A stretch of 64,000 nucleotides of DNA from a virus (Duplodnaviria > Heunggongvirae > Uroviricota > Caudoviricetes). The notes beneath the pieces were generated by a model. The model ran no database searches and had not been told where the DNA came from. It saw only the letters and a program-made list of their open reading frames with translations. Positions 1-64,000 of the stretch are shown here, in pieces. The stretch spans positions 1 through 64,000 of IMG/VR virus record IMGVR_UViG_3300033149_001657; one strand, written 5' to 3'. The first letter of the stretch is position 1. Each line of letters opens with the position of its first letter. Position numbers and translations under genes: made by a program.

Positions 1-99
1 ATATTCCATATTCACCTCCTAATCTTATCATATCAAAACAGATATGACCATAATCAAATCTCATCATATCAGAATCCATATTAGACATCTTATCCGAGC

Positions 100-978
100 T
101 TATGTCTTAAGAAGATTAATCTGTTCTTTATAAGTCTTCTCTTCTTGTTCCCTGAGATATTGTTTGAAATTGAAAATAGTTTCTTCTAGTTCCTCAAATC
201 TGAATGGAGGATAGTATAGAAGAAGATCGTTGTTTATCCGTATATTTCCAAATCTGTCTTGAAATGTAATAACTACAGCTCCGATATCTGGTAACCATGC
301 ATCTGGATGCTTCAACTCTCCATATCTATCTATCAACTTGAAGCATGGACACCACATTGATCCAATAGTCTCAAACATAGCTCCAGCTGCTCTGTGATTG
401 TGAAACTCATAGCTAAAATCGTATTTCGGTGTCTTGCCCAGACTATATTCTATTAGATTGAACTTGATCTGTCTCTCATTTGCACTTGACAAGTATACAA
501 AAGCTCCAGATGTACCGTGTCTGAATCTAAGCGTCTTCCCAAAATATGATCTAATAAACTGGGTTCCTATCAATATTTTCTTATCTGGATGAAGTATCTT
601 TAGATCCTTAGCTAACAGATCTTCAAATCTGATTTCTTTCATTCCATGATATCTATGAGCATAGACTATTAGAACTTCCTTAGTATTTTCACCTATCCAC
701 TCACTTATGAGCTCAGCTCCCATCATAGATTGTTTCTCGTAATCTGGTAGCCAGATATCTTCACAGAACTCTAGTCTATTCTGTCCCTCTCCTACTTCTC
801 CACCTATAACTAGCACATCTGGATAGGTCTCAGGTATTCCCACAGCTGATTTGGCTTTTTCCCAAGCTTCATTTCTCAACCACACTTGGAATCTATTTTG
901 TTCTTTCCCTTTGGTTGTCATTCCAAATATAGATCCTACTCCTAAATGTCCTAACAAAACAATCTTAAAATTGTACAT
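100..978 (-). CDS. hypothetical protein (292 aa)
   Basis: Long ORF; ATG at 978 preceded by AAGTTAGGAGGTGATATA (strong SD, 5-nt spacer). No confident family match. Confidence 0.55.
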   Translation of the reverse strand: MYNFKIVLLGHLGVGSIFGMTTKGKEQNRFQVWLRNEAWEKAKSAVGIPETYPDVLVIGGEVGEGQNRLEFCEDIWLPDYEKQSMMGAELISEWIGENTKEVLIVYAHRYHGMKEIRFEDLLAKDLKILHPDKKILIGTQFIRSYFGKTLRFRHGTSGAFVYLSSANERQIKFNLIEYSLGKTPKYDFSYEFHNHRAAGAMFETIGSMWCPCFKLIDRYGELKHPDAWLPDIGAVVITFQDRFGNIRINNDLLLYYPPFRFEELEETIFNFKQYLREQEEKTYKEQINLLKT

Positions 979-1100
979 TATATCACCTCCTAACTTATCT
1001 TATCAGATACACATCCTATCTTATACTATCACATCGAAACTTATTCTTAGCTTAGAATATTAGATGTAATTATGATACTTATGAAAAACAGATAGTCTTT

Positions 1101-1198
1101 AGCTAAACTTAGCTAAACCAAGCGTGTTAAAACATGGAACATCTAAACCAAGCAGATCGTAAACAAAACCGAACTAATCAAAGCGAAGCTAATCAAAT
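1101..1198. repeat. iteron-like short direct repeats in 320-bp non-coding region
   Basis: AGCTAAACTT / AGCTAAACCAAGC / ATCTAAACCAAGC (1101, 1111, 1141) and CTAATCAAA x2 (1172, 1190). Confidence 0.3.
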
Positions 1199-1384
1199 AA
1201 ATTTCAGTATGTTGTCTTAAGCCAGCTTAACATATCTCAAAACATCCCGTCTTAGTCCTAGTAGAGCCTATCGGACCTTAGCATAACCTATTCTTGAAGA
1301 TCTACCTAGCTTAACTCATCGGACCAAATCACAGCCCATTTCTAACGTATACTAATATATCATAACGCATCTTATCAAATAATC

Positions 1385-2122
1385 CTAATAAAATTCATTA
1401 AACTCAGTCGGATTGGGACATGCCTTTGCATAACTATTTCTTTTAAATATCAAATAATATCCATGTGCAGTCTGAGAGTGTCTATTGTTTCTAAACACTC
1501 CAACCAAAGTTCTAATATAAACTATAACATCTATCAATTCAAAGTTCTTGAAAGCATCTATTATAATACTGTGATTTAGAATTAGTTCTCCCTTGTATCT
1601 TGTGTCCATTATCTTAACTATCAAAAGTCCATTTGGATTCAGAACCATTGGTAGTATTTTGTTAAGTATCTTAGCTGATTCCATTTGATCATTGATACTC
1701 CATTTGGTCTTGTTAGATGACCAGTCATAGTCTGGTCTCTTGAATAATATAAAGCTAGGTTCGTTGTACTTATATGGTGGATCATATATCACACAATCAA
1801 ATTTGCCATATTCATCTACTAAACTAGGAAGATCATCAAAAGGTAAGTGATGTTTAGCTGGACTGTCTGGATCTATATCGTTACCTATAATAGTATATTC
1901 ATCAAAGTTTACATACCCTGAAGCCTGATACAGCTTTCCATGACCATAAGTAATGTCTAGTATACTAGATCCTTTGGGTAGGTAGAACTCTAGGATCTGC
2001 TTCAATATCTCTGGTTGTTCTCCAATCAGTACTGATAGCAACCTTACTCCTCTTCCATCTCGTTTATGACATATGCATCCAGAAGAGACTGGAGTACTAT
2101 CTTGTACGTCAGAGTATGCCAC
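1385..2122 (-). CDS. DNA methyltransferase (N6-A/N4-C type), GTG start
   Basis: DPPY motif (VIYDPPYKYN) preceded by SAM-binding-like ILDITYGHG. GTG start; 5' end overlapped out of frame by a 53-aa ORF with a strong SD. Confidence 0.6.
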   Translation of the reverse strand: MAYSDVQDSTPVSSGCICHKRDGRGVRLLSVLIGEQPEILKQILEFYLPKGSSILDITYGHGKLYQASGYVNFDEYTIIGNDIDPDSPAKHHLPFDDLPSLVDEYGKFDCVIYDPPYKYNEPSFILFKRPDYDWSSNKTKWSINDQMESAKILNKILPMVLNPNGLLIVKIMDTRYKGELILNHSIIIDAFKNFELIDVIVYIRTLVGVFRNNRHSQTAHGYYLIFKRNSYAKACPNPTEFNEFY

Positions 2123-2370
2123 TCTTCAGGAGCTTTTCTAGCTGCCTCTAATGAAACCTCCACTATGTCCTCTAAGTCTCTTTTCACCATTTCTTTCTCC
2201 TTCATACATACACACCTCCTCATTCAATGATCTCAAATTTATATTCAACATTACAATCCAAACCTCCTACCAAAACATCATTTCTTTATAATCTCACAAA
2301 AGTCTGATTGATTTCTATACTAATACAGTTTCGTTTAATGTCCTGAGCAGCTTTCATGATTCATGTTTCC

Positions 2371-2742
2371 TCATTCTGATAGAGCTGAATTGGAAATGTC
2401 TGGTACTTCATCTATAGAATAGAAGATCCTCAATCCAAGTTCCTTAGCCTTCTCTAGTTCTTTATCTGCTCCTTTACTCGGAGCAAGATAGAGAAGAGCT
2501 TCAGCCCACATCTCTAGAAACGTCATATCATACTCATACCACCATTCTCCATAGTCTCTAGGACAGGATGGATGAATATGAATATAATGTGTTAAATGTG
2601 GTACGAATGGATAGTGTCCTCTCTCTATCAATGTTATTGCAGCTTCTACAGCTCTATACACATTTTTAGCAGCTATCTGAATAGCTTCATGTTTGTTCTT
2701 TGCATTGACTGGATTGTATGGACCAGCTATATAGATTCTCAT
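2371..2742 (-). CDS. nucleoside 2-deoxyribosyltransferase-like / DUF4406-like protein (tentative)
   Basis: N-terminus MRIYIAGPY..N..FxxAAxxL..G..PFVPH resembles the NDT-fold family. SD GGAGGTGG upstream. Confidence 0.3.
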   Translation of the reverse strand: MRIYIAGPYNPVNAKNKHEAIQIAAKNVYRAVEAAITLIERGHYPFVPHLTHYIHIHPSCPRDYGEWWYEYDMTFLEMWAEALLYLAPSKGADKELEKAKELGLRIFYSIDEVPDISNSALSE

Positions 2743-2955
2743 TTAATTTTCCACCTCCAAGATTAATTTAGTCAGATATCCAGCTTCGAGTATAAGAGTA
2801 GCTTTTCTAACGTTCCTTAATTCTTCATAGCCAAATCTGTTTCTCACTAATACCTTTGATGATACCCAATCTCTCCCTATCTCTAACTTGAAGTGTCTTC
2901 CATTATAGTATCCATGAACTTCTCCAAGTATTATTCGTTTAGACACTAGAATCAC
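2743..2955 (-). CDS. hypothetical protein (70 aa)
   Basis: ORF in the minus-strand gene chain; overlaps the next gene by 17 nt. Confidence 0.35.
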   Translation of the reverse strand: MILVSKRIILGEVHGYYNGRHFKLEIGRDWVSSKVLVRNRFGYEELRNVRKATLILEAGYLTKLILEVEN

Positions 2956-3280
2956 CTCTATTGGATATCATTCTGTCATAGAGGACTTTGAGCTTTTTAC
3001 TAGCTATCTCTTGAAACTTGTCTACTGAGATTCCTATTGATTCAAGAAGTAGTACAAGATACACTATAATGTCAAATGCCTCTTCTCCTATGTCTTCGAT
3101 AGTAACTATCTCTAAGTTAGTACCTCCACCGTATAGCTTCTTTAGCTTATTGCAGAGTTCTCCTGTCTCACCAGCTAGAGCTACAGCAAAGAACATAGGT
3201 CCTTTTCTGAATCTCCAGTATGGATAGTAAATATCGTTGAACTTTACTATATCTTTCCAGATTTTCTTCATATAGATCAC
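2939..3280 (-). CDS. MazG-like nucleotide pyrophosphohydrolase
   Basis: Motifs LAGETGELCNKLKK and EEAFDIIVYLVLLLE are typical EExxE/ExxD MazG helices. GTG start 12 nt after a GATAGTGACTA motif. Confidence 0.55.
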   Translation of the reverse strand: MIYMKKIWKDIVKFNDIYYPYWRFRKGPMFFAVALAGETGELCNKLKKLYGGGTNLEIVTIEDIGEEAFDIIVYLVLLLESIGISVDKFQEIASKKLKVLYDRMISNRGDSSV

Positions 3281-3289
3281 CAGATAATT

Positions 3290-3559
3290 TTAGTCACTAT
3301 CTTTAAAACTTTTGACCAAAGAGCTTATGATACTCTTAAAGAATCCACTTACAAATCCCAGAAAAGCTCCAAGTTCCCATAGCTCACATTCTATCTCAGT
3401 AAGATTCATCCATATTTTAATCACAGCCTGTCCTAAAGGAGTCATTCCTACAACCCATCCTACAAAAGCTCCGATAGCTGTAGCAGCTATAGCTACTACA
3501 AAAAATGCAGTTACCACTAATACTCCAACTATTATTACAGCAAGTCCTTCATCTGTCAT
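3290..3559 (-). CDS. small membrane protein (2 predicted TM helices), holin-like candidate
   Basis: Hydrophobic stretches VIIVGVLVVTAFFVVAIAATAIGAFVGWVVG. Ends ..DSD* encoded by the GATAGTGACTAA motif. Confidence 0.4.
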   Translation of the reverse strand: MTDEGLAVIIVGVLVVTAFFVVAIAATAIGAFVGWVVGMTPLGQAVIKIWMNLTEIECELWELGAFLGFVSGFFKSIISSLVKSFKDSD

Positions 3560-3697
3560 GAATCATACCTCCTCTAGTAACTATCATCTCTGACAGTATC
3601 AAATAAATCATCTATATTATCTTCATTAGTATTTCTTTCCTTAACAGATTCTTTTTCTATATCGTCATATAGTAAGAGTATAGCACATAGAACAATC

Positions 3698-3937
3698 TCA
3701 TCTATCATTGACATCTCTCCAGATCCAGTATGCCACTCTTAAAATAGTCCATAGTAAGAATATAACAGAGAATATTTCATGAATAGATGAAAGAACAGTT
3801 CCTATCGATAGCCATAGTATTGCTTCTGATACTCCCATTATAGCTGGATCTATTTCTCCATTCTTTATTCTACTTGGAATAGTCTTTGTAGCTCTATATA
3901 TCATTTTTAGAAATGCTCTAAAGGATGTATCTTTCAT
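3698..3937 (-). CDS. small membrane protein
   Basis: 79-aa ORF with hydrophobic segments. Confidence 0.35.
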   Translation of the reverse strand: MKDTSFRAFLKMIYRATKTIPSRIKNGEIDPAIMGVSEAILWLSIGTVLSSIHEIFSVIFLLWTILRVAYWIWRDVNDR

Positions 3938-3939
3938 AC

Positions 3940-4197
3940 TTACCTCCTCAAATATATTGTTCTTTTGAGTCTCTCAGCTTCAGAATACCAGTAATCAGCA
4001 TCGTACTGAAGCTCCTTTAGTTTCTTCCTAAGCTCATCTATTTCTCTACGTAATCTACTTGTCTCTTCCTCAGTATAATATAAATCGTATTCAAGATTGT
4101 CATAACACTCTGAACATACTACTTTAGATAGATCCTCTATTTTGTTGTTACATTTGGAACAAACTAGCTGTCCTAGTTTACTCTCCTCATTATTCAA
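3940..4197 (-). CDS. zinc-ribbon / coiled-coil small protein
   Basis: Motifs CSKCNNK..CSECYD followed by a charged coiled-coil region. Confidence 0.4.
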   Translation of the reverse strand: MNNEESKLGQLVCSKCNNKIEDLSKVVCSECYDNLEYDLYYTEEETSRLRREIDELRKKLKELQYDADYWYSEAERLKRTIYLRR

Positions 4198-4291
4198 ACG
4201 TAAATTCCTCCTCTAATATTATCTGAATTATTCCCTCTGACTTTATCATGATCCCTGATATCTATACCTTGTGAGTCATGCTCTATCACGA

Positions 4292-4516
4292 CTATTCCTC
4301 ATCTTCAACTGGTTCTCCAATATAGGGGTTTCTAGAAAGCTTGTCGAGAATCTTCATTATCTCTTCATAGCTTTCTGAATCAGTCTTTTTTATTTTCTCA
4401 AGTTCTTGTCTAGCATGAAGAGTAAACATCACTTCACATCTGTCTCTAGTAACTAAGTATCTCAATTCAGCATAAAGCCACTTGAGCTTGTTTTCCAGAT
4501 ACTTAAGATAGTTCAT
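4292..4516 (-). CDS. hypothetical protein (74 aa)
   Basis: ORF in the gene chain. Confidence 0.35.
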   Translation of the reverse strand: MNYLKYLENKLKWLYAELRYLVTRDRCEVMFTLHARQELEKIKKTDSESYEEIMKILDKLSRNPYIGEPVEDEE

Positions 4517-4534
4517 GAGATATCCCTTCTATTC

Positions 4535-4771
4535 TTAGATCTTCCCAACAACAAAGTACAGCCATAGATCTTTCTTTCTTATCTGGATACTTCGAGCTCC
4601 ATAATAAGTACCTTCCACTGGAATGTTTAGTTCTCTACTGAGAAGATCTAGGTCTTTATTATCTACAAAGATACGAATCCATAGCGGTTGATTCTCTAAT
4701 CTTGGTAGATCTATTCTCACATCTGTTTCATCCAGTGTAACAACCTTACCAGTACCTTCTCTATACTTCAT
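4535..4771 (-). CDS. hypothetical protein (78 aa)
   Basis: ORF in the gene chain; 4-nt overlap with the upstream gene. Confidence 0.35.
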   Translation of the reverse strand: MKYREGTGKVVTLDETDVRIDLPRLENQPLWIRIFVDNKDLDLLSRELNIPVEGTYYGARSIQIRKKDLWLYFVVGKI

Positions 4772-5238
4772 TTCCTATCACCCAACTTTAGAAGATAATC
4801 CCACACAGCTAGAGTAGCTGCACAAGCTACATTAAGACATCTAACCTTGCCATTCATAGGCAGCTTTATTATGTCATCAGAGATAGATATGATCTCTTCA
4901 GGTACATTACCATCTTCTGGACCAACCACTATACATGGATCACTTTTCCACTGAAATGAAGGTATGTCATGTGCTCTTGGATGCAACTCCATGGATACCA
5001 GATATTCATTGTTGACATAGTCTACAAAATCACCAATAGAATCCATCATAGTGATGATGCTCCATGGTTCTCTTTTAGATAGTATCTTACGTTCCAGCCT
5101 CGATCTAACTAGGTCTCTCGGAGATACAACGATGAACTCTTCTGTTCCAACACCATCAGCTAATCTTAGAACATTATAGACGTTGATATATCGCTTTGGA
5201 GATATCATACAAATCTTCATTCTACTCATCAACTTCAA
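4768..5238 (-). CDS. SpoU/TrmH-family (SPOUT) RNA 2'-O-methyltransferase-like protein
   Basis: Motif 2/3 signature: IVVGPEDGNVP ... IKLPMNGKVRCLNVACAATLAVWDYL. Confidence 0.6.
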   Translation of the reverse strand: MKLMSRMKICMISPKRYINVYNVLRLADGVGTEEFIVVSPRDLVRSRLERKILSKREPWSIITMMDSIGDFVDYVNNEYLVSMELHPRAHDIPSFQWKSDPCIVVGPEDGNVPEEIISISDDIIKLPMNGKVRCLNVACAATLAVWDYLLKLGDRK

Positions 5239-5881
5239 ATCTGTATTCTACCTCATGATCTAGGAATTGTCTACCAAAACATCTTTCCTTAATAATCATA
5301 CAGTATTTTGGATCAATCTCAATACCAATACAAGATCTGTTTAGATCCTGACAGACTTTCATAGTAGTTCCACCACCAAGAAATGGATCAAGCACAACAT
5401 CACCTTCATCAGTTAACAATTCCACGATCTTCTTTACAAATCCTTCATGTTGACCCCACTTGTGGTATCTCTTATCCTTTCTCTCTGACTCATGTACATT
5501 ACACATCCATTCTGTTCTATAGGGTTTGCCCTTGGTAAAAGCAAGGACAGGTTTTGATCTAATCATCAGCTTCTTGTACCATACTCTGGGATTACCACCT
5601 CTGTGTAAAATTTCATATAACCAGAACCAATCTAAGTATGGAGTCATTAGCTGAAGTACATCTGGTAAGAACTGAGCTCCACAATAAGCAAATAGGTATC
5701 GTCCATCCTTGAGGAGTCTTTTCCCCTCTCTAGCTAGAGGCTCATATAGACAAATTCCTTCCTTTGTGTAAGGTGGATCTGTGATTATTAGATCGATGCT
5801 CTGGTCTTTCAGCTTGGGTAAGATCTTACAAGCATCTCCCTGAATTAACCAATAGAAATTCTTCATTACTATCTTCCACAC
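5222..5881 (-). CDS. DNA methyltransferase (N4-C/N6-A, beta-class order DPPY then FxGxG)
   Basis: Motifs LIITDPPYTKEG and VLDPFLGGGTTMKVCQDLNRSCIGIEIDPKYC. GTG start 13 nt after a GATAGTGACTA motif. Confidence 0.8.
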   Translation of the reverse strand: MWKIVMKNFYWLIQGDACKILPKLKDQSIDLIITDPPYTKEGICLYEPLAREGKRLLKDGRYLFAYCGAQFLPDVLQLMTPYLDWFWLYEILHRGGNPRVWYKKLMIRSKPVLAFTKGKPYRTEWMCNVHESERKDKRYHKWGQHEGFVKKIVELLTDEGDVVLDPFLGGGTTMKVCQDLNRSCIGIEIDPKYCMIIKERCFGRQFLDHEVEYRFEVDE

Positions 5882-5893
5882 TTTCTTTTTACT

Positions 5894-6358
5894 TTAGTCA
5901 CTATCATCTTCTATATCCATAACAGCTACGTATTCATAGTCTCCATAGACATAAGCACTGATAGTAACTATCGTTCCATCCTTAAGTCTTAGAGTAATTG
6001 AGCTCAATCCATCGTCAAAATAGTATTCATCATGAACACTCAAATCAATAACAGTAGCTCCTAGCAATTTCTTCTTCAGTTTCTCTTCCGTAGCTTTCAT
6101 CCTTCTCTTGTCTTGACACGTAGAACATATAGGTTCTTTCCATGGACATCTTCCCAGAAATATTTTACCACAGTCCTGACATTTCCAATATTTGTTTGGA
6201 TTCTCTTCATAGAGAGCTTCTTTAAGAGATTCATTTAACTCAGCTATTCTTGATTTTATATCAAGATATTCAGATCGTAGTTTGTACTCTGACTTATCAA
6301 TACTATCTAGTCTCTCCTGAAGCTCCTTAATCTGTCTACGAATTTCTTCACTTTTCAT
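5894..6358 (-). CDS. coiled-coil protein with C4 zinc finger
   Basis: Motifs CQDCGK..CPWKEPICSTCQD; N-terminal charged coiled coil. Confidence 0.4.
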   Translation of the reverse strand: MKSEEIRRQIKELQERLDSIDKSEYKLRSEYLDIKSRIAELNESLKEALYEENPNKYWKCQDCGKIFLGRCPWKEPICSTCQDKRRMKATEEKLKKKLLGATVIDLSVHDEYYFDDGLSSITLRLKDGTIVTISAYVYGDYEYVAVMDIEDDSD

Positions 6359-6369
6359 AATATCACCTC

Positions 6370-6753
6370 TTAAAGATCTATAGCTAAAAGTGCTCTGATA
6401 AATCTCTCAGCTTCATACTTGTCTGGATTATAAATCAGTATCCAATCGTTTATTTTCTTTGATGATATAACCTTACGGTTATAGGTTCCTAGAATGACAC
6501 ATAATTCTTTTACCATATCGTGATATGTGTTATCAAACAAAAATCTGATGATTTCTGATGATCCTTCTAATGAAAGGAGCTCATCAGAGATATTCATTGA
6601 TAAGACAATTCTAGGTCTGAGATAGATAACAGTATCATTGTGTGTTGGTCTATGTTCTAGATGAACATCAACATCTATACCTTTCTCTCTAAAAAACTCT
6701 CTTATTTTCTCACGAGTAATAATAACTTCTTTCTCCACTAGAACCCTCTCCAC
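6370..6753 (-). CDS. hypothetical protein (127 aa)
   Basis: ORF in the gene chain. Confidence 0.35.
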   Translation of the reverse strand: MERVLVEKEVIITREKIREFFREKGIDVDVHLEHRPTHNDTVIYLRPRIVLSMNISDELLSLEGSSEIIRFLFDNTYHDMVKELCVILGTYNRKVISSKKINDWILIYNPDKYEAERFIRALLAIDL

Positions 6754-7022
6754 AATCCTTTCTCCTTAAGATATTCGATAGCTTTTAGTCTATTCTCATC
6801 TTCGTTAGCTTTTATTTTCTCTAAGTTTTCCTTACGTTCTTTAATTTCTTTATGCCATTCATCAAACGTAAGAATCCACCAATAGGAGGCATGTATATCT
6901 GATCTCTTAACTTCACACTGTCCACATATAACACATATTCTATAATCTGGTGTCTCATAGTGCCACTTGTGTAGATCAAGAGATTCACACATGAAACGTC
7001 TTATCTTACTAATTATTCTCAA
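6738..7022 (-). CDS. hypothetical protein with CxxC..C motif
   Basis: Motif CVICGQCEV; 94 aa. Confidence 0.35.
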   Translation of the reverse strand: MRIISKIRRFMCESLDLHKWHYETPDYRICVICGQCEVKRSDIHASYWWILTFDEWHKEIKERKENLEKIKANEDENRLKAIEYLKEKGLWRGF

Positions 7023-7034
7023 GTCTAACTCACC

Positions 7035-7790
7035 TCATATTAATATTCTAACATAATGTACAGTTCCATTCTCTTTAAAATACAAAGTACCTGGTACTGG
7101 TTCCTGTGCATCACGTTGAATCTCTAGTCCATATTTTGCATATTTGAGACCTAACTTCTGCATTATTTTCTCTTGTCCATAAAATACTCTAGCATCTTTC
7201 TCATCACTTAAATCTAAGACAATATGGTATCCTCTAGATGTCTCTGTTACCATGAATATAGGAAGCATTGATACTTCATTAAGTATCGTATCAAGTAAGT
7301 TCTTATCAAGCACATCAATGTCTAGAGTAACATAGTGATATCCAGCTATTTTGTGTCTATGAAGCTTACTAAAGAATCTAACATCCTGTTTAGTAAGCTG
7401 ATAAATAGAGCTGTCATCTCTTTGAAGCATATAGCTAACATTCTCTTTCATAAGATCTCCTATGGCATGATATACACTTCTTGGACTTAATGTGGCATAG
7501 ATAGCTCTAGCAACTATTGGAATGTCCTTGTCTCTAAATTGATACTTACCATAGTGTTGTAGAAGAGAAAGTCTCTGTACTTTGTTGAAATAGAAGTCTC
7601 TCCAATTATCTTTAGGTCTAATTATCTCTCTTGATATCAATAAATCTCTAATTTTGATTCCTAAGAGCTTTTTAGAAATTCTACTTCTAACAGCTAACAT
7701 CAAAAGATGAGTCGTAGGTGGATTTAATGTGAGCTCTGGTAATCTTTTGATAAATTCTCTTACATCTTCTTCAATAAACAAGTCTACCAT
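7035..7790 (-). CDS. hypothetical protein (251 aa)
   Basis: Long ORF; no recognisable motif. Confidence 0.45.
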   Translation of the reverse strand: MVDLFIEEDVREFIKRLPELTLNPPTTHLLMLAVRSRISKKLLGIKIRDLLISREIIRPKDNWRDFYFNKVQRLSLLQHYGKYQFRDKDIPIVARAIYATLSPRSVYHAIGDLMKENVSYMLQRDDSSIYQLTKQDVRFFSKLHRHKIAGYHYVTLDIDVLDKNLLDTILNEVSMLPIFMVTETSRGYHIVLDLSDEKDARVFYGQEKIMQKLGLKYAKYGLEIQRDAQEPVPGTLYFKENGTVHYVRILI

Positions 7791-7793
7791 ATT

Positions 7794-8393
7794 TCATTCC
7801 TTCATTTGACATTTTCTGAATATTGACACCATTCTAAATCTATGATTTGTACTCCCACTTATTCCTATCATACCAACAAGTTCTAGTTCATCTTTTCTAA
7901 ACATTGGAAGTACTTGATCTAACCAACATATGAATCCATTAGGTTTTGTGATTTTGACACATTCCTTAATTACTTTGTTTCTATTTACCATTGGATGTCC
8001 ATAATGTAGAGCATCTTCTTCACTGTATGGAGGATCAGCCAAAATAAGATCAAAGTAATCTTTGTCAAAATACTCTGATAGATTATGTGCATCACCTACT
8101 ATATCTGGATGAAGATCTGGATTAATATCAAATCTAATCTCTACTGGATAACCTATCAAATCATCTTCTGTTAAAGATCCAGAAAATAGATGGAGTACAG
8201 TCTCACAGTCTGGAAACAGAGCTGAAATCCTCTTAAGATATGAAGGTGGATATTCTCCATAGTATCCATGTTTTCTCTTGTAGTAGTTACCAATTATCCA
8301 TACTCCATGTACCCATCCTTTATCGTATATAAGTCTAGGATAGTTTGGAAAACATCTTGAATAGTTTCTAACTCTTTCTTCAAGTGATATCAC
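7794..8393 (-). CDS. DNA methyltransferase-like protein (DPPY motif)
   Basis: Motif LILADPPYSEED with upstream SGSL and downstream PNGFICWLD. Confidence 0.5.
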   Translation of the reverse strand: MISLEERVRNYSRCFPNYPRLIYDKGWVHGVWIIGNYYKRKHGYYGEYPPSYLKRISALFPDCETVLHLFSGSLTEDDLIGYPVEIRFDINPDLHPDIVGDAHNLSEYFDKDYFDLILADPPYSEEDALHYGHPMVNRNKVIKECVKITKPNGFICWLDQVLPMFRKDELELVGMIGISGSTNHRFRMVSIFRKCQMKE

Positions 8394-8466
8394 ATTTAAT
8401 TCCTCCTTTTCTTGTATTCGTAAATATCTCCTATATCATACTTGATATAGTCACTAAAGGATACTT

Positions 8467-8721
8467 CTACTGTATCACCATTATCCATAACAAAGTAGTA
8501 GTGATGATGAAATATTGGAATAAGAACTTACCAACTGGAATAAATATCGGTACAGTTCTCTCATATTTCTTAACAATCCTAGCTCGTACAGCTATCCATT
8601 CACCAGTAAAATGATAAATGATAATTCCTACAACAAGTCCTACTGCTAGTAATATAATTCCAGTAACAACTAAAAATTCTTTATCCATGCTCACTCTACC
8701 TTTATGATAGCTACTTTTCAT
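8467..8721 (-). CDS. small membrane protein
   Basis: Two hydrophobic helices (VVTGIILLAVGLVVGIIIY; FIITTTLLWIMVI). Confidence 0.35.
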   Translation of the reverse strand: MKSSYHKGRVSMDKEFLVVTGIILLAVGLVVGIIIYHFTGEWIAVRARIVKKYERTVPIFIPVGKFLFQYFIITTTLLWIMVIQ

Positions 8722-8728
8722 ATTCCGC

Positions 8729-9235
8729 TTATAAGCTGCTTCCTATTCTTATTATCTTGTCAGGCACGAAGCTTAGAGCATATTCAAACTTAGTAACTAG
8801 ATAATTTCTATACTCCTCATCAATACTTCTAAATCCATCTTCTACAAGTGGTAGTGGTTCACAGTAAAATATTATCTTCTTACCAGACATCTGATAATAT
8901 ATTTCTTTAGATCTAGATACTAGCTCATCACATTCTTCTTTAGTCATTCTGCCTTTATCATATAAATAAAGAGTATATGGAATGGTATCAATACTGCATC
9001 TATCCATGACAATATAATCAGCATTAAGCTCTACAAAATCTCTTTTAGCATAGAACTCTACTACCCACTTTTGAGATTTATATGTACCCATCTCATTAAT
9101 AGGATATGGACAATTTCGTATACCTTCCTCTCTGTATTCAACTTTGAATCCTAGGGACTTTAATAGAAGGTATGTAAATCTTGATCTAGTGGTCTTTCCA
9201 CTACACTGTACTCCAGAGAATATCAGACGTATCAT
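8729..9235 (-). CDS. P-loop NTPase / nucleotide-kinase-like protein
   Basis: Walker A FSGVQCSGKTT near the N-terminus; about 168 aa, the size of dNMP/polynucleotide kinases. Confidence 0.45.
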   Translation of the reverse strand: MIRLIFSGVQCSGKTTRSRFTYLLLKSLGFKVEYREEGIRNCPYPINEMGTYKSQKWVVEFYAKRDFVELNADYIVMDRCSIDTIPYTLYLYDKGRMTKEECDELVSRSKEIYYQMSGKKIIFYCEPLPLVEDGFRSIDEEYRNYLVTKFEYALSFVPDKIIRIGSSL

Positions 9236-9603
9236 TCCTCAACATCACCAAATTCGTGAGCTACAAGCTGTAAGATAGTAACTATTATAGACATAGGATC
9301 AGGATTCTCATCTATCTTCTCTTCTACTATAGTATCGTATACTTGAAGCACATATTCTCTAAGTCGATTGATGAACATATCAGCTAGATCTGAACTATAT
9401 CCATCCTCATCAGAGAACTCAAATGTATACTGAGTTATCTCACCTTCATAATTAGTTGCAAATGATATTTTGTGTTTTTCCTCTATGAATTGATGTATTT
9501 CTCCAAGTGCTTTGTCAAGCTCTTCGATAAATTCATCCTTATTCAAGACATCACCTCCTATGTGTAGAAATAAGCCAGTTGATTCTATGCATAACCATTC
9601 CAC
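9232..9603 (-). CDS. hypothetical acidic protein
   Basis: ORF in the gene chain. Confidence 0.35.
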   Translation of the reverse strand: MEWLCIESTGLFLHIGGDVLNKDEFIEELDKALGEIHQFIEEKHKISFATNYEGEITQYTFEFSDEDGYSSDLADMFINRLREYVLQVYDTIVEEKIDENPDPMSIIVTILQLVAHEFGDVEE

Positions 9604-9644
9604 ATTTCACACATTTCTCTATCTCTCATCCATCCCTTATTTCA

Positions 9645-9974
9645 TCAATCATTCAATACAATTCCCTTTGTACTAGATGTTTCTTCAAACTTCTCTTCTT
9701 CCAACACTATGCTACCATCCTCCTTAATTATCAAATACCCAAACCAATCATCCTTTTGATGTTTTCTATGAACAGCAAATCTCATCAGTTCACCTCTTCT
9801 ACACTCTGCCTCCCATATAGGCTCAAAAGGATCTTCCCTAAATAAAAACTCTAGTTCATGACAATCCAGTATAGGTTTAATAATTGTCTCTACAGCATTG
9901 AGCAGAGAGTATGCTTGATTGTATTTCTGAATAGCTTCATGAACAGAATTAAGATCTATCTTTCCTACCTGCAT
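9645..9974 (-). CDS. hypothetical protein
   Basis: ORF in the gene chain. Confidence 0.35.
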   Translation of the reverse strand: MQVGKIDLNSVHEAIQKYNQAYSLLNAVETIIKPILDCHELEFLFREDPFEPIWEAECRRGELMRFAVHRKHQKDDWFGYLIIKEDGSIVLEEEKFEETSSTKGIVLND

Positions 9975-10341
9975 TTTCTTTCTCTCTCAATTGTTTTCTA
10001 AGCTTCTTTATTTCTTTCTTTAACTCTTTATTTTCATTCTCTAGCTTTAAGACGTCTTTCCAGTATTGTGGTTGAAACATTAAATCCACTTCTACTATTG
10101 GTATGACTTCTCCCTCCTCTTTTCTTAGAGAAGATAGAAAATCTACCTGAATGTCATTGATGTCTAGCTGATCCAAAAACCTAGTAACTATTTCTGGATC
10201 ACATTCTACTATTATCTCATATATATGAGATATTTTTCTATACTTAATGAGTGCATCTGAGTCTGAGCATCCAACAGCTGCTCTTAGAAACCTCTCAAGT
10301 ATCTGAATCTTCTCTTTGTCAGAGATCTTTCCAATAGACAT
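9949..10341 (-). CDS. hypothetical protein with C-terminal coiled coil
   Basis: C-terminal segment KELKKEIKKLRKQLREKE. Confidence 0.35.
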   Translation of the reverse strand: MSIGKISDKEKIQILERFLRAAVGCSDSDALIKYRKISHIYEIIVECDPEIVTRFLDQLDINDIQVDFLSSLRKEEGEVIPIVEVDLMFQPQYWKDVLKLENENKELKKEIKKLRKQLREKENAGRKDRS

Positions 10342-10414
10342 ATCTAATCACCTCTCCAAACTTAATTTATTTGTGTAAAAGACGATTAAACGATAGTATC
10401 AATAAGTTACGAAC

Positions 10415-10756
10415 CTACAAAAGAGCTGGTAGAACCCTAATTATCTCAATGATGATTCCACTAACTCCAGTTATGAGAGCTGTGTACAGAGCTATTCTCT
10501 CCTTTCTGCTCATACTGTTTCCATTACAATGAGGCATACTCTCAAGTCTATGTACAGCTTCACCTAAAACGTCCAGTTTAGTGATAATCTTGTTATTCTG
10601 TTCGTAATAGTCTTTCTTAAAGTTCTTATAACTTAGCACTAGTTCTTTTGTGTCTTCAGACAGATTGTCAAGTCTTGTCTCAACACGTGTGAGTCTCTGT
10701 ACCACATCCAGTCTCCAATCATTCTTCTTATTTCCAGAGTTCATATGAAGCACCAT
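10415..10756 (-). CDS. hypothetical protein with C-terminal TM helix
   Basis: C-terminal hydrophobic segment ALITGVSGIIIEIIRVLPALL. Confidence 0.35.
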   Translation of the reverse strand: MVLHMNSGNKKNDWRLDVVQRLTRVETRLDNLSEDTKELVLSYKNFKKDYYEQNNKIITKLDVLGEAVHRLESMPHCNGNSMSRKERIALYTALITGVSGIIIEIIRVLPALL

Positions 10757-10787
10757 TAGAATAAAGGAAACCAGTAGTTATAAATGT

Positions 10788-11048
10788 TTAAGGAAAATCC
10801 CAGTCATCCTCCAGCATTCTCTTTATCATATCCCAAATATTTACTCCTCTTACGTATCCTCTATATTTTCTCCAAGCCCTGTCCATTGGCTCTATGAGCC
10901 ATGTTCCTCTTCCTTCCCAGTCTCTTAGATCAGCCAATAACTGACCAATAAAGAAATCACATCTGTCTTTCTCTTTTTCTCTATTAGATTTATCCTTTCT
11001 CAACATTAACCTTCTTATGTTCTCTCTTATTATCTCTCTATATTCCAT
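10788..11048 (-). CDS. hypothetical protein
   Basis: ORF in the gene chain. Confidence 0.35.
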   Translation of the reverse strand: MEYREIIRENIRRLMLRKDKSNREKEKDRCDFFIGQLLADLRDWEGRGTWLIEPMDRAWRKYRGYVRGVNIWDMIKRMLEDDWDFP

Positions 11049-11068
11049 AATATATCACTACCAATGTT

Positions 11069-11251
11069 CTAATGTATTTGGTTATAGATCTCTTCAATGA
11101 TGAGCTCATCTGTCTCTGTATCTCCAATACCTGCATCTGGATATCTATTCTTTATTTGCTTCAGTCCAGAGCTAAATTGTCTAATTAGATCCAATATTTC
11201 CTTTTCAGTTCTCTGCCATTCTTTGTTTAAGAGAGCAAATCTACCACTCAT
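11069..11251 (-). CDS. hypothetical small protein
   Basis: 60-aa ORF. Confidence 0.3.
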   Translation of the reverse strand: MSGRFALLNKEWQRTEKEILDLIRQFSSGLKQIKNRYPDAGIGDTETDELIIEEIYNQIH

Positions 11252-11291
11252 TTCTCTACCTCAATGATGGATAATTCTCTATATTCTGTAA

Positions 11292-11660
11292 TTATGCCAC
11301 CACCACTATTAAGATAGATGCCTCATAAAACACTACAACTGTCAATATAGTTACTAATGTTATTCCAATAATAGAAGAGTATTTAAAATATTCTTTACCA
11401 AGAGCAAACGGATTCTTCTGTATTCGTTCATCATATATAAGTTGAATTCCAATTCCAGTTAGAATGTAATTAACTGGGTATGTAAATAGAAATGATGTTA
11501 TTATCAGAATAAGACCATGATGATAATGTTCCAGTATTTCCAGATAGTTGCTAAGTCTGTATATCTTACAGAAGTATCCATCAAAGTAATAGTCCCATAC
11601 AGAGCTAATTAGAGCTCCTATTAGAAATCCTAGTATCAGGAACCGAATCATTGCTCTCAC
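11292..11660 (-). CDS. multi-pass membrane protein
   Basis: Three or four hydrophobic helices. Confidence 0.4.
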   Translation of the reverse strand: MRAMIRFLILGFLIGALISSVWDYYFDGYFCKIYRLSNYLEILEHYHHGLILIITSFLFTYPVNYILTGIGIQLIYDERIQKNPFALGKEYFKYSSIIGITLVTILTVVVFYEASILIVVVA

Positions 11661-11814
11661 CTATAGGTTCAGCTTTCTCACATAAAGTTTCGTATCCTTC
11701 AGATCCACATATTACTTCTTCATCTGGAAATAGACCACACAATGTAAATGGATTTTCTTTTTTCCTATATTGATATTTACATGGAAAACCTATACTTCCC
11801 ATTTTATATCTCAC
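11605..11814 (-). CDS. small Cys-containing protein (uncertain)
   Basis: 69-aa ORF overlapping both neighbours; possibly real with the downstream gene starting at an internal Met. Confidence 0.2.
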   Translation of the reverse strand: MRYKMGSIGFPCKYQYRKKENPFTLCGLFPDEEVICGSEGYETLCEKAEPIGESNDSVPDTRISNRSSN

Positions 11815-12103
11815 CTGCTAGTAAGACTGAACCAAAATGTTTCACTGTCTTTAATAACCATTTCTTAGCTTGTTTATGATCAGGAATTCTAGTAACTATC
11901 CTAGCTTCACAATCTGATGAGAATATCTTACCCGTGATGTTTATTATGAACTCAAACTTATCACCATAATAATCAATCTCTACAGTAATACCACTATTAC
12001 TCCTGAACTTTATCTTACAAGAAGAATTGTAATTCACAATATATATGTCATTATGTTCTCTTACCAATTCATTCACGAACCTAGTCAGAGTATCTATAGG
12101 CAT
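11804..12103 (-). CDS. paralog-family small protein (cluster 1)
   Basis: Roughly 100 aa; conserved C-terminus ..SVLLAGEI*; homologous to the 12419 ORF. Confidence 0.5.
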   Translation of the reverse strand: MPIDTLTRFVNELVREHNDIYIVNYNSSCKIKFRSNSGITVEIDYYGDKFEFIINITGKIFSSDCEARIVTRIPDHKQAKKWLLKTVKHFGSVLLAGEI

Positions 12104-12106
12104 AAA

Positions 12107-12418
12107 TCACACCTCACTAGCTAAGAGTAGTGGTTTAAGAAGTTCAACAATAGACCTAATCCATCTAATTATTTTATCTGGATCAGATTCAAATACTCTG
12201 AATCTTACAAATGTACTTAAACCAACTTTTTCGATACGTAAACAGATAGAGACTATCAGATCATAATCATGTTCCAATTTATGAATATCTACTGAGAATT
12301 TATCACTACTATAAACTACTGAGTTTAAAGATTTTCCTTCAATCTTAATAGCATAGTTCTTTACAATATATTTTTCTATCTTCCTAACACGTTCATCGAT
12401 TTGAGATAATGAATACAC
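12107..12418 (-). CDS. paralog-family small protein (cluster 1)
   Basis: C-terminus ..LLLASEV*. Confidence 0.5.
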   Translation of the reverse strand: MYSLSQIDERVRKIEKYIVKNYAIKIEGKSLNSVVYSSDKFSVDIHKLEHDYDLIVSICLRIEKVGLSTFVRFRVFESDPDKIIRWIRSIVELLKPLLLASEV

Positions 12419-12721
12419 TTAGAGCTCACCAGCTAAAAGTACCTTGTTTACATATTCAATTACAGTTAGAATCCATTGTTTAGCCCTATCTTCATCTTCA
12501 ACTGAAGAAGAAATAGTAAGCAATGAATCCTCCATAAACATATTTCCCTTAGCCTGTATCTTTATATTAAAGCCATTTCTCCAGCTGGTGATTTTAATTA
12601 CTATATGTTCATTATTAGCGATCTTAATAGTACACTCAGTATCGAAATGTACAACATAGAACTCATCAATCTCTTTTATAATCTTATTTACAAACTTAGA
12701 TAATGGACTAATAATCATCAT
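12419..12721 (-). CDS. paralog-family small protein (cluster 1)
   Basis: C-terminus ..KVLLAGEL*; N-terminus aligns with the 11804 ORF. Confidence 0.5.
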   Translation of the reverse strand: MMIISPLSKFVNKIIKEIDEFYVVHFDTECTIKIANNEHIVIKITSWRNGFNIKIQAKGNMFMEDSLLTISSSVEDEDRAKQWILTVIEYVNKVLLAGEL

Positions 12722-12722
12722 C

Positions 12723-13088
12723 TTATAGCTCCTTAGATAATTTTACTGAGGATAGAATAGCAATGGTATCATCCAACCATTTCTCTAAGGAGGATAGATT
12801 TACTTCATATGTAGAAACACTTAGATACGTATTGTTTTGGTTAAGATAAATGGTTGCTACAGCTGATATTTTACTTGGTATCAATCCAGAGGACATTATT
12901 ATTATATAACATCCATTTTCTAGGAAACATTCAAAAGTACTGTAATCTTTACTGTGATTTTCTTCTCTTATCTTATATTTGGATAGCAGGATCTGTTTTA
13001 TCTGTTTATAGAATGACAATCTTACTTTCTGTAAGAGAGCATCATAGGTCTCATTATCTTTTATATCAAAATAATGTTCAGAAGTCAA
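12723..13088 (-). CDS. paralog-family small protein (cluster 1, divergent)
   Basis: C-terminus ..SVKLSKEL*. Confidence 0.45.
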   Translation of the reverse strand: MTSEHYFDIKDNETYDALLQKVRLSFYKQIKQILLSKYKIREENHSKDYSTFECFLENGCYIIIMSSGLIPSKISAVATIYLNQNNTYLSVSTYEVNLSSLEKWLDDTIAILSSVKLSKEL

Positions 13089-13098
13089 GATTCTTCCC

Positions 13099-13443
13099 TT
13101 ATAGTTTCTGAGACAATAGAATTGAATCCAAGATATTCCTACATTTATTTATCCATCTCTTAATGTAGTCAACATCAAAATGAACTGTATAAAGTGATAC
13201 AAACGTAGCTCCCAAATAAGATGTCTCATAGAAATGTGCTATCAATCCGACATTTATTAGTCTCATCTGATTGTATGATACAGTAACAAAGTACGAATTA
13301 TGTAGCTTAAAAAATACTGAAGTAGTGTCCTCATCTACTCTCTCCTCATCTATACCATATTTTTCATCCAAATATTCCTTGATAGCGATTACTCTCTCAT
13401 CATTTAATAAATCATCTAAAGTAAGATTAGTCATAGACCTCAC
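13099..13443 (-). CDS. paralog-family small protein (cluster 1, divergent)
   Basis: C-terminus ..SILLSQKL*. Confidence 0.45.
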   Translation of the reverse strand: MRSMTNLTLDDLLNDERVIAIKEYLDEKYGIDEERVDEDTTSVFFKLHNSYFVTVSYNQMRLINVGLIAHFYETSYLGATFVSLYTVHFDVDYIKRWINKCRNILDSILLSQKL

Positions 13444-13782
13444 CTACAAGCTTTTAGCTATTCTTCTAAGATGATCTTTGTAATTCTGCCATTCTATATA
13501 AAGATAGATAAATATCCAAGCAACCCATGTATACTGAACTATTCTGCACAATTGTATGAACGTAACTCCAAGATCCTTCTCCAACGGTAAAACATAAGAT
13601 CCTAGTCCAATTAATCCAAGTCCAAACTGCCCAAGAATAGCTAGAAGTATAGAGTAAGATATAATCTCTTCCTTGATATCATCCCATTCTATATTTTTGA
13701 ATCTAAGATGTATTGATGTATAGTACTTATTTAACAAATACCACACAAAGTATAAATAAATCTTGTATCTTTTTGAATACAT
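13444..13782 (-). CDS. membrane protein
   Basis: Hydrophobic segments. Confidence 0.4.
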   Translation of the reverse strand: MYSKRYKIYLYFVWYLLNKYYTSIHLRFKNIEWDDIKEEIISYSILLAILGQFGLGLIGLGSYVLPLEKDLGVTFIQLCRIVQYTWVAWIFIYLYIEWQNYKDHLRRIAKSL

Positions 13783-13925
13783 TGTCTATCATCTCCAACT
13801 AATACACAGATCAGATGGATCTACAATCTTCCTGTGTAATCTACAATAATAAAATGATTCCATAATTTTACTACTAGTTACCAGAACAGAGTACTTGCAG
13901 GTCAGACATGATCTAGCTACCAGTT

Positions 13926-14759
13926 TCATTCTTCATCAATCCTCCTAATAATATATGGACACTTAGAATAGCTCTTCATAGGATAGTAACTATCTATTAC
14001 ATTTAATATCTCATATGGCTCTTCAATTTTAGCTATTGAGGAAGAAAATGAGCATGGAGATATAGAGCCGTCTGGAAATACTGATATTATCTTTCTACCA
14101 CAACCACACTCTTCTATCTTTCCAATTTCAAGAGCTATACTTTCATCTACATATAAGTCAAATAGCACACTTGAAATTTTAATTGTTCTCTTTAACTCAC
14201 TAGCTCCATAATTTAGCTCATAGAACTTAGGTTGTAAAGCATAGAATTTTAGTCCTTCTGTTTTTAAATAGTTAAAGACTAAAGGCATAATTCCAAGAGC
14301 TATCTTATCCAGTATAAGGTAGTTTACTCCTACTTCAAAGTTAGACAAATTAGATAAGCTATCTATTGTACTAGATATGTTCCGTATTGAACCGTTAGAC
14401 TTAACCTTATGATGATCTACTGATACTGATACTAAGTCTACGTATTCCAATGATTCAATTACTTCTGAGTTTATTATTGAACCATTGGTAGTGAGAGACA
14501 CATTCATATCACAGTGTTTAGCTGTTTTAGCTAGTTTAGTTACTATCTTTGGAAATAATAGTGGCTCTCCACCACCTATGGCTATCTGTGGAATATTATA
14601 TTCACTAGCTGCCTTTATTAGATCACAGAACCAATCCACATCTTTCTCTACAGTAGATTTGTGAATATAGCAGAATGGACAATCGAAATTACATTTGGTA
14701 GTAAAGTGTATCGATAATACTTCAATCATCATATCCATTATTTCTGCACCATTCTTCAA
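13926..14759 (-). CDS. radical SAM enzyme (CxxxCxxC), possible C-terminal auxiliary Cys cluster
   Basis: Motifs CNFDCPFCY, GGGEPLL, and C-terminal CGCGRK..SPCSF. Confidence 0.7.
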   Translation of the reverse strand: MKNGAEIMDMMIEVLSIHFTTKCNFDCPFCYIHKSTVEKDVDWFCDLIKAASEYNIPQIAIGGGEPLLFPKIVTKLAKTAKHCDMNVSLTTNGSIINSEVIESLEYVDLVSVSVDHHKVKSNGSIRNISSTIDSLSNLSNFEVGVNYLILDKIALGIMPLVFNYLKTEGLKFYALQPKFYELNYGASELKRTIKISSVLFDLYVDESIALEIGKIEECGCGRKIISVFPDGSISPCSFSSSIAKIEEPYEILNVIDSYYPMKSYSKCPYIIRRIDEE

Positions 14760-15246
14760 ACATACCTAATGAACCACCACTAGAATATGGAAATGATGAA
14801 CATATTCTACATATCTTAGCAAAAGCCTCATACGAGTTAATATCTCCATCACTTATCCAGAGCTTTAAACACTCATCTGTATATGACATAAAAATCTGAC
14901 CCTTAGATTTCTTATCTATTAGACGTACTGTTGTATAATTACCACAAGATGACCAAGATGAGATCGTCCTTCTAGCTTTCTCTGGTAACTTATTTATTTT
15001 TACTCCTATTGCTTTATCACCACAGTGATTAAATATCTCTATATCATCTGGAGATACTTCACTTACTACCTCTATTATACGTCTTGTCTTGCATAACGGT
15101 ATCTCAGAATATGTTAAACATGAAGCTCTAATAATTAGAGCAAGATTAGTCTCTTCAATAATTTGTTTAAGTAAGCTCTTTATCTCTTCAATACCTCTAA
15201 CTCCAGTACGTACCACTATCTCTGAACAATTAGGATGTATCATCAC
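14722..15246 (-). CDS. HPNCSE-motif protein, paralog A
   Basis: Starts MMIHPNCSEIVV; ends SSGGSLGMFEEWCRNNGYDD. Paralogous to the next gene. Confidence 0.45.
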   Translation of the reverse strand: MMIHPNCSEIVVRTGVRGIEEIKSLLKQIIEETNLALIIRASCLTYSEIPLCKTRRIIEVVSEVSPDDIEIFNHCGDKAIGVKINKLPEKARRTISSWSSCGNYTTVRLIDKKSKGQIFMSYTDECLKLWISDGDINSYEAFAKICRICSSFPYSSGGSLGMFEEWCRNNGYDD

Positions 15247-15793
15247 TGTAACCCCAATGCAAACAATCCTTTACTATGTCTTCATATCCATTCTTCCTAC
15301 ACCATCTCAGAAAATATGTGAGAGATCCCCCACCGTTTGGAAATGGTGAAGTCTCAAGTGCTCTAGATATGTCTGCAAATATATTGAAAGAATCCTCATC
15401 TCCATCTCCAATATTGAACTCTACAAAATCATCATCCAAACTAAGAAACACAGATCCATTCCCTCTAGACACATAGACAGATACATAATCATTATTCATC
15501 AACCATGATGGTAACTTCCTGACCAAGCTGTGAGGCAGCTTATCTTTGTGAATTCCAATATGTCTTACACCATAAGTATCTGCTATAGTCACATCATCAA
15601 GATCAATTTCTTGATATATATGTTCTCTATCGTAAAGTATTGATAGAGGAGTCTTAGAGTACGAGGTTATCCATTCATCCACAGCCACTGCAGAACTGGT
15701 CTTTTCTAGTACTGATCTTATCAGACTTTTTAGATCATCTAAATCTTCAAATTCAACCTTGATCACGAGTTCTGAACAGTTAGGATGAATCAT
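15230..15793 (-). CDS. HPNCSE-motif protein, paralog B
   Basis: Starts MIHPNCSELVI; contains NGGGSLTYFLRWCRKNGYED. Confidence 0.45.
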   Translation of the reverse strand: MIHPNCSELVIKVEFEDLDDLKSLIRSVLEKTSSAVAVDEWITSYSKTPLSILYDREHIYQEIDLDDVTIADTYGVRHIGIHKDKLPHSLVRKLPSWLMNNDYVSVYVSRGNGSVFLSLDDDFVEFNIGDGDEDSFNIFADISRALETSPFPNGGGSLTYFLRWCRKNGYEDIVKDCLHWGYSDDTS

Positions 15794-15802
15794 TTAAACA
15801 CC

Positions 15803-16033
15803 TCAGATCAACACCATCATTTTGTATTCATCAGATTCATGTTTCCAACACTGAGCACTTAACAATCTCTCAATATCAAAATCCGATAGATTATTTAAAC
15901 CTTCTTTCTCTATGAAACACTTGAAACACAGAGGTTCACAACCTTCTTCACATGAAAAATTTTCTCTTATGATTGGTTCACACTTCCATTCTCTACCACA
16001 TTTCTTGCATCTTCTCGTAATCATGGATATCAT
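15803..16033 (-). CDS. zinc-ribbon small protein
   Basis: Motifs CKKCGREWKCEP...CEEGCEPLCFKC. Confidence 0.4.
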   Translation of the reverse strand: MISMITRRCKKCGREWKCEPIIRENFSCEEGCEPLCFKCFIEKEGLNNLSDFDIERLLSAQCWKHESDEYKMMVLI

Positions 16034-16034
16034 C

Positions 16035-16772
16035 TCAAACGTAAATAGCTAGTCTCTTAAGCTTTGATGCCATATCATTGGTAAGCTTCTTTCTCTTATC
16101 TATTACATTCATAATAAAGTTTTCTTTAGATGGTGATAGATATAGAATAGCTCTTTTACCTGTTCTTATATAGTATGGAGTGAAACTCTTTAATCGTGGA
16201 GTGTTGTCAGATAGCTCCTCTATTACCCTCAAGTCTTCTACTCCATCATCTCCAATGTACTGTTTTATGATGTTATTGTCATATGGATTGAGTGACATAC
16301 TCTTGACCAATACAGCATTGGCTCCACTACGGATCTCCTTACTTATAGACATGAATCTATGCACTGAAAATACACTCATGATATAACCACGAGTAATCTT
16401 GTACTGAGCCTTCCAAATATGCCTTGATCTAAAGTACTGTTTGAGAATCCATTCAGGAGTATTATCTAGAGTGAAGTCATCAGCTATCTGAATCTGAACT
16501 GGTTTACTGTCATATCCCCAACTTAATAGATTAAGAAGTGAATCTCCTCTGTGTGATATAACTGCATTAACATTCTCCTCACCATAAAGCTCAACAGCTT
16601 TAGCTACTAAAGACCTAAAGAGAATCGACTTACCAGAACCCTGATCTCCAAATACTATTATTTTCTTATGAACTATTGGATTGTCATTTTCGTCTATAGG
16701 AGTGGGTAGTGATTCAAGCTTTGGAAATATATATGAAAAGAAATAGTCATTGTCAATATCCAGATTAAACAT
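16035..16772 (-). CDS. P-loop ATPase
   Basis: Walker A VFGDQGSGKS; Walker-B-like hydrophobic-D/E run later. Confidence 0.5.
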   Translation of the reverse strand: MFNLDIDNDYFFSYIFPKLESLPTPIDENDNPIVHKKIIVFGDQGSGKSILFRSLVAKAVELYGEENVNAVISHRGDSLLNLLSWGYDSKPVQIQIADDFTLDNTPEWILKQYFRSRHIWKAQYKITRGYIMSVFSVHRFMSISKEIRSGANAVLVKSMSLNPYDNNIIKQYIGDDGVEDLRVIEELSDNTPRLKSFTPYYIRTGKRAILYLSPSKENFIMNVIDKRKKLTNDMASKLKRLAIYV

Positions 16773-16781
16773 CTAGACACC

Positions 16782-17510
16782 TCATAACATGACAGCTAGA
16801 CCTATAGCAGCTACTATTCGATTTAAAGTTTTGTATAAATGGACTTTGGTTCTCATGTCGATGTCATTACTCCAAATCCGTCTAACTATAAGCTCGTACA
16901 TATCCTTAATAGAATATTCTGAATTGAAATAGACATATTCAAGACATCCTTCTCTGTATTTCTTTGGTAAGATAGATACCATGTCCTTGAGAGAGTCTAC
17001 GTAGTCTTTGACCTTATAATTACTAAGATTTTCAAACCATCCCTTGAACTCTTTTGAGGTTTCGAGTACTCTTGGAACAATATCATAAAGCTCAGAAATG
17101 TCAAGAGCTCTACTATGCTTTCTATTGATATTAGTTACATATCCAGAAGGTAAAATAGCTGTGTCATTTGAAAAGAACAGAGCTTCACATTTAAGAGACT
17201 CTGTACCATCCACACTGTTAATGATCAATACTCCAATATCATGATCTCTAAGAAAACAATAAAGTCTCCATTGGTATGTTAAATAGAATAGCTTAAGATC
17301 CATAGCCTCACTAATCTCCTTAACAATATCCAAGACCTGCTCATTTGGTATTAGCTTGTATCTCTTACCAAGAATAGCAACTAAGTCACCATCCTTGATT
17401 ATAGCTTTATATTTAGATGGATTGTCTCTGTACTGAATTATCTTCTCTTGATATCCATATGGTCTTTCAATAGTCTCAATCACATTAAATTCAACTCTCA
17501 GACTTGACAT
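16782..17510 (-). CDS. hypothetical protein (242 aa)
   Basis: Long ORF adjacent to the ATPase. Confidence 0.45.
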   Translation of the reverse strand: MSSLRVEFNVIETIERPYGYQEKIIQYRDNPSKYKAIIKDGDLVAILGKRYKLIPNEQVLDIVKEISEAMDLKLFYLTYQWRLYCFLRDHDIGVLIINSVDGTESLKCEALFFSNDTAILPSGYVTNINRKHSRALDISELYDIVPRVLETSKEFKGWFENLSNYKVKDYVDSLKDMVSILPKKYREGCLEYVYFNSEYSIKDMYELIVRRIWSNDIDMRTKVHLYKTLNRIVAAIGLAVML

Positions 17511-17521
17511 ATACTCACCTC

Positions 17522-17821
17522 TTAGAGTTTAAGCATTAATAGAAGCCTTTCAATCTTTTCATTGAATGACTTTAATTCAAAAGAATATAGAACAGGATAA
17601 GGTAATGACTCTGATAATACAGAAAGAGCTTTTCCATCTGTCATTTTCTTCTTATCTATCATCTCTCTGATAACTTTCTTGAGATAAAGAAGGTTCCCTA
17701 ATAGAATCTCATCAAGTGTCTCAAGTCGTATTAAGCGTTTATTAAAATACTTAATTAATAGAACATATAGAACGTGTGCAGTCAATCCATCAACATATGA
17801 TTCAGCTCCATACACGTTCAT
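17522..17821 (-). CDS. hypothetical protein
   Basis: 99-aa ORF with a 4-nt overlap. Confidence 0.35.
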   Translation of the reverse strand: MNVYGAESYVDGLTAHVLYVLLIKYFNKRLIRLETLDEILLGNLLYLKKVIREMIDKKKMTDGKALSVLSESLPYPVLYSFELKSFNEKIERLLLMLKL

Positions 17822-18327
17822 TTAATCCTCTCCTCTAGATCATTTGAAAATACAAGATAGTAACTATTGAAGTCATTTAGCCTTGACATAACCACAAGAT
17901 TTCTCCGTTTATATCGGGAGTTCATTAGCTCTTTAAATGTAACTATAGCATAGATCTCAGGTCTTAATCCTAGCATTTCAGCTTTCTCAAGATAATTACG
18001 AATGGTAGATGATACCTCAGAAATTGTTAAGTAAACTTTCATGAGATACCTATCTTTGGATAGAGGAATAGCATTACGTTCTATTCTCGGTGTTGTTATA
18101 ATAAAGAAAAGAAAAGATACCAATGAAGTGACTAGAATACAGATACAGACTTCATAAATTGAGATATCTGAATACCAATACATTATCATCCATAGTAAAG
18201 TACTAATTACTGTAGATAATCCAGATCCAAATAGTATCAGTCTTACATCTATAGTCTCGAATGTTTTTTCATTTCCCAGTAACAAATACATTTTAAGTTC
18301 ACCATAAAAAAATGTAGGGGTAGCCAT
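17818..18327 (-). CDS. membrane protein, possible NfeD-like partner of SPFH protein
   Basis: Two TM helices plus a soluble domain; lies immediately downstream of the SPFH gene. Confidence 0.35.
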   Translation of the reverse strand: MATPTFFYGELKMYLLLGNEKTFETIDVRLILFGSGLSTVISTLLWMIMYWYSDISIYEVCICILVTSLVSFLFFIITTPRIERNAIPLSKDRYLMKVYLTISEVSSTIRNYLEKAEMLGLRPEIYAIVTFKELMNSRYKRRNLVVMSRLNDFNSYYLVFSNDLEERIK

Positions 18328-18344
18328 ACTAAGTATTAGTACCC

Positions 18345-19292
18345 CTACTCATCGGATTTTGGTAAAGAGTATATCATTGGATTTCCTTGTTCATCCGTAG
18401 ACACTATTAGAACATCAACATTCGGTGCTATCTCTTTAAGAGCTTCTAAATATAGATATAATTTTGCTAAGTCCTCTGCATCATCGATACCAGCTGCTCT
18501 AGCTATCATCTCTATAGATTCTCTAGTAGCATTAGCAACTATCAATCTAGTCTCAGCTTCAGCTTGAGCTATTCGTATCTTCTGTTGTGCCTCTGCATCA
18601 GCCAGAACCAATATACGTTCTCTCTCAAACTCTGCTTGTATTTTCTGTTGTTCAGCTACCATCTTATCTTCGATAGCCTGCATGTATTTCTCTGGTAATG
18701 CTATATTCCTTAAATCAAATTCCAAGTGTATTAGAGCTCCTTTAAGAGACTCTGTGTTACGTAGAGCATCGAATACAGCTTCTTGAATAGCATACGCTAC
18801 TTCCTCTCTCCTAGTTATCATCTGTGTAGCTGTAAAGTTCTTAGTAACAAATCTGATAGTCTCTCTTACTGTAGAAGCTATAGCTCTGTCTTCCCAGTCT
18901 AAGTTTGGATACGATAGGTAAAGATCTTTGAGTTTTTCTGGACATAGACTCCATCGTACCATAATGTCTATAGTAGCTTCTAGCTGATCAGACGTAAAGC
19001 ACTTAACAGCAGGGTATTCTGCATAAATATCAGTTCCGTCTCCCCACATCCCCACAGATTCTGTAGCATAGTAAATGTATACTGTTCTATACCATGGCAT
19101 CTTTACAAACCACGTAGGTCCAAGTATTGGACCAGATATTGTACCAGTCATTGGATCCACTAACAATACACCATATCCTGTATCCACTGATCTAAACATG
19201 GTACCAAAGAATATACCTAGAGATGCACCAGCTACTATACCAATCACTAGTAGTATTTTTAGGAGTCTATTTGATCTATCATTCTCCCACAT
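18345..19292 (-). CDS. SPFH/band-7 (prohibitin/HflK-stomatin) family membrane protein
   Basis: N-terminal TM helix; Ala/Glu/Gln-rich coiled region QKIQAEFERERILVLADAEAQQKIRIAQAEAETRLIVANATRESIEMIARAAG typical of band-7 proteins. Confidence 0.75.
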   Translation of the reverse strand: MWENDRSNRLLKILLVIGIVAGASLGIFFGTMFRSVDTGYGVLLVDPMTGTISGPILGPTWFVKMPWYRTVYIYYATESVGMWGDGTDIYAEYPAVKCFTSDQLEATIDIMVRWSLCPEKLKDLYLSYPNLDWEDRAIASTVRETIRFVTKNFTATQMITRREEVAYAIQEAVFDALRNTESLKGALIHLEFDLRNIALPEKYMQAIEDKMVAEQQKIQAEFERERILVLADAEAQQKIRIAQAEAETRLIVANATRESIEMIARAAGIDDAEDLAKLYLYLEALKEIAPNVDVLIVSTDEQGNPMIYSLPKSDE

Positions 19293-19294
19293 TT

Positions 19295-19537
19295 TTATTC
19301 CTCCTGTGACCCTGAAGATTTATTGTTTATTGCCCATTTGCCTTCAGCTACCAACATGTAAACTTCCTTACCTTCATATGTTCTTAGAAGTTCTAGAGTG
19401 GTATCTCTGCTTGTACGTTTAGATAATCCTATAACTATATTTCCCTCTGCATCCATAGAGATATATTCTATTCTAGCATAGATTCTAATATTTGGTAGTC
19501 TTATATCCATAAATTCAATCCTCCTCATAAAGCACAT
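19295..19537 (-). CDS. small protein, possible OB-fold NfeD C-domain-like
   Basis: 80 aa; beta-rich segment GNIVIGL...GKEVYMLVAEGKW. Confidence 0.3.
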   Translation of the reverse strand: MCFMRRIEFMDIRLPNIRIYARIEYISMDAEGNIVIGLSKRTSRDTTLELLRTYEGKEVYMLVAEGKWAINNKSSGSQEE

Positions 19538-19926
19538 TTAAGAGCTAATGGCTCTATTTTCTTTCTCAGATCTTGTGGTATCTTGTTGAAAAGATACTGA
19601 AGGGATTCATCCCATGTGCCACGAGCTAATAATATGAGACGTAGAGCATCCAACAACAGTCTCCTATTAAAGTACATTTCTGTAGCTGTTTCATCGGAAA
19701 AGAAATTGGTAGCATGATCAATAAACTCACAGTAATCCTTGTATTCTTCATATACCTTAAACTTATGAAGGTATTTTCTTACTGGATCATTCTCCGATAT
19801 CGTTATTTTCACTACTACATTAGATTTTTCACTTGGTAAAACAAAAGAAACTAGGTTTTCAAGATAGCTTATTGGTGAAATGATTTTGCTATTGACTTTG
19901 TACACAGACAAGAATACTAGTCTCAT
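19525..19926 (-). CDS. hypothetical protein
   Basis: 133-aa ORF. Confidence 0.4.
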   Translation of the reverse strand: MRLVFLSVYKVNSKIISPISYLENLVSFVLPSEKSNVVVKITISENDPVRKYLHKFKVYEEYKDYCEFIDHATNFFSDETATEMYFNRRLLLDALRLILLARGTWDESLQYLFNKIPQDLRKKIEPLALKCAL

Positions 19927-21191
19927 TTTATCTTCACTACCAGATCAAAGTAGTCTGGTACTCTTCTTTCATCACCATTTCTGGTAATAACCCATATCAC
20001 AGTCATGTCTGGATTTATCATGTCCTGTGTAGGAAACACTCCATACCCATCAGTGATATAAATCAACAGATCAACGTCATCTCCATCCTCCTGAATCTTC
20101 TGAAATATAGGTCTAAAATCTGTACCTCCTCCACCTTTAAGATGTAATGTGTTTAAGTCGTATTCTGACGTAATGGTTTGAGCTTCATAAAGCATTGCAT
20201 CAGAACTATAGATAGTGAGTTCTGCATTAGGTACTTCTCTGAATATCCCTATTATCTGTGATAATCCATCTCTTAGATCTTCCATACTCATGGAGCCAGA
20301 TGTATCTATAACTACTACTCCCTTTATCCCTGACTTTAGCACACTTGGTAAGTAATATCCAGCAGCTATCGATTTCTTAGAAGGTCTAGAGTAAGTATAG
20401 TCATAAGGCATATGTCTCACAATCAACTGAGGTAAATACTCCAACCAATTGATCTGTGGTTCTATCAAATCTTCTATCAATCTCTCTATACCCAATGGAG
20501 CTTTACCCATCGAGCTGGCATGATGCCATGCATCTTTTAATACCTTTCTCCAGTTAACAGTCTCTTTGTCATCTAATGCACCTTTTGGTATTCCCAGTTT
20601 ATCTAAATCAGACTTTGATATAATACCATCCTCTACTTTTTTCTTAGCTTCCTCTATATCTCTTCTGGTTATATGTTTATCTAAGCTACCACGTTTTTTA
20701 CATACTACAATTACTGAAGGAATACCACTATATCCATTAGGGTTCTTCTGTTTAAATGGACAGTTATCACAGTCACCATTGCATTCATATCTTTTAAGAT
20801 CTGGTAACTTGTCATATATTTCTTCCCATGCCATATCTTCGTACTCTCTCATGTATAAAGCTCCCAATGGAAGTTGAAATGTTTGTAGTATCAATGGATT
20901 TATAGCTAAGTCTTGAGCCATATTAGCTTTAAAATGATCTCTTCCTTCTTCTCTCTCCAGATGTCTAAGAGCCACATGCATCACTTCATGACATATTAAC
21001 CCCTTAACCTGTTCAATACTTAATTTCTTTATGTAATCTGGATTGTAATATACAACTCCATAAGGAGTAACAGCTGCTGTGTCTTCATTGGGATCTGGTT
21101 TGAATCTTAATGACATACATAGTACTCCAAAGAATGGCTGTTTAGATATCATCTGAACTCTAGCTTTAGTGATCTTCTCTTCTGGAGACAT
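19923..21191 (-). CDS. VWA-domain protein with N-terminal HExxH metallopeptidase-like domain (MoxR partner)
   Basis: HExxH motif in LICHEVMHVALRHLE; MIDAS-like motif VVVIDTSGSMS in the C-terminal half; immediately downstream of a MoxR ATPase with a 3-nt gap. Confidence 0.7.
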   Translation of the reverse strand: MSPEEKITKARVQMISKQPFFGVLCMSLRFKPDPNEDTAAVTPYGVVYYNPDYIKKLSIEQVKGLICHEVMHVALRHLEREEGRDHFKANMAQDLAINPLILQTFQLPLGALYMREYEDMAWEEIYDKLPDLKRYECNGDCDNCPFKQKNPNGYSGIPSVIVVCKKRGSLDKHITRRDIEEAKKKVEDGIISKSDLDKLGIPKGALDDKETVNWRKVLKDAWHHASSMGKAPLGIERLIEDLIEPQINWLEYLPQLIVRHMPYDYTYSRPSKKSIAAGYYLPSVLKSGIKGVVVIDTSGSMSMEDLRDGLSQIIGIFREVPNAELTIYSSDAMLYEAQTITSEYDLNTLHLKGGGGTDFRPIFQKIQEDGDDVDLLIYITDGYGVFPTQDMINPDMTVIWVITRNGDERRVPDYFDLVVKIK

Positions 21192-21193
21192 GT

Positions 21194-22450
21194 TTACTCA
21201 TCCTCATCTTCTCTTTCCATAGATAAAATATATTTCCCTATTGTTGGAACAAATAGACTCCATTCTTTAAGCTTCAGTACGTTTCTATCGAAGAAATCAG
21301 GCATCATGCTCTTTATCATCTTTAGCATGAATGCACAATATTCTCTAGGCATTCTGTCTCCAATTATAAATATCCTCCTTAGAACCTCTCTAGCTTTGTC
21401 TTCAGGTTTGTTCTTTACATAATAATAGAGATACTCTGTAAGATTGGTACATAGAGCATACAGTAGATCGTTATCTTTAGGCATCTCTATTTTATCTGGG
21501 TTCTTGATGAATTTTTCTGGAGGAGCCAATCTGTCTCTTATTCTTAGAAACGATACAAATTCCTGAGCTACATAAGATCCTACTCTACCACTAGCATATA
21601 CAAATACTCTGTCTATATCTTCAACTCCTTTAATCATATCGCTTACTTTTTCCCATGTTCTAGGTGTAGCAAAAGCTTTCTCCTTACTCTTTGGATTGAA
21701 TGTGTAGATATTAGATGTTTTCACCCTTAGAAACGATATTATTCTAGGATCTATATCGTTGTTTACTGCCCATAAAGTCCATTCCTCTACTGTAGGAGTA
21801 GCTAATTCATACCATGCAAATCTATTGCATAATGGAGCTTCAAATCGAAATTCTGGACATCCATCTATATGTCCTCTATTACCAGCTGCTACTACTATCC
21901 ATCCATCTGGTAATTCATAGTCTCCTAGAGCTCTATCGTTGATTAGCTCCCATATTGCATTTCTAACCAGTGGTGGAGCTAATGGTAGCTCATCTGCAAA
22001 TATGATTCCTCTGCCTTCTCTAGGAAACCACACTGGAGCTGTCCACTTGGTTGTGTAGTCTATTATCTGATAGTCTCCTTTCCACTTAGCTGTAAAGATA
22101 TCAAAGTGTTTTATCGGTACTAGTTCCATATGTCCATTGTATTTTACTATTGCATAGTCTTCTGGTAGTCCTAGTACTTCACCAGCATCTTTCTGAGAGA
22201 ATCTCTGATCTACTAGACAGAATTTATCTGGATGAAGTATAGGAGCTTTCGTCTCAAGAAACTCAAGTGAATATTCACTAGCTAATCTTCTGGCAGCTTC
22301 TCTTACTGAACAACTTTTACCGATTCCTATTGCTCCTTGTATAAATAGAGATCCTTTTACTTCATATGTTCTCTTTATAATATCTATTAGCTGTTTATGA
22401 TTTACTACATATATTGGTCTCTCCAAGTCTTGTATCATTTTCTCAGACAT
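21194..22450 (-). CDS. MoxR-like AAA+ ATPase (AAA_5 type)
   Basis: Walker A GAIGIGKSCS; Walker B IIFADELPLAPP; sensor VVAAGN. SD GGAGGTAATTGGT before ATG. Confidence 0.7.
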   Translation of the reverse strand: MSEKMIQDLERPIYVVNHKQLIDIIKRTYEVKGSLFIQGAIGIGKSCSVREAARRLASEYSLEFLETKAPILHPDKFCLVDQRFSQKDAGEVLGLPEDYAIVKYNGHMELVPIKHFDIFTAKWKGDYQIIDYTTKWTAPVWFPREGRGIIFADELPLAPPLVRNAIWELINDRALGDYELPDGWIVVAAGNRGHIDGCPEFRFEAPLCNRFAWYELATPTVEEWTLWAVNNDIDPRIISFLRVKTSNIYTFNPKSKEKAFATPRTWEKVSDMIKGVEDIDRVFVYASGRVGSYVAQEFVSFLRIRDRLAPPEKFIKNPDKIEMPKDNDLLYALCTNLTEYLYYYVKNKPEDKAREVLRRIFIIGDRMPREYCAFMLKMIKSMMPDFFDRNVLKLKEWSLFVPTIGKYILSMEREDEDE

Positions 22451-22474
22451 ACCAATTACCTCCGATCACCTTAA

Positions 22475-22487
22475 GATAGTAACTAAA
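22475..22487. promoter_or_regulatory. GATAGTAACTA(TC) junction motif
   Basis: gatagtaactaaa, 26 nt before the MoxR gene ATG; overlaps the upstream gene stop. Confidence 0.3.
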
Positions 22488-22926
22488 TTTTCTTTGATAG
22501 GATTACTCTTTTGATTCTCTCAACAAGTTCAGCATATCGTTTCTCACTAATAAGAGTAAATATTTGTAAATACTCTAGAATATAAACTATATCAGTAATT
22601 TCTGAATTTAGGGATCCTTCTAAAGAAAAATAATTCTTATAGAACCACTCATCAAAATCTAACAAACTCATTAAGAGTTCATATTCTTCATCAGACAAAT
22701 CTAAGATAAGTTTAGAATCATTTATTTTGATGAATGGTTTTTTATTAGATATCTTAACAAGATAAAACTTAATTGAATTGAGAATATACTCTTTCACTGC
22801 ATAATGAAGTGATGATTTAGGCTCAGCTATTTTTAATACTCTATCATTTTCAAATCTACTACCATTTTTCCTCAGAATTACAAGTGTCATTAGATGATTC
22901 AGATCTATAAATATCTTGTAACTCAT
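22483..22926 (-). CDS. paralog-family protein (cluster 2, long form)
   Basis: 147 aa; ends ..RVILSKKI*; aligns with the 23861 ORF. Confidence 0.45.
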   Translation of the reverse strand: MSYKIFIDLNHLMTLVILRKNGSRFENDRVLKIAEPKSSLHYAVKEYILNSIKFYLVKISNKKPFIKINDSKLILDLSDEEYELLMSLLDFDEWFYKNYFSLEGSLNSEITDIVYILEYLQIFTLISEKRYAELVERIKRVILSKKI

Positions 22927-23222
22927 ATCTCTTTCACCAATACAGCTCGATTAAATACATCTATTTCCTCATCGATAAGATCTGTAATGTCATCTATAGA
23001 GATATGAAATGGAATGTATCTTACAGTAAGAAGCTGGAAATCAAGACTACCCATAAATGCTCTTTTATTATACTCAAGCTCAATTACCAAATATGTAGAT
23101 TCTTTGTAAACATACATATTAAATCTGTTTAATTTTAATACTACAAATGATTCTTTTCTAGAATATATAGTAGCTTTATGTTCCTTAACCACGTATTCTG
23201 CAATATTATCTATTATCTGCAT
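22923..23222 (-). CDS. paralog-family small protein (cluster 2)
   Basis: Ends ..RAVLVKEI*. Confidence 0.45.
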   Translation of the reverse strand: MQIIDNIAEYVVKEHKATIYSRKESFVVLKLNRFNMYVYKESTYLVIELEYNKRAFMGSLDFQLLTVRYIPFHISIDDITDLIDEEIDVFNRAVLVKEI

Positions 23223-23530
23223 AATTCTCTCCTTGAATCTAATAATCCGTTGAAGAAGACTATCTCTTTGTCAATTAAGTGTTTAAGCTTTTGAATGGTA
23301 GTATTTGTTGTAAATCCCCATATACTTGCACTTATAACAGAACCAGATTGTTCATCTTTTCTAGTATCAAAAAATAACTTGATTATTATTCCAAAATCTC
23401 CTATCCTATCTACTATGACTTTAAATTTGTCTAGTTGAATCTCAGTAATATTCTCTCTTGAGAAAACTATCTTGCCATTATATTTCTCTTGTAAATACTT
23501 AATCAAACACACTTCGATATCTTGATCCAT
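23213..23530 (-). CDS. paralog-family small protein (cluster 2, divergent)
   Basis: Similar size and layout; ends ..LLDSRRELCR*. Confidence 0.4.
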   Translation of the reverse strand: MDQDIEVCLIKYLQEKYNGKIVFSRENITEIQLDKFKVIVDRIGDFGIIIKLFFDTRKDEQSGSVISASIWGFTTNTTIQKLKHLIDKEIVFFNGLLDSRRELCR

Positions 23531-23568
23531 ATTATTTCACGATTTATGACTTACTAAACAATTTATCA

Positions 23569-23859
23569 TTATAATTCTTTAGATAATAGAACTTCCTGCA
23601 TGTAATCAATAGCTTCATAAATACTATTCATAATATCTCTACTATCTCTATCTTCTTCCATAGTCATGCATAAAGTCCACTCAGTAGATAATTTAACCTT
23701 AGATAATATTGCTATTCTATAACAGCTCCAGACATCCCCTCTCATTATCTCTATTTTGAGCTTACCAAGATCAATAAAAGAATCATTATCACTTAGCTTC
23801 CTTATCTTGCAGAAATCATATTTACGTAGAATCTTATTAGCTATTTCATATATTTCCAT
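23569..23859 (-). CDS. paralog-family small protein (cluster 2)
   Basis: Ends ..EVLLSKEL*. Confidence 0.45.
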   Translation of the reverse strand: MEIYEIANKILRKYDFCKIRKLSDNDSFIDLGKLKIEIMRGDVWSCYRIAILSKVKLSTEWTLCMTMEEDRDSRDIMNSIYEAIDYMQEVLLSKEL

Positions 23860-23860
23860 T

Positions 23861-24304
23861 CTAAATTCTCTCCCTTAGAAGATATTCGTTTATTCGTCTC
23901 TTGAGCTCATCAAATTTACCTTCTCTGATAAGAGTTAAAGGTTGTAAATACTCAATTAGCAATAGAATTTCTATGCCAGCTTGAGTCTTAGAGTCTTTAT
24001 CTAACCACTTCAAAGATATCTCTCTCAATATCTCTCCTAAAGCAGTAAACAGATCGTAATCCTCTTGAGTAAGCTCATACCACTCCCATCCTGATATGAC
24101 TCTTCCATGATACGGACTTTGTACTTCATTCCTCATCTTTCTTATATTCTCAGCATACCATCTAGCTATCAGATCAAAATAATCAAAGAATACTGTTACT
24201 GGATCTTTAAACACTCTTCTATATGTCCTAGACAAAGAATGTTCATTGTCTTTATGAATAACAATGAAGTTGTCTTCACTTATAGCTGCTGTGTATTTAG
24301 GCAT
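23861..24304 (-). CDS. paralog-family protein (cluster 2, long form)
   Basis: 147 aa; ends ..EYLLRERI*. Confidence 0.45.
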   Translation of the reverse strand: MPKYTAAISEDNFIVIHKDNEHSLSRTYRRVFKDPVTVFFDYFDLIARWYAENIRKMRNEVQSPYHGRVISGWEWYELTQEDYDLFTALGEILREISLKWLDKDSKTQAGIEILLLIEYLQPLTLIREGKFDELKRRINEYLLRERI

Positions 24305-24643
24305 CTATATGCTCTCCATTAGTAGCAATCTTTTAACGAACTCTACACGTGATTTTATTATATTAAAAGCTCTATGTATATCACGAGGAAGATACTTAGC
24401 GTATAATAAAGTCATATCTTCAAGATCCATGCAGGTTTCTATTACAAATTCATAGAAATATTCCCAGTCACTCACTTTGATATAGTAGAAACCACAATCT
24501 ATTGTTAGAGATTCATTGTCTTCATCTATTTTACCATCACTAAACTCTTTCTTAAGTAACTCTTTCAATTCATCGAATGTCATTAGATTCACTCTGGATC
24601 TGAGATTGAATGTATTTCGGTATCCATCTAATAAATTTGTCAC
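24305..24643 (-). CDS. paralog-family small protein (cluster 2)
   Basis: Ends ..RLLLMESI*. Confidence 0.45.
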   Translation of the reverse strand: MTNLLDGYRNTFNLRSRVNLMTFDELKELLKKEFSDGKIDEDNESLTIDCGFYYIKVSDWEYFYEFVIETCMDLEDMTLLYAKYLPRDIHRAFNIIKSRVEFVKRLLLMESI

Positions 24644-24681
24644 ATGTCAATACACATAGTTCACTATTGGATTTACAATTG

Positions 24682-25101
24682 TCACATGGAGTCTCCATCT
24701 TCTTCATTAACCTCATTCTCCTTATCTGATATCCTAGTGTATAGAGCACTAATGAACTCAGATGAGAGTTTGTAAAGTCTAGGAGTAGTTCTACGATTTA
24801 TCTCTAACATTCCTGTTGGTTCAAGTATTTTATTGCTTGTAAGAGTCTTTAGAAATCTCTCTGCATTCCTAATATTTCTATCAGATATCCATGCCAGTGT
24901 ACTTGAAGTTATTGGTATTCCTATTCTAGACATAGATATTACAAGACATAGCAATCTGTGATTAATTAGATTTCCCCAGTGTACTCTTGAATACTGTTTG
25001 ATGAATTCTCTGAACCTATAGTAGTACCTACCAGTTTCCCAGTTCATTAGAACTCTCTTATATTCATCTAGTACCTTCTCCTTTATCTCCTCCATATACA
25101 T
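24682..25101 (-). CDS. hypothetical protein
   Basis: 139-aa ORF. Confidence 0.4.
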   Translation of the reverse strand: MYMEEIKEKVLDEYKRVLMNWETGRYYYRFREFIKQYSRVHWGNLINHRLLCLVISMSRIGIPITSSTLAWISDRNIRNAERFLKTLTSNKILEPTGMLEINRRTTPRLYKLSSEFISALYTRISDKENEVNEEDGDSM

Positions 25102-25126
25102 TTAATTTCAACTCCTTCTATTACTT

Positions 25127-25480
25127 CTAAAATAAGAGAGCTATCTCAAGATTACGATATCTTATTCTGTCCAGTGCCTCAGACAGTTCTCTATCATTCC
25201 AATTTACTGAAAACAAATGATGTAGATACTCATGTGAGAGAGTATGAGATAGAATTTCTATTGAAGGTTCTGTATCATCACCTAATACTATTTCATGATA
25301 AAAGTAGTCGTAATATGAACCTCTTACTCCTTTGAAAGCTTCATTAAACTCTTGAGTAAGCTGTCTTGGTACTATGTTTCTTAGACATCTCCATGAATAG
25401 TAGTAATCTCTCGAAATAACAGTAACTTTAGGTTCAGAACTATCCTTCATATTCCATCTCCTGAGTAATCCAGCAAGCAA
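25127..25480 (-). CDS. hypothetical protein
   Basis: 117-aa ORF. Confidence 0.4.
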   Translation of the reverse strand: MLAGLLRRWNMKDSSEPKVTVISRDYYYSWRCLRNIVPRQLTQEFNEAFKGVRGSYYDYFYHEIVLGDDTEPSIEILSHTLSHEYLHHLFSVNWNDRELSEALDRIRYRNLEIALLF

Positions 25481-25559
25481 GTTGTATTTTCAGATAGAAC
25501 AAATAATACAATATTAGTGAGAGAACTTGTAAATTGTAAGTGAATAGAACAATAGCTTC

Positions 25560-26009
25560 TCATGGTCGAATCCAGTCATTCGTCATGGTTTCGTTAATAG
25601 TTGGAAGATAAGGTAGATGTATGATAAAAGAAGTTTCATTATGTATATGCATTGGATAGAGAAACCAGAATTTACCCATATGTACCGTAGTAATCTTCTC
25701 TAATCTGAACGAACCATCAACAATGATGCTTACATCCCTAGCATCCATAATTTCAGTTTTCAAGAATCGTCCATCGAAATATTTGATTACGTAAGATTCC
25801 TTTAGATCAAGATTGAATTCTGCAGCTAGAAGGAATACGGAACCTGAACCACTAGTATGCCATACGCCAAATGGACAGGTTACCCGATAGAGATCATAAT
25901 ACATGATATCAACAACTGAATATTCTGTCACTATAGCCACTATACATCCTCCGAATAAGCAAATCACTCCTATAAGGAATGAGACACAAACGAGAACACC
26001 TATATCCAT
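25560..26009 (-). CDS. membrane protein (N-terminal TM)
   Basis: N-terminal segment VLVCVSFLIGVICLFGGCIVAIV. Confidence 0.4.
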   Translation of the reverse strand: MDIGVLVCVSFLIGVICLFGGCIVAIVTEYSVVDIMYYDLYRVTCPFGVWHTSGSGSVFLLAAEFNLDLKESYVIKYFDGRFLKTEIMDARDVSIIVDGSFRLEKITTVHMGKFWFLYPMHIHNETSFIIHLPYLPTINETMTNDWIRP

Positions 26010-26399
26010 TCAAACTTCCTCCGTAATCATCTCAACAATTCTTTTGGTCTCCATGTACCATGAAAAAATAGAAACGATAGTTCTAACAGAATCACTGTAA
26101 TCCATTGATGATAGAACTCCAAGTGTCTTGACTGGAAATTTATCAAACTGATCTCGTATCTGTCTGAAATATTTTCTACAGTCATCAAGTCTGTCAGCAT
26201 AAGCAATATCATCCTCCGTTAGATCTGAGATATAGTCTTTCAGTATTTGTATCTCTTCTTGAGCATCCTTAAGTCTCACCCACTTCTCTTTTGCACATGG
26301 TTTCTGACATGACTGACATTTGGACATAAAGTCCTTACAACGAGATGCATTCTCAGACAACATCTCAACAAATGTCTTTGACTTATCTTCTAAGCTCAT
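26010..26399 (-). CDS. hypothetical protein
   Basis: 129-aa ORF with a CxxC pair. Confidence 0.4.
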   Translation of the reverse strand: MSLEDKSKTFVEMLSENASRCKDFMSKCQSCQKPCAKEKWVRLKDAQEEIQILKDYISDLTEDDIAYADRLDDCRKYFRQIRDQFDKFPVKTLGVLSSMDYSDSVRTIVSIFSWYMETKRIVEMITEEV

Positions 26400-26414
26400 T
26401 AGATCATTCCTCTA

Positions 26415-27032
26415 CTATAAGCTAGATTTATCTCTTCCACGTATCTTACTATACTTATAATTATTTATAGCTTTCAGAATCTCATTGATGTCTACTGGAC
26501 AGTAGTTCCACACATCAACACCGACATTTACTAGATACGTTCTAGATGTCTTCTTTACTTTCCATCTATCATGAACATGTCCTACTAGATTGATAGGATA
26601 GTCTGGATTGTGATCAATGGGATTGTGAGTACAGTAGATATCATTGCCACCTATTCTGAGAACAAGAGACTGGATAGGAGTGTTAAGTGAGTTGTTGTGA
26701 TCATGATTACCTTTCAGCAGAACAATATTGCCATTGAGCTGGTCAAGATAGTAACTAGGCTTATGGAGCTTCTTGTAAAACATGAAGTCTCCTAGATGAA
26801 TAACAATATCATGTTTATCTACTCTGGAGTTCCATAGCTGAATCAGTCTTATATCCATGTGATCAGCTGACTTGAATGGTCTATTACAATACTTTATAAT
26901 ATTCTCATGGCTAGCTACTAAATAGTAGCTAACTTTCATGACCAAAGTGTGTATCCGATGTAAACCAAGTCTTGATATCTCATCCCTCCCAGAATTAGAT
27001 ACTATCCTCCAGTTCGTATAAACACTGAACAT
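26415..27032 (-). CDS. calcineurin-like metallophosphoesterase
   Basis: Motifs HLGDF, LKGNHDH and GHVHD (the GDxHG / GNHE / GHxH set). Confidence 0.65.
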   Translation of the reverse strand: MFSVYTNWRIVSNSGRDEISRLGLHRIHTLVMKVSYYLVASHENIIKYCNRPFKSADHMDIRLIQLWNSRVDKHDIVIHLGDFMFYKKLHKPSYYLDQLNGNIVLLKGNHDHNNSLNTPIQSLVLRIGGNDIYCTHNPIDHNPDYPINLVGHVHDRWKVKKTSRTYLVNVGVDVWNYCPVDINEILKAINNYKYSKIRGRDKSSL

Positions 27033-28293
27033 ACACTCTGTAGAGAAGTGAACCAGATATATCTCCTAGACTAGCAGCTAAAGAGGATAGAACCTCAGCT
27101 TTCTTTGACAAGTCCATACCTTTATTCCTTAGTTTAACCATATGAGATCTAACTACCTCTTTAAGATCCTTTGGTGTTGGAGCCAATCTGTGTCTGATGA
27201 TAGAACGTATCTTATTCTCTGATTGTTCTATCAGATCTGATTCTATATCCTCAGCAAGCTCCTCCTTTACTATCGGATAGAGTTGTTCTGGTGTAGAGTA
27301 ATGTGGATAATTCTCCTTAGCTTTACGTACAGCTTTGTATATGATAGATACTGGTATCCCTTTAGATGCTATCTTCCATGACTTCTCTTTTATCTCATCA
27401 CATTTTAGCTTACAGAAATGAACATCCATATCAATATTTGAGAAATGTTTAGCTACAAACCCTTCGTATCCATCCTCTCCAAGATACTCCTTAGCTTCAT
27501 ACTCTATACGTTCTATCTGCTTACGAGTAAGAATACCAGACCACATCTCTTCTACGAATGGAATGTCATACTCTTGACAGAGATCTCTTGACTTTATAGG
27601 ATTAAGAAACTTAAGAGTACAAGTATCTACCACATCAAATACTTTGAAAGCTATAGGTATAGAATACTGTATGAACTCTCCTCTATTCAGATATCCGTAT
27701 AGTTCTCCAAATACTAAGTAATCATCTTTACATACTCTCTCTATTTTCTTAAGTAGCTCTCCATTATCTATCTTAGTAAACAGCTCTTTCCAGTGTGATA
27801 CTTGTCTCTTCATAGCCTGTAGAGATTGAACGTCCCATCTAGGCATCAATCTCGTTTTGCCCATTATTTCTCCATTAGGTAAAAGAAACAATCCAATATT
27901 AGTACCATCATATTTAGCTTGAACTATCACTTCTTTATCTATTACTTTTGTATCTAATGAGTAACGAATTTTTGGATAGCCTCTGATAACAAATGACTTA
28001 CTATCAAATAGTGAGAATATAGATCCCATAAGAGAGTTTCTTTTAAGATATATTACTCCAGTCCAGTCATGTCCATTCATTTTAAAGTGAAAGCTTCTTA
28101 TCTCACTAGGCTTACACTTTAGATGTTTAGTTACTATCGTTCTTATATTCTGTAATCCCTTTGTATGTTTTAGATCTTCTCTGATATTAGATAGTCGTTC
28201 AGATAACTCACTCATCATCATCCTTGCTCCAGATATTACGAAACTCTCCTCTTTCATCATTATCAATGATATGCCATAAAGTACAATAGTCAT
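26995..28293 (-). CDS. ATP-dependent RNA ligase (Rnl2-like nucleotidyltransferase); true start probably at an internal Met
   Basis: Motif I AKYDGTN, motif III FGELYG, motif IV EGFVAKH, motif V CKLKCDE. The N-terminus overlaps the upstream ORF 28208-28486. Confidence 0.6.
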   Translation of the reverse strand: MTIVLYGISLIMMKEESFVISGARMMMSELSERLSNIREDLKHTKGLQNIRTIVTKHLKCKPSEIRSFHFKMNGHDWTGVIYLKRNSLMGSIFSLFDSKSFVIRGYPKIRYSLDTKVIDKEVIVQAKYDGTNIGLFLLPNGEIMGKTRLMPRWDVQSLQAMKRQVSHWKELFTKIDNGELLKKIERVCKDDYLVFGELYGYLNRGEFIQYSIPIAFKVFDVVDTCTLKFLNPIKSRDLCQEYDIPFVEEMWSGILTRKQIERIEYEAKEYLGEDGYEGFVAKHFSNIDMDVHFCKLKCDEIKEKSWKIASKGIPVSIIYKAVRKAKENYPHYSTPEQLYPIVKEELAEDIESDLIEQSENKIRSIIRHRLAPTPKDLKEVVRSHMVKLRNKGMDLSKKAEVLSSLAASLGDISGSLLYRVYVQCLYELEDSI

Positions 28294-28486
28294 AAAACTC
28301 CTTCTCTAGTTTTCTAAGACTTTCTAAGATACTATCTATTCTCTTTTCTAACTCTTCAAGCTTGTCATACACATAGTAGAGAGATTTCCAGATGTTATTA
28401 ACTGATGGTATTAGTCCTATTGTGTCTGATGGATCATATTTCTCTATATGTTTCATATGAGATTTTTCAGACTCTTTCTTCAACAA
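28208..28486 (-). CDS. hypothetical small protein (overlaps ligase 5' end)
   Basis: 92-aa ORF; the 86-nt overlap suggests one of the two starts is mis-set. Confidence 0.3.
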   Translation of the reverse strand: MLKKESEKSHMKHIEKYDPSDTIGLIPSVNNIWKSLYYVYDKLEELEKRIDSILESLRKLEKEFYDYCTLWHIIDNDERGEFRNIWSKDDDE

Positions 28487-28548
28487 GATTTCCCTCCATC
28501 TTCTTGAAATTAATCTGTCTCTTTCATCTGGTACTTCTATAAAGTCTT

Positions 28549-28776
28549 CTAGTGAATGTCAAGTCCAAGAATCTCTCTAATACAAATCCTACAATCATTA
28601 TAGCACTCTGGATAAAGCTTACACGGACTAGCATAATTTGTTAGTAATCGTTTGAGTTCTTTTTTCCATTTCTGAAAATCCTCAAGGTACTTCTGTTCAT
28701 TAAATCGTTCCTGTAAATCTCTAACATCATAATACCAATATCTACTATCTTCAGGATCTGGTACTCTTATCTTCAT
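28549..28776 (-). CDS. hypothetical Cys-containing small protein
   Basis: ATG 18 nt after GATAGTAACTAT; SD-like GGTGTGAG. Confidence 0.4.
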   Translation of the reverse strand: MKIRVPDPEDSRYWYYDVRDLQERFNEQKYLEDFQKWKKELKRLLTNYASPCKLYPECYNDCRICIREILGLDIH

Positions 28777-28793
28777 TTCTCACACCGAAAAAA

Positions 28794-28805
28794 TAGTTAC
28801 TATCT
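28794..28805. promoter_or_regulatory. GATAGTAACTATC junction motif
   Basis: atagttactatc, 18 nt before the ATG of gene 28549-28776. Confidence 0.3.
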
Positions 28806-30699
28806 ATCCAGTTAACAGAGAAATTATCTTATTTCTTTCAAGCTTGTTTGGAGATAGATCTATATCAGCATCTTCTTCACTATCAACAAGTTTACATCCA
28901 GCTCTAACAAGAACATCAGATAGAGTAATCGGATTAGTAAACTTAGTAACTAGATAGTCTCTAGTCATAATACTTACCTTACCAATACGTGATGTTATAG
29001 CATTTCCTAACGTACATTCAGAGAAATAGAATCTTGACTCAGAAGGAGATATAGTAACTATACCAAGTACTTTCTGTCTAGAACCGATATTAGAAGTTGT
29101 GATACATTTAACGTTATTAGGATCAACCATGTAATTTTGTTCTAGAGCATTTAGATGTTCTTTAGCTACAAGTATCTTATAAGGTACAGAAATATCTATA
29201 GAATAATTGTAATAATTGAGAAATACGATAGATTTTCTACTAGATTCTATTCTCTTGACATAGAATAGCTCCGATGCTCCATTCGGAGCATCAGTCACAT
29301 CACCAGAAAACAATATCTCGTCTCCTAGCTTATATCTACTGTCCCATCCTATCTTACCAAACTCAGTATCTATTAATGATAGGTCTAGATCGATTCTATT
29401 ATCTCTTACATTGTTCCAGTGTACACCAAATACCATATCAGAGTCTATCTTAACGTAACTTCCAGAAGGAATATCACCAGTAAACTGTTTCTCAGTAGTG
29501 GGTAGAGCATATACCATGTAATCTGGAATATATACACTCTTATCCTTCAAGTAACTTAGATCAGAAACTATAGAGCTCATAACTATATCATAGACTCTTT
29601 TAGCTTCTTCTATGTTGTTGAATGAATACTCCTTGACATATGCCTTACCATTTCTTATCTTGAATAGATTGACACTAGGATTGTTCATCCTATATTGTAG
29701 AGCATAAGCTAGTCTAGTCTTTCTAAAGACGTTAGCTTTGCTGAGTTCTGACTGAAGATAGTTACTATCTATTATTTCTCCTCTGTTGATTCTAGCAGTT
29801 ATAGTATCCAGATACGAGAGTGTCATTGGTCTGTGGTAACGTTTAGCTAGCTTTCTTATCTTGTTTGTGTACCTACGTAGTTCTGGATTTGTTCTAAATG
29901 CAAGAAATATTGGCTTGAATCTATAGAATATAGAACCAAGAGACTCAAGACCATGCTTCAGCTCATATTGTTTCAGAGACCTCAAGACATTAAGGTTCTG
30001 GCTTGAATGTATTTGTAAACACAAATCAGTATTCTTGATTAGAAGAGAGCTACCTGTCGACTCATACACCATTAATCGTAGCATCTCAACTGGATTTCTA
30101 GGTACTAAACCAAGATATTCATAAGATAGACATCTAACTTCTCTATTTTTGATTAATTCTAGAAAACTCTCATCAATTACACCTTTAGAGATTAGATAGA
30201 GAATGACATTCATAGCATCTCTTACTGTATCTTCTTTCAAAGCTATTCCAGACGATAAGAGAGAAAGTAGCTTATCTTTTATCTCTTCAGGTGTATATCC
30301 TTTGATAACAGTAAGATACACTCCATCCTTAAGAGAAGGAATATCCAACTCTTCAGCTGGTATGAAGACTCTATCAGATTCATATATACCTAGCATTTCA
30401 TATCCATAAGTAGTAATGTAATGTACTATTTGCTCTAATACAAGATGAAACATAGGAGTATCTCTGACTTTTCTCCATGATTTATGAAATGATGAATTCA
30501 TGTCTTTTGGAGATAGTCCTATTAAGTGTCTGATTCTATCGATCTTTCTTAGCAAGTCTTCTTCCGAATAGTTGTAGATAACTTCTTCTGAAAAGATAAT
30601 GCCATTACTGATACAAGCTTCAAGAAGTCTTGAGCTCGGCTTAGCTTTCTTCTTCTCTTCTATAGGTAGAGCTTTAAAGAGTTTAACGATAGATTCCAT
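28804..30699 (-). CDS. large hypothetical protein (631 aa)
   Basis: Long uninterrupted ORF; preceded by a structured tandem inverted-repeat element (30720-30912). Confidence 0.5.
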   Translation of the reverse strand: MESIVKLFKALPIEEKKKAKPSSRLLEACISNGIIFSEEVIYNYSEEDLLRKIDRIRHLIGLSPKDMNSSFHKSWRKVRDTPMFHLVLEQIVHYITTYGYEMLGIYESDRVFIPAEELDIPSLKDGVYLTVIKGYTPEEIKDKLLSLLSSGIALKEDTVRDAMNVILYLISKGVIDESFLELIKNREVRCLSYEYLGLVPRNPVEMLRLMVYESTGSSLLIKNTDLCLQIHSSQNLNVLRSLKQYELKHGLESLGSIFYRFKPIFLAFRTNPELRRYTNKIRKLAKRYHRPMTLSYLDTITARINRGEIIDSNYLQSELSKANVFRKTRLAYALQYRMNNPSVNLFKIRNGKAYVKEYSFNNIEEAKRVYDIVMSSIVSDLSYLKDKSVYIPDYMVYALPTTEKQFTGDIPSGSYVKIDSDMVFGVHWNNVRDNRIDLDLSLIDTEFGKIGWDSRYKLGDEILFSGDVTDAPNGASELFYVKRIESSRKSIVFLNYYNYSIDISVPYKILVAKEHLNALEQNYMVDPNNVKCITTSNIGSRQKVLGIVTISPSESRFYFSECTLGNAITSRIGKVSIMTRDYLVTKFTNPITLSDVLVRAGCKLVDSEEDADIDLSPNKLERNKIISLLTG

Positions 30700-30719
30700 C
30701 TTTAATCATCTCTATTATT

Positions 30720-30912
30720 GCTTAGAGACGAGGAGTAAAAGCCCAGCTGCTTGATAGGAACTCCATATGTCTCTAAGCAGTTACTCCTAAACCACTATTG
30801 TATATAAAGGTTTAGGAGCTTTCCCGACAGAGAGCTTAGATAGAACGAGGAGTAGAACCCTAAAGGCAGGTTAAGTAGGAACTCCATATGCCCTATCTTT
30901 CTGCTCTCTGTC
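30720..30912. ncRNA. tandem pair of inverted-repeat-bounded elements (candidate structured RNA or protein-binding leader)
   Basis: GCTTAGAGAC...GTCTCTAAGC (30720-30778) and GACAGAGAGC...GCTCTCTGTC (30826-30912), each enclosing ACGAGGAGTA.AA.CC....TAGGAACTCCATATG. Lies upstream of the 631-aa gene. Confidence 0.3.
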
Positions 30913-31242
30913 TCTAGGACTCCTTTGTAACCCTCTTAAGACTATATAAAAGAATAACCCTGATATTATAAATGGTATTGAGAGAATCCATAGACTCATG
31001 TAAACTAAATGAAATGTAAATACTATAGACAATCCTAATCCAATTTTAGCTATAATTATAGTTAGTCTTCTTCTGGTTTTTTCATTGATATGAATCCACC
31101 AAGAGAAGATAACAGGCAGAATAGATGACAAGATTCCGTAATAAAACATAGGATGTATAAGGTATCCTAGAATTGCAGATACCAAAGATGTTAAACCTAA
31201 TGCTGTAAGACAGACTTTACAATCTCTGTCCATAAACCACAC
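30871..31242 (-). CDS. multi-pass membrane protein
   Basis: Four hydrophobic helices. Confidence 0.45.
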   Translation of the reverse strand: MWFMDRDCKVCLTALGLTSLVSAILGYLIHPMFYYGILSSILPVIFSWWIHINEKTRRRLTIIIAKIGLGLSIVFTFHLVYMSLWILSIPFIISGLFFYIVLRGLQRSPRDREQKDRAYGVPT

Positions 31243-31650
31243 TCAAAGATTATTGTTTTCCCATTTCTCAATCTCGTCTTTAAGTCTTGAAAAGACCTTC
31301 CTTCTCTCTTCTGAAGTCATAGCATAGAATAAAGATTCCCATCCTCCCTCATTCTTTATGTATATCTGTAACCTATCTTCTGGATCATACTCTAGGTCTT
31401 TTATTTTACCTGTAGTCTTAAACTCTTCAATCCATTTCTCAGCTAATATGATAGCTTTATCTGAAGGATAATCCTCTCCCATTTCATCTGAAAAACGAGC
31501 TATCTCTTGACAGAAATCTTTATTGTATTTCTCATTAAATCCGAGCTTTATTATTTCATCTTGAAGTCTCATAAGCTTTGAAGTATTAGGATGATACTTC
31601 TTCATTTTAAAACACTCTAATTGTTTGTATAAAGAATAACTAACAGTCAT
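31243..31650 (-). CDS. hypothetical protein
   Basis: 135-aa ORF. Confidence 0.4.
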   Translation of the reverse strand: MTVSYSLYKQLECFKMKKYHPNTSKLMRLQDEIIKLGFNEKYNKDFCQEIARFSDEMGEDYPSDKAIILAEKWIEEFKTTGKIKDLEYDPEDRLQIYIKNEGGWESLFYAMTSEERRKVFSRLKDEIEKWENNNL

Positions 31651-32007
31651 TCATAAACTTCTGTCTATAACGTTCACTAGCTGGCATGTGTTCAAATAGA
31701 TCTGGATTACGAATAACATCAACTAAGACTATCATCATTGAAATAATCAAGAGAGCTATAGGCATATCTATCATCCTTGCTTAGAAATCTTATTGAGATA
31801 TTCTAGAAATGGCTTTGCATCTTTTTTAAATGTTTCATACGACATGCTATATTTTATTTCTGGATAGAATCCAAATTTACATCTGCAATTATCAACAGTA
31901 CACCTACAATCACTGCCTTGTCCCTTATGTAAGATGATATGATGTCCACATTCACAAATCTCTGAACATCATTATTTATCACTCCACTTCCTCTGGAGCT
32001 ATCTTTG

Positions 32008-32898
32008 CTACCCAACTCTTTCCAGTGTCTCAATATCATCCTTTATTTCTTTAAGCTCTGCTTTGGTGAGCTTCTCTGATAGAAGTTCATCCGTAATATC
32101 GATACCTTTCTTGATGCAATATCCAATATTCACACACCATGCATCTTCTCTATCCATAGCCCACATACACTTCTCATCAAATATTCTACATTTAGCATCA
32201 TCAGATATTTTCTCGTCTGTAAAACCTATTACTATCTCATCATCTTCATATTTGGAGTGTTTGTTCATTTCTTTATTTCTAAAGTTACAATATCCATAGT
32301 CAGAATATGCTTTGTAATATTGTTTCTCCTCAATCTTCTTTCCTGTGTCCTCTAGAAACTTCTCTATTTCACCAGTAAGTAATATGCTTACTTTACCATC
32401 TCCAGTCAATATACTTCCACATGGCACCTCTACAGAAATCTTAGCTTTAAAATCAAAGTCATTATCCACTACTATTGAAAATGGATGATTACAATTTACG
32501 TATTCTTCATCTGTACTAGAATGCCATGCACCATTCTTGAAAGGATGATAATGTATCACACCTTTACCTACTCCTATGTCAGGATCAGATACTGATACTG
32601 ATGAGCTAGTAACTTTCTGTTCTGGTATAATCATATCCTTGACTATGAATCCTCTATCTGTTTCTTCATAGTCTAGATAAGCTAACCATTCTGTAGAATA
32701 CTGTTTCACTAACAATAATATTTTAGAAAATATGTCCCATGGGATCTCTATCTCTTTAGAGTTTTTGTATGGACAGTATGTATGTCTATTACCGTCAGAC
32801 CATACTGTATTCTTGTAGCTCGTATATCTTGTTATCTTATTCTGATTCTTGCTCTTCTTCAATTCCTTTGATCCTCCATACTCTTTCATTCTTATCAC
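32008..32898 (-). CDS. JAB/MPN (JAMM) metalloprotease-domain protein, deubiquitinase-like
   Basis: Motif E70..H116-Y-H118-PFKNGAWH-SSTD fits E-x(n)-HxH-x(7-8)-S-xx-D. Overlaps the E1 gene by 62 nt, so operonic. Confidence 0.5.
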   Translation of the reverse strand: MIRMKEYGGSKELKKSKNQNKITRYTSYKNTVWSDGNRHTYCPYKNSKEIEIPWDIFSKILLLVKQYSTEWLAYLDYEETDRGFIVKDMIIPEQKVTSSSVSVSDPDIGVGKGVIHYHPFKNGAWHSSTDEEYVNCNHPFSIVVDNDFDFKAKISVEVPCGSILTGDGKVSILLTGEIEKFLEDTGKKIEEKQYYKAYSDYGYCNFRNKEMNKHSKYEDDEIVIGFTDEKISDDAKCRIFDEKCMWAMDREDAWCVNIGYCIKKGIDITDELLSEKLTKAELKEIKDDIETLERVG

Positions 32899-33523
32899 CT
32901 ATGACTTTAGTTACTATCTCCATCATCTCCTTATTTGATAGAAATGAACTTGGAGATCTATCAGAATATGCTAACCAACATGCTATCTGAGCTATGAAAC
33001 TAGCTGGAATAACCCAGCTAGGAACTATATTATATCCTTCTTGATCATCACCCCACGTTACTTCAGATAGCTTATAATTTTTAGATATTGTAACATGTTC
33101 TCCATCGTAGGAAGCTCTAATGAGAGTAAAATGCATTCTTCTCCAGATCCTCTCAATTATTTTATGAGCTTTTGAGTTATCAGTAGTATCAAAAACTATA
33201 TCACATTGACCAAGAAGATCAGCTGTTTCTTCAACAATCCTTCTCTCTATAGCAAATACTGTAGCATCTGGTCTAATCGAAATAATGAAGCTCCTTAAAA
33301 CCTTAGATTTCTTTTTTCCTATTACATCTTTAGGATATGGTAGTCTGTTTAAGTTAGTTACATCCACAAAGTCATCATCAAACAAATAGATAGTGTCTAC
33401 TCCAGACATAGCTGAATAGATACCTACCCATGTTCCTATTCCACCACATCCTATTATTCCTATCTTATGTGGAATATGCAATTTTAACTCACTCTGCCTT
33501 GAATACATCTTCACACACTCCAA
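32837..33523 (-). CDS. ThiF/MoeB/E1-like adenylyltransferase
   Basis: Motifs IGIIGCGGIGTWVG (GxGxxG), DDDFVDVTNLNRL and DIVFDTTDNSKAH. Confidence 0.8.
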   Translation of the reverse strand: MECVKMYSRQSELKLHIPHKIGIIGCGGIGTWVGIYSAMSGVDTIYLFDDDFVDVTNLNRLPYPKDVIGKKKSKVLRSFIISIRPDATVFAIERRIVEETADLLGQCDIVFDTTDNSKAHKIIERIWRRMHFTLIRASYDGEHVTISKNYKLSEVTWGDDQEGYNIVPSWVIPASFIAQIACWLAYSDRSPSSFLSNKEMMEIVTKVIGDKNERVWRIKGIEEEQESE

Positions 33524-34638
33524 GCTGTTCTGAGATCATGAGATTCCTTTGAAAATGAATAATCACCACGACTAATCATCTCTGTTATTACATTAATCCA
33601 ATAAAGATCACTTCTATATCTATCATCATTGTTAGCTGTACCTAGTATTTCAATCACATGATCAAATATTGGTACCAACTCTTTCATTGATCTAACTATT
33701 CTGCCTCTAGCTGGATCATTTACTCCTAAACAGACACTACCTTCTGAATTGAGGTTACAATGTGGAATAGGAGAGAATCTAGCATTAAAGAATTCATCAG
33801 CTCTAACACATAATACTTCCTCTATTCTGTATCCATCTCTAGTCTTATCAAGATAAAATATAACAAATGCATCTATTTTCTCAACCCAGTCATCTTCTAG
33901 ATAATAGATTCTACTGTTATGGATTAGTTTAGAAATCTTAAACTTATAACGTCTAGCTACAGCTATCTGATTTTTACTTGCATATTTAATTCGCCAGATC
34001 ACTAGTCCCTTAGCTGCTTCTTCAAATGTAAAGTCTGGAAACTCTAATACTCTATCCAACTTGCTTCTAACTTCTTCAAGCTTACGTTCATACTCTTCAT
34101 GAATAGACAAAATTATACTTCTAACCTCTCTTTTGAGACAATTGACTTTGTTTGATACACGTCTCTTAATATATGTTCCAAGATCAGTATTCTCTTTGAC
34201 CAGTTTACCCTCAAATATTTTATTTCCTATGGATAGATAGACTGGTTGATCTATGTCTACTATTAGATCAAACTCTGGAACTCTACTACTTAGTGAAATT
34301 CCATACTCTTCAGTCTGTTTGGAAGCTTCAAGTTCTCTAGAAAGATAGTTACTAACCGTTCTTACAAGCTCTCTCCTATCATCTTTCTTACTTATGTCTA
34401 ATCCAGCTTCTTCAAGAATTTCCCATGATGTGTCTGTTTCACCAACAAATGGTCTAAATTCATAGCATGTAACTCCCAGAGCCTTAGCTATCAAATTCGT
34501 TGATAAAACTATTTCATTGTTCCAAAAGTAGTATCCATTAGTAGATATCATTCCGATTAAATTCTTCTCATCTTCAGTATCAAGCTTAAATCTAAATCTT
34601 GGTTTACCATCTTTTCGTTTACCAAATATGAATCTCAC
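33511..34638 (-). CDS. E2 (UBC-like) ubiquitin-conjugating-domain protein with N-terminal unknown domain
   Basis: C-terminal region FSPIPHCNLNSEGSVCLGVN aligns residue-for-residue with the UBC active site HPNINSNGSICLDIL (H293..C303). Confidence 0.6.
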   Translation of the reverse strand: MRFIFGKRKDGKPRFRFKLDTEDEKNLIGMISTNGYYFWNNEIVLSTNLIAKALGVTCYEFRPFVGETDTSWEILEEAGLDISKKDDRRELVRTVSNYLSRELEASKQTEEYGISLSSRVPEFDLIVDIDQPVYLSIGNKIFEGKLVKENTDLGTYIKRRVSNKVNCLKREVRSIILSIHEEYERKLEEVRSKLDRVLEFPDFTFEEAAKGLVIWRIKYASKNQIAVARRYKFKISKLIHNSRIYYLEDDWVEKIDAFVIFYLDKTRDGYRIEEVLCVRADEFFNARFSPIPHCNLNSEGSVCLGVNDPARGRIVRSMKELVPIFDHVIEILGTANNDDRYRSDLYWINVITEMISRGDYSFSKESHDLRTAWSV

Positions 34639-34709
34639 TCTCTCATCCTCCCATAAGCATAAAAAAAAATATGGGATATTGGAGCAGAATAGAACTCAAA
34701 AAGTGAAGC

Positions 34710-34991
34710 TTATAACCCAGCTTCATCAATTGGTTCTATTCTCACTAGATAACCATTGAGATCCTCAAATGTCTCTGGAGCATCCTCTGGAGATATCTCT
34801 CGTCCATCCACTTTAACTACAAATTTACCGATACCATGTTCTCTAGCTAGAGATTTAATGGTATCGACAAAGTATTCCTCTGGATCTACTGTAACTTCTT
34901 TACCACCGATTACTATTGTAACAGGTTCTGATTCTTCTGAAGTCCATACATCTTCATTTTCGCTAGTCCATTCTCTTGGCATATCAATCAC
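34710..34991 (-). CDS. ubiquitin-like beta-grasp protein (ThiS/MoaD-like), C-terminus AGL not GG
   Basis: Motif VKVDGREIS..LNGYLVRIEPIDEAGL* resembles ThiS/MoaD VNGE..DGDEVxIIPPVSGG. First gene of the Ubl-E2-E1-JAB operon. Confidence 0.45.
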   Translation of the reverse strand: MIDMPREWTSENEDVWTSEESEPVTIVIGGKEVTVDPEEYFVDTIKSLAREHGIGKFVVKVDGREISPEDAPETFEDLNGYLVRIEPIDEAGL

Positions 34992-35052
34992 TTTGGGCTA
35001 AGCCCTTATAGCTAGCTAGCATAATATCTAGCTAGTCTACGGCTAATACGAT

Positions 35053-35583
35053 TTAAATAATATTCTCCAAAATATCCTCAAGTATCTTGATCATTGGTTT
35101 GAATCGTGGATCATTAGCAATCTCATCTTTACTCATAGATCTTATCTCCTTGACAATGCCATCAAACCTTTCGGATACAGTGAGTGGAGAGCAACCCTGA
35201 ATCTCATACAGTATTTTAGCTATCTCCTTATATTTCTCAGGAACCCTGAATAAGAAATAGGCATAGGTAGGATCAAAGTCATCATCCCAGTCTCTGACAT
35301 AGTATGGATGCTTTGGTAAGATAACACAAGCTCTAGCTGGACATGTATATGCATCCCAGAAGAGACATCCACTACAGTTCTCTATCTCCATGTCATTCTT
35401 CATTTCTACACATTCTCTGTTACCAGCTCCATTTCTAGTGTAGAGAATAATAGTGTTCTCATCCTTAAGGAATAAGTCTCTATATCTTCCAGAACTCCAC
35501 TCTCCAAACTCATCCAGCTCCAACATAATCTTAAGTATCCTAGCTATCTTGTTTTCACCAAATAATAAATTATATAAGCTCAT
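35053..35583 (-). CDS. Cys-rich hypothetical protein
   Basis: Motif CSGCLFWDAYTCPARAC. Confidence 0.4.
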   Translation of the reverse strand: MSLYNLLFGENKIARILKIMLELDEFGEWSSGRYRDLFLKDENTIILYTRNGAGNRECVEMKNDMEIENCSGCLFWDAYTCPARACVILPKHPYYVRDWDDDFDPTYAYFLFRVPEKYKEIAKILYEIQGCSPLTVSERFDGIVKEIRSMSKDEIANDPRFKPMIKILEDILENII

Positions 35584-35780
35584 GTATGTCCCTTCAAGAA
35601 TCTAATAGCTCTCTCTTTACTATTGAAGAGAGTACTTTTACACAGTGGACATCTATACAAAACACTCTCACTATACGATGAGATCAAGTTCTTACTTGAG
35701 TAGATCTTTACAACTTTCTTAGCAACATTAATTTCCTCTATGTAACTAATTTCCTTACAACATCTCGGACATCTAGGCAT
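35580..35780 (-). CDS. zinc-ribbon small protein
   Basis: Motifs CPRCCKE..CPLCKS. Confidence 0.4.
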   Translation of the reverse strand: MPRCPRCCKEISYIEEINVAKKVVKIYSSKNLISSYSESVLYRCPLCKSTLFNSKERAIRFLKGHT

Positions 35781-35786
35781 TAAAGA

Positions 35787-36230
35787 TCACCAAATAAAAT
35801 CCTCTAGATTCTTAGTGTTCTTTTGATTAGGAGGAAAAGTAGTATTAGATACTACTAATACGATACAATGTTTTGAAACAAACATAGCCTTTCCAGATGC
35901 ATTATTAACATAGACGTCAAAGTCAGCTGATCCTAATACGTCAAGTGCAGTTACTATATCACCAGCAAGAAATGATGTTCTATCGATTCTGATATATTCA
36001 ATAACGTATTGTCTTAATAACCGTTTTATACGAGACACTGCCACCTTGTCTATATGTCTAAAGAAGCATCTTTCATGTATCTTCTTTATTTCTTTTCTAA
36101 AGTCCTCTCTTACTACATTGAATTTCTCTTTTGTATTCTCAATGACTCCTACCGTATCTTCCCAATTTACATAAAAACCACGTCTTTCATCATAGTAGAA
36201 ATTAGTGCTTAGTGAAATCAACACTATCAC
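35787..36230 (-). CDS. hypothetical protein
   Basis: 147 aa; GTG start. Confidence 0.4.
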   Translation of the reverse strand: MIVLISLSTNFYYDERRGFYVNWEDTVGVIENTKEKFNVVREDFRKEIKKIHERCFFRHIDKVAVSRIKRLLRQYVIEYIRIDRTSFLAGDIVTALDVLGSADFDVYVNNASGKAMFVSKHCIVLVVSNTTFPPNQKNTKNLEDFIW

Positions 36231-36368
36231 CTATAAACCTAGATTCTTCTCTATCCTAGAAAGATAGCTACCGATAGTAACTATCAATGGTTGATCTCTC
36301 TCAAAATAACTCATTAGATCATGACAAGAGAACATTTCATCTCTATCAGCTATGTCTTTCAAAGCCAT
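36231..36368 (-). CDS. small ORF (45 aa) found by manual translation
   Basis: ATG 9 nt after a TATAGTAACTAAAATATTT motif copy; below the 60-aa cutoff of the ORF track. Confidence 0.25.
   Translation of the reverse strand: MALKDIADRDEMFSCHDLMSYFERDQPLIVTIGSYLSRIEKNLGL
36273..36285. promoter_or_regulatory. GATAGTAACTATC junction motif (perfect)
   Basis: Perfect 13-bp palindrome. Confidence 0.3.
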
Positions 36369-36511
36369 AAATATTTTAGTTACTATAAATGGATGTTTAC
36401 CTTTATTCCATGTTTCTCAAGATACTTTCGTAAATACTTTTTTTCTGCAAATGGATCACCATACTTTATCCAAGATAATAGATAACTATCAGAATAGTCT
36501 CTTAAGTTGGA

Positions 36512-36757
36512 TCAGGAAATCTGGACACTTCGATATATCACAAATTTATCAATACGATTAATTATCTTTTTAGCGGTTTTTTCAGACAATTCTTTTAGTA
36601 TCACATCAGTCTTGTCATCTTGATACTTTTTATGGTATGTCTCATGAAGTAATGAATTTATTTCGTGTGAGATCATAGCAAGAACCTTTAGTTTGTTTTT
36701 TCTAATTATACTGAAATCTGGAACATGCAATTCATCGTCTCTTATTCTTAAGCTCAT
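36512..36757 (-). CDS. hypothetical small protein
   Basis: 81-aa ORF. Confidence 0.35.
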   Translation of the reverse strand: MSLRIRDDELHVPDFSIIRKNKLKVLAMISHEINSLLHETYHKKYQDDKTDVILKELSEKTAKKIINRIDKFVIYRSVQIS

Positions 36758-36879
36758 CTCACTTCAGACTCCTTATCACCTACTAGTCTAGCCCTAGTGA
36801 ATTGTAGTACTTGTGTCTCACCTTCTTCCTGAGATATCTCCAGCATCTTATAGACAATATCGCCAAATCTCCAAAGAAT

Positions 36880-37332
36880 CTATTCTTCAAGAAAGAATGG
36901 AGATGGAATGTCATCCAGTGTCCTGATTTGCTTAATGTACTTTAACTTCCTAATAGCTTCAAATCCAACATCCCAACAGGAGTTCTCCATTGCATCGTTT
37001 CTAGCTATCTGTTCAGCTTTATCAGCACTACTAGCTTTTATTATCTTGTGTAGAATAATAGTGGTGTCTCCAATTCTCTCTTCAAAAGTAGCTAGATAGT
37101 AAGACATATGGTTCTCTCCATGCTTGATAACAGTGATGTCTCTTTTTATTTCCTTCTTCTCTTTAAACTCACACTTACAATTGGGACAGTAGTAATATTC
37201 CACTACCTCCGAACTTCCATTATTACCTATCTTAACAATAGGTGGATGATAGTCACGTTCAGCTGTGAATCCACATTCTGGACATTGAACCATCTTTACA
37301 TACTCTCCTTCTATCTGATGGTTCTTATCCAT
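36880..37332 (-). CDS. zinc-ribbon protein
   Basis: Motifs CPECGF..CPNCKCEF. Confidence 0.45.
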   Translation of the reverse strand: MDKNHQIEGEYVKMVQCPECGFTAERDYHPPIVKIGNNGSSEVVEYYYCPNCKCEFKEKKEIKRDITVIKHGENHMSYYLATFEERIGDTTIILHKIIKASSADKAEQIARNDAMENSCWDVGFEAIRKLKYIKQIRTLDDIPSPFFLEE

Positions 37333-37430
37333 CCAAACCTATCTAAGAGCTTCTCTACTACCTTATCTCCGTCTCTCATCCTAATCGCATTCCATCATCT
37401 TCAATTCTCAAACATATCGATCTGTTTTAA

Positions 37431-37475
37431 TAGGGGAGAATTAGAGTTTAACTCTGTCATCCCATTTCTCCCCTA
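37431..37475. other. GC-rich nested hairpin in 230-bp spacer
   Basis: TAGGGGAGAA-[25 nt containing AGAGTTTAACTCT]-TTCTCCCCTA; a perfect 10-bp stem that is unusually GC-rich for this genome. Confidence 0.3.
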
Positions 37476-37563
37476 TGCAATTTAAGGCATTCTTGAATAT
37501 GGATATGCCTTTACATTGCCAACAATACTGAGGGATGACCATGATATAGTATCTGAACTAATT

Positions 37564-37773
37564 TTATATTCTTTTCAGTCTATAAGCATCATGGGATGAA
37601 TCTATTTCTTTGATGATTCTTCTCCATCCATCCTCATGAACCATGTACTGCTTACCATCTTCAGTCATAAAACAGACATACTCTATCTTGTTCTTAGTGT
37701 CTCTCCATTTCCACTTCTCTATTACCTTAATCATTGATCCCGCTTCCATAGATAGTAAAACATTCATCACCAC
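37564..37773 (-). CDS. hypothetical small protein
   Basis: 69-aa ORF. Confidence 0.35.
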   Translation of the reverse strand: MVMNVLLSMEAGSMIKVIEKWKWRDTKNKIEYVCFMTEDGKQYMVHEDGWRRIIKEIDSSHDAYRLKRI

Positions 37774-37899
37774 ATCAGTGGTTCATGTTTCCCTATCATC
37801 CTCTCACTTTCCTCTAATCTATAAATGAAGGAGGTGAGAACAGTGATATAGAATCTATCCATAATAAGATAAACAATCATCTCCAATAAGCTCTTGAAA

Positions 37900-37912
37900 G
37901 ATAGTTACTATC
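37900..37912. promoter_or_regulatory. GATAGTTACTATC junction motif (perfect)
   Basis: Overlaps the stop of gene 37912-38211. Confidence 0.3.
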
Positions 37913-38211
37913 TATATTCCATCAACATAAGGAGAAACTTTATCGTAATCATGTGATATGAAATTTGAAACATTACGACTAATAGCTATATGTATCGATT
38001 CATGCTCTAATAATCTTAATACTAACGAGAATAAGTCCTCTTCAATAAGCTCTCCTCTCATTCTGACTATAACAGTATCATCATCTACCATGTTCTGTTC
38101 AGGAATGAACAGATAGATATTGTGTTTATCAGATTCAGCTACTGAATCAGAAATCATATCTCCAATGATGAGATTAACTGAAGCTTTTTCATCAATAGTA
38201 TACTTTGACAT
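37912..38211 (-). CDS. hypothetical acidic protein
   Basis: 99-aa ORF. Confidence 0.4.
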   Translation of the reverse strand: MSKYTIDEKASVNLIIGDMISDSVAESDKHNIYLFIPEQNMVDDDTVIVRMRGELIEEDLFSLVLRLLEHESIHIAISRNVSNFISHDYDKVSPYVDGI

Positions 38212-38388
38212 CTATGGTCTCCATATACCTTTATCAAGAATTCATTTCTTCAACATCTAATGATAGATTCTTACCACACTTCACACATTTGAAGATAAAC
38301 TTCTTCTTCTCCTTGTCATGCTTGTAGAATCTAAAGACATGAATGCAAGACATAAACAATCCCTTCTTAAATAGATAAAGAAAAAGGA

Positions 38389-38955
38389 TTATCCAAGTTT
38401 ACATACTACCTTTGGTATCTTATCATGGATAAGCTTGATGTGATGTTTGCAAAACTTACATCTATCAACACTGATATAGTCCTTGTGCTTAGGACATGGA
38501 ATAGCTAAGGTAAATACAGAATCAATAAGTCTATGTTTAGCTGTTAAAAGTAGATTGACTGGTTCAGATACATTATCAATGAGCTTGTTAGAAATGTAAG
38601 TTAGTATTCTTTTCACATAAAGAGGAATCTTATAATTGTCATCATAAGCTTTCTCTAGCATTTCCTTGTGAGAATATGAAATAACTAAGTCTCTCTTTAC
38701 ATTAGTAATCTTGACATACATTACAGTAGAACTACCTAAAGCCCTAATGTTCCAGTCCTTAATGCTATATCCTCTCTCAGAGAATACTGAATCTAGTGGA
38801 ATAGGAGTAGGTTTATAACGTCTAGTTTCTGTATAGACTTGAAATGTGTTGTTCTCTCTATCTATCAAAATAGCATTCATTCCATTCTTACCTTTAGCAA
38901 AGCTGACTTCTTTATTGTTAATAACAATAGGCATAAACATCACACACCCATACAT
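38389..38955 (-). CDS. hypothetical protein with C-terminal Cys/His cluster
   Basis: Motif CPKHKDY..CKFCKHH. Confidence 0.4.
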   Translation of the reverse strand: MYGCVMFMPIVINNKEVSFAKGKNGMNAILIDRENNTFQVYTETRRYKPTPIPLDSVFSERGYSIKDWNIRALGSSTVMYVKITNVKRDLVISYSHKEMLEKAYDDNYKIPLYVKRILTYISNKLIDNVSEPVNLLLTAKHRLIDSVFTLAIPCPKHKDYISVDRCKFCKHHIKLIHDKIPKVVCKLG

Positions 38956-38982
38956 AAAAAAAAAGAGGGAGATTGTGTATAT

Positions 38983-39309
38983 CTACGGTTCATAAGTGAT
39001 AGCTATTGTCTTAACTCCGTTTTCATTCTCTTCAGCATTTTCCAACTGATCGCATAATACTATTAGAAATTGACGTATTCCCTGAGCCATAGTCTTACGT
39101 GCTTGGTTATTGGTCTTTGGTATTTCCTTACCATCTTTTCTCTCAGTGTATACTATGTTACCATCTTCGTCTCTAACGAATTTCTCTGTATACTGAATAT
39201 CTAGAAAACGACAAAGCTTCTTTACTTGGGGTTCTGGAATCCTGACAGGTAGAAATTCCTCTGGAGACTTCTCGACATCAACCCTTCGGTTTCCAATGGT
39301 CATGGGCAT
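38983..39309 (-). CDS. hypothetical protein
   Basis: 108-aa ORF; a 300-bp regulatory-looking spacer lies upstream. Confidence 0.4.
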   Translation of the reverse strand: MPMTIGNRRVDVEKSPEEFLPVRIPEPQVKKLCRFLDIQYTEKFVRDEDGNIVYTERKDGKEIPKTNNQARKTMAQGIRQFLIVLCDQLENAEENENGVKTIAITYEP

Positions 39310-39622
39310 TTCTGCTTCATCTCTCCGTTTTTCCGAAAGTGAGAAACCATAAGCTAGAGTAGTATATAAATGTTTCTGTTTCTGCGATAATCTAAAGCTT
39401 TAGTTACTATCTTTTAAGCTTGAAAAGACAGTTTTCGTTTCTTCTCCCTTCTTATCCCAAATGGAAAGCTCCGATCATGGAGATTTTACGGTTTTTCTCT
39501 TCTTTACGATAACAACAACAGAATCCATACATTCCATTCTCCTAATCCCAAAGAAAGAAGCTACTATATTATATTAAGAAGTTCATGTTCTAGAGATGCT
39601 TATTCTCTTTATAAAAAAAAGA

Positions 39623-39850
39623 TTAGGGGTGTTTGAGTAGAGCTTTCAGAGTTCTTATTCGTTCTCTCCAGATTCTAAAGGCGTTGTTCTCTAGAGATCT
39701 CTGATGATTGACCATAGATTTGAACTCTCCAGATGTTTCATAAAGTATTGAATATCTCCTTATCATCTCATTGCTTATCCTGTTTTTCCCTAGATGTTGA
39801 ATGTCTTGATATACTCTCTGAATTTCTCTCTTAATGTCCTCTACGTTCAT
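39623..39850 (-). CDS. early-region small protein
   Basis: Preceded by palindrome copy a. Confidence 0.4.
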   Translation of the reverse strand: MNVEDIKREIQRVYQDIQHLGKNRISNEMIRRYSILYETSGEFKSMVNHQRSLENNAFRIWRERIRTLKALLKHP

Positions 39851-39912
39851 ACTCCGTTATCTCCCAAAGGTGTTCTAGAATAAGAAGTATCGGCTTATAA
39901 AGATTTGGATAA

Positions 39913-39942
39913 TTCAACAATCTTAGTAAGCTTATTGCATAA
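39913..39942. promoter_or_regulatory. early palindromic promoter/operator motif, copy a
   Basis: ttcaacaatcTTAGTAAGcttattgcataa followed by an A-run; upstream of gene 39623-39850. Confidence 0.4.
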
Positions 39943-39983
39943 TCAATTAAAAAAATGGTAACTAACGATAGTAACTAAACTCT

Positions 39984-40235
39984 CTACTTCGATGAACTAA
40001 CCTTCTTTCTCCAGCTCCAATATTTGGATCCTCTTAGCTTTTCAACATTAGATAAGGCACTGTTGAGAGCTTCACTGACATCCTTGAATCCATCTCCATA
40101 TACTCTAAACTCCCAAATAGCTATGGCATATTCCCTTTCATCATTTCTCCTACTAACATCAGCTATCTCAATAAGATACTCTCCATCTGAAACTCTTAAT
40201 GGACTAACAAACTCTCTCTTACTCATTCTCATCAT
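39984..40235 (-). CDS. early-region small protein
   Basis: Preceded by palindrome copy b plus a GATAGTAACTA motif. Confidence 0.4.
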   Translation of the reverse strand: MMRMSKREFVSPLRVSDGEYLIEIADVSRRNDEREYAIAIWEFRVYGDGFKDVSEALNSALSNVEKLRGSKYWSWRKKVSSSK

Positions 40236-40286
40236 CTCCTAGTGTTTGAAAGGGATAGTAACTAAAAGTATTAATAAGCTTTGGGA

Positions 40287-40316
40287 TTATGCAACAATCT
40301 TACTAAGCATATTGTA
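40287..40316. promoter_or_regulatory. early palindromic motif, copy b
   Basis: ttaTGCAACAatCTTACTAAGcatattgta plus A9. Confidence 0.45.
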
Positions 40317-40323
40317 AAAAAAA

Positions 40324-40336
40324 AGATAGTAACTAT
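40324..40336. promoter_or_regulatory. GATAGTAACTATC junction motif (perfect) followed by a 9-nt A/T run
   Basis: Between the stop of 40339-40755 and palindrome copy b. In the transcript the 5-bp-stem hairpin plus U9 looks like a weak terminator. Confidence 0.3.
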
Positions 40337-40338
40337 CT

Positions 40339-40755
40339 CTAGTTATCCTCTAGATAGATATGGAAGTAACAATAGAACATTGGTAGCTCATATATGTCAT
40401 CCTCATCTGTCTCTATTTCTTCAATAGGTTCAAAGAAATCATCATCCATCCTTATTCCATCCTCAAGAGCATCCTTGAAAGCTTTGACAAAGTCTTCCTC
40501 TGTAAGGTTCCTTATCTCATCTTCATATTGCTTGAACAAATCCTCGTTTATAGGAACATAGTCACTAGCTCTTAGCTCTTCCTCTAGTATATCTATTATG
40601 TCGGATACTGTCTCTCTATAGTCTATTGGAAAGCCAACTGGTAGACAGGCTACTAGATTCTCCTCTGCAAAGGCATGTCCATGTCCTTGAAAAAAGCTTG
40701 GATCTCCATTATACGTTTCATCTAGCTCTATTACGAATCTAACCATCTGGATCAC
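40339..40755 (-). CDS. early-region acidic protein (GTG start)
   Basis: Preceded by palindrome copy c and the TAGTAACTAT motif 9 nt before GTG. Confidence 0.4.
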   Translation of the reverse strand: MIQMVRFVIELDETYNGDPSFFQGHGHAFAEENLVACLPVGFPIDYRETVSDIIDILEEELRASDYVPINEDLFKQYEDEIRNLTEEDFVKAFKDALEDGIRMDDDFFEPIEEIETDEDDIYELPMFYCYFHIYLEDN

Positions 40756-40797
40756 CAGAACATAGTTACTAACCTAATTGATATTTAAATCTATATG

Positions 40798-40827
40798 TTA
40801 TGCAACAATCTTAGTAAGAGTGTTGTA
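40798..40827. promoter_or_regulatory. early palindromic motif, copy c
   Basis: ttaTGCAACAatCTTAGTAAGagTGTTGTA plus A11. Confidence 0.45.
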
Positions 40828-40847
40828 AAAAAAAAAAGAAAAGAGAA

Positions 40848-41213
40848 TTATGTTGTATTCGATTGAATCATGTCTAGTAGAGTATCAACAAAGTTCTCAT
40901 TGTAAGGAATATACTCATTTGATCCTCCACTGTAATCTTTGAAATCTCTAGCTCTCCTAATCAACATTGAATTCATCAACTTGTATCTAACATCTCCAGT
41001 ACTAAAGTAGAAGACTCTACCATCATTGACTTCAAAGAATCCACTTATAAAGAAGTGTCCTTTATGAAACTCAATCCTCTTTATGTAAGGCTTCAAGATC
41101 CTCCGTATGTCTTTGGTAAAGGTTCTGTAGAATCTTCTAAATTGTTCTGTCTCTCTAGCACTACTCTCAAATCCATCTTCCAACATGTCAAGACTCTTTA
41201 GCTTCATCTTCAA
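40848..41213 (-). CDS. early-region protein
   Basis: Preceded by palindrome copy d. Confidence 0.4.
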   Translation of the reverse strand: MKMKLKSLDMLEDGFESSARETEQFRRFYRTFTKDIRRILKPYIKRIEFHKGHFFISGFFEVNDGRVFYFSTGDVRYKLMNSMLIRRARDFKDYSGGSNEYIPYNENFVDTLLDMIQSNTT

Positions 41214-41258
41214 TTACCCTGAACAAGGATTATTACTGTCTCTTTATAAGACTTTACG

Positions 41259-41288
41259 TTATGCAACATACTTAGTAAGGATGTAGTA
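41259..41288. promoter_or_regulatory. early palindromic motif, copy d
   Basis: ttaTGCAACAtaCTTAGTAAGgatgtagta. Confidence 0.4.
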
Positions 41289-41308
41289 AAATACGAATCA
41301 TAAAAAAG

Positions 41309-41743
41309 CTAGGAAGCTTCTGTATCCTGTTCAGAAGCTTCACTAGACGATGTATCTAGTTCGTTCTCTGGTTCTGATGTCCATAAAAAATTTGGTGGTA
41401 AAGGGAGTTTAGGTCTTCCTACCTTCTCATCAAGAGCTTCCCTAGTTATCTTTAGGAAACTATCTAGATCAACTCCATACTCAATCATTAGATCGTTTAT
41501 CTTTTCTAGTATAGATCTTAGCTTCACTAGCTCATCAATCTGAGCTGTTTTCCTTCCAGCAAAGTGTAGAGCTTCCTCCACACTATCGAATCCTGTATAT
41601 TTCCACTCTTTTCTTATCAGTACATCGATTGTTTCTGAATCAGTTGATTCCTTTACTTCAACCTCTAGACCTCTAACATAGAATTTCCTGATGTTCTCTG
41701 CTCTTATCTGTTTCATCAGATCCATCAAACTTGAACCAAACAT
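41309..41743 (-). CDS. early-region protein
   Basis: Preceded by palindrome copy e. Confidence 0.4.
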   Translation of the reverse strand: MFGSSLMDLMKQIRAENIRKFYVRGLEVEVKESTDSETIDVLIRKEWKYTGFDSVEEALHFAGRKTAQIDELVKLRSILEKINDLMIEYGVDLDSFLKITREALDEKVGRPKLPLPPNFLWTSEPENELDTSSSEASEQDTEAS

Positions 41744-41793
41744 TTCAATTCCTTCCGAACCAAAGTCAGTATCTAGACTTATAAAGATTAAGG

Positions 41794-41825
41794 TTATGCA
41801 ACGAGCTTACTAAGGTTGTTGCATT
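41794..41825. promoter_or_regulatory. early palindromic motif, copy e (perfect arms ATGCAAC / GTTGCAT)
   Basis: ttATGCAACgagCTTACTAAGgttGTTGCATt plus A9. Confidence 0.45.
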
Positions 41826-41841
41826 AAAAAAAAAGGAAAGA

Positions 41842-42408
41842 TTACATGTAGTCGATATTGTTAGCTTGTAGATTGATTATGTCCCATCCAGTTACTCCTA
41901 ATAGATTCACTGCTCTATCAAGATAGAACCCTACTAGACCAAACAGAGCTTGAGCATTATGCTTATAGACTGTTTTGGCATATCTAAGAGCATCAGCTAC
42001 TGATCTAAAGTATCTAATCTTGATTTCTCCATAGAGTCCATGATTACGAGTCCTAACCTCAGAATCCACATCACAAGTCATAGATCCCTTAATAGATTCC
42101 ATGTTTACAGGAACTCCTCCACAGTATCGATATGATACATAGATCTTCATCTCATCAGAGTCCAGACTCATGTTCTCATACTCATTAGCTGATCTGAGAT
42201 AGTCACTATTTAGAGATCTAGGAGATACTACGATCTCAGTCTCCATCACCACTGGGTATGGATCATTGTCATATTTTTCATCTAGTTCCCTCATGTCTAT
42301 AGCTTCACATATCAGACCCAGATAGATATCCTTATCGTCATCCAGTTGACACTTGAATGATTCATCGTCTATGTAGATAACGTTCTCATCCAGTTCCAAT
42401 ATCCTCAC
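41842..42408 (-). CDS. early-region protein (188 aa)
   Basis: Preceded by palindrome copy f, a CTTATATTT box, the TAGTAACTAAGG motif and an AGGTGAT SD. Confidence 0.4.
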   Translation of the reverse strand: MRILELDENVIYIDDESFKCQLDDDKDIYLGLICEAIDMRELDEKYDNDPYPVVMETEIVVSPRSLNSDYLRSANEYENMSLDSDEMKIYVSYRYCGGVPVNMESIKGSMTCDVDSEVRTRNHGLYGEIKIRYFRSVADALRYAKTVYKHNAQALFGLVGFYLDRAVNLLGVTGWDIINLQANNIDYM

Positions 42409-42462
42409 GTCAAATCACCTAGACCTTAGTTACTAGACCTTACAAATATAAGCCTAGTGGTT

Positions 42463-42490
42463 TTGCAACAGTCTTAGTAAGGATGTTGTA
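42463..42490. promoter_or_regulatory. early palindromic motif, copy f
   Basis: tTGCAACAgtCTTAGTAAGgaTGTTGTA. Confidence 0.45.
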
Positions 42491-42639
42491 TTACTTAGAT
42501 CTCAATGCTGGCTGAATAATAAGCATAGCAACTAAAGATCTAGCTTGGTTCTCTGGAAAGTGTTGAAAGAAATATTTGATCTTCTCCTCATCAGTCATGT
42601 CTTTTGTTCTTCGATAGATTTCTCCTAAAGTCATCTTCA

Positions 42640-42915
42640 TTACTTATTACCTCTTGGTTTTCTAAAGAATAAGGTTATTCTCAAGACATCATTGCCTAAT
42701 GCAGTTGGTTTCAGCTTAGTGGACCTGAAATATTCATACCCTAAACCTTTCATCTTCTTCTTTATCTCATCCATTTTCCTATTGATTAAATCCCGATCTC
42801 CATAAACTCCAATGCTAGCTCTGATGTATTCACCTTTGTAATAAACCGAAGGATGAGTTACCCAATAGCTATTACAGCAAGTCTGATCTACTCTCCACCA
42901 CTCAGTTGAGCTCAT
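42640..42915 (-). CDS. early-region basic protein
   Basis: Preceded by degenerate palindrome copy g and a GATAGTGACTAT motif. Confidence 0.4.
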   Translation of the reverse strand: MSSTEWWRVDQTCCNSYWVTHPSVYYKGEYIRASIGVYGDRDLINRKMDEIKKKMKGLGYEYFRSTKLKPTALGNDVLRITLFFRKPRGNK

Positions 42916-42963
42916 ATCGAATCACCGACACATAGTCACTATCTCTGCTTTTAAGACTTAGGT

Positions 42964-42990
42964 TTATGCAACATATTTGTGTGAATAGAC
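42964..42990. promoter_or_regulatory. early palindromic motif, copy g (degenerate right arm)
   Basis: ttaTGCAACAtatttgtgtgaatagac. Confidence 0.25.
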
Positions 42991-43016
42991 TTATACTTGT
43001 TTATCACTGTTCATAT

Positions 43017-43184
43017 TCATATTCTCTCTGTCCTGACTGACATCCAATCCACTGGATTATCTCCACACGAAATAGCTGAAGCTAAGTCTTCTTCAAAAAA
43101 TTCGATAGCTTCAGATTCAGCTTCTTCTTCATTATCAGCTTCCAACTCACATTCCCACGAAATTCTAACTCTGTACTTTGGCAC
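43017..43184 (-). CDS. small acidic protein (55 aa, GTG start) found by manual translation
   Basis: Downstream of palindrome copy h; GGTGAT SD 7 nt before GTG; below the ORF-track size cutoff. Confidence 0.3.
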   Translation of the reverse strand: MPKYRVRISWECELEADNEEEAESEAIEFFEEDLASAISCGDNPVDWMSVRTERI

Positions 43185-43233
43185 TTAAATCACCAGAACC
43201 TAGATAAGCATATCACTATATAAGATTAAGGGT

Positions 43234-43263
43234 TTTGCAACACACTTAGTAAGACTGTTGCAT
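43234..43263. promoter_or_regulatory. early palindromic motif, copy h
   Basis: ttTGCAACAcaCTTAGTAAGacTGTTGCAt. Confidence 0.45.
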
Positions 43264-43431
43264 CAGATCATCTAGCACTTTGATATATTCTTCTAACCAT
43301 CTCAGGTACATGTTTCTTGATAAAGTTGTAATCTGGTTTGATATTGTGTTTTTCACAGCTTTCAATGTATTTCTTTACCCATTTGATACCGATGTCCCAA
43401 GATTTGTGTAGAGTAATCAAAGTCATCATCT

Positions 43432-43746
43432 CTATTGAAGTTTATAGCAACATTCAGAGCATTCTAAGTTTACATGATAGGTATCTTTTCCACATCTAAG
43501 ACATGGAGCAAAACACTGACAGCTACCAAACTGCCAATAGTATAGACAGTTATTTTCTCTACAGAAATCTGGAATCTCATCTCTATAGACAGCTCTAAGA
43601 AACTTTGTCTTATCAAATCTGGGATTATCCAGCTCAAAGTATCTACATAGTCGCCTTACTATCTCCTCTTTGTTTGGTGAAACCCTCAATATCCCAGCTA
43701 TATCCTTATAGTATTTCTTGCTCAACATTTTAATCACAATTCTCAA
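43432..43746 (-). CDS. Cys-rich protein
   Basis: Motifs CQCFAPCLRCGKDTYHVNLECSECC; preceded by palindrome copy i. Confidence 0.4.
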   Translation of the reverse strand: MRIVIKMLSKKYYKDIAGILRVSPNKEEIVRRLCRYFELDNPRFDKTKFLRAVYRDEIPDFCRENNCLYYWQFGSCQCFAPCLRCGKDTYHVNLECSECCYKLQ

Positions 43747-43775
43747 CTAGACAAATCTCTTTAAAAGCATTAGGG

Positions 43776-43838
43776 TTATGCAACATCTTTATTAAGCTAA
43801 TTGCATAATTCAACATGCTTATATAATCATGTTGAAGA
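43776..43838. promoter_or_regulatory. double palindromic motif, copies i and i2
   Basis: ttATGCAACAtctttattaagctaaTTGCATaa followed by tTCAACATGcttatataatCATGTTGAag, a palindrome centred on a TATAAT-like box. Sits between divergent genes 43432-43746(-) and 43935-44681(+). Confidence 0.45.
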
Positions 43839-43934
43839 TACATAATCAGCTTAAGATTATTCCGATAATACCCAAAATCTTAAATATACCTTATTATCTA
43901 TGGATAAGCAAAAACGTAAAGGTGAAACGTAGAA

Positions 43935-44681
43935 ATGGTTAGACCGAGAAAAATCCATATAAGCAAAGAACAGATGAGAATTTGGTTAGAAAATGGAATG
44001 AGCTATAGAGAAATAACACGAGAAATTAAAAAGCTCTATGGCTTAAAATTTGACCCCTCAACGATATATAGGCATACCGTAAGACTCGGACTAAAAGACA
44101 AAAATATACACAAACAATATAAAGACTTTTGTAGAGAACACAAGAAAAAAGTTAAGAGAATCAATACACATTTAGCGACTAAAGCTAATTGCTATATGGA
44201 CATCACAGAGATAAGCTTTAGATCACAAAAGGGCAAACATAAGAGATCAGTTAAACGATATTTTGTGAGCTTAAAGGTAGAGAAAAAACTATATCTTTAT
44301 TACATCAAAGATCAAACAAAAGCTTCAATCCTAACAGCTATGATACATCTAAAGGAATTTATGCCAGCAAATCCGATTTGTTTAGTTGATACACAATTTA
44401 ACCCAAAGCTTCCCGAAAGATCAGAGATAACATTTTGTAACACAGAGAAATGGCATCCAATTAAAAATATGGTTGAAAAACATCACGGATTCAAGACAAA
44501 TATATACGCTAAATTCTGGAAGTTCAAGACCGTATCTTACTCAAAGATGAACGATGAATCTAAAAGACAGCTCCTAAGGATATACATTGAAACGATAGAA
44601 CGTAATGAACACATTGAGATAATCAACAAGGATGAAATGATAACAGAGATATGTAGATTAGCCGAAGCTCAACAACTATAA
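43935..44681 (+). CDS. basic HTH-domain protein, candidate transcriptional regulator (alternatively transposase-like)
   Basis: N-terminal helix-turn-helix MSYREITREIKKLYGLK..STIYRH. The only plus-strand gene in the early region; flanked by inverted copies of the palindromic motif (43809-43838 and 44701-44731). Confidence 0.45.
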   Translation: MVRPRKIHISKEQMRIWLENGMSYREITREIKKLYGLKFDPSTIYRHTVRLGLKDKNIHKQYKDFCREHKKKVKRINTHLATKANCYMDITEISFRSQKGKHKRSVKRYFVSLKVEKKLYLYYIKDQTKASILTAMIHLKEFMPANPICLVDTQFNPKLPERSEITFCNTEKWHPIKNMVEKHHGFKTNIYAKFWKFKTVSYSKMNDESKRQLLRIYIETIERNEHIEIINKDEMITEICRLAEAQQL

Positions 44682-44700
44682 ATCCAAACTCTTTTTTTTT

Positions 44701-44731
44701 TATGCAACAGAATTATATAAGCATGTTGAAA
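44701..44731. promoter_or_regulatory. palindromic motif, copy j (inverted copy of i2) after HTH gene
   Basis: tatgcaacagaattatataagcatgttgaaa; its reverse complement matches 43809-43838 at about 25 of 28 positions. Confidence 0.4.
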
Positions 44732-44976
44732 TAAACGAATAAGAAACGGAGGAGGAGAGATGAGAAATAGATACCTGGACTTAAAATGTACAAGTAAAAT
44801 GTACAAGTAATATCTCTGACTCTATAAAATTTTTAGGAGCTTAAGTTACTATCTTCTAAAAATCTTTTAAATCTGGACAATAAAAACATTACATCATGAG
44901 CAGTGCCTACTGAGATAAAAATAAACGAATCTGATTTGCTTAGCTTCCTCATAAGAATTTTCAGAGTTCTCTCTAA

Positions 44977-44989
44977 GATAGTAACTATC
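44977..44989. promoter_or_regulatory. GATAGTAACTATC junction motif (perfect) just downstream of terL
   Basis: Perfect palindrome 7 nt after the terL stop. Confidence 0.3.
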
Positions 44990-44995
44990 TCATCT

Positions 44996-46399
44996 CTAGA
45001 ATAGGACAAGTGGTTTTCTCCTTGTTCTAGCTACCTTGTAATAGATATCAGCAGTTTGTCTGTTCTCTTCTATATCCCTAAGAGAAAGCATCAATGCAGT
45101 TACTCTATCATCTCCCTTTCTCTTATCCCATGTATAGAGTCTAAGCTCATTTAATAGTGGTTGAAATTCCTCTGGTACTAAGACTTTCTCTTTTTCAAAC
45201 AAAGTCTTCATTCTAACCTGTAGTGTTCCAAGTTCCTTAGCTAGATCAACAGCTTCAGTCATTATTCCTCTCATCCGTAGTCTATCCACTGTTCTCTGAG
45301 ATTCTCCTTTAGGATTCAAATCCACAAATACATAGTCTGGTCTATATCTCAAGGCATAAGCTTCTATCCAATCCTGTATGTTCTCATATTTGATTCTATT
45401 CCATTCAACTACATCAATGATTCTATACATATCGTCGACCTTGTTAGCAACTACAATAACAGACAGATCTCTATATCCGTAGTCTATACCAAATATGATC
45501 TTACCATTTTTCATCTCAGAATCATATCTAAACTTATGTATTCCAATAGAACACTTTCTAATGTCATCTATTGGAACCACAGTATTGGTAACTGGGTATG
45601 GAATACCCTCCCAGAACACTCTGAACTGTTCCTCAGTAAGATTTCTCTTAGCCTCTTCTATCTCCTCTTCTGTAAATCTAGGACAGTCCATAGCTGACCA
45701 TGAGAATCTAGCCCATGTAGTAGGTTTCCTCTGATCTTCAGATAGATCAAAATAATCTGGATATGTCTTCTTGTCCATCCACATCTCAACAAACTTTGAC
45801 GTGTATTCCATTGGAGTACCACTGAGAATGATTAAAGAATCATCGAATCCACCAACAATACGATAAGTATCGTTTATAGTGAAGTCATCTACTAATGCAG
45901 CTTCATCTATTATAACAGCTGGCACATGTTTACCCTGAATAGATTTGAGTGACAGAGGAAGAGCTCTAACTACGGACTTGGTCTTAAATCTTGTAATAGT
46001 CTTTAGAACGTCACCATCTATCACTTCACCAAATATCTCATTCTCTTTGAGAGGAACAGCTGAATACTCATATAGTGATCTAGACTGCTCAGCTGATCCA
46101 GACACTATAACTACATCAAATTTCTTCCTATGATAGTAACTATAAACCAAAGCTAACCACAAAGCTATGCATGCCAGTAGTTTACTCTTTCCAGTGCCTC
46201 CTGCCGAAACTATCATGATTCTTCTTAGTTTTAATTCTGGAAGATATGACATCACTCTAGCTTGATATGGAAATGGCTCTTGATGATATAAGTCTCTGAA
46301 AAAAGAAGAGGGATCTTTGTACCACTGAACTATCTTTAGTTGTATTGGTATTGTCATAAGTCTATCCTTCTGAGAATACTTCTTCCCATCTCTCCACAA
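44996..46399 (-). CDS. terL: terminase large subunit (TTG start, overlaps small subunit)
   Basis: Walker A SAGGTGKSK; Walker B AVIIDEAALV; C-terminal nuclease-like acidic motifs (IDYGYRD, D..D). Confidence 0.8.
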   Translation of the reverse strand: MWRDGKKYSQKDRLMTIPIQLKIVQWYKDPSSFFRDLYHQEPFPYQARVMSYLPELKLRRIMIVSAGGTGKSKLLACIALWLALVYSYYHRKKFDVVIVSGSAEQSRSLYEYSAVPLKENEIFGEVIDGDVLKTITRFKTKSVVRALPLSLKSIQGKHVPAVIIDEAALVDDFTINDTYRIVGGFDDSLIILSGTPMEYTSKFVEMWMDKKTYPDYFDLSEDQRKPTTWARFSWSAMDCPRFTEEEIEEAKRNLTEEQFRVFWEGIPYPVTNTVVPIDDIRKCSIGIHKFRYDSEMKNGKIIFGIDYGYRDLSVIVVANKVDDMYRIIDVVEWNRIKYENIQDWIEAYALRYRPDYVFVDLNPKGESQRTVDRLRMRGIMTEAVDLAKELGTLQVRMKTLFEKEKVLVPEEFQPLLNELRLYTWDKRKGDDRVTALMLSLRDIEENRQTADIYYKVARTRRKPLVLF

Positions 46400-46889
46400 A
46401 CTTATTGATTAGATCTGGAGGAAAGTCTCTTATGCATAGCATTATCTTTTCGTATATCTCAGATTGTGTAACAGAATCAGTTTTAAACTTATCCTCAAAT
46501 CTGAACATTAGTTCCACTAGCTCTCTGGTAGATCTCATTATTTCTCTAGCTTCTTTTCTAGCATTTGGATCATTCATACGATCAACTACGTGTCTCAACT
46601 GTTGTTCTAGTATCTCCATTTGCTCTCTTATAGACTTAGCAGCTTTTACTATAGCATTTATCTGTTCTTTAATATATCTAAGCCTGAATCTATCAGCTTG
46701 GAGAGAAGCTTTGTAATATTCCTCAACATGTTTAGTAAAGTGTCTACTAAGTGATGAGATAGCTATGTCTTCTCCATATTTGTTCTTGATAATCTGTTTA
46801 ATATCTATGTACCTTAACTTCTTCTTTAGTCTAAGTTCCTCTATCTCAACTCTGTGAGGAGAAACACATACTTTGCATTGGCGTCCCAT
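46362..46889 (-). CDS. terminase small subunit-like HTH protein
   Basis: Directly upstream of and overlapping terL; N-terminal CxxC plus HTH, C-terminal coiled coil. Confidence 0.45.
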   Translation of the reverse strand: MGRQCKVCVSPHRVEIEELRLKKKLRYIDIKQIIKNKYGEDIAISSLSRHFTKHVEEYYKASLQADRFRLRYIKEQINAIVKAAKSIREQMEILEQQLRHVVDRMNDPNARKEAREIMRSTRELVELMFRFEDKFKTDSVTQSEIYEKIMLCIRDFPPDLINKFVERWEEVFSEG

Positions 46890-46901
46890 CCTAAATCACC
46901 T

Positions 46902-47639
46902 CTATTGAAATTCAAAATCCATTATAACACTTATAGCTTGATTCTCTCCAACTACCACTGTTGATCCAGTAAACTCATGGAACTTAATGTCTCCAGGAGA
47001 AGAAATGTATCCTTCAGTTATAGCACTGAAATTAGTGTAGGTTCCAGGAACTTCAATTCCAGTTCCTGTTTGCATTACACGTAAGGTAGTTTCATTTATT
47101 ATGGTATTAGCTGTCAACACCATAATAGTTGAAGACCCATCTACTGTAGCACCAATGTATGCAATATAAGTATCATAGTCGTCACCTATAGCTCCTAGTC
47201 TAGATGCACATATTACATTGCCATCTTCATTGAGACCTGAAAAAGCAAACTTGACTTCTAGTATAAGATCCTGATCCGAACCTAATACTATAGTGGCATT
47301 AATCGAATTGTGATATTCACTAGGAGAGTTAGAACTACCACACATTACAATCGAATATGATCCAGGAGTAGATATAGTAGTCGATGTAATCACCAGTGTG
47401 TTATTGTTTCTTGTAGGAGTCTCTATATCTATAGTGGTTAATGAACCATCTTTAATAACTCTCATTTCATCTATTGGATAGTATCCAGTAATTCCACCCA
47501 CTAGACCAGCTACTTGTTTCTTACCCCAAGTAGTTACTGTCTGAGATGGTTCAATTGTACATCCTATGGTACAGTCAAGCTTTCTATCAATTATGTAGTA
47601 TTCAAACATTTCATCTATTTTAATAGGTATATTTACCAT
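46902..47639 (-). CDS. Ser/Thr-rich beta-structured virion-associated-like protein (paralog of 47652-48107)
   Basis: Shared segment GKKQVAGLVGGITGYYPIDE vs GKEQIAKLLGGIGAYSINQ. Confidence 0.4.
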   Translation of the reverse strand: MVNIPIKIDEMFEYYIIDRKLDCTIGCTIEPSQTVTTWGKKQVAGLVGGITGYYPIDEMRVIKDGSLTTIDIETPTRNNNTLVITSTTISTPGSYSIVMCGSSNSPSEYHNSINATIVLGSDQDLILEVKFAFSGLNEDGNVICASRLGAIGDDYDTYIAYIGATVDGSSTIMVLTANTIINETTLRVMQTGTGIEVPGTYTNFSAITEGYISSPGDIKFHEFTGSTVVVGENQAISVIMDFEFQ

Positions 47640-47651
47640 ACTATATCACTC

Positions 47652-48107
47652 CTAAGTTACTTGGAAATCTACATCAGCCCACCATTGTTGACCAGATGAA
47701 ATAGTTATATCTATACTAATAGAATTGTGAACATTAACTGTGTCTCCAGAATTTCTACACTTAATCCAGGTGTATTGTCCAGCTGTGGTCCAAGGATTTA
47801 GAGAGTTACTTACTCTCAGAGTACCCGTAGCTATGTAAGATGTAGAAGCACTTTTCCATCCTCCAGTATCAGTACCTATCTGGTTAATTGAATAAGCACC
47901 TATCCCTCCAAGTAGTTTAGCTATCTGCTCTTTGCCCCAATCTGTTAATGAAGCATGACACTCCTTTCCAACTATTTTACAAAGAAACTGTTTCCATAAT
48001 GGAACTTTCACATCTATTCTTTCATCACGTACTATCCTTCCTGTCTCTTTGTCAACTACAACTATTCTAAGAGATTCCTTAATTTTAAGTGATTCTCTCA
48101 TATACAT
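47652..48107 (-). CDS. paralogous Ser/Thr-rich protein; start trimmed to internal Met
   Basis: The track ORF extends to 48224 through a hydrophobic junk N-terminus overlapping the plus-strand rSAM start. The internal ATG (MYMRESL, or MRESL at 48101) has a GGAGTG SD. Confidence 0.4.
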   Translation of the reverse strand: MYMRESLKIKESLRIVVVDKETGRIVRDERIDVKVPLWKQFLCKIVGKECHASLTDWGKEQIAKLLGGIGAYSINQIGTDTGGWKSASTSYIATGTLRVSNSLNPWTTAGQYTWIKCRNSGDTVNVHNSISIDITISSGQQWWADVDFQVT

Positions 48108-48207
48108 CACTCCAGTTATCTTAATAAATAATCCTCCATTCAGATAAATCTTTTTATAAGAAGAAATATAAACAATAACGAAAATAACAATACAAAGAGG
48201 TGATTGA

Positions 48208-49455
48208 ATGCCTATACTAATCAAAATGAATCTTGGATGTAATTTTGAGTGTGAGTATTGTTATCAGAAACCAATTAGAAAGCTAAAAGATAAAGAATGG
48301 AATCTTAAAAGAGTTAAAGAGACAATTAGAAATCTAATATTAACCATGCCAAGAGGATCTAATCAACAGATAGTTGTTCATGGAGGAGAACCATTAACTA
48401 TGCCAATAAATATACTTGAACAGTTACTAGCTCTTTCTTACGAGCTTACTGGTAAATCTAGTATACAAACAAATGGATATCTAATAACTGATAAACATAT
48501 TGAACTATTTAAGAAATACAAGACTAGCGTAGGAATATCAGTAGATGGTCCATTTCAATGTAATGTTTTACGTGGTAAAGGAAACTTGAAAGATAGAAAG
48601 AAACAAACAGAGAGAGTACTTAAGAACTTAAACAATCTTGTAGAAGCTGGTGTTTCTACTTCAGTAATAACAGTAGTACATAAGAAAAATGCAATTGGAA
48701 TAAATAGAGACTTATTAAAGAGTTTTATTTTGGATCTTCATAAGAAAGGTATCCATGGAAGACTGAATCCATGTGGAACAGATGATCCAGAGATCTCTCT
48801 TACTATTGAAGAAGCTATAGATTTCTATACTGACATGTACAAGTTTATGGAAGAGAATGGAATCTATGGATGGTCACCATTCATCGATATATTAAATTCA
48901 CTACAGAGAAAATCATGTGTATGTACATTTAGTGGTTGTGATCCATACTGTACGCCATCAGCTATTTCAGTACTCCATGATGGATCTCTTGGAGTATGCC
49001 TTAGATTATACAATGATGGTAAAGTCTATCTAAGAGATACTACACCTACTTCAATGAGAACACAACTCCTTAAAGAGACAGAATGTAAAGGTTGTAAATG
49101 GTTTGATTATTGTAAGGGAGGATGTAGTGGACTTAGTATAAATTCAGATTGGAGACACAAGGATAGATTCTGTGAAGTATACAAAGCTCTATTTGAATTA
49201 GCACATAACACTCTAAAGTTTGTTGGAATACACCCCCCATCCGTATCACAAATCTCAAGATCAAGATACGAACATTTAGATCATGGTATTAGACACCTTG
49301 ACAGTGATATTGAAAACGATCATACGGATGGAATCAAGCACTCAGACACTGGAACCACTCACCTAGATAGTAACTTCTACTCAAAGTCTGATCATTCGGA
49401 TGGAGAAAGACATGTAGATGGACCAATAGAACATTTAGATAGTAATTGGAGGTGA
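48208..49455 (+). CDS. radical SAM / SPASM-domain enzyme with C-terminal His/Asp-repeat tail
   Basis: Motifs CNFECEYCY; GGEPL; SPASM-like CKGCKWFDYCKGGCSG; roughly 60-aa tail with repeats HLDxG/HLDSN/HSDG/HTDG. Confidence 0.7.
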   Translation: MPILIKMNLGCNFECEYCYQKPIRKLKDKEWNLKRVKETIRNLILTMPRGSNQQIVVHGGEPLTMPINILEQLLALSYELTGKSSIQTNGYLITDKHIELFKKYKTSVGISVDGPFQCNVLRGKGNLKDRKKQTERVLKNLNNLVEAGVSTSVITVVHKKNAIGINRDLLKSFILDLHKKGIHGRLNPCGTDDPEISLTIEEAIDFYTDMYKFMEENGIYGWSPFIDILNSLQRKSCVCTFSGCDPYCTPSAISVLHDGSLGVCLRLYNDGKVYLRDTTPTSMRTQLLKETECKGCKWFDYCKGGCSGLSINSDWRHKDRFCEVYKALFELAHNTLKFVGIHPPSVSQISRSRYEHLDHGIRHLDSDIENDHTDGIKHSDTGTTHLDSNFYSKSDHSDGERHVDGPIEHLDSNWR

Positions 49456-49460
49456 AATAA

Positions 49461-50234
49461 ATGGAGCCTTTTACTAGAATATTATGGTTTGATCAGAAGA
49501 CAAAGCAGATATGGAAAAGACAAATTGAACAAGCTAGAAGACTCTATGAAGCTGTAGAGTTTGCTACTTTTGAAGCTGGTATGAGAGATGTCTATGTTAT
49601 GCACATATATCCAGAGAAGATATCTCAGCAACTAGAAATGATAGCTAAAGGTAAGTATGTTTTTCTTCCTATTCTGAAGAGTAAACGCTATTCTGGATTC
49701 TCTCACAGACATATACCACCAAAACCTGGTGATCCATATTTCATTTACGGAGTAGTAGCCAGAAATCTGGAGGATGCTGAGAGGTTCAAGGAATGTTCCA
49801 TTGGAAACAAGGTAGATCATGTAGAGATTGGAAGATTACTTGGATATCCTGAATGTTGTACAGAATTCTTTGATAAAGTCTGGAATAAGAAAAGCATAGA
49901 TCCAATCTATGAAGCTTATGGTTCAGAGACTTCTATTCATCCATTCTGCAATCAAGCTTTAAGATACTTTGGCATTAGACTAACACCTCATCTTGTTTGC
50001 TCTCCAACATGCAAGAGAACTATTGAAATGGGTAAGAAGTGGTTCAAAGTAGCTGAATCAATAGACTATGGATCTGCTCATACTCTTTTGAAGTTACTAT
50101 CCATGCCGTTTAAATGGTCATGTCTAAATGGATGTGCAATTATAGACACTGAACTATTTAGAGGTGTAACTAATTCGGATAAATGTTCAGAGGAAAAGGT
50201 TGTGATAAATCATGGATGGAACAAAGAACTTTAG
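49461..50234 (+). CDS. Cys-rich protein (GYPECC motif), probable partner of the rSAM enzyme
   Basis: SD GGAGGTGA then ATG; motifs LLGYPECCTEFF, CSPTCKR, CLNGC. Confidence 0.45.
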   Translation: MEPFTRILWFDQKTKQIWKRQIEQARRLYEAVEFATFEAGMRDVYVMHIYPEKISQQLEMIAKGKYVFLPILKSKRYSGFSHRHIPPKPGDPYFIYGVVARNLEDAERFKECSIGNKVDHVEIGRLLGYPECCTEFFDKVWNKKSIDPIYEAYGSETSIHPFCNQALRYFGIRLTPHLVCSPTCKRTIEMGKKWFKVAESIDYGSAHTLLKLLSMPFKWSCLNGCAIIDTELFRGVTNSDKCSEEKVVINHGWNKEL

Positions 50235-50874
50235 ATATTGTGTAGCAACTCTTGTTGGGAGACACAAGATCTATAGTACGAAAGATTTTATAGAACATTT
50301 AGAAAGAGTTACTGTACAGCCAGAGGTTATCGTTGTTTCATCCATACCAGAGATACATGAGATATTCTTCAGATATCAAAAGAATATACCAGTAGTTGGA
50401 ATAACTGGAGATCATGATGAAGGAAGAAATAGAATAGTAGACACTACTTCTGCTAGGGAATCTCTTAGACAATATATTATAAAGAATAACTATGAATGGT
50501 CACTATGGTTGGATAATGACATACTAGTACCATCCAATATAACTGAAAAATTCTTATCGTATCTAAGAAATAATCCTGAAGTTAAAATGGTTCATTCATA
50601 TCATCCAGCTAGACAGTATGGAGAGGAACTTAGACATGGAATCGGTAGTTCTTTTATTCACAAAGATCTTCTAGAAGCTTATCCATTTACTTATGCAGAA
50701 ATTAAAGGTCATTATTTAGGCGATGACCAGATTTGGTTACTAGTGATTAACCAATTAACTAGTATATATTATCCAAGATCCATCATAAGAGGAACACTAT
50801 TTGATCTTAAACATAAACGTGAAGATGGTACAGTAGCTTCCTTATCTGACAAATATAGAGATCAATTACTTTAG
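50212..50874 (+). CDS. DxD-motif nucleotide-sugar-transferase-like protein (GT-A-like, tentative), paralog 1
   Basis: Motif NYEWSLWLDNDILVP; paralogous to the next gene. Confidence 0.35.
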   Translation: MDGTKNFRYCVATLVGRHKIYSTKDFIEHLERVTVQPEVIVVSSIPEIHEIFFRYQKNIPVVGITGDHDEGRNRIVDTTSARESLRQYIIKNNYEWSLWLDNDILVPSNITEKFLSYLRNNPEVKMVHSYHPARQYGEELRHGIGSSFIHKDLLEAYPFTYAEIKGHYLGDDQIWLLVINQLTSIYYPRSIIRGTLFDLKHKREDGTVASLSDKYRDQLL

Positions 50875-50883
50875 TGACTAGAA

Positions 50884-51504
50884 ATGGAACCTTATATAGT
50901 TCTTACTCCATTTGGAGACCACAAACATTATGCTCTTAAAGAGTTTATTAGATCATTGAATAAACTTAGACCTCAACCAGAAATGAAGATTATATGTGCA
51001 GACTTGGACACAAAATACAAAGATGAATTAGAAAGTTACGATCTAGTAGTATATTACAGTCCAGAGATCTTCTCCCCTCCATCTTACCTGGAACGAATAT
51101 GTATGTCAAGAGAAATCCTAAGAAAGAAGTTCATTTATTCCAACTATGAATGGTCATTATGGATAGATTCTGATATTATAGTACCTCCAGATACTCCAAG
51201 AATTCTATATAAAATAGCTAAAGATAGTAACTGTCTGGTAGTCTCAAATGGATATCCAGGAAGCTACGGTCATGAACATGAGATCTGGCATGGATCTGGT
51301 GTTATGTTAACTAACAAGCTAGCTTGTACTGGTTCTAGATTTTGGGTAGCAGATTTCAATGGCAAGCACTTAAGTGAAGACTTTGTATTTCTAAGTATTT
51401 TAGATCAAGGTAGTTATTTTATAGAACAATATACTGGAAGAAAAGCCAGAATAGTGGGAGAATTCGTGAAAGTCAAACATCTAAGCCATAAACATAGTCA
51501 CTAA
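50884..51504 (+). CDS. DxD-motif transferase-like protein, paralog 2
   Basis: Motif NYEWSLWIDSDIIVPP; convergent overlap with the repeat-protein stop. Confidence 0.35.
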   Translation: MEPYIVLTPFGDHKHYALKEFIRSLNKLRPQPEMKIICADLDTKYKDELESYDLVVYYSPEIFSPPSYLERICMSREILRKKFIYSNYEWSLWIDSDIIVPPDTPRILYKIAKDSNCLVVSNGYPGSYGHEHEIWHGSGVMLTNKLACTGSRFWVADFNGKHLSEDFVFLSILDQGSYFIEQYTGRKARIVGEFVKVKHLSHKHSH

Positions 51505-52544
51505 GCTGTGTGTATATCACTCCAATCCTGATGAGGGTTAGCTCCATCTTGATGATCAGTCCAATCCTGATAGCTATCTGTCCAGTCTAGATGTGGTACT
51601 CCGTCATCACTATATACTACATTACTCCAATCTTCATGAGGAACACTATCTGTCCAGTCTTGATGTGGAGCTCCTCCACCACCTGCATCATTATGATCAG
51701 TCCAGTCCAGATGAGGAGGACCTGAATCTGAGTATGTTGCATCCGACCAGTCGCTATGAGCTACAGAATCTGTCCAGTCTGAATGTATACCATCTGTCCA
51801 GTCCTGATAGTCAGAGTGATATGGTGGTACATCTGAATAATCAAACCAATCAGTGTGGATACCATCAGACCAGTCATTATGACTATCAGTATGTGGTACA
51901 TTTGAATGACTGGTATCCGACCAATCAGTGTGTGGTCCAGAATCCGTATAGTCAGACCAGTCACTATGCACGTCAGACCAATCACTATGACTGTCAGTAT
52001 GAGGAGTATCTGAATGAGAACTATCCGACCAGTCTGTATGTGGTCCAGAATCAGAGTGTCCAGTATCCATATGATCACTCCAGTCCTGATACGTATCAGT
52101 CCAGTCACTGTAGAATGTCCAGTTCAAACCATCTGTTGTCTGCACAGACTCAGGTGCCAGAAACATCATCTTTACTTCATCTGTTGTGTGGAATGCCTCA
52201 AGTATTGAAGACTTCGATTTGAAGCTACCTACTGTCTGGATAGACTCATCTTTGAATAATGAAGTTAACAACCTATCATCTAAAGATACATCATGCTCTG
52301 TCAGGAATTTGTCTCCCCATGCAACAGCCCATATACTCCCATTATGGTATACTCTTACTGGACTAGCTAGTGGTGAAATAGTAGATACAAGTCTGAGACT
52401 GATGGTCTCTCCTCCAGTAAAGATTTTGACAAATGTACCTTCGGTAATGTCTTTCTCCCATGATAGAACTTTCCATCTAAGAACACGAGACTTTCCTTTG
52501 TATCCCACTCTTACCTTAGACCAATCAGTGCTCATCTTCATCAC
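51501..52544 (-). CDS. DW[ST]D / PH-repeat protein (347 aa) with globular N-terminal domain
   Basis: About 18 repeats of DWSD/DWTD separated by ..PH[TSLQ]. Overlapping shadow ORFs in other frames are side effects of the DNA repeats. Confidence 0.5.
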   Translation of the reverse strand: MMKMSTDWSKVRVGYKGKSRVLRWKVLSWEKDITEGTFVKIFTGGETISLRLVSTISPLASPVRVYHNGSIWAVAWGDKFLTEHDVSLDDRLLTSLFKDESIQTVGSFKSKSSILEAFHTTDEVKMMFLAPESVQTTDGLNWTFYSDWTDTYQDWSDHMDTGHSDSGPHTDWSDSSHSDTPHTDSHSDWSDVHSDWSDYTDSGPHTDWSDTSHSNVPHTDSHNDWSDGIHTDWFDYSDVPPYHSDYQDWTDGIHSDWTDSVAHSDWSDATYSDSGPPHLDWTDHNDAGGGGAPHQDWTDSVPHEDWSNVVYSDDGVPHLDWTDSYQDWTDHQDGANPHQDWSDIHTA

Positions 52545-55500
52545 TAAAGATCAGTTCTAATCCATATTTGCCCTTCAGCTGGTGACGATGGATCTGATGT
52601 TCGATTCTCCAGTCTCAGACCTATTGCCTGACCAGCTAGAAAGAGATCCTTCCATCTGTAAGTTGAGGTTCCCAAGTCGTAAGTATTGTCTGTAGATGGC
52701 AGTAACGACACATTAAGATTTAGATTCGTAGTTGTTAGTCTTAACAACTCTGAGAGAGAAGTATTCAATATTCTGAACTTATCCGATACAACTATGCTCC
52801 TTGAATATCTTGATTTACCAGCCAGGTATAGAGCCCTTATTTCCTCTTCAGTTAAGGCTCGGTTGTAAATGCGAATATCGTCAGCAACTCCATCTAATCG
52901 CCATCCTACACAGTTACCAACAACTAATTTAAGGTTGTTATCAATACTACCAGTTACGGATGAAATATCTAAATATCCAGACTGCTGAACACCATCGATA
53001 AATGCATAACATTGGCCCAAAGCTCTGTTAAATACCACTGCAATATGAACCCATTTATTACGCCAATCAAGCGGTCGAGAACCTACATCACAAGGTACAA
53101 CATCAAAAACAGTATTCCCTTCGACGTCTCTAATTGCACATTTAATACCGTTTGATACATACCCATGCCCTATTTGAAATCCAGGATGTGGGTTTACTCC
53201 ACCATGAGCGTTTCCATGCCAGATACAACATGTCGTTTTTGGGTAGGTATAATCTCGGTGATAGAACCATCCAATCACAGTAAAACTGTTGGTTCCAAAA
53301 TCTAAACTTGAAGATGGACTACATTCTAGCTGGTCATTCTTACCGTCGAAACTTAAAGCTTTACCAAACTTCCCATCACACCAGTTGTCGCTGTAAACCG
53401 TAGTACCTTCCCCTTCATCGAAGCGTAGGCAAAGAACACGACCTCCGCCGACATCTTCGCCTTGATAAAGTTGCTGGATTTCCTCTTCGTTTAAGACTCT
53501 GTTGTATATGCGAACCTCATCAATAAGGCCATCCCAAGAGTCCATTGTCCTGTACCTTCCTACTTTGAGTGTGTTATCAGGTGAAATCCTTGGGTTGATA
53601 GTTCGTGGTGTGGAATCTCCCAAACTTCCATCCACATAGAGTAGTATCTGGTCAGATGTCACCACAAAGACAACATGATGCCATTCGCCGTCCGAAGTTC
53701 CGCTTACAGTAACATATTTACTAGCTGATCCGTCTGCTATTCGTCCACGAATTGCATTAGAATTCGGTAGGTATATCATGTAGCTTATATTATTGTCAAC
53801 GGTTTCGTCATCGTAACTGACCAACCCTCTATAACCGCTTACGACTGTAGTCTTAAACCATGCACTAATGGTGAATTCGGCTGACAGGTCTAATGAATCA
53901 TCATGAGGTACTTTGACATAGTCACTTACGTCGAAGCTCAACGCCTTCCCATATTTCCCATCGACCCAAGAAGCCCCGTAAACTGTTCCCGAAAGAGTAC
54001 CATAAACAGTTCCATCATTCCCATAAGGAGATTCGTCATAGACCGAAGTTCCAGTTCCTTCTTCAAATGGTAAGTAAAGCACAAGTCCATAGTCACTTGA
54101 ATAAGCATCGATGTATGGATTGTCCAGAATACCACTTATGAAGGCATCTCCACCAATATAGATATCTCTAGAGAGTCTTAAGTCTTGCCATCTATAGCTT
54201 GCTGAGCCGAGGTCTCTAGAAGCATCAACATCAGGAATTAAATCTTGGGCAAAAGAAGCAATGTTTTTTAGAATTTTTGAAGCATCTATAACTTCGGTTC
54301 CGCCTATCTTGAGGGAGCCTAAATCTCCAATACCCGCTAAGTAAAGGTCTTTCCACTTATAGCTTGATGATCCGAGGTCGTAGGCATTATCTCTCGAAGG
54401 AATAAGAGAGTAGGATGGAATAGGAATCATTACAAGCCAGTCTATGTAGACTCTTCCTGGAATATATTCGGGGTCGTCTCCTCCATGAAACCCATCGTCG
54501 TTGTTAGTTGCATTACTCCCAAAGTGGAACCGAACATCATCTTCTGGGTCCCAATCTGCATTTACTATTCCAGCATCAATTATTTGATAGCTTGTAGTTA
54601 ATTTATTTAAGATATCTACAGAGAATTCGGTTGTAGCATCTGTCCAATTATAGATAAGGATCCTTGCATCTCCAAGGCTTCCAGACATTTTAGCTCTGAG
54701 AAGAAGCATATATTTTCTGCCTGTCATGAAGCCTTCCATATTTCTAATAGAAAGAGAACCAGTCCACCCCTCCCAGTAGGTAAATGCTCGACCAAAGTTA
54801 GCTTCTACATCATCTACATACTCGCTTCCTGAATCTAAGCTAGCATTCCACAAGTCATTTTTACCAGCAACACATGAAAGCATATCATGAATGAATCCGA
54901 ACCCTACAACGTGATCTAAGAAAGCCCTTCCACCTACATATAGATCTTTCCACCGATAGCTTGATGAACCTAGATCTCTTGAATTATCTGCATCAGGGAG
55001 CAGGGTCTGAGCTACTGAGACAATATTCTGCAAGATTCTTCCGCTTGTAAGAACTTCGGTTCCAGCGACTTTGAGAGAGCCGAGATCGATTGCTCCAGCA
55101 AAATAGCCATCCTTCCACTTATAACTTGAACTACCGATATTATAAGCATTATTTGCTCCAGGTAATATCTGACCAGTATCCCCTCTTAACACTATTGTTT
55201 TAGTCCCGTCTGAGTTTCTTACATCAAGGTAATGTCCGTCAGGACTTCCCCAAACCTCAACTCTCTGAGCAATTCTTAGAACCAAATCCGCCCAGATGGC
55301 AGGATAGTTGCCAGCTCTTCCCTCTTCATCTATCGTTTCGAATTTTCCTATTTTAATCGGATGAGCTCCACAATAGAATTGTGATGGTTCACCAGTAGTC
55401 ACTATAGTTAATATGTTCTTCAATCTTCTAGTAGAGTCAATAACTTCGGTTCCACCTATTCTTAGAGATCCTATGTCAGCGTATCCGCTGAGAAAGGCGT

Positions 55501-55735
55501 TAAGCCACTTATATGTTGAAGATCCTAACGAGTATGTTCCACTAGTCTTAGGATAAATGTTTCCAGCATTCTGGATTGGATTACCATCCATATCTATATA
55601 TGTTGGTCTAAGATAGATAGAGTGATCTCCAATCTTGAATCCTTTCTTTAGTATATTCTTAACAAGAGATTCTAACCTATCTGAATCTAAAAGAAAGAGA
55701 TTACCAGATTCAATGTCATACTTAAAGTCTATCAT
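52544..55735 (-). CDS. tail fibre / receptor-binding protein with two LamG (ConA-like) domains
   Basis: Six repeats of the [YR][DN]LGSS[ST]Y[KR]WKDLYLAG type at the N-terminus; LamG-like blocks (TISAWFKTT..EWHHVVFVV..LYVDGSL and TVIGWFYHRD..WVHIAVVFN..FIDGVQQ). Confidence 0.6.
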   Translation of the reverse strand: MIDFKYDIESGNLFLLDSDRLESLVKNILKKGFKIGDHSIYLRPTYIDMDGNPIQNAGNIYPKTSGTYSLGSSTYKWLNAFLSGYADIGSLRIGGTEVIDSTRRLKNILTIVTTGEPSQFYCGAHPIKIGKFETIDEEGRAGNYPAIWADLVLRIAQRVEVWGSPDGHYLDVRNSDGTKTIVLRGDTGQILPGANNAYNIGSSSYKWKDGYFAGAIDLGSLKVAGTEVLTSGRILQNIVSVAQTLLPDADNSRDLGSSSYRWKDLYVGGRAFLDHVVGFGFIHDMLSCVAGKNDLWNASLDSGSEYVDDVEANFGRAFTYWEGWTGSLSIRNMEGFMTGRKYMLLLRAKMSGSLGDARILIYNWTDATTEFSVDILNKLTTSYQIIDAGIVNADWDPEDDVRFHFGSNATNNDDGFHGGDDPEYIPGRVYIDWLVMIPIPSYSLIPSRDNAYDLGSSSYKWKDLYLAGIGDLGSLKIGGTEVIDASKILKNIASFAQDLIPDVDASRDLGSASYRWQDLRLSRDIYIGGDAFISGILDNPYIDAYSSDYGLVLYLPFEEGTGTSVYDESPYGNDGTVYGTLSGTVYGASWVDGKYGKALSFDVSDYVKVPHDDSLDLSAEFTISAWFKTTVVSGYRGLVSYDDETVDNNISYMIYLPNSNAIRGRIADGSASKYVTVSGTSDGEWHHVVFVVTSDQILLYVDGSLGDSTPRTINPRISPDNTLKVGRYRTMDSWDGLIDEVRIYNRVLNEEEIQQLYQGEDVGGGRVLCLRFDEGEGTTVYSDNWCDGKFGKALSFDGKNDQLECSPSSSLDFGTNSFTVIGWFYHRDYTYPKTTCCIWHGNAHGGVNPHPGFQIGHGYVSNGIKCAIRDVEGNTVFDVVPCDVGSRPLDWRNKWVHIAVVFNRALGQCYAFIDGVQQSGYLDISSVTGSIDNNLKLVVGNCVGWRLDGVADDIRIYNRALTEEEIRALYLAGKSRYSRSIVVSDKFRILNTSLSELLRLTTTNLNLNVSLLPSTDNTYDLGTSTYRWKDLFLAGQAIGLRLENRTSDPSSPAEGQIWIRTDL

Positions 55736-55923
55736 TGTTTCTTCTCCTTGGTCTCTTTCTTATCCTCTTTCATCTTAGTCTCTTGTAATTGTCTATTCAA
55801 CTCAGCAATTTTTACACCTAGTCTTGAAAGATCTTCAATAGCATTCTGAAGAATCCATATAGTGGACTGAAGGTTCCTAGCCATCTTCTCGATCAAGATA
55901 GTTATTTCTTGATTAGTACTCAC
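55732..55923 (-). CDS. small coiled-coil protein
   Basis: 63-aa Lys/Glu-rich ORF. Confidence 0.35.
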   Translation of the reverse strand: MSTNQEITILIEKMARNLQSTIWILQNAIEDLSRLGVKIAELNRQLQETKMKEDKKETKEKKQ

Positions 55924-56213
55924 TTAGATTCACCTCCATTGTTTTTAATTTTTATTTTCTTTCCTATTAAATGTTTAACTGAGTCTTTCTTGCTTTTATT
56001 GTTTTCTTTCTCTTTCTCTATAGTTGCTAGCTGCTCGGATCGTTCCTTAACCTTGGATTCTAGAAATGTATCTAACTCAGACTCTGTCATCTCTACTAAC
56101 TCCAAGTATGGGATTGATATTCCAAATCCATCATCATCAGATACAAGTACTATAAGAGCTGTGTCTCCTTCAACCTCGACTCCATCTATCCTATATTCTT
56201 TCAAGATGTTCAC
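55920..56213 (-). CDS. hypothetical acidic protein (GTG start)
   Basis: GTG 14 nt after an AGTTACTATATC motif. Confidence 0.4.
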   Translation of the reverse strand: MNILKEYRIDGVEVEGDTALIVLVSDDDGFGISIPYLELVEMTESELDTFLESKVKERSEQLATIEKEKENNKSKKDSVKHLIGKKIKIKNNGGESK

Positions 56214-56221
56214 CTCATATT

Positions 56222-57364
56222 TTAAGATATAGTAACTTCCCCATAAGTTTTAACCTCAGTACTTGTTATGTCTAATGATGGAAATGTCTTGCTTGGGTAA
56301 CCTTCAACTATGTCAAGTGAATATACATATGGATACATTTCGTAGTAAAGAGAATCTGACGTATATATTGTCTTAGGAAAAATAGTTACTATCTTTGAAA
56401 TCTTATCGGATAAAGTTATAGGTACTTCTCTCAGGTTAATATGTTTAATTAACACTCCAGATACTTCAACAATTTCTCTGGTCTTCATACGGATTCTGTA
56501 TAAAACATCAGATAAAGAGACAGTTCTCTTGAATCTAGCATAGATAGTAACTATCTCATTTAGAATTACATGTTCAAAAGATAATAATTTTGACGTAATA
56601 AATGGTGCTAAAGAAGTAGTCTCTTTCCATAGTACCTTGAACATGGACTTATCTATCGACGGAACAGCTGCAATTAGATTTAAGTAAACTTGTGCAAACA
56701 AACTGAATACAATATGTTGTATCAATGCTATCTTTACTCTAATTATATGCACAATAGATACAATTTCATTTCCTATAAGCTTAAGTACAAATCTGTCTAT
56801 CAATGAAATAATCATATCCAACTTTAGATGAAACACAGATAAGATACTTATCATTATATGATCAAGTAATCTCAGTTCAGATTTAATTGAAGATAGAATG
56901 GAAATGACTTCTTTCCCAAAATGTTCAAGAAGCAACCTATCTAGTGTCAAAGCAGTTTCAACTAGCTTAAAATAAATCCGAGTAAAGATGCTTACTATAA
57001 TATCTTCTAGTAATGTTAGCTTAATCCTAATATAGGATAGTACAGGGTTGATTTCATTACCAATAAACTTAATCAGTAACTTATCGACTGTTGAAAGACT
57101 TATAAATAACCTCAGATGAATAATAGTAAAAACTTTCAATAAAACTGTCTCTATCTTTTTTACATAGAGAAACATAGTTGATATGATAGTGACGAGATAC
57201 AAGCGAATAAAATGTATTTTAAACAGTTCTGACACTAACACATTTATCCTTTCAAAGCCCAATTTAACTGATATTCGTTCATATAGTGAAATAGCTTCTC
57301 CAAATATACGATGGACTGATCTTGCAATTATTTTTATAACTCTAACTGGAATTGCTATTGACAA
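56222..57364 (-). CDS. tandem 42-aa-repeat hydrophobic protein in tail module
   Basis: Five or six repeats of the [LI]D[KR]x[LF]hxK[FL]IGNEIxxhhSxI[RK]x[KE]LxLL..I..SIF type. Confidence 0.45.
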   Translation of the reverse strand: MSIAIPVRVIKIIARSVHRIFGEAISLYERISVKLGFERINVLVSELFKIHFIRLYLVTIISTMFLYVKKIETVLLKVFTIIHLRLFISLSTVDKLLIKFIGNEINPVLSYIRIKLTLLEDIIVSIFTRIYFKLVETALTLDRLLLEHFGKEVISILSSIKSELRLLDHIMISILSVFHLKLDMIISLIDRFVLKLIGNEIVSIVHIIRVKIALIQHIVFSLFAQVYLNLIAAVPSIDKSMFKVLWKETTSLAPFITSKLLSFEHVILNEIVTIYARFKRTVSLSDVLYRIRMKTREIVEVSGVLIKHINLREVPITLSDKISKIVTIFPKTIYTSDSLYYEMYPYVYSLDIVEGYPSKTFPSLDITSTEVKTYGEVTIS

Positions 57365-57602
57365 AGATACTCCTCCTCTTTAAAGATCGGTATTTAATTT
57401 TGAGATCTTCACTTAGCTTGTCCTCTTCTACTGTTCTTACTGTCCATTCATCTCCAAGAAGAGCCTCCAGAGACTTCATAGATACTTTCCTCATCTTCTC
57501 AATCGGCTCAAGTATCATGGTATCGGAAGACATGAAGACTACTCTAAACCCAAGTTCTTTTAACCTTTCTATCATTGATTTTTTCTTAGCTATAATCACC
57601 AT
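57342..57602 (-). CDS. hypothetical small protein
   Basis: 86-aa ORF between tail genes. Confidence 0.35.
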   Translation of the reverse strand: MVIIAKKKSMIERLKELGFRVVFMSSDTMILEPIEKMRKVSMKSLEALLGDEWTVRTVEEDKLSEDLKIKYRSLKRRSIFVNSNSS

Positions 57603-60325
57603 GCCTGAGCCACCTGATAACCGAGTATTTCAACCTCTATACTTCCAGATCCACCAGCAGTAGCACCTGTTAAAACAAATGGTTTGAGATCAAATGTAAG
57701 TATTGTATTAGCTGTTCCCATAAATTCTTCATCCAAAAATACCTCAACATACCCTTTGTTGGGATCTATAATAGACCAACAATCATAAGTATTGCCTGTA
57801 GTGAATTCTCCTAGACCAACAATCTTATAGTCATCAATCGTTCCAGCTGCAAAATACATGGTTCCTGATATAGAATTACCTTCGTAAGATCTAAACACGA
57901 AATAATATCCAACATTTGCTTCACTCTGAATACCAACACTTATTGCTCTCACTCCAACAGTACATTCTAGAAGATTTGGTACAGCTTTGAATCTAAACTG
58001 GATCTTATTTGAGCCCTTAATATTACTGGACTTAGCTTCTATTCCCGCTTTATATGCAGAAGTATCTTTCACCCTTAACCGATAGTATCCACCACCTCCA
58101 ATCTCTACAGTCGAGATATAGCTTGAATTTATTTGATTATAGTTACCAACATGATCACCAAGTGAAACTTGGAAATTAGAACTTACAAGAGCTGCTCTAG
58201 GAAATTCCAGATCGGTTTCCCAGAATTCTATTTCCTCTGATCTAGTAGGAATAATGTTTGTTGGTTGTTTGGCATTCTTCCAAGCTTCAATATCCCATCC
58301 GTAAGCTCGAAGTTGTTTCTTAGTAATTGCTAACAATTTCTCTGGAGATGGTATGTATCTTTTAGAGAATGTAAGATATGTATTGAAGTCCATCCCTCTA
58401 ACTTCATGTCTAATGTTTCTAAGAATCAATGGAATGCTCTCCATTTCTAGAAGAGATATTGTATATTCATATCCTGGTTTAAAGTCAAATCCACGTAATG
58501 TTTTCACATCGGTAGCTGATCTGATTGGATCTTTATAGACATTTACCATTATAGAACCAATTGCATCGATCTTCTGATAAGTATCAAGTCCTGGATCAGG
58601 ACCTATTGGAATGCCCTCTCTACGTCCATATTTACTAATAGACTCATCATCTGTCTTTATTGTCGAAATGTAAACTTCTTTAATATAGAAATTGTCTAAC
58701 CATGCAACAGCTTCCAGAGAAGGAATTGGATTTAAAACTTCAATCCTTATAGTGTTGATGTTTGTCCAGTCAATTGTAGATCCACTTGTATCTGGAGGTG
58801 TGTTAGACTTGTAGTTAAATGGAATCTCGAACACTGCAAATGGATAGTACCAGAACAAGTAATCATCGCCTGGATATTCTGAATATGGAACACCATCATA
58901 TCGTTCTATGCTACGTCTGGACTTTAATCCTCCAGAAGATTCAACAGTAACACTAAATGTACCTGTAGGACTGATGAACTCATTCAGAGTTTTAATTTTC
59001 TGTGTACCAGTAATTGATGACATCCTGGATTTTATCTGAAGAGCATAGGTCAGGACTCCTCCTAAAGATAAATCTTCACCATTGAATGAACGTTCAAACC
59101 AAATAGTTCCTCCAGATGGAAGAGAGTTTCTTAGTGAGTATGCACCTTCACCATATACAATCTGACTATCTAAAGAAAGACTACCACTTGCATTCCAATT
59201 ATCCAACTGATCAGACCATTCTAGATCACTACCTATAACACCAGTATCAGCTCCTATTACCTGTTGATAATTAATTACTGATTCGATATCCTCTTCGTAT
59301 GGAAACTCAGCTGTCTCATCAACATCAATATTGTCATCACTCTCAAGAGATCCTCTCTTGAAAAAATATAGGTCACCACCTAGATCAACATAGAAATCAT
59401 AATCATACTTATCAGCTAATTCTTCCAATGCATCAGATACATACTTATTCTGTCTAGCTGTATAATGAAGAAGCTCCGAAGTAGAATAAACATGATGAGT
59501 AGTTATCTTGCCTTCATTGACTAAGTCCTCAACCAGTCCACGTACAACAGAATCAGCAGTTCCAGACAAAGACTTCCCTATCTTGAATACTTTCTTTCTC
59601 ATATAAGAGCCATATCCATTTGCTCTCAGTTCTAAATCACGAGGTTCGTGTCCCTCTACATTCTTCGTAATATGCTCAACTATTCCAGTGAACACTTTCT
59701 TGTAATTGGAAGATGCAATTATAGAATCCTTAGCTAGCCATATCTTGACATGTGAACCAAGAAAATCGTAGTTACTATAGTCAAGATAGTCTAGCTCGAT
59801 TTGAGCAGTGTCTACCTCATCAGTTATAGCTCTATTAATATCCATCTCTAATGGAGTAAGTATTAAACAGGCTGGGGTTGTGTCTCCACAGAATACAAAA
59901 TAATCAGCCTCTACAGTTCCTTCTACATTCAATAGGAAAGATCTGATCGGTTTGTCAGCTGACAATCTTAGTGAATTAGTTTGCCATGAGTCATTATCGT
60001 AATACGGAGAATTCATTATGCTATAATCATAATATACTACACCAAAATTGTACTGTGATCCTGTCTCTTTGATTCTCCCTCTAAAGAACAGATTTGGAAA
60101 TGAAGATGATAATAAAGAAATAGCAGATGGTATTGTAGAATAAAATGTAATTGTACCAGATGCTACTTTAATAGTAGCTATATCACCATCACTACTCCAT
60201 CCAGACGTAGGATAGAATCCCCATGGAGACTTAACCTCGTCATAAGCATACATATTATCATTTGTGTATCCTACTTGAAAGAATGCTTCCACTGAAGACC
60301 TTGAATGAAGAGCTGGATTTGTCAT
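57596..60325 (-). CDS. large tail/baseplate-associated protein (909 aa)
   Basis: Beta-rich; immediately downstream of the tape-measure protein, the position occupied by Dit/Tal-like proteins. Confidence 0.45.
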   Translation of the reverse strand: MTNPALHSRSSVEAFFQVGYTNDNMYAYDEVKSPWGFYPTSGWSSDGDIATIKVASGTITFYSTIPSAISLLSSSFPNLFFRGRIKETGSQYNFGVVYYDYSIMNSPYYDNDSWQTNSLRLSADKPIRSFLLNVEGTVEADYFVFCGDTTPACLILTPLEMDINRAITDEVDTAQIELDYLDYSNYDFLGSHVKIWLAKDSIIASSNYKKVFTGIVEHITKNVEGHEPRDLELRANGYGSYMRKKVFKIGKSLSGTADSVVRGLVEDLVNEGKITTHHVYSTSELLHYTARQNKYVSDALEELADKYDYDFYVDLGGDLYFFKRGSLESDDNIDVDETAEFPYEEDIESVINYQQVIGADTGVIGSDLEWSDQLDNWNASGSLSLDSQIVYGEGAYSLRNSLPSGGTIWFERSFNGEDLSLGGVLTYALQIKSRMSSITGTQKIKTLNEFISPTGTFSVTVESSGGLKSRRSIERYDGVPYSEYPGDDYLFWYYPFAVFEIPFNYKSNTPPDTSGSTIDWTNINTIRIEVLNPIPSLEAVAWLDNFYIKEVYISTIKTDDESISKYGRREGIPIGPDPGLDTYQKIDAIGSIMVNVYKDPIRSATDVKTLRGFDFKPGYEYTISLLEMESIPLILRNIRHEVRGMDFNTYLTFSKRYIPSPEKLLAITKKQLRAYGWDIEAWKNAKQPTNIIPTRSEEIEFWETDLEFPRAALVSSNFQVSLGDHVGNYNQINSSYISTVEIGGGGYYRLRVKDTSAYKAGIEAKSSNIKGSNKIQFRFKAVPNLLECTVGVRAISVGIQSEANVGYYFVFRSYEGNSISGTMYFAAGTIDDYKIVGLGEFTTGNTYDCWSIIDPNKGYVEVFLDEEFMGTANTILTFDLKPFVLTGATAGGSGSIEVEILGYQVAQAW

Positions 60326-61971
60326 GTCAACATCACTCCTCCAACCCTACTTCTTACTCCTCTGGTAAGAGATTTCTTAACAGCTTTAGCTATCTTCTGC
60401 ACATCAGCTTCCTCTCTGATGTAGAATGGACCATTAACAGTCACTCCTACCTGAACGTTGGTAGATGTGACAGATAACCTTCTACCCAAACCAACATCTA
60501 TATCTTCCAAAACTCCCAGATTAGCCCATCCATACTGTGTCTTGATTTCCAATGGTGAGTGTGATCTCAGAGGAAGCCTAGTGAATTCTTCATTCAGCTT
60601 TCTCATCTCTTCTCTTGTTCTAATCAGAGAATCAACAACTGAATGTCCAGTCAATGTATCTTCAAGCTTTTGATAAGACTCAGTATTTGCTTCAGTCATA
60701 GCTAAATTCATTTGTTGCTGCATATAAAGATAGCCAAGTACTCCAATAAGAGCTCCTATCCCAACTGTAGCAATCGAGGTAACTATAGCCAATTTGCTAG
60801 TTGCTAGAGTCTGAGCTTTTGTCAAGGCTATAGCCATTGTTCTCACTGGTTTACCAGCTACTTCAACAGCTAAGTGTTGCATTTCGGACTGAGTCATCTG
60901 ATCAGTAACTCTAGTAGCTAAATATTTAGTAACTATTATTTTAGTAAGAATATCGTATAGTGAGATACCAGCTCTGATGAAAGTAGGTATTGTTCCAAAC
61001 ACAAACATTAGAATTGAATTAATGTAGTTTTCCTGAGCTTCTCTTACTCTAATTTGAGACATCCTTACGGCTTCTTGAGCATCTCTCACTCTGAGATAAG
61101 CCATTCTAGCTTCCTGTGATCCAGGTCCAAACTCAAACAAAGTCCTTGTGTATTCTTCCTGAGCTAGTTTCAAGTCTTCTTGTGCTCTTGTCACACTCCT
61201 AGCTGCTATCGTAATCGAGTACAATGCTCTGTTGACCCTCTGTATAGACATCACCATGAACATAAGTCCAAGTCCCAACCAGAATACAGTACCTCCAAGT
61301 TCTCTCATAGTCTGTCCTAACAATCCTTGTCTATATCTCAAAGACTGAGCTGACACTGCAGCTATTCGTTGTTGCCTAGCCATCTGTTGATATGAAGATA
61401 CCCATTGTCTGACATCTCTCTGAGTTCTTCCTATTTCCTTAGCATACATAGCTACAGCTGCATTCAGATCACGCTGCCTAGCTGTGCCAGAAGTAGCTAG
61501 TGTAGTAATGTCTCTCCACAACCTAGTAGCTCTTTGTTCCCTCTGAAGAGCTTGAAGAACTCTTACTTGTCTTCTAGCCTGAGTAACTGTGATCCCAGCT
61601 ATATCAGCATATTCATCAGCTAGTCTGTTTAAATCTGCTTGACTAACTGCTCCCATCTTGGTCATTCTAATAATGTCATTCCATACCTTTGAAGAAAGCT
61701 GCATCCTCTTTATCAAGTCAGCATTGGTCTCTACGAACTTGTCATATTCCTCTCTAATACTTCTTATAACTTCAGGTCTCATACTTCTAGCTCTTATTTC
61801 TCTGTCTCCTATCTTGACAGGAGCTCTAGTCCTTGCTAGGTTCTGAATATTCAGTCTTATGCCATTTATCTTCTGTTGTAGTTGATTCAGATTCTGTATT
61901 ACCTTATTGTAAGCATCTGGATCTACATATAACCTTAGTGCTATTCCTATATGTTCATCTGGAGCTGACAA
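60322..61971 (-). CDS. tail tape-measure protein (TTG start)
   Basis: 549 aa; long helical/coiled segments rich in A/Q/R/L; central hydrophobic TM-like segments; sits between a chaperone-like ORF and tail proteins. SD AAGGAGG. Confidence 0.55.
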   Translation of the reverse strand: MSAPDEHIGIALRLYVDPDAYNKVIQNLNQLQQKINGIRLNIQNLARTRAPVKIGDREIRARSMRPEVIRSIREEYDKFVETNADLIKRMQLSSKVWNDIIRMTKMGAVSQADLNRLADEYADIAGITVTQARRQVRVLQALQREQRATRLWRDITTLATSGTARQRDLNAAVAMYAKEIGRTQRDVRQWVSSYQQMARQQRIAAVSAQSLRYRQGLLGQTMRELGGTVFWLGLGLMFMVMSIQRVNRALYSITIAARSVTRAQEDLKLAQEEYTRTLFEFGPGSQEARMAYLRVRDAQEAVRMSQIRVREAQENYINSILMFVFGTIPTFIRAGISLYDILTKIIVTKYLATRVTDQMTQSEMQHLAVEVAGKPVRTMAIALTKAQTLATSKLAIVTSIATVGIGALIGVLGYLYMQQQMNLAMTEANTESYQKLEDTLTGHSVVDSLIRTREEMRKLNEEFTRLPLRSHSPLEIKTQYGWANLGVLEDIDVGLGRRLSVTSTNVQVGVTVNGPFYIREEADVQKIAKAVKKSLTRGVRSRVGGVMLT

Positions 61972-62145
61972 GTCACATCAACCTCCTTGACTTACCAAAT
62001 ACTTTAGCAGCTGTTCTATGTAAGGACTCATTCTTCTTCTGTTTTCTCATCTCCATATCTATCATCTCTGATAGCCATAACCTCTGAATATCGGTGAGAT
62101 CTCTAAAGATCCTTGAAGCTCTCTGGAAATCATAGTTATTCTCTT

Positions 62146-62562
62146 TTAGAATGTAGTAGAATTCAACACTAAGCTTTCCTTCGTTAGTTCTAAAAAATCC
62201 TTGATCTGTTTCTTTCTCTTCTCTCTGTATCTGAGATATCTAGTGTTGTAATCAGTCCACACAGCATCCATTATATTTCCAAGGGAAATTACAGAAGACT
62301 TGTAGTACTGGTCTTTTGACACCTTAGGTTCTACCAACATCTTCAATACCACAAAGTCAGATATCAAAGAGAGTCTCTGAGCCTCATCCAGATGCTCCCA
62401 TCTTGGATCCTCTTTAGCTTCTTTCACTGCATCCAGTCTATCACCCATCGTTGGATCTACATATTTTACCTTTCCAAAGCCAGGTACACTGATAGTATGC
62501 ACTGGTCTACCTATCACATCATCTATAGTCACTATCTTATCCTCTCTAGTCACTATTCTCAC
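62146..62562 (-). CDS. tail assembly chaperone-like protein
   Basis: 138 aa between the major tail protein and the tape-measure protein. Confidence 0.35.
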   Translation of the reverse strand: MRIVTREDKIVTIDDVIGRPVHTISVPGFGKVKYVDPTMGDRLDAVKEAKEDPRWEHLDEAQRLSLISDFVVLKMLVEPKVSKDQYYKSSVISLGNIMDAVWTDYNTRYLRYREKRKKQIKDFLELTKESLVLNSTTF

Positions 62563-62564
62563 CT

Positions 62565-63512
62565 CTAATATGGAAGATTAGCCCATGTACCACTGAAATC
62601 TTCAATCACCTTAATAGCATCATTTCCAGAGCTCGGTCTAGCTGAGAACGGGTACTCTCCCTCCACAGCATCAAGACCAGAGAGTTCATCTGGAAGCTCC
62701 CCAAACGTAACGTTGTTCAAAGTGATCTGTATTGTATGACTTGTCTTTATCAAATATACTTGTATAGTACATGTCTGTCTATTGATAACTATACTACTCA
62801 TTTGACCAAAGTTACCTCCAGTAGTCAGTCTTCCATTAACTTGAAGTCCTCCTTCCCTTATCTCAATTGGTCTATAGTCCTGAGCACCAGCTGACAGTCT
62901 AGCTTGAAGATTATTGTTAGTACTGATCTGAAGTCTAGTTATCATAGTAGCTGCAAACTGTCCATTTGGATGTATAACATCTATGCTTGAATGATAGAAT
63001 GAGAATGGTACAAGATTCATATTCAATGAAGGCTTGGATGATGCATTGGTAGGTATCGTTACTCCTCTACCAGCATAATTCAACTCTATCTGTACATCAG
63101 AACCTTGTTCAATAGTTATTTCAGCTGTATCTACTTTCATTCCATAGTATCCAAGACTGATGGTATTGCCATCCTCATCTGGATAGAGTCCTCTATAGAT
63201 GCTCATTGAAGGTAATGATGAAGCTGGAGAATACGTAACTGGAGTCGTAGAGGTATCAGTGGTAGATCCAAGAATATATTCAAATATTTTACCAGAAACC
63301 ATCTCTTGAGTCCATCTAGCAACTACTCCCTCTTCTAACCACGTAACTTTTCTCCAGTCTCTACTTCCACCAATCAGATCCTCTTCATTCCTATTTTCTG
63401 TAGTAGTAGCTGCCCAGTCTGTCAAGTAGTTAGGAAACGTGTTGGGAACAGTCCACTCTCCCCATGTATCCTCTTTTGCAAACTTAATCCACCTATCTGT
63501 GAAATAGCTCAT
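62565..63512 (-). CDS. putative major tail (tube) protein
   Basis: 315-aa beta-rich protein at the head of the tail module; SD GGTGGAGGAA; upstream 7-bp inverted repeat CCTAACA-CT-TGTTAGG. Confidence 0.4.
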   Translation of the reverse strand: MSYFTDRWIKFAKEDTWGEWTVPNTFPNYLTDWAATTTENRNEEDLIGGSRDWRKVTWLEEGVVARWTQEMVSGKIFEYILGSTTDTSTTPVTYSPASSLPSMSIYRGLYPDEDGNTISLGYYGMKVDTAEITIEQGSDVQIELNYAGRGVTIPTNASSKPSLNMNLVPFSFYHSSIDVIHPNGQFAATMITRLQISTNNNLQARLSAGAQDYRPIEIREGGLQVNGRLTTGGNFGQMSSIVINRQTCTIQVYLIKTSHTIQITLNNVTFGELPDELSGLDAVEGEYPFSARPSSGNDAIKVIEDFSGTWANLPY

Positions 63513-63608
63513 ATTCTTATTCCTCCACCTAACACTTGTTAGGTTCTATTTACAGAAGCTCCCTCTTGGGAGTCCCTAAATAAAAATAGTAGTTAAAGGT
63601 ATAAAAAC

Positions 63609-63989
63609 CTATAGTAGCTTAAATCTTATCTCGTAAAAAATCTTACAGTTTGGACTGGTACTAGACCAGCTTATTTCAATCGAGTCATCTATTTCTCCAT
63701 CAAGCTTTATTTCGGGTAAAGACAACATCGTATGAACAGCACAATAAAGCTTGGCAATTAGTTTACCAGAAGAGAATTTAGTCTCTATTTCTCCAGCTGT
63801 ACTATCAGTAAATAGATGGACAGCTCGTGTACTAACCTTGAAACCAGATGGTGGAACATAGACAGTAACTGGAGAAGAATCAGTATCAGTATCTATCTCT
63901 CCAGATATTCCAATTTCTGAAGCTAGGACATCAGACTGACCTACTGGTTTCTGTCTTTCACAATATACACTCAACACTGTTTCCCTCAT
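63609..63989 (-). CDS. hypothetical structural-module protein
   Basis: 126-aa ORF upstream of the tail genes. Confidence 0.35.
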   Translation of the reverse strand: MRETVLSVYCERQKPVGQSDVLASEIGISGEIDTDTDSSPVTVYVPPSGFKVSTRAVHLFTDSTAGEIETKFSSGKLIAKLYCAVHTMLSLPEIKLDGEIDDSIEISWSSTSPNCKIFYEIRFKLL

Positions 63990-64000
63990 ATTGTTTAAAG

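Follow-up and report, generated by a model that had tools for sequence, protein, structure and literature searches.

The window analysed here, a stretch of 64,000 nucleotides from a tailed virus of ~108 kb whose source is sediment metagenomes, carries a four-gene cassette for tagging proteins with a ubiquitin-like modifier (Ubl). Four open reading frames on the minus strand, each at the coordinates first assigned to it, encode in order the Ubl, an E2-like conjugating enzyme, an E1-type activating enzyme and a JAB peptidase, and it is estimated, at roughly three chances in four, that together they form a self-contained viral Ubl-conjugation cascade. The first-pass annotation had described four consecutive overlapping genes; the minus-strand reading frames stand, but overlap or abutment is confined to the E2/E1 and E1/JAB junctions and the Ubl and E2 genes lie 71 nt apart. 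Direct reading and a pattern scan of this spacer and its edges (34647 to 34725, minus strand) identified a hairpin (34704-34725, minus strand), a T9 tract (34661-34669, minus strand) and the sequence GGGAGG (34647-34652, minus strand) eight nt ahead of the GTG of the E2 gene. These signals may cause partial termination, in which case the Ubl would be made in excess over the enzymes.

The viral setting first proposed for these genes holds: the window also encodes a large terminase, a tail tube and tail fibres, and the relatives of the cassette are found on IMG/VR contigs of 107-110 kb. The host domain, judged from hints, is probably archaea. The four-gene module is syntenic in about 15-20 distinct virus-like contigs, with E2 identities of 17-79%, occurs in rearranged order in more distant viruses (loci L010-L012 and L013, with the four genes probably also together, and rearranged, in L017) and was found in none of the 185,579 reference genomes searched. 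It is a stable feature across a group of related viruses of roughly 108 kb and not a sporadic cargo island. Given that synteny is kept in relatives with E2 identities of just 17-45%, that each family retains its motif residues without exception and that searches by profile and by structure lead to the superfamilies expected, the cassette is not a chance match. Three of the four cassette proteins are 'hypothetical proteins' in public data, two Bathyarchaeota MAG entries included. The genes that flank the module vary between loci, and across the compared loci no further conserved gene was found to accompany it.

The location of the cassette bears on one of its possible uses, namely that the Ubl modifies structural proteins of the virus itself, or serves them as a removable chaperone, in virion assembly or maturation. 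Modification of the tail was proposed in the first-pass annotation and there is a precedent in the tail-assembly proteins TAPI (Ubl) and TAPK (JAB) of lambda/T1, the only pairing of Ubl and JAB described before in phage genomes, in which a conserved Gly likewise ends the beta-grasp domain (PMC1779556). Nevertheless, TAPI/TAPK systems have neither E1 nor E2, lie in the tail module and fuse the JAB to an NlpC/P60 peptidase, whereas the cassette lies outside the structural module, ~10 kb off the terminase gene, among small non-structural genes with an RNA-ligase-like gene nearby, and at other loci it is neighboured by a methyltransferase, MCM, a TROVE protein or an endolysin. Modification of the virus's own particle is considered improbable on these grounds.

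The conjugating enzyme (33511 to 34638, minus strand; 375 aa) has a UBC-type catalytic region at its C-terminal end, where the active-site stretch reads ...SPIPHCNLNSEGSVCLGVN. The residues H293-C-N295 ... G300-S-V-C303-L-G305 (33724 to 33762, minus strand) align with HPN...C85 of UBE2D2: the ten-residue step from H293 to C303 equals that from H75 to C85, and the spacing H293-x-N295-x7-C303 is that of the canonical HPN-x7-Cys motif, with HCN in the window's protein and HPN in most of its relatives. Across the 17 members of the E2 family C303, N336 and W373 are invariant, and N336 sits in an 'N.DD' motif that aligns with the E2 'PNPDD'. A profile of these 17 sequences gave 141 matches in the PDB at E<=1, the top 60 of which are all UBC E2s and the best of which is UBE2D2 (E = 3.2e-5); hhalign of the family against five human E2s scored 93.9% (E 1.6e-7) over 47 columns. 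The alignments to UBC proteins span 47-78 columns, running from the HPN loop as far as the C-terminal helices, and helix 1 and the beta-meander, which make up the N-terminal half of the fold, were not detected by sequence; an AF2 model made from the single sequence reached a pLDDT of 36. The HPN-type motif, the cysteine spacing and the significant profile similarity point to membership of the UBC superfamily, with Cys303 as the predicted catalytic cysteine, and the match to the E2 active site on which attention was first drawn to these genes holds. The E2 was also said to carry roughly 270 extra N-terminal residues; there is such an extension, but its size is nearer 215, because the UBC fold takes ~75 residues ahead of the HPN motif. 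These N-terminal residues, roughly 215-280 in number, include a predicted long helix (about 152-197), and the first 280 residues have no match in the PDB or Pfam. The accessory regions of the E2 differ by lineage: the window's protein has a domain at its N-terminus, and the L010 protein a Cys-rich region at its C-terminus.

The activating enzyme (32837 to 33523, minus strand) is a minimal E1 of the ThiF/MoeB type, of 228 aa if read from TTG, though the true start is probably the ATG at 33508, which gives 223 aa. It matches Pfam ThiF (PF00899) at 2.4e-25 (89.5 bits against a cut-off of 28.1) and ThiF in the PDB at 8e-15, and the motifs GCGGIGTW, NLNR and DTTDN are present, in agreement with the ThiF/E1 identity first given to it. 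Conserved in the family are R9, Q10, GxGGxG, D49/D51, N57-L-N-R60, K72 and T114-D115, and the protein has the Rossmann-type adenylation domain, GxGxxG motif, Arg finger and Asp of the ThiF-MoeB group. This one adenylation domain is the whole of the enzyme (223-228 aa): among 19 family members there is no conserved Cys column and none falls within the crossover-loop region, and zinc CxxC motifs are absent. A canonical thioester-forming E1 is ruled out, given that the catalytic Cys of the crossover loop is missing across the family. In known thioester cascades the E1 does have a catalytic Cys, and the closeness of the present E1 to ThiF/MoeB, together with the lack of that residue, was counted against a conjugation cascade, as was a Ubl C-terminus that is Ala-Gly and not Gly-Gly.

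The Ubl precursor (34710 to 34991, minus strand) has 93 aa if read from the GTG at 34991, or 90 aa from the ATG at 34982, which is probably the true start. An acidic disordered tail at the N-terminus is followed by a beta-grasp core (residues about 24-90). The window's sequence has no direct significant match in Pfam or the PDB, but its AlphaFold model is confident and beta-grasp, in keeping with the first assignment of this 93-aa protein, with ubiquitin, SUMO and ISG15 as its top matches and Caldiarchaeum ubiquitin among the top Foldseek matches. The sequence ends in Ala91-Gly92-Leu93 (codons at 34713 to 34721, minus strand); across 23 Ubl-family sequences A91 and G92 do not vary and are followed by a variable tail of 0-3 residues, the family C-termini being DEAG, DEAG-L, DEAG-Y, DEAG-H, DKAG-YC, KAG-AGA and DEG-A. 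Leu93 is predicted to be a tail that is cut off, and the modelled fold together with the C-terminal Gly, presumably the reactive residue, suggests a ubiquitin-like modifier. Small proteins of the distant locus L017 have sub-threshold matches to ThiS.

These features of E1 and Ubl raise the possibility that the pathway carries sulfur, the Ubl being a ThiS/MoaD/SAMP-like carrier that the E1 adenylates and that is converted to a thiocarboxylate for the thiolation of a cofactor, tRNA or DNA, and the JAB doing no more than maturing it. The best named matches of the E1 are the sulfur-carrier enzymes ThiF and MoeB, a catalytic-Cys domain is missing from it, the Ubl has only one terminal Gly, genes for two radical-SAM proteins occur in other parts of the window, and the archaeal SAMPs are both sulfur carriers and protein modifiers. 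This scenario is very unlikely, however, for several reasons: first, the module has as an obligatory syntenic member an E2 of the UBC type, in which the Cys is invariant and the HPN motif present, and sulfur-carrier pathways have no need of an E2. Second, no ThiG/ThiH/MoaE, rhodanese or cysteine desulfurase is encoded in or adjoining the module at any locus, which agrees with the earlier remark that thiamine and molybdopterin partners are absent, whereas E2 and JAB are there. Third, the Ubl model is nearer to ubiquitin-type modifiers than to ThiS/MoaD, Pfam ThiS matches none of the seven Ubl sequences in alignment A3, the window's included, and a comparison of the family with E. coli ThiS and MoaD by hhalign gives no match (probability 0.1%). 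The two radical-SAM genes, finally, are 14-18 kb off the cassette and not co-conserved with it.

The last gene of the cassette (32008 to 32898, minus strand) encodes a JAB/JAMM (MPN+) metallopeptidase of 296 aa from GTG, or of 293 aa from the ATG at 32889, which is probably the true start. Its core (residues about 30-200) is followed by a lineage-specific C-terminal extension that contains Cys. The JAMM zinc site H116-Y-H118-x8-S127-S-T-D130 (32509 to 32553, minus strand) and the catalytic Glu70 (codon 32689-32691, minus strand) are present, and in the family alignment (A2) E70, H116, H118, S127 and D130 are invariant. The window's JAB alone has no significant match in Pfam or the PDB; the family profile finds 22 proteins, five of which have a precomputed match to Prok-JAB (PF14464; E 5.5e-29 to 8.1e-13), and the L013 relative matches Prok-JAB at 6.9e-7 (29.6 bits against a cut-off of 25). 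Conserved motifs and transitive homology, taken from sequence, thereby place the protein as a putative JAMM/MPN+ peptidase, which bears out the first reading of this gene.

In working outline the cassette resembles the Bil system: there are four separate proteins (Ubl, E2, JAB and E1) with no E3 (PMC10557695, PMC11601596), and the Ubl, with its Ala-Gly end and tail of 0-3 residues, follows the same precursor logic as BilA, whose tail after the reactive Gly has been shown experimentally to be cut by the JAB (PMC10557695), as is predicted here. Nevertheless, the label 'Bil-type' that the first-pass annotation used does not hold and the cassette is not a member of Bil. The Bil gene order is Ubl-E2-DUB-E1 and the Bil E2 site consists of a Cys and a downstream His (PMC10557695, PMC11601596), whereas the cassette runs Ubl-E2-E1-JAB and its E2 has HPN-x7-Cys with an N-terminal extension of roughly 215 aa. 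Furthermore, the Bil E1 is a multidomain protein (IAD-AAD-CYS) with a catalytic Cys and structural zinc, as against a single domain of roughly 225 aa, and Bil is found in bacterial defence islands, not in a virus. PADLOC recognises the E1 alone, solely through the Cap2 'E1-E2' models, and has no match for the Ubl, E2 or JAB, whether from the window or from ten relatives. Membership of BilABCD (Type I/II) was rejected on the single-domain, Cys-less E1, the gene order and the absent PADLOC matches. The same comparison weighs on a defensive use of the cassette, in which the same chemistry would be directed at structural proteins of competing viruses and so exclude superinfection. Defence modules are often carried by viruses, the four component types are those of Bil, and the variable accessory domains of the E2 would fit an arms race; Bil itself conjugates its Ubl to a phage tail protein, the central tail fibre (10.1101/2023.09.04.556158). 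Given that the cassette departs from Bil in its gene order, in the build of its E1 and in the active site of its E2, that three of the four proteins lack any PADLOC defence match, that the module is stable across related viruses and that defence regulators such as CapH/CapP and BrxR are absent next to the cassette, superinfection exclusion is a doubtful reading.

Other known systems share parts of this design. The Bub (6E/DUF6527) pathway has a ThiF/UBA5-like homodimeric E1 that functions without a catalytic cysteine and a JAB that matures the Ubl (PMC11601596), but it proceeds through oxyester intermediates, fuses its components (Ubl-E2, JAB-E1 or E2-E1) and includes the serine protease BubE; membership was rejected for the cassette, which has four separate proteins, an invariant E2 Cys and no DUF6527 gene or other additional conserved gene. 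The eukaryote-like ubiquitin operons of the archaea Caldiarchaeum subterraneum and Asgard likewise bring together an Rpn11-like JAB, a UBC-type E2 with the canonical HPN-Cys and a ubiquitin-like beta-grasp protein. Their E1 is larger and contains a Cys, they include a RING E3 and their ubiquitin ends in Gly-Gly, whereas the cassette has a minimal Cys-less E1, no RING and an Ala-Gly end, and its genes are viral. Sampylation (SAMP/UbaA/JAMM1) shares the ThiF-type E1, the beta-grasp modifier, the JAMM peptidase and the probable host domain, but runs without an E2, a protein that the module of the cassette always includes. Among viruses a parallel is drawn with the 'Nidhogg' viruses of Helarchaeota, which are large, tailed and from hydrothermal sediment and have genes for ThiF/E1-like proteins and for an RNA ligase; there only E1-like genes were recognised, three in a genome of 117,419 bp, and it was proposed that the virus borrows the E2 and Ubl of its host (Rambo et al., 10.1101/2021.07.29.454249). 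The virus described here, on a contig of 107,896 bp, encodes its own Ubl, E2 and JAB, with one E1 in the window.

For the conjugation cascade an order of chemical steps can be suggested, with direct transfer from the adenylate to the E2 and with targets chosen by the E2. The Ubl would be made as a precursor ending in Ala-Gly-Leu, from which the JAB would trim the tail to expose Gly92; the same JAB probably also undoes conjugation. The minimal E1, presumably as a homodimer, would then adenylate Gly92 with ATP. Given that the E1 family has no conserved cysteine, Cys303 of a bound E2 may attack the Ubl-adenylate directly, giving an E2~Ubl thioester without passing through an E1~Ubl thioester, and the E2 would pass the Ubl to lysines of its target without an E3. 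The accessory region of the E2, large and variable between lineages and made up in the window's protein of the first ~215 residues, may serve as the target-recognition module; in Bil, which also has no E3, the E2 is proposed to choose the targets (PMC11601596). As to the purpose of the cascade, the virus may tag host proteins in infection for inactivation or proteasomal removal, as a means of host takeover or counter-defence, a suggestion that is put at somewhat short of even odds. A wider and more tentative proposal is that a lineage of large tailed archaeal viruses, together with other viruses that have more distant variants, carries an autonomous minimal ubiquitination machine that rewrites the host proteome in infection, in which a Cys-less adenylase would feed an HPN-Cys E2 directly and an accessory domain of the E2 would stand in place of an E3.

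Operons for Ubl conjugation have been recognised in eukaryotes, in a few archaea and, since 2022-2024, in bacterial anti-phage defence, and no description of a complete Ubl-tagging kit in a bacterial or archaeal virus was found in the literature. What had been noted in prokaryotic viruses were isolated parts, namely the lambda tail-assembly Ubl and JAB and the ThiF/E1-like genes of Asgard viruses; the present cassette, if the cascade is as proposed, would be the first in a prokaryotic virus to make up a complete Ubl-conjugation system. Unusually, its canonical HPN-Cys E2 is paired with a minimal cysteine-less E1. In mechanism such a system would then stand between the ThiF/ThiS pairs of sulfur-carrier pathways and the E1-E2 cascade of eukaryotes, and with proteins as small as these (about 90, 375, 225 and 295 aa) it is a tractable one in which to ask whether an E2 is charged direct from an E1-bound adenylate. 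The family alignments would permit the annotation of cassette proteins that are currently 'hypothetical'. In summary, a whole kit in a virus moves the view from one that hijacks the host pathway to one that imports its own, and suggests that protein tagging serves both sides of the conflict between prokaryotic viruses and their hosts.

The four open reading frames of the cassette lie consecutively on the minus strand at 32008-34991, as the first-pass annotation had proposed, and encode the Ubl (34710-34991, 93 aa), the E2-like protein (33511-34638, 375 aa), the ThiF-type E1 (32837-33523, 228 aa) and the JAB (32008-32898, 296 aa). The overlap that had also been described holds for the E2, E1 and JAB frames, which abut or overlap, but not for the Ubl and E2 frames, which are 71 nt apart. 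Judging by the relatives, translation probably begins at ATG codons at 34982 (Ubl), 33508 (E1) and 32889 (JAB). Around the gap (34647-34725, minus strand) a hairpin spans the Ubl stop codon and is followed by T9 and then by GGGAGG 8 nt before the GTG of the E2 gene; the hairpin and T-tract 3' of the Ubl gene may form a partial terminator, which would yield the Ubl in excess of the enzymes. A GCTAGCTAGC palindrome upstream of the Ubl gene occurs once, which is the chance expectation, and was dropped as a signal. Each cassette gene is single-copy, no further ThiF, E2, Ubl or JAB being found in the window.

The window is viral. It carries a large terminase (44996-46399, PHROG 2.8e-31), a tail-fibre/virion protein (52544-55735) and a tail tube protein (62565-63512, Pfam 5.6e-16), nearly all of its genes lie on one strand, and it has no tRNAs. 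The source contig is 107,896 bp, and the IMG/VR contigs most closely related to it measure 109,754 and 107,029 bp; a nucleotide search of 50,697 deposited phage genomes gave no DNA similarity to the cassette or the virus, and the terminase reaches only ~26% identity at best to any of them. The neighbourhood of the cassette consists of non-structural genes. Within the otherwise minus-strand genome there is a plus-strand island of four genes with reversed GC skew (48208-51504), which encode a 415-aa radical-SAM/Fer4_12 protein, a 257-aa DUF483 protein and two products that match nothing. Another radical-SAM/Fer4_12 protein (277 aa, 13926-14759, minus strand) lies at a position unrelated to the cassette. 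Also present are an SPFH/Band-7 protein (18345-19292) and, on the minus strand, a DUF2201 protein, putatively a metallopeptidase, that has a VWA-like domain (Pfam 1.4e-38 and 1.4e-16) and adjoins a 418-aa protein without matches (19923-21191 and 21194-22450).

As single sequences, the E2-like protein, the JAB and the Ubl have no match in Pfam, NCBIfam, PHROGs, PADLOC or the PDB, and the E1 is the only cassette gene recognisable in this way. For the E2-like protein, a word-indexed search of 5.8 billion proteins returned the query alone, with no 90%-cluster relative, and the same type of search using the E2 alignment gave no additional sequences. Eight relatives came from an exhaustive HMMER search through 1.84 billion representative sequences; aligned, they show 'HPNV...G.VCLG ... 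L.T.N.DD', and neither Cys303 nor Asn336 varies; upon addition of sequences from related loci (17 rows) C303, N336 and W373 are invariant. When compared with the PDB, the 17-row profile gave 141 matches at E<=1, of which the best 60 are all ubiquitin-conjugating enzymes, with UBE2D2 at the top (3.2e-5). Profile positions 284-353 align with E2 residues 70-143, covering the HPN loop, the catalytic Cys, helix 2, the 'PNPDD' turn and the C-terminal helices. An hhalign comparison of the family with five human E2s gave 93.9% probability (E 1.6e-7, 47 columns). The H-to-C spacing of the window protein is that of UBE2D2, and HCN takes the place of the HPN seen in most relatives. The 375-aa protein is thus assigned, in agreement with the earlier proposal, as a UBC-type E2 by its C-terminal catalytic region, the sequence alignments not reaching the N-terminal UBC half.

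The first 280 residues of the E2 match no solved structure in the profile search of the PDB and no Pfam family, and a single-sequence AF2 model of the protein has a pLDDT of 36. A large N-terminal extension had been noted from the outset; its length would be ~215 rather than ~270 residues if the UBC core begins ~75 residues before HPN. The accessory regions of the E2 differ by lineage, with an N-terminal domain in the window, the first ~110 residues missing in L013 (one of the related loci on other contigs) and a Cys-rich C-terminal region in L010, and they diverge quickly. The invariant Trp lies three residues from the C-terminus (residues 373-375, 33514-33522). Residues 1 to 20-25 of the Ubl are acidic and disordered and contain a conserved W-T-x-x-E-P (residues ~14-24, 34920-34950); this motif and the C-terminal Trp of the E2 could be docking motifs.

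The E1 matches Pfam ThiF at 2.4e-25 (89.5 bits, cut-off 28.1), confirming the type first assigned to it, and its best solved relative is E. coli ThiF (8e-15); in PADLOC it matches only the E1 half of CBASS Cap2 'E1-E2' models. The adenylation residues R9/Q10, GxGGxG, D49/D51, N57-L-N-R60, K72 and T114-D115 are kept in an 11-sequence alignment of the family. Neither of the two CxxC zinc motifs seen in ThiF/MoeB is present, and there is no conserved cysteine column among 19 non-identical members. Three Cys are frequent in the close subfamily (P-loop GCGG, beta-strand QCDIV, helix IACWL), but more distant members replace all three, and their positions are outside the crossover-loop region, the site of the E1/ThiF/MoeB cysteines. 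Given the conserved adenylation residues and the lack of both CxxC motifs and a conserved Cys, the E1 is, as judged from its sequence, a minimal single-domain adenylase, and it is probably a homodimer like its relatives.

The JAB assignment is borne out by a JAMM site (E70, H116, H118, S127 and D130; E...HxH...S..D) that is invariant across seven homologues from syntenic loci. A family-profile search recovered 22 proteins, five of which (E 5.5e-29 to 8.1e-13) carry a precomputed PF14464 Prok-JAB annotation, and the relative in L013 lies directly above the Prok-JAB cut-off (6.9e-7). The last 100 residues are lineage-specific, Cys-containing in the window and a zinc ribbon in L007. Neither the JAB profile nor the Ubl profile has relatives in the PDB or Pfam, and no sequence method linked the Ubl to any family. 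Nevertheless, its reading as a beta-grasp modifier is upheld by the C-terminus, D-E/K-A-G followed by nothing, L, Y, H, YC or AGA (DEG-A in L009), in which Ala91 and Gly92 are invariant across 23 sequences, and by a ubiquitin-like fold in the model, which is closer to ubiquitin-type modifiers than to ThiS. The alternative that the four genes serve sulfur-carrier (ThiS/MoaD) biosynthesis, which the first-pass annotation had itself named as a reading that would count against conjugation, is unlikely, because an E2 is a constant part of the module and genes for sulfur-transfer partners are missing. The role was rejected also on the hhalign comparison of the Ubl family with authentic E. coli ThiS and MoaD (0.1%).

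The order small protein, ~370-aa protein, ThiF and JAB is found in L001-L009, L014, L016 and L018-L026, with E2 identity to the window ranging from 79% down to 17%. L013 has a 289-aa E2-like protein, ThiF and JAB; in a search of all loci its E2-like protein matched the family HMM at 1.6e-13, while the value of 3e-53 comes from the A4 profile, which contains that sequence itself. L010-L012 encode a Ubl, three small genes, a JAB, a 410-aa protein (8107-9339 in L010) with 'HPNIGNYICLGDL' and a Cys-rich C-terminal half, and ThiF. In the L010-type protein a ~200-residue region dense in CxxC pairs follows 'HPNIGNYICLGDL', possibly representing a zinc-finger or RING-like module joined to the E2; the L010 Ubl, three genes upstream, ends KAG-AGA. 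L017 (2709-7767 of IMGVR_UViG_2914811602_000003, a high-GC IMG/VR contig of 68.5 kb) has two tandem ThiS-like genes (Pfam ThiS 0.003-0.0065), ThiF (6.9e-17), a JAB (HGHSH...SPSPTD) and a 351-aa protein containing 'VHPHILGNDEPCLGD'. It probably represents a distant form of the cassette carried by a virus of a very different kind, with genes for a dCTP deaminase and a primase/helicase close by. Comparison of the E2 family with the L010 and L017 proteins by hhalign gave 6% and 2%, the H-P-x...C-L-G motif being in common, and both are probable members at the level of this motif.

The neighbours of homologues, which had been put forward as a check, are virus-like in all loci, with numerous small ORFs, MCM, a methyltransferase, a TROVE protein and an endolysin, and no relative turned up in 185,579 reference genomes examined by pattern scan. 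Flanking genes vary among loci, except that an RNA-ligase-like gene (26995-28293, minus strand, Pfam 1.2e-13) is often a few kb away. Its product shows strong conservation (E 1e-160 to 1e-240), and the gene, which is near the cassette in L001, L005, L016 and L021, is the sole flanking gene that tends to travel with the cassette. In the window a 176-aa Cys-rich protein (35053-35583, minus strand) is encoded between the conserved 66-aa zinc-ribbon gene (35580-35780) and the Ubl gene; in the close relative L001 it is missing and the zinc-ribbon gene directly precedes the Ubl, and it looks like a recent insertion.

The cassette shares its outline with Bil, the label first given to it, but membership was rejected: the two differ in the architecture of the E1, the active site of the E2, the order of the genes, the HMM match and the genomic setting. 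A minimal E1 without Cys is common to the cassette and Bub, whereas the fusions, oxyester chemistry and BubE of the latter are not found here. The archaeal and eukaryote-like ubiquitin operons have the canonical E2 in common with it but not their E1 and RING E3, and sampylation is not known to involve an E2. Lambda TAPI/TAPK are without E1 or E2 (PMC1779556). In gene content the virus resembles the Nidhogg viruses of Helarchaeota, which are described as tailed, with RNA ligase and ThiF-like genes (10.1101/2021.07.29.454249), a likeness that also hints at an archaeal host; given a length of 117,419 bp and three E1-like genes in Nidhogg, against 107,896 bp and one E1 in the window here, these are not the same genome. 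That study recognised only E1-like genes and assumed the E2 and Ubl to be those of the host (10.1101/2021.07.29.454249), and a jumbo-phage survey mentions no such system (PMC7824862). A literature search of incomplete coverage turned up no description of a whole cassette in any bacterial or archaeal virus.

There are hints that the host is archaeal. One window protein carries DUF483, which we take to be an archaeal Pfam family, and an MCM helicase is present in L011. Two 'Candidatus Bathyarchaeota' MAGs contain members of the Ubl and E2 families, deposited as 'hypothetical protein' (RLI01121.1 and RLI01122.1 in DRO30, RLI19682.1 in DRO47); these entries are either a host clue or mis-binned viral contigs, the binning of viral contigs into MAGs being weak evidence.

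Both the set of components and their conserved residues speak for a functional conjugation cascade. In this cascade the JAB would trim the tail of the Ubl to expose Gly92, which the E1 would adenylate. Given that the E1 is without a conserved cysteine, it is suggested that Cys303 of the E2 takes the Ubl directly from the E1-bound adenylate; in Bub there is precedent for a conjugating pathway with an E1 lacking a catalytic Cys, though via oxyesters (PMC11601596). The E2 would then hand the Ubl to target lysines, and the JAB would make the modification reversible. There is no E3, and the E2 itself probably recognises targets, as proposed for Bil (PMC11601596, PMC10557695). Those targets may, as an unlikely option, be the virus's own proteins, and a role in the exclusion of rival viruses is doubtful to a similar degree. 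The leading guess, put tentatively at a probability of about 0.4, is tagging of host proteins by the virus in the service of takeover or counter-defence. Archaea, the probable hosts, possess proteasomes that work with Ubl tags. In sum, the cassette is a virus-borne, E3-less Ubl system that combines a canonical HPN-Cys E2 bearing a large N-terminal domain with a minimal, cysteine-less E1.

Follow-up and report, generated by a model that had tools for sequence, protein, structure and literature searches.

Organization of the intergenic cassettes

The window, as we call the whole 64-kb stretch of viral DNA analysed here, contains a variable region that adjoins the terminase genes and in which each small gene of unknown function is preceded by a cassette of about 90 bp, composed of a T-run, a 27-bp palindrome and a TATA-like box. 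On the coding (minus) strand the order is stop codon, T-run, palindrome, TATA-like box, Shine-Dalgarno (SD) and start codon. A divergent gene flanked by two 28-bp versions of the palindrome completes the locus, whose features are as follows:

39851..39983, minus strand: cassette 1, before ORF 39623-39850; T7 39949-39955, palindrome 39913-39939, TATA-like box 39894-39901, SD GGAGAT
40236..40338, minus strand: cassette 2, before ORF 39984-40235; T9 40316-40324, palindrome 40290-40316, TATA-like box 40271-40278
40756..40847, minus strand: cassette 3, before ORF 40339-40755; T11 40827-40837, palindrome 40801-40827, TATA-like box 40782-40789 (TTTAAATA), SD GGTGAT
41214..41308, minus strand: cassette 4, before ORF 40848-41213; interrupted T-run 41302-41307, palindrome 41262-41288, TATA-like box 41243-41250
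41744..41841, minus strand: cassette 5, before ORF 41309-41743; T9 41826-41834, palindrome 41797-41823, TATA-like box 41778-41785
42409..42490, minus strand: cassette 6, before ORF 41842-42408; palindrome 42464-42490, TATA-like box 42445-42452, SD GGTGAT
42916..42996, minus strand: cassette 7, before ORF 42640-42915; promoter-proximal arm 42967-42973 and TATA-like box 42948-42955 only
43185..43267, minus strand: cassette 8, before ORF 43017-43184; perfect-consensus palindrome 43236-43262, TATA-like box 43217-43224, SD GGTGAT
43729..43805, minus strand: cassette 9, before the first array ORF (43432-43746); weaker palindrome 43779-43805, TATA-like box 43760-43767
43809..43836, no strand assigned: 28-bp variant palindrome TTCAACATGCTTATATAATCATGTTGAA, upstream of the HTH/DDE-like gene
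43935..44681, plus strand: divergent gene with an N-terminal HTH and a C-terminal RNase-H/DDE-like domain (conserved D89, D152 and E181); candidate palindrome binder
44692..44701, plus strand: T10 run, 11 nt past the stop codon of the HTH/DDE-like gene; putative terminator
44703..44730, no strand assigned: second 28-bp TATA-centred variant palindrome TGCAACAGAATTATATAAGCATGTTGAA, downstream of the HTH/DDE-like gene

The 27-bp palindrome consists of two 13-nt half-sites, T(G)CAACA-NN-CTTA, and one central base. Its consensus, TGCAACA-NN-CTTAGTAAG-NN-TGTTGCA, was searched as pattern TGCAACANNCTTAGTAAGNNTGTTGCA with up to 3 mismatches, yielding seven sites in the 64-kb window (starting at 39913, 40290, 40801, 41262, 41797, 42464 and 43236) with zero expected, since none occurred in 100 dinucleotide-preserving shuffles. 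A PWM scan added one weaker full copy at 43779 and found the palindrome to be absent from the rest of the 64 kb. The array of about ten copies proposed in the preliminary description is thus real, but its membership is mixed: besides the seven strong palindromes and the weaker copy there are one half-site (the copy placed at 42964) and two 28-bp variants (those placed at 43809 and 44701). The latter, TTCAACATG-CTTATATAAT-CATGTTGAA, carry the same 13-nt half-site around a centre of 2 bp instead of 1 bp, which in the copy at 43809..43836 creates TTATATAA; the first 19 nt of this copy recur inverted at 44712-44730. All sites fall within 39.9-44.7 kb, and every one of them is intergenic, rather than being found equally inside coding regions, in a window that is itself only 8% intergenic.

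A gap-free alignment of 18 cassettes from the window and its close relative L001 reveals a fixed register, which supports the claim of a separate promoter-like unit for every small gene. The TATA-like box, cTTATAaa, begins exactly 12 nt after the palindrome (some 25-26 bp from its centre) within the conserved stretch tAAcCc.aA..cTTATAaa, and a GGTGAT or GGAGAT SD follows 28-38 nt past the start of the box, ahead of the start codon. The CTTATAWA box noted earlier is hence borne out in all units. The A-run described with it, a run of 7-11 T on the coding strand lying a few nt past the upstream stop codon and with no preceding hairpin, is present in five of the nine units and missing from the other four, among them cassette 6, where the palindrome directly abuts the stop codon of the upstream ORF. 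All seven coding-strand T-runs of at least 8 nt lie 3-41 nt past a stop codon, and the A-run is best read as an oligo-T terminator of the upstream gene. On the other hand, the distance of 60-110 nt to the start codon has to be revised, the palindrome centre being 59-76 nt and its near edge 46-63 nt away. In the unit of ORF 43432-43746 the centre lies 46 nt from the called TTG start and about 64 nt from the ATG at 43728, which is probably the true start. The element TAGTAACTA, also assigned to the unit before, falls outside it: it accompanies only four or five units and belongs to a separate dispersed family with 36 copies across the window, many of them inside ORFs.

Transcription signals and probable host

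Between 39.5 and 44.9 kb, 18 sigma-70-like promoters and 2 intrinsic terminators were counted, where 22.4 and 1.9 were expected; neither kind is enriched, and neither occurs at any cassette. In GTDB, a TerL profile retrieved just two loci, which both belong to archaeal MAGs; one of them, a Ca. Woesearchaeota contig with 92% identity, also harbors the HTH gene and a palindrome. Since bacterial signals are not enriched, no hairpin is conserved and the sole two relatives in the genome collection lie in archaeal MAGs, we read the unit as archaeal-type. Other promoters of the window and of the related locus L003 match the archaeal consensus (AAACCTTTATATAC, GAAACATTTATATAC and AAATCTTTTATATAAC). 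A search of the window for archaeal hallmark proteins found none. The host domain, left open in the preliminary description, therefore leans towards the Archaea, and the two metagenomic bins, the promoter resemblance and the absence of bacterial signals indicate that the host is probably archaeal.

We consider it rather probable that the repeats are composite control elements placed between the genes of a tailed virus, itself probably archaeal, each combining an oligo-T terminator, a dimer-binding site serving as operator or upstream activator, and a BRE/TATA promoter. The T-run would halt RNA polymerase arriving from the upstream gene, as in archaeal-type oligo-T termination, and the weak BRE/TATA would serve as assembly site for TBP and TFB. 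A virus-encoded dimeric HTH protein, for which the divergently transcribed transposase/integrase-like product of 43935-44681 is the candidate, would bind the palindrome just upstream of the BRE and thereby switch all cassettes together, and the position of the palindrome would favor activation or recruitment over repression. Judged from the TATA-to-SD distance, transcription would begin at the SD or just ahead of it, implying a very short leader. We infer the promoter and terminator roles of the cassettes; "early" expression, which had been claimed for the genes, would likewise be an extrapolation and finds no support in our analysis. Archaeal upstream activator sites just 5' of BRE/TATA are exemplified by those of Ptr2 in Methanocaldococcus and by the GvpE-responsive element. 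Like them, the present site is dyad-symmetric, keeps a fixed register and abuts a weak BRE/TATA, where it would act on TBP/TFB recruitment; unlike them, it occurs about nine times in a virus and its candidate binder is transposase-like.

The same geometry also fits a bacterial class-II activator. The CTTATAAA box would then be a -10 element without a -35, and the palindrome, its centre about 39-41 bp upstream of the start that a TATAAA -10 box would predict, would activate a block of phage genes, after the fashion of CRP-like sites or of Mor/C- and Ogr/Delta-dependent phage promoters. The gap-free alignment suits a site centred near -40, TATAAA agrees with TATAAT at five of six positions, a strong SD precedes every gene, and the closest cultured-phage TerL proteins come from bacterial phages, albeit at only 26% identity. 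We nonetheless regard a bacterial host as unlikely, given the lack of sigma-70-like promoters at the cassettes, the archaeal MAGs and the archaeal BRE/TATA consensus of other promoters. Moreover, every gene is set off by a spacer, yet hairpin terminators are absent, and T-runs without hairpins, such as those of the cassettes, do not terminate bacterial RNA polymerase.

The candidate binder and the exchange of ORFs

Homologs of the HTH gene and palindromes centred on CTTAsTAAG co-occur in the window and in loci L001, L008, L011, L012, L002 and L010, whereas L003 has neither the homolog nor the array. No palindrome array was found in L005/L006 or in L009, and none of the contigs of six database homologs that were looked up corresponds to these three loci. 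The motif was met only in viruses with a homolog of the gene. The arms vary with the predicted recognition helix: TGCAACA arms go with (P/R)ST(I/V)(Y/F)R, and different arms with RELVYYY (L002) or KATIFEI (L010). In L002 both outer arms have changed symmetrically, with the palindrome-to-box register as in the window. Because the motif follows the occurrence of the gene and the sequence of its HTH from relative to relative (some seven loci and three specificity classes), the product of 43935-44681 is the best candidate for binding the palindromes. The preliminary description had singled out the same HTH protein, which is not of a simple repressor type, its HTH being fused to an integrase/transposase-like fold. 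The two 28-bp sites with a central TATA that bracket the gene suggest that it might be autoregulated.

Comparison of the window with L001 shows whole ORFs inserted, deleted or replaced between cassettes, as in the case of the ORF downstream of cassette 4, which is replaced by an unrelated one in L001. Being 75-90% alike, the cassettes thereby double as recombination linkers. At cassette 7, homology to L001 restarts inside the palindrome, a single breakpoint that marks this cassette as a recombination scar. In the cleanest replacement (a 121-aa against a 116-aa ORF), on the other hand, orthology spans the palindrome, the TATA-like box and the leader up to the SD and resumes directly after the stop codon, so that the exchanged unit is the ORF and not the palindrome-to-palindrome cassette. 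This second aspect of the units, as boundaries of ORF replacement among relatives, had previously been missed.

Such exchanges raise the question of whether the palindromes are primarily recombination sites, that is, abutted transposon ends on which the DDE-like enzyme would act in an integron-like capture and shuffling of ORFans, with transcription control being secondary. Abutted inverted repeats in IS circle junctions do form junction promoters, and here too end-like half-sites lie 1-2 bp apart, the 1-bp array sites resembling IR-IR junctions and the 2-bp version making a TATA box. As in integrons, a divergent recombinase-like gene, with an integrase/transposase-like fold and conserved D, D and E, heads an array of small ORFs with imperfect palindromes between them, in the position of intI; it is flanked by 19-nt inverted repeats made of the array half-site, and relatives differ in cassette content, with one junction inside a palindrome. 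We deem this reading distinctly unlikely. The enzyme does not belong to the tyrosine recombinases, every ORF is equipped with a promoter of its own, and in the best-resolved case the exchange boundaries lie off the palindrome centres. The constant 12-nt spacing to the TATA-like box speaks for a function in transcription. Furthermore, the gene stays single-copy and syntenic even in relatives whose protein is only 39% identical, no target-site duplication is conserved, and the gene product has no match among Pfam DDE families and only a moderate structure model (pLDDT 65.6, below 50 around E181).

Palindrome symmetry and comparable arrays

Within the palindrome, the proximal arm is almost invariant and the distal arm degenerate. 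Of 26 copies, 12 have lost pair 2:26; the bases at the NN positions mostly do not pair, and two-sided changes appear only as a lineage-wide switch. RNA folding is weak (-2.5 to -9.5 kcal/mol), three of six copies folding no better than shuffled sequence. These uncompensated within-lineage changes and weak folds contradict a hairpin and support the view, advanced earlier, of a sequence-specific site predicted to bind a dimeric protein. A hairpin role of the palindrome at the RNA or DNA level, be it in termination or attenuation through a stem-loop like those of T4-type phages, in RNA processing or as a hairpin promoter of the N4 type, is thus very improbable. The two 7-nt arms could admittedly pair, three of six copies fold with z-scores of -2.3 to -3.5, and the comparable motifs of HGTV-1 and T4-type phages contain true stem-loops. 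However, there is no Rfam match, and with the T-run 5' of the stem on the coding strand and the A-run 3' of it on the other, neither strand offers a hairpin-then-U terminator.

Similar cassette arrays are already known from the haloarchaeal virus HGTV-1 and from T4-type phages. The conserved intergenic motif of the myovirus HGTV-1 (Sencilo et al. 2013, as summarised in PMC3950731) was, according to that summary, proposed by its authors to serve regulation and shuffling. Direct inspection of NC_021328 (128-143.8 kb) revealed at least 21 copies of TTTTTATAG-CTCCTCGTG(S)CACGAGGAG-8 nt-TATATAAA, each unit comprising a T-rich stretch, a 19-bp palindrome, 8 nt and TATATAAA. HGTV-1 is an archaeal tailed virus, as the present one probably is; one arm of its genome holds small ORFs without known function, each after a T-rich stretch, palindrome, spacer and TATA box, and its array also adjoins the terminase genes. 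Nonetheless, the two motifs share no sequence similarity, and no homolog of the HTH/DDE-like protein was found in HGTV-1. Its palindrome forms a real hairpin with a perfect, GC-rich stem of 9 bp, set 8 nt from the TATA box, whereas the present one is AT-rich, spans 27 bp, has internal positions that do not pair and a distal half that is degenerate, and stands 12 nt away.

The promoter-early stem-loops (PeSLs) of T4-type phages (Arbiol et al. 2010, PMC2839356; PMC4122927) differ in having consensus sigma-70 -35/-10 promoters and GC-rich stem-loop terminators, both sought here and absent, and in having no proposed dedicated binding protein, for which the present array offers a candidate. They resemble our cassettes in being promoter and terminator units repeated before the ORFans of hyperplastic regions (PMC2839356), in running up to and including the SD and start codon of the gene that follows, and in that recombination between copies generates insertions, deletions and ORF replacements among close relatives.

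The repeated palindrome and its cassette

The stretch between 39.9 and 44.7 kb of the window is best described as an array of archaeal-type terminator-operator-promoter cassettes, units of about 90 bp that combine a T-run, a 27-bp palindrome and a TATA-like box. The preliminary description, which had proposed about ten copies of a palindromic promoter/operator upstream of small early genes, is correct in its core. Seven sites (39913, 40290, 40801, 41262, 41797, 42464 and 43236) fit TGCAACA-NN-CTTAGTAAG-NN-TGTTGCA at three mismatches or fewer, as against no match in 100 dinucleotide-preserving shuffles, and the repetition is hence real. A position-weight scan of both strands of the 64-kb window added one weaker full copy at 43779 and no other site beyond the array. 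Of the copies initially listed, the one at 42964 is a half-site of which the promoter-proximal arm alone is left, and those at 43809 and 44701 represent a 28-bp relative, TTCAACATG-CTTATATAAT-CATGTTGAA. This relative has the same 13-nt half-site as the 27-bp palindrome, T(G/T)CAACA-NN-CTTA, arranged around a 2-bp instead of a 1-bp centre, and its two copies bracket the plus-strand gene at 43935-44681. In the 27-bp site the proximal arm, TGTTGCA, is almost invariant, and the distal arm, on the side away from the promoter, has a degenerate second base, at which all four nucleotides occur. The frequency of the motif inside coding regions was also checked, and every site proved to be intergenic in a window that a crude ORF call puts at 92% coding. 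Copies are spaced 270-670 bp apart and each interval carries one or two ORFs, a layout on which the ideas of a replication origin or iterons and of a CRISPR-like array were rejected.

Since nearly all genes lie on the minus strand, the units are read on that strand. Nine cassettes precede nine ORFs, all of them ORFans without a family in Pfam and PHROG searches, and each cassette ends in an SD and a start codon. The elements follow a set order: upstream stop codon, T-run, palindrome, tAAcCc.aA..cTTATAaa, a leader of 21-31 nt, GGTGAT or GGAGAT, and start codon. Eighteen units, nine from the window and nine from the close relative L001, align without gaps; the TATA-like 8-mer always starts 12 nt past the proximal arm, and cTTATAaa is held in fixed register 28-38 nt ahead of the SD. 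For archaeal promoters, the TATA box is defined as an A/T-rich 8-mer some 23-30 nt ahead of the transcription start. The palindrome centre lies 59-76 nt from the start codon, with the exception of 46 nt for the TTG start called at 43746; it is about 64 nt from the ATG at 43728, which we take as the true start.

Runs of 7-11 T follow the stop codon in five of the nine units, and all seven coding-strand T-runs of at least 8 nt are located 3-41 nt past a stop codon. This is the arrangement of archaeal oligo-T terminators, in which at least five T follow the stop and a hairpin is not required. In bacterial intrinsic terminators a GC-rich hairpin comes first and a U-tract after it on the transcribed strand; here the T-run lies 5' of the palindrome stem on the coding strand, and the unit is therefore not a terminator of that kind. 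Hairpin terminators number two in the array against 1.9 expected, with none at the cassettes; sigma-70-like promoters number 18 against 22.4 expected, with none at the units, and no TTGACA-like hexamer was found 16-18 nt from the TATA-like box at any cassette.

Identity and host of the virus

The window stems from a divergent tailed virus of about 34% GC, with TerL at 44996-46399, a tail tube protein and no tRNA genes in its length. No cultured phage exceeds 26% identity in TerL, a value found with T5-like phages, and the haloarchaeal myovirus HGTV-1 is absent from the listed TerL matches. The putative capsid ORF matched no cultured relatives, and the DUF2201 protein matches many bacterial jumbo phages and is thus uninformative on host. 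The relatives are metagenomic contigs of 105-128 kb, and a database protein identical to the product of the 43935-44681 gene is encoded on a 107.9-kb JGI contig. A TerL-profile scan of GTDB, taking one genome per species, returned two loci, both in archaeal MAGs: a Candidatus Woesearchaeota contig (92% identity), on which the HTH gene and a palindrome are present as well, and a Thermoprotei contig (41% identity). Textbook archaeal BRE/TATA strings (AAACCTTTATATAC, GAAACATTTATATAC and AAATCTTTTATATAAC) occur elsewhere in the window and in the relative L003. Pfam and NCBIfam scans of some 50 ORFs gave methylases, radical SAM, ThiF, SPFH and RNA ligase, with nothing domain-specific; there is a weak DUF483 match, and no archaeal hallmark gene came to light in the window.

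Taken together, the loci in archaeal MAGs, the absence of sigma-70 or hairpin enrichment, the T-runs after stop codons and the BRE/TATA strings are sequence signals that favour an archaeal host, which we regard as quite probable. The alternative, a bacterial promoter of the class-II activator type, is unlikely in view of a scan for sigma-70 promoters and intrinsic terminators that yielded no enrichment. For this uncultivated and probably archaeal virus lineage, whose hosts may be DPANN archaea, the array supplies a concrete and testable set of regulatory rules (terminator, operator, BRE/TATA, SD); knowledge of transcription control in such viruses is close to nil.

The auxiliary genes of the window (listed with 48208-51504 on the plus strand, 13926-14756, 18345-19289, 26995-28293 and 32837-33523) comprise two radical-SAM enzymes, one SPASM/peptide-maturase-like and the other with a viperin-like N-terminus, along with SPFH/Band 7, RNA ligase, a ThiF-like adenylyltransferase, a SpoU methylase and a DUF2201 metallopeptidase-VWA pair. 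The auxiliary set of HGTV-1 partly overlaps this one: SPFH, RNA ligase, metallophosphatase, DNA methylase and a PolX fragment. Several TerL homologs (P0004, P0010, P0018, P0022, P0023 and P0026) measure 730-800 aa as opposed to about 450, and P0022 has LAGLIDADG/intein matches in Pfam, indicating that some viruses of the group carry an intein-interrupted terminase.

ORF turnover between cassettes

Comparison of the window with L001, whose TerL is 92% identical, reveals collinear blocks of 76-88% identity that are broken exactly at ORFs. In one cassette slot the window has a 121-aa ORF (40848-41213) and L001 an unrelated 116-aa ORF (15088-15438); in another, a 55-aa ORF (43017-43184) corresponds to a non-homologous 99-aa ORF (12987-13286), and there are additional ORFs of 53 aa in the window and 51 aa in L001. 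Cassettes bound every one of these events; one junction falls inside a palindrome and gave rise to the half-site at 42967. In the cleanest swap, orthologous sequence covers the T-run, palindrome, TATA-like box and leader as far as the SD and picks up again immediately past the stop codon. Judging from this alignment, the cassettes have a second role as putative recombination linkers, and the ORF pairs of swapped slots constitute ready-made material for testing ORFan function.

Promoter-early stem-loops (PeSLs) of T4-type phages are promoter-plus-stem-loop cassettes that stand before ORFans and mediate modular shuffling (PMC2839356); encapsidated mini-circles are among the criteria for them. 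Our array is like them in being a composite intergenic motif, with an SD and start codon at its end, before the ORFans of a hyperplastic region, and in that recombination between copies accounts for indels and replacements among close relatives. However, it has neither a sigma-70 promoter nor a stem-loop terminator, and hence is not a member of the PeSL class. Most ORFs of one arm of HGTV-1 likewise follow a TATA-like box and an inverted repeat that have been likened to PeSLs (PMC3950731, a review), and between 128 and 143.8 kb of that genome we find at least 21 copies of TTTTTATAG-CTCCTCGTG(S)CACGAGGAG-8 nt-TATATAAA ahead of small minus-strand ORFs. The order of elements, an inverted repeat and a TATA-like box before most ORFs of an arm, is identical in the two viruses, but the motif sequences are unrelated and HGTV-1 is without a homolog of the co-varying, transposase-like HTH protein found here, its gp2 included. 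The site in the window further departs from the known arrays in being AT-rich and devoid of a conserved hairpin. The notion of a mobile regulatory cassette, whereby promoter/terminator repeats act as recombination linkers for ORFan turnover, is hereby extended from T4-type phages and one haloarchaeal virus to a third lineage that is unrelated and employs other molecular parts, and in which the cis element is paired with a rare, co-varying candidate protein resembling a domesticated transposase.

This protein, the product of the divergent plus-strand gene at 43935-44681, matches only HTH_38 in Pfam, and weakly. Its C-terminal domain matches no Pfam family, Pfam searches with distant relatives give HTH families only, and a PDB sequence search with the protein found nothing. 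An AlphaFold2 model (mean pLDDT 65.6) has three N-terminal helices followed by b1-b2-b3-a-b4-b5-a; three acidic residues, D89 (b1), D152 (after b4) and E181 (helix), are common to all full-length homologs, and the only Foldseek matches under E = 1e-3 are to the ISCth4 transposase (E = 1.9e-4 and 7.1e-4). We call it an HTH fused to a predicted DDE-transposase/integrase-like domain; DDE transposases and retroviral-type integrases are defined by an RNase-H-like catalytic core with D on beta1, D after beta4 and E on a following helix, a core that this protein may have. The family is rare, with 30 proteins at E ≤ 1e-3 among 1.84 billion representatives, about 11 of them full-length, and no homolog was found in cultured phages or phage records.

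Around the gene, 19-nt inverted repeats are present in the window, L001 and L011 and absent in L002, and 'ATAA' flanks both ends in the window, unlike in L011. The gene occurs as a single copy, next to the terminase genes wherever a locus includes these, L010 alone differing in strand arrangement; a recently inserted IS was rejected, given that the terminase-adjacent place is kept down to 39% protein identity and there is no conserved target duplication. At 2345-3373 of L012, a 3.4-kb contig, a C-terminally truncated version of the gene (156 aa) abuts an opposite-strand gene of much higher GC, an arrangement due either to chimeric assembly or to a virus-host junction, the latter of which would be relevant to an integrase role.

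That a DDE enzyme drives recombination of the cassettes seems rather unlikely, even with this domain encoded next to the array. We are still more doubtful of the fuller proposal of a DDE-recombinase gene-cassette system in an archaeal virus, made up of this protein and the palindromes and analogous to an integron derived from a domesticated transposase. It is just as questionable that the 27-bp sites are abutted transposon-end-like half-sites, synapsed and cut so that ORFans are captured, excised and reshuffled, and equally so that these sites double as junction-type promoters or operators. Integrons rely on a tyrosine recombinase, IntI, on attC sites at cassette 3' ends and on a single Pc from which promoterless cassettes are read. 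In the window, by contrast, the neighbouring enzyme is DDE-like and each array ORF has a TATA-like box of its own.

The palindrome as a probable binding site and its candidate protein

A conserved RNA or DNA hairpin is very improbable and was rejected, for in an alignment of 26 palindrome copies from five loci the symmetric pair 2:26 is standard in only 14 and fails to form in the other 12, one NN position lacks pairing in 16 copies and the other in 21, substitutions go without compensation (two-sided changes all stem from one lineage-wide switch, in L002) and RNA folding is weak (-2.5 to -9.5 kcal/mol, three of six no better than shuffled sequence). These pair counts and weak folds, together with the 5' position of the T-run and the lack of any Rfam match in the window, suggest that the element behaves as a sequence-specific, two-fold-symmetric binding site phased with the TATA-like box.

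Forms of the palindrome in relatives of the virus
L001: TerL 92% identical to that of the window; nine copies of the same palindrome
L012, L011 and L008: HTH protein 61% (L012) and 45% (L011) identical; same palindrome
L002: TerL 56% identical; five copies of TTTAACA-NN-CTTAGTAAG-NN-TGTTAAA
L010: HTH protein 43% identical; four CTTAsTAAG-centred palindromes with other, longer arms, one of them upstream of the HTH gene

The 28-bp variant adjoins the HTH gene in L011 and L012. L002 retains the centre and the downstream AAAACC.TAAGTCTTAAATA register, with symmetric changes in both arms. A motif scan of IMG/VR found multiple copies on the L001 contig only. Neither a homolog of the protein nor a palindrome array was found in L003, and no equivalent array in the more distant TerL relatives L005/L006 and L009. 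A word-index search of 5.8 billion clusters returned six homologs of the protein, the window's own included; the contigs of three of the six were looked up, and none is L003, L005/L006 or L009. The predicted recognition helix reads (P/R)ST(I/V)(Y/F)R with TGCAACA arms, RELVYYY in L002 and KATIFEI in L010. Across these few lineages, the co-variation of protein and palindrome, in phyletic distribution as well as in apparent specificity, is suggestive.

We infer a mechanism in which each unit would be insulated by oligo-T termination and its weak BRE/TATA used by TBP and TFB. A dimer of the viral HTH protein, seated on the palindrome directly upstream of the BRE, could switch all units together, its position favouring recruitment or activation, and the 28-bp, TATA-centred sites around the regulator gene would provide autoregulation. 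Similarity among cassettes, in turn, would drive ORF turnover via recombination.

Other motifs were also noted. At 12940-13000, 13541-13560 and 15721-15740 of L003, T-runs past stop codons are followed by a different repeat, AGTGTTAAGCTCTT, in up to three tandem copies, along with TATA boxes of the classical kind. It appears that the intergenic motif used at one and the same genomic position varies from lineage to lineage. A second, dispersed palindrome, (GA)TAGTWACTA(TC) (the GATAGTWACTATC motif), has 36 copies in the window (e.g. 3100, 5962, 13984, 29759, 36275, 37902, 40327, 44979 and 56545), where base composition predicts about 1.6; L001 has 18 in 21 kb, L010 one and L003 none. Many of its copies lie inside ORFs, and 42% are within 110 nt upstream of a minus-strand start, compared to 21% of random positions. 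It could be the site of a second regulator or a modification/restriction target, the latter because the window encodes two N6/N4 DNA methylases. Finally, in the gap that separates the HTH gene from the end of the TerL operon (44731-44790), an invariant 11-mer, ATAAACGAATA, precedes a purine-rich run and GATACCTGGACTT, with a second partial copy near 44922. The 11-mer is kept in six viruses (the window, L001, L002, L003, L004 and L011), down to 56% TerL identity, and is present in L003 even though that virus is without the palindrome system. A 16-codon micro-ORF over it is not conserved, and the region probably functions as a DNA site (pac/cos?) or encodes a small RNA transcribed from the TATA-centred palindrome at 44703.

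Follow-up and report, generated by a model that had tools for sequence, protein, structure and literature searches.

The Salmonella H segment is bracketed by inverted palindromic hix sites of two half-sites each and is served by the serine recombinase Hin. In integrons the tyrosine recombinase IntI recombines attI and attC sites, and RAYT transposases belong to the HUH/Y1 enzymes and work on hairpins of single-stranded DNA. Promoter/stem-loop cassettes, the PeSLs, are known in T4-type phages (PMC2839356, PMC4122927).

The window analysed here, 64,000 nucleotides of viral DNA, carries a gene for a 248-aa protein in a slot between an early-gene array and the terminase operon (Table 1). The first-pass annotation described it as a basic helix-turn-helix (HTH) protein gene between inverted operator copies and read it as either a cI/Cro-type switch or a small IS, a reading that was partly supported by the present analysis. 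The interpretation preferred here, at a probability of about 0.4, is that a fixed transposase-derived enzyme acts on the palindromes of this region through autoregulation and/or cassette rearrangement.

Table 1. Features of the DDE gene locus and of the neighbouring early-gene array (positions in the window)
Feature	Position	Strand	Description
Small early-gene array	39913-43262	-	type-1 palindromes before most genes
Type-1 palindromes	39913-39939, 40290-40316, 40801-40827, 41262-41288, 41797-41823, 42464-42490, 43236-43262	- (array)	
Half-site remnant of type-1 palindrome	42967-42973		
Palindrome A	43776-43808		TTATGCAACAT-CTTTATTAAG-CTAATTGCATAA; type-1-like, degenerate right half; upstream of leftward gene 43432-43731
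Palindrome B (type 2)	43809-43836		TTCAACATG-CTTATATAAT-CATGTTGAA; perfect 28-bp palindrome, TATA-like centre
Promoter-like box of DDE gene	43870-43889	+	ACCCAAAATC-TTAAATATAC; BRE/TATA-like, 44 nt before ATG
Shine-Dalgarno of DDE gene	43921-43925	+	GGTGA
DDE gene	43935-44681	+	248 aa, basic; predicted HTH + DDE (integrase-fold) protein
HTH of DDE gene	43962-44084	+	about aa 10-50
RNase H-like core of DDE gene	from about aa 84	+	
Candidate catalytic codons of DDE gene	44199-44201, 44388-44390, 44475-44477	+	D89, D152, E181
T10 run	44692-44701	+	directly after stop codon of DDE gene
Palindrome C (type 2)	44702-44730		ATGCAACAG-AATTATATAAG-CATGTTGAA; left half degenerate
Purine-rich non-coding element	44731-44785		between slot gene and 3' end of large terminase gene

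The gene had been singled out as the lone plus-strand gene among the early genes, and it is indeed the sole credible plus-strand ORF from 1 to 48 kb. Its product is basic, as stated (pI 9.8; K+R 52 versus D+E 28), and the N-terminal HTH was recovered as Pfam HTH_38 (E 2e-3; 3.7e-7 in the best family member) and as a three-helix unit at aa 11-50 of the predicted structure. The HTH belongs to the transposase type (HTH_38/23/28) and the other ~200 aa form an integrase-like core. In the AF2 model, built with 11 sequences and of medium confidence (pLDDT 79.3, pTM 0.64), D89 is part of strand 1, D152 follows strand 4 directly and E181 belongs to a helix. D89 aligns with the catalytic D124 of IstA (PMC10122671), and all three residues, together with K101 and R104, are kept among family members down to 23 % identity. 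The product is thus predicted to combine a transposase-type N-terminal HTH with a retroviral-integrase/DDE-transposase core bearing a conserved D89-D152-E181 triad. The fold comparison suggested at first pass, repressor versus DDE, came out in the predicted structure on the DDE/RNase H side; beyond the HTH there is no XRE/Cro-like repressor fold, which speaks against the cI/Cro-type switch. As judged from a dN/dS of 0.059 at dS 0.50, purifying selection on the gene is strong, and conservation of the triad and of K101/R104 at such a ratio is hard to account for without catalysis.

Database searches placed the protein in no described group. Structure comparison in BFVD gave weak matches only, to retroviral integrase and RNase H, and a profile search of PDB sequences with four sequences gave no match. 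Pfam and NCBIfam returned HTH matches below threshold only (IS630 24 bits versus a cut-off of 100, IS3 25 versus 160), and the cut-off of no curated IS/transposase family was reached. The HTH part alone matched phrog_125 ('DNA invertase'; profile positions 169-231, E 2e-3), another weak PHROG match was to 'transcriptional repressor', PADLOC matches were confined to the HTH and no tyrosine recombinase signal was found in the protein. The family is tiny, unannotated and restricted to viruses: a set of some 15 billion proteins contains ~11 cluster representatives of it, all of them on virus-like contigs, mostly from probably archaeal tailed viruses of ~108-128 kb. No relative was found in 185,579 cellular species genomes or in the phage collection, where the TerL matches were distant as well (26 %). 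The gene is single-copy in each genome fragment and patchily distributed among TerL relatives. The homologue in the relative L004 is 93 % identical and that in L010 39 %; L007 and L009 are contigs of 1.5-2.3 kb with family members at 23-30 % identity. Since L012 is identical to L010, it adds no independent lineage.

The inverted repeat around the gene, reported at first pass as 18/18, proved real and exact, with a length of 19 nt: TTCAACATGCTTATATAAT (43809-43827) is the reverse complement of ATTATATAAGCATGTTGAA (44712-44730) at 19/19 positions. At up to three mismatches the pattern was found three times versus 0.07 expected per shuffle, and 0 of 100 shuffles reached three; the complementarity continues over 40 nt at 80 %. 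One arm is the left 19 nt of palindrome B, which sits 99-126 nt upstream of the ATG, and the other is the right 19 nt of palindrome C, which begins straight after the T-run. Since B and C are each palindromic themselves, their description as inverted operator copies is partly automatic, and since other pairs of the intergenic palindrome family share exact matches of 13-16 nt, the 19 nt of B and C stand at the top of a continuum. What holds of that description is that B and C, within this larger family, are a distinct subtype, a TATA-centred variant of the early-promoter palindrome ACAnnCTTAnTAAGnnTGT longer by 1 bp: they alone have a 14-nt spacer (13 nt in the other palindromes) and the centre TTATATAA. 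A single ancestral palindrome split by an insertion with an 8-bp duplication of TTATATAA was considered and dropped, as B and C are both complete palindromes in L002, L003 and L141.

The conservation of B and C exceeds that of synonymous sites. Palindrome B is kept in L004 (26/28) and L002, and C in L004, L003 and L141; palindrome A is perfect in L002. In L004 the inverted repeat stands at 17/19, and B and C have both changed from CAACA to CAATA. In L010 the DDE gene is retained, C is missing and only a weak B-like site is present, an observation that counts against the proposed enzyme action on the palindromes. The inverted repeats do not flank the gene in L010 or L001. A scan of IMG/VR with a degenerate type-2 pattern gave single chance matches only, and a search with the exact type-1 pattern retrieved the sister contig only.

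Most genes of the array are preceded by one unit, composed of a T-run, the type-1 palindrome TGCAACA-nn-CTTAsTAAG-nn-TGTTGCA, AA and a BRE/TATA-like box. The core ACAnnCTTAnTAAGnnTGT precedes seven early promoters near the DDE gene, and the intergenic family further includes the site at 43779 (within palindrome A), all within one 5-kb block. The distance from the right half-site to the TATA-like box is a constant 10 nt; this fixed register would suit a pure transcription-factor site equally well, which likewise counts against the proposed enzyme action. The most conserved outer positions of the palindrome are CA/TG, the dinucleotide cleaved by many DDE transposases (PMC10122671). Sigma-70-like sites were no commoner than in shuffles (17 vs 20.8), and TTGCAT and TATAAG in the early promoters are spaced by 12 nt; we infer from this layout, which fits a BRE/TATA box with a GGTGAT Shine-Dalgarno sequence, that the promoters are of archaeal type. 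The DDE gene has such a promoter-like box of its own, laid out as in the neighbouring early promoters and kept in L004, L002 and L003. Palindrome B lies 37 nt upstream of this box and separate from it, a layout that may tell further against a cI/Cro-type switch. The T10 run is likely to be the terminator of the gene, and the order of T-run and then palindrome is also found after minus-strand early genes.

Three cassette-level differences between the window and L004 (40840-41220, 42973-43186 and 43262-43488) are bounded by palindrome/promoter units, and the gene replacements and indels between the two end at these units. Such mosaicism could come from ordinary homologous recombination between the conserved promoter units of 60-80 bp, as has been proposed for the PeSL units of T4-type phages (PMC2839356, PMC4122927).

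At the level of sequence, the palindrome with the core ACAnnCTTAnTAAGnnTGT co-occurs with the DDE family across lineages: it is present in six of the seven lineages with the family, which are not independent of one another. The family-bearing loci hold 7 copies in the window, 9 in L004, 3 in L002, 5 in L010 and 1 each in L007 and L009. The seventh lineage, L001, carries a rearranged version of the palindrome, in which the CTTAsTAAG centre is combined with outer arms in a different arrangement; this is another observation that speaks against the proposed enzyme action. The motif was absent from the TerL relatives without the family (L142, L144, L143 and L140), of which L142 and L144 alone have the early region covered. 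As background, unrelated viral DNA with a total of 1.05 Mb gave 7 matches at up to two mismatches.

L004 and L010/L012 have the DDE gene at the locus where the window has it. The gene adjoins terminase genes in all lineages and is convergent with TerL in the window, L004, L010/L012 and L141; with this one orientation throughout, no ongoing inversion was observed. Comparison with relatives lacking the gene, proposed at first pass, revealed no empty site: in L140 and L142 the same convergent slot is filled with unrelated genes, so the opposite-strand orientation belongs to the locus and not to the gene. The element at 44731-44785 is kept in L004, L003, L010, L141 and also in L140 and L142, which have no DDE gene, and it is a property of the locus, not of the DDE cassette; Rfam gave no match to it and RNAalifold no consensus structure on either strand. 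The divergent neighbour 43432-43731 has its own palindrome A and its own promoter, and the genes neighbouring the DDE gene, this one included, have no family matches.

Block orientations beside the gene differ among L001, L002 and the window, and a simple inversion between B and C, tried as a way to turn the L001 or L002 order into that of the window, is impossible. In L002 a remnant of the 5' end of the leftward gene puts the breakpoint inside that gene, not at a palindrome, and the DDE gene is a truncated copy in a different context: viral DNA stops inside it and runs on into a Nitrososphaeria chromosomal region, with 17 nt of microhomology at the junction. This junction may be an assembly chimera, since the GC content of its two sides differs (34 % and 49 %). 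Neither the L002 nor the host junction has a tRNA.

In the preferred interpretation the DDE protein would attach as a dimer, by way of its HTH, to the palindromes, which would be its sites of action. B and C could serve both as the cassette's own ends and as autoregulatory sites, like the terminal repeats of an IS or the hix sites. At type-1 sites the enzyme might cut and join DNA, leading to exchange and inversion of self-contained promoter-gene-terminator cassettes, and/or might modulate early transcription. The DDE cassette would then be a fixture of the virus, derived from a transposase and kept by selection, and not a newly inserted IS or a repressor of cI/Cro type. In favour of this interpretation are the predicted fold with its triad, the purifying selection and constant locus of the single-copy gene, the co-occurrence of family and palindrome, the conservation of B and C with their common change in L004, the cassette boundaries relative to L004, the block orientations that vary among L001, L002 and the window, and the CA/TG positions. 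The single orientation relative to the terminase gene and the possible origin of the mosaicism in homologous recombination weigh against it.

The same protein could be a domesticated transposase that performs no DNA chemistry and acts, by itself or through a switch built on it, as a transcription factor only. Early promoters would be activated or repressed from the palindromes, whose role would be that of operators or upstream activating sites, and there would be autoregulation via B and C. The constant 10 nt between the right half-site and the TATA-like box would be expected of such a factor, as would the co-occurrence of protein and palindrome, the gene divergent from 43432-43731 and the 'transcriptional repressor' match; binding at B and C could occlude their TATA-like centres. 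We consider this explanation somewhat unlikely, as the triad, K101 and R104 are kept to 23 % identity under a dN/dS of 0.06, the predicted fold is a full integrase core and no Cro-like partner is identifiable among neighbours that lack family matches. If it were correct, the locus would show plainly how a transposase that retains its catalytic residues has been domesticated to regulate viral early genes. Alternatively, the bracket could be incidental: the palindromes would be generic promoter/terminator boundary modules bound by another viral or host factor, and the enzyme would work elsewhere, for example in viral integration or packaging-related DNA processing. Its proximity to terminase genes in all lineages points this way, and so do the unrelated genes in the convergent slot of L140 and L142, the gene without site C in L010, the palindromes flanking every early gene with exact matches of 13-16 nt between other pairs, and the L002 sequence that passes from the DDE gene into Nitrososphaeria DNA. 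The last of these may be chimeric, however, and the explanation is rendered unlikely by the co-occurrence of palindrome and protein family, even on the tiny contigs of distant members, and by a B/C subtype found only at the DDE gene and conserved in three sub-lineages.

An autonomous IS would span 922 bp (43809-44730), carry a single DDE gene between terminal inverted repeats of 19 bp, and have entered an ancestor of these viruses while remaining mobile. Of the insertion proposed at first pass the protein class stands, a DDE transposase fold with a transposase-type HTH, and the size and single-gene layout are IS-like. The exact repeat, its 17/19 state in L004 with a shared change, the patchy distribution among TerL relatives and the truncated copy in another context in L002 could be read in the same way. 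Nevertheless, the search for a target-site duplication, also proposed at first pass, yielded only ATAA as common to the window flanks, and a 2-nt indel abolishes it in L004 and L003. There is one copy per genome fragment, 185,579 species genomes lack the family and ~11 representatives are known, the gene keeps its locus in the relative of 39 % identity, where the repeats are missing, and homology runs past both 'ends', which are palindromes related to promoter elements. With no cut-off of a known IS family reached, a mobile IS is quite improbable.

A bolder reading, and a very doubtful one, is that of an undescribed cassette-shuffling system in a probably archaeal tailed virus, in which a minimal HTH-DDE recombinase recognising ACAnnCTTAnTAAGnnTGT junctions would insert, exchange or flip cassettes. 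The promoter-gene-terminator cassettes would be delimited by 5'-TG...CA-3' inverted ends, the DDE gene would be one flipped cassette, and an integron-like or REP/RAYT-like logic would be run by a DDE enzyme.

Should the link between protein and palindrome be true, the family would form a new and very compact branch, confined to viruses, within the integrase/transposase superfamily, and its partner would be a defined 19-bp palindrome punctuating a hyperplastic early-gene array. It would provide a concrete pair of enzyme and site on which the shuffling of small accessory genes in viral genomes could be studied, and a minimal DDE enzyme, amenable to experiment, whose substrate is a short palindrome.

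Among described systems, the protein resembles the rve-type DDE transposases and retroviral integrases (IS3, IS21, IS481, IS30; IstA; the HIV/ASV integrase core) in having a transposase-type HTH at the N-terminus with an RNase H-like core behind it, and in the placing of its acidic residues, the first in strand 1, the second beyond strand 4 and the third in a helix. Its first motif, MDITEISF, recalls DiTyi of IS3, and the palindromes next to it have the conserved CA/TG. It differs from these enzymes in its much smaller size (248 aa), its D-63-D-29-E spacing and the missing match to any curated IS family; its gene is virus-restricted, single-copy and syntenic, has no target-site duplication, and its 'ends' are palindromes shared with promoters. 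With the Hin/hix system the locus shares a segment of ~0.9-1 kb holding only a recombinase-like gene, inverted palindromic sites of ~26-28 bp and a weak 'DNA invertase' PHROG match of the HTH, but the domain here is DDE and not a serine recombinase; the second orientation was seen in no relative (window, L004, L010/L012 and L141) and no outward-reading promoter was identified.

As in the REP/RAYT system, a transposase-like gene lies between inverted copies of a short palindrome that is also dispersed intergenically in the same genome, but the predicted fold is DDE/RNase H-like and not HUH, and the palindromes form one 5-kb block in register with promoters. The integron likeness, one of architecture only, consists in a recombinase gene divergent from co-oriented small cassettes, with imperfect palindromes between them and a special site beside the recombinase gene; here the enzyme is DDE and each cassette has its own promoter. 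In the PeSLs of T4-type phages, too, intergenic units of terminator, palindrome and early promoter flank small variable genes and bound replacements and indels between close relatives, and homologous recombination has so far been the only explanation for accessory gene shuffling there. The promoters of the present array, in contrast, look archaeal (BRE/TATA) and not sigma-70, and the palindrome is accompanied by a dedicated DDE gene and retains its core across deep lineages.

The 19-mer TTCAACATGCTTATATAAT (43809-43827) returns in exact reverse complement at 44712-44730, and 80 % complementarity between the two arms carries on over 40 nt. With up to 3 mismatches allowed the inverted-repeat pattern was found 3 times, against 0.07 expected per shuffle, and at least 3 occurrences were seen in 0 of 100 shuffles. 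From 1 to 48 kb, the ORF lying between the arms is the only one on the plus strand that is credible. The first-pass annotation, which described a lone plus-strand gene with inverted operator copies, was thus confirmed, the exact repeat being 19 nt. The encoded protein is basic, as had been noted (pI 9.8; K+R 52 vs D+E 28), and its N-terminal HTH was substantiated by Pfam HTH_38 (E 2e-3; up to 3.7e-7 in other family members, HTH_50 6.8e-8) and by three helices at aa 11-50 of the AlphaFold2 model.

The protein combines this HTH with an integrase-fold DDE enzyme and represents a new, very small family of a well-known superfamily. Four relatives were found in the 5.8-billion cluster database and 18 matches, about 11 of them full-family members, among 1.84 billion representatives; none was detected in the phage collection or in prokaryotes (one genome per species, 185,579 species). 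No Pfam or NCBIfam model matched the family at cut-off, and all sub-cut-off matches were to transposase HTH (IS630, IS21, IS1, IS3, IS6, IS481), one IS3 alignment reaching MDITEISF. In the 11-sequence alignment D89 and R104 never vary and K101 varies hardly at all; D152 occurs in every full-length member and position 181 is E (D in one member). The AlphaFold2 model reached pLDDT 54 from 4 sequences and pLDDT 79.3 with pTM 0.64 from 11. The HTH is followed by the order strand-strand-strand-helix-strand-...-helix, with D89 on strand 1, D152 immediately behind strand 4 and E181 within helix 175-182; TnsB, MuA and Hermes may be named beside this predicted fold. A profile search of PDB sequences matched the HTH of IstA (E 1e-3), and a weak second segment of the same match aligned D89 with D124 of IstA, whose catalytic residues are D124, D187 and E233 (PMC10122671). 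The question of repressor versus DDE fold was accordingly answered by the predicted structure and the aligned triad in favour of the latter, and the suggested cI/Cro-type switch repressor was ruled out at fold level. A dN/dS of 0.059 at dS 0.50 vs the sister genome L004 shows strong purifying selection on the gene.

A DDE enzyme is also what the alternative proposal, a small insertion sequence, had called for, and in enzyme class that proposal held; as a mobile element it was not supported. As a possible target-site duplication the window shares only ATAA on the two sides, which a 2-nt indel removes in the relatives L004 and L003, and in L002 the left flank differs. There is one copy of the gene in the window and one in every locus. 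L004 (a 109,754-bp IMG/VR contig, 93 % aa identity) and the window are collinear and agree in orientation, and the identical L010/L012 loci (115,870 and 128,201-bp contigs, 39 % identity) keep the order of small genes (-), DDE gene (+), TerL and TerS (-), neither flanking inverted repeats nor a site C being present around the gene. In L001 (43 % identity) the gene stands directly upstream of the terminase genes, co-directional with them, and the repeats are absent. Homology among relatives runs past both putative ends of the element. Since a target-site duplication is missing, the gene is single-copy and synteny and homology extend beyond the ends, a classical IS is unsupported and an autonomous active one unlikely.

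Each repeat arm proved to be half of a palindrome. Comparison with a related contig by blastn showed that palindromes like B and C recur in intergenic regions left of the gene, and these were collected with the pattern TKCAACA-N13/14-TGTTGMA and by reading the intergenic regions.

Coordinates of the DDE gene, the palindromes and other features of the window
Feature	Position	Description
DDE gene	43935-44681 (+)	248 aa
Palindrome B	43809-43836	TTCAACATG-CTTATATAAT-CATGTTGAA
Palindrome C	44702-44730	ATGCAACAG-AATTATATAAG-CATGTTGAA
Type-1 sites	39913, 40290, 40801, 41262, 41797, 42464, 43236, 43779 (site A)	13-nt spacer in all; centre CTTAsTAAG (CTTTATTAAG at site A)
Half-site remnant	42967-42973	of type-1 palindrome
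Box of DDE gene	43870-43889	ACCCAAAATC-TTAAATATAC
Cassette difference	40840-41220	replaced vs L004
Cassette difference	42973-43186	replaced vs L004; homology ends right after half-site ACA
Cassette difference	43262-43488	window only; starts at palindrome outer edge
Divergent neighbour	43432-43731 (-)	99 aa; Cys-rich C-terminus (CxxC-type, weakly like zinc-ribbon L37e)
Purine-rich non-coding element	44731-44785	ATAAACGAATAAGAAACGGAGG...GAAATAGATACCTGGACTT; between slot gene and TerL 3' end
15-codon ORF	from 44761	strong Shine-Dalgarno GGAGGAGG; frame not kept in L003
Tandem duplication	44782-44807	perfect; 13-mer TAAAATGTACAAG
TAGTWACTA, examples	3100, 5962, 28944, 29052, 39969, 40256, 40327, 44979	9-bp palindrome
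Other genes	13926-14759, 48208-49455, 49461-50234, 19923-21191, 26995-28293	two radical SAM, DUF483 (archaeal family), DUF2201 metallopeptidase/VWA, RNA ligase

A 14-nt spacer with the centre TTATATAA is found in B and C only, and no other pair among 45 matches exactly over so long a stretch (19 nt in inverted orientation; 13-16 nt reached elsewhere). On the coding strand every minus-strand unit reads T-run, palindrome, AA, 8 nt BRE-like, a CTTATAAAG-type box, 35-45 nt, GGTGAT and start codon. The DDE gene repeats this layout on the plus strand, with B, 37 nt, the box, 44 nt including GGTGA, ATG to stop, T10 and then C; it is therefore built like the other cassettes in the opposite direction, and its bracket is the local form of one found at every cassette. 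Sigma-70-like promoters and intrinsic terminators were no more frequent than in shuffles, and the early-gene layout would fit archaeal BRE/TATA promoters with oligo-T terminators. The DUF483 protein and the L002 junction described below are suggested as further pointers to an archaeal host. A separate palindrome, TAGTWACTA, gave 138 matches at up to 1 mismatch in the whole window (35.7 ± 6.9 in shuffles), with about 45 exact copies in intergenic leaders and inside genes.

The core conserved across lineages is ACAnnCTTAnTAAGnnTGT, its outer arms varying by lineage. Counted with up to 2 mismatches, the motif occurs 7 times in the window, 9 in L004, 3 in L002 and 5 in L010, all carrying the DDE family (single 2-mismatch matches off the array, at 23110 and at 4511 of L004, were left out). 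It occurs once each on L007 and L009, contigs of 2.3 and 1.5 kb with members of 23-30 % identity, lying at the gene 3' end like C in the former and about 100 nt upstream like B in the latter. Four TerL relatives without the family (L140, L142, L143, L144) have none; the early region is covered in L142 and L144 and lies off the contig in L140. Background in 1.05 Mb of unrelated IMG/VR DNA was 7 matches. In L001, which has the gene, the arms around its four CTTAsTAAG centres are arranged differently. In L004, 1 of 19 nt in B and 3 of 19 nt in C differ from the window, a higher conservation than that of synonymous sites (pS 0.36), a CAACA-to-CAATA change being common to 3 of their 4 half-sites. 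This co-occurrence, correlative and drawn from few independent lineages, is the main argument for taking the palindromes as candidate cognate sites of the DDE protein.

Comparison from TerL homologues on other contigs, including relatives lacking the gene as the annotation had advised, showed that what separates the 3' end of TerL from the early genes is a slot of variable content. In L141 (TerL 86 % identical) it is filled by the DDE gene, with site C also present; in L140 (76 %) and L142 (58 %) it is filled by unrelated genes, at 8510-8911 (-) and 8600-9133 (-), for which tblastn, HMM search and hhalign gave no similarity to the DDE family. As these too are convergent with TerL, a lone opposite-strand gene is a trait of the locus and no mark of insertion. 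The gene is patchily distributed among related viruses. The N-terminal part of its divergent neighbour is 65 % identical in the distant L010/L012 lineage, so the divergent pair is conserved. The non-coding element beside the slot is kept in every relative examined, including L140 and L142 and the 39 %-identity L010; neither a consensus RNA fold nor an Rfam match was obtained for it, and it may be a DNA site tied to packaging. Several related TerL are 727-806 aa long vs about 450 (P0025, P0031, P0039, P0043, P0044, P0047), one with LAGLIDADG/intein Pfam domains, which suggests TerL inteins in this virus group.

The window and L004 (~80-87 % DNA identity) show three cassette-level differences, each bounded by T-run/palindrome/promoter units, a boundary pattern as in the PeSL cassettes of T4-type phages (PMC2839356, PMC4122927). 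The orientation of blocks beside the DDE gene varies among lineages: in L002 a homologue of 40339-40755 immediately precedes A, B and the gene and runs in the gene's direction, and in L001 both neighbours are co-directional with the gene. In L002 the viral sequence breaks off near codon 150 of the DDE gene (junction ~2298-2320). Beyond it (2298-3373) follows a chromosomal Ldh_2 region (malate/L-lactate dehydrogenase family) whose DNA matches Nitrososphaeria ('Thaumarchaeota') MAGs at 91-93 % identity. An imperfect microhomology of 17 nt, GCCTAAAA(A)TCCAAYAT, marks the junction, where GC rises from 34 to 49 %; it could be a chimera of the assembly or an integration junction, the latter a hint at the host.

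The protein would bind the palindromes as a dimer, and B and C would be sites of autoregulation or the protein's own ends. At the palindromes the protein may nick or join DNA, as proposed from conserved CA/TG positions that suit DDE chemistry, and/or control early promoters. A fixed transposase-derived enzyme acting on cognate palindromes is the tentatively preferred reading (probability about 0.4). A pure transcription factor, favoured by the promoter-linked position of the palindromes and opposed by the conserved DDE triad, is rather less probable; an incidental bracket around an enzyme acting elsewhere, against which the co-occurrence speaks, is a little less probable again. A DDE-driven cassette-shuffling system is as doubtful as the active IS.

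For the fixed enzyme with its palindromes, what appears new is that a DDE enzyme confined to viruses is combined with +1 variant sites of its own and with a co-occurring promoter-linked palindrome array. Without the defining features of any of them, the gene and its palindromes are partly like IS ends, hix sites, PeSLs, REP/RAYT and integrons.
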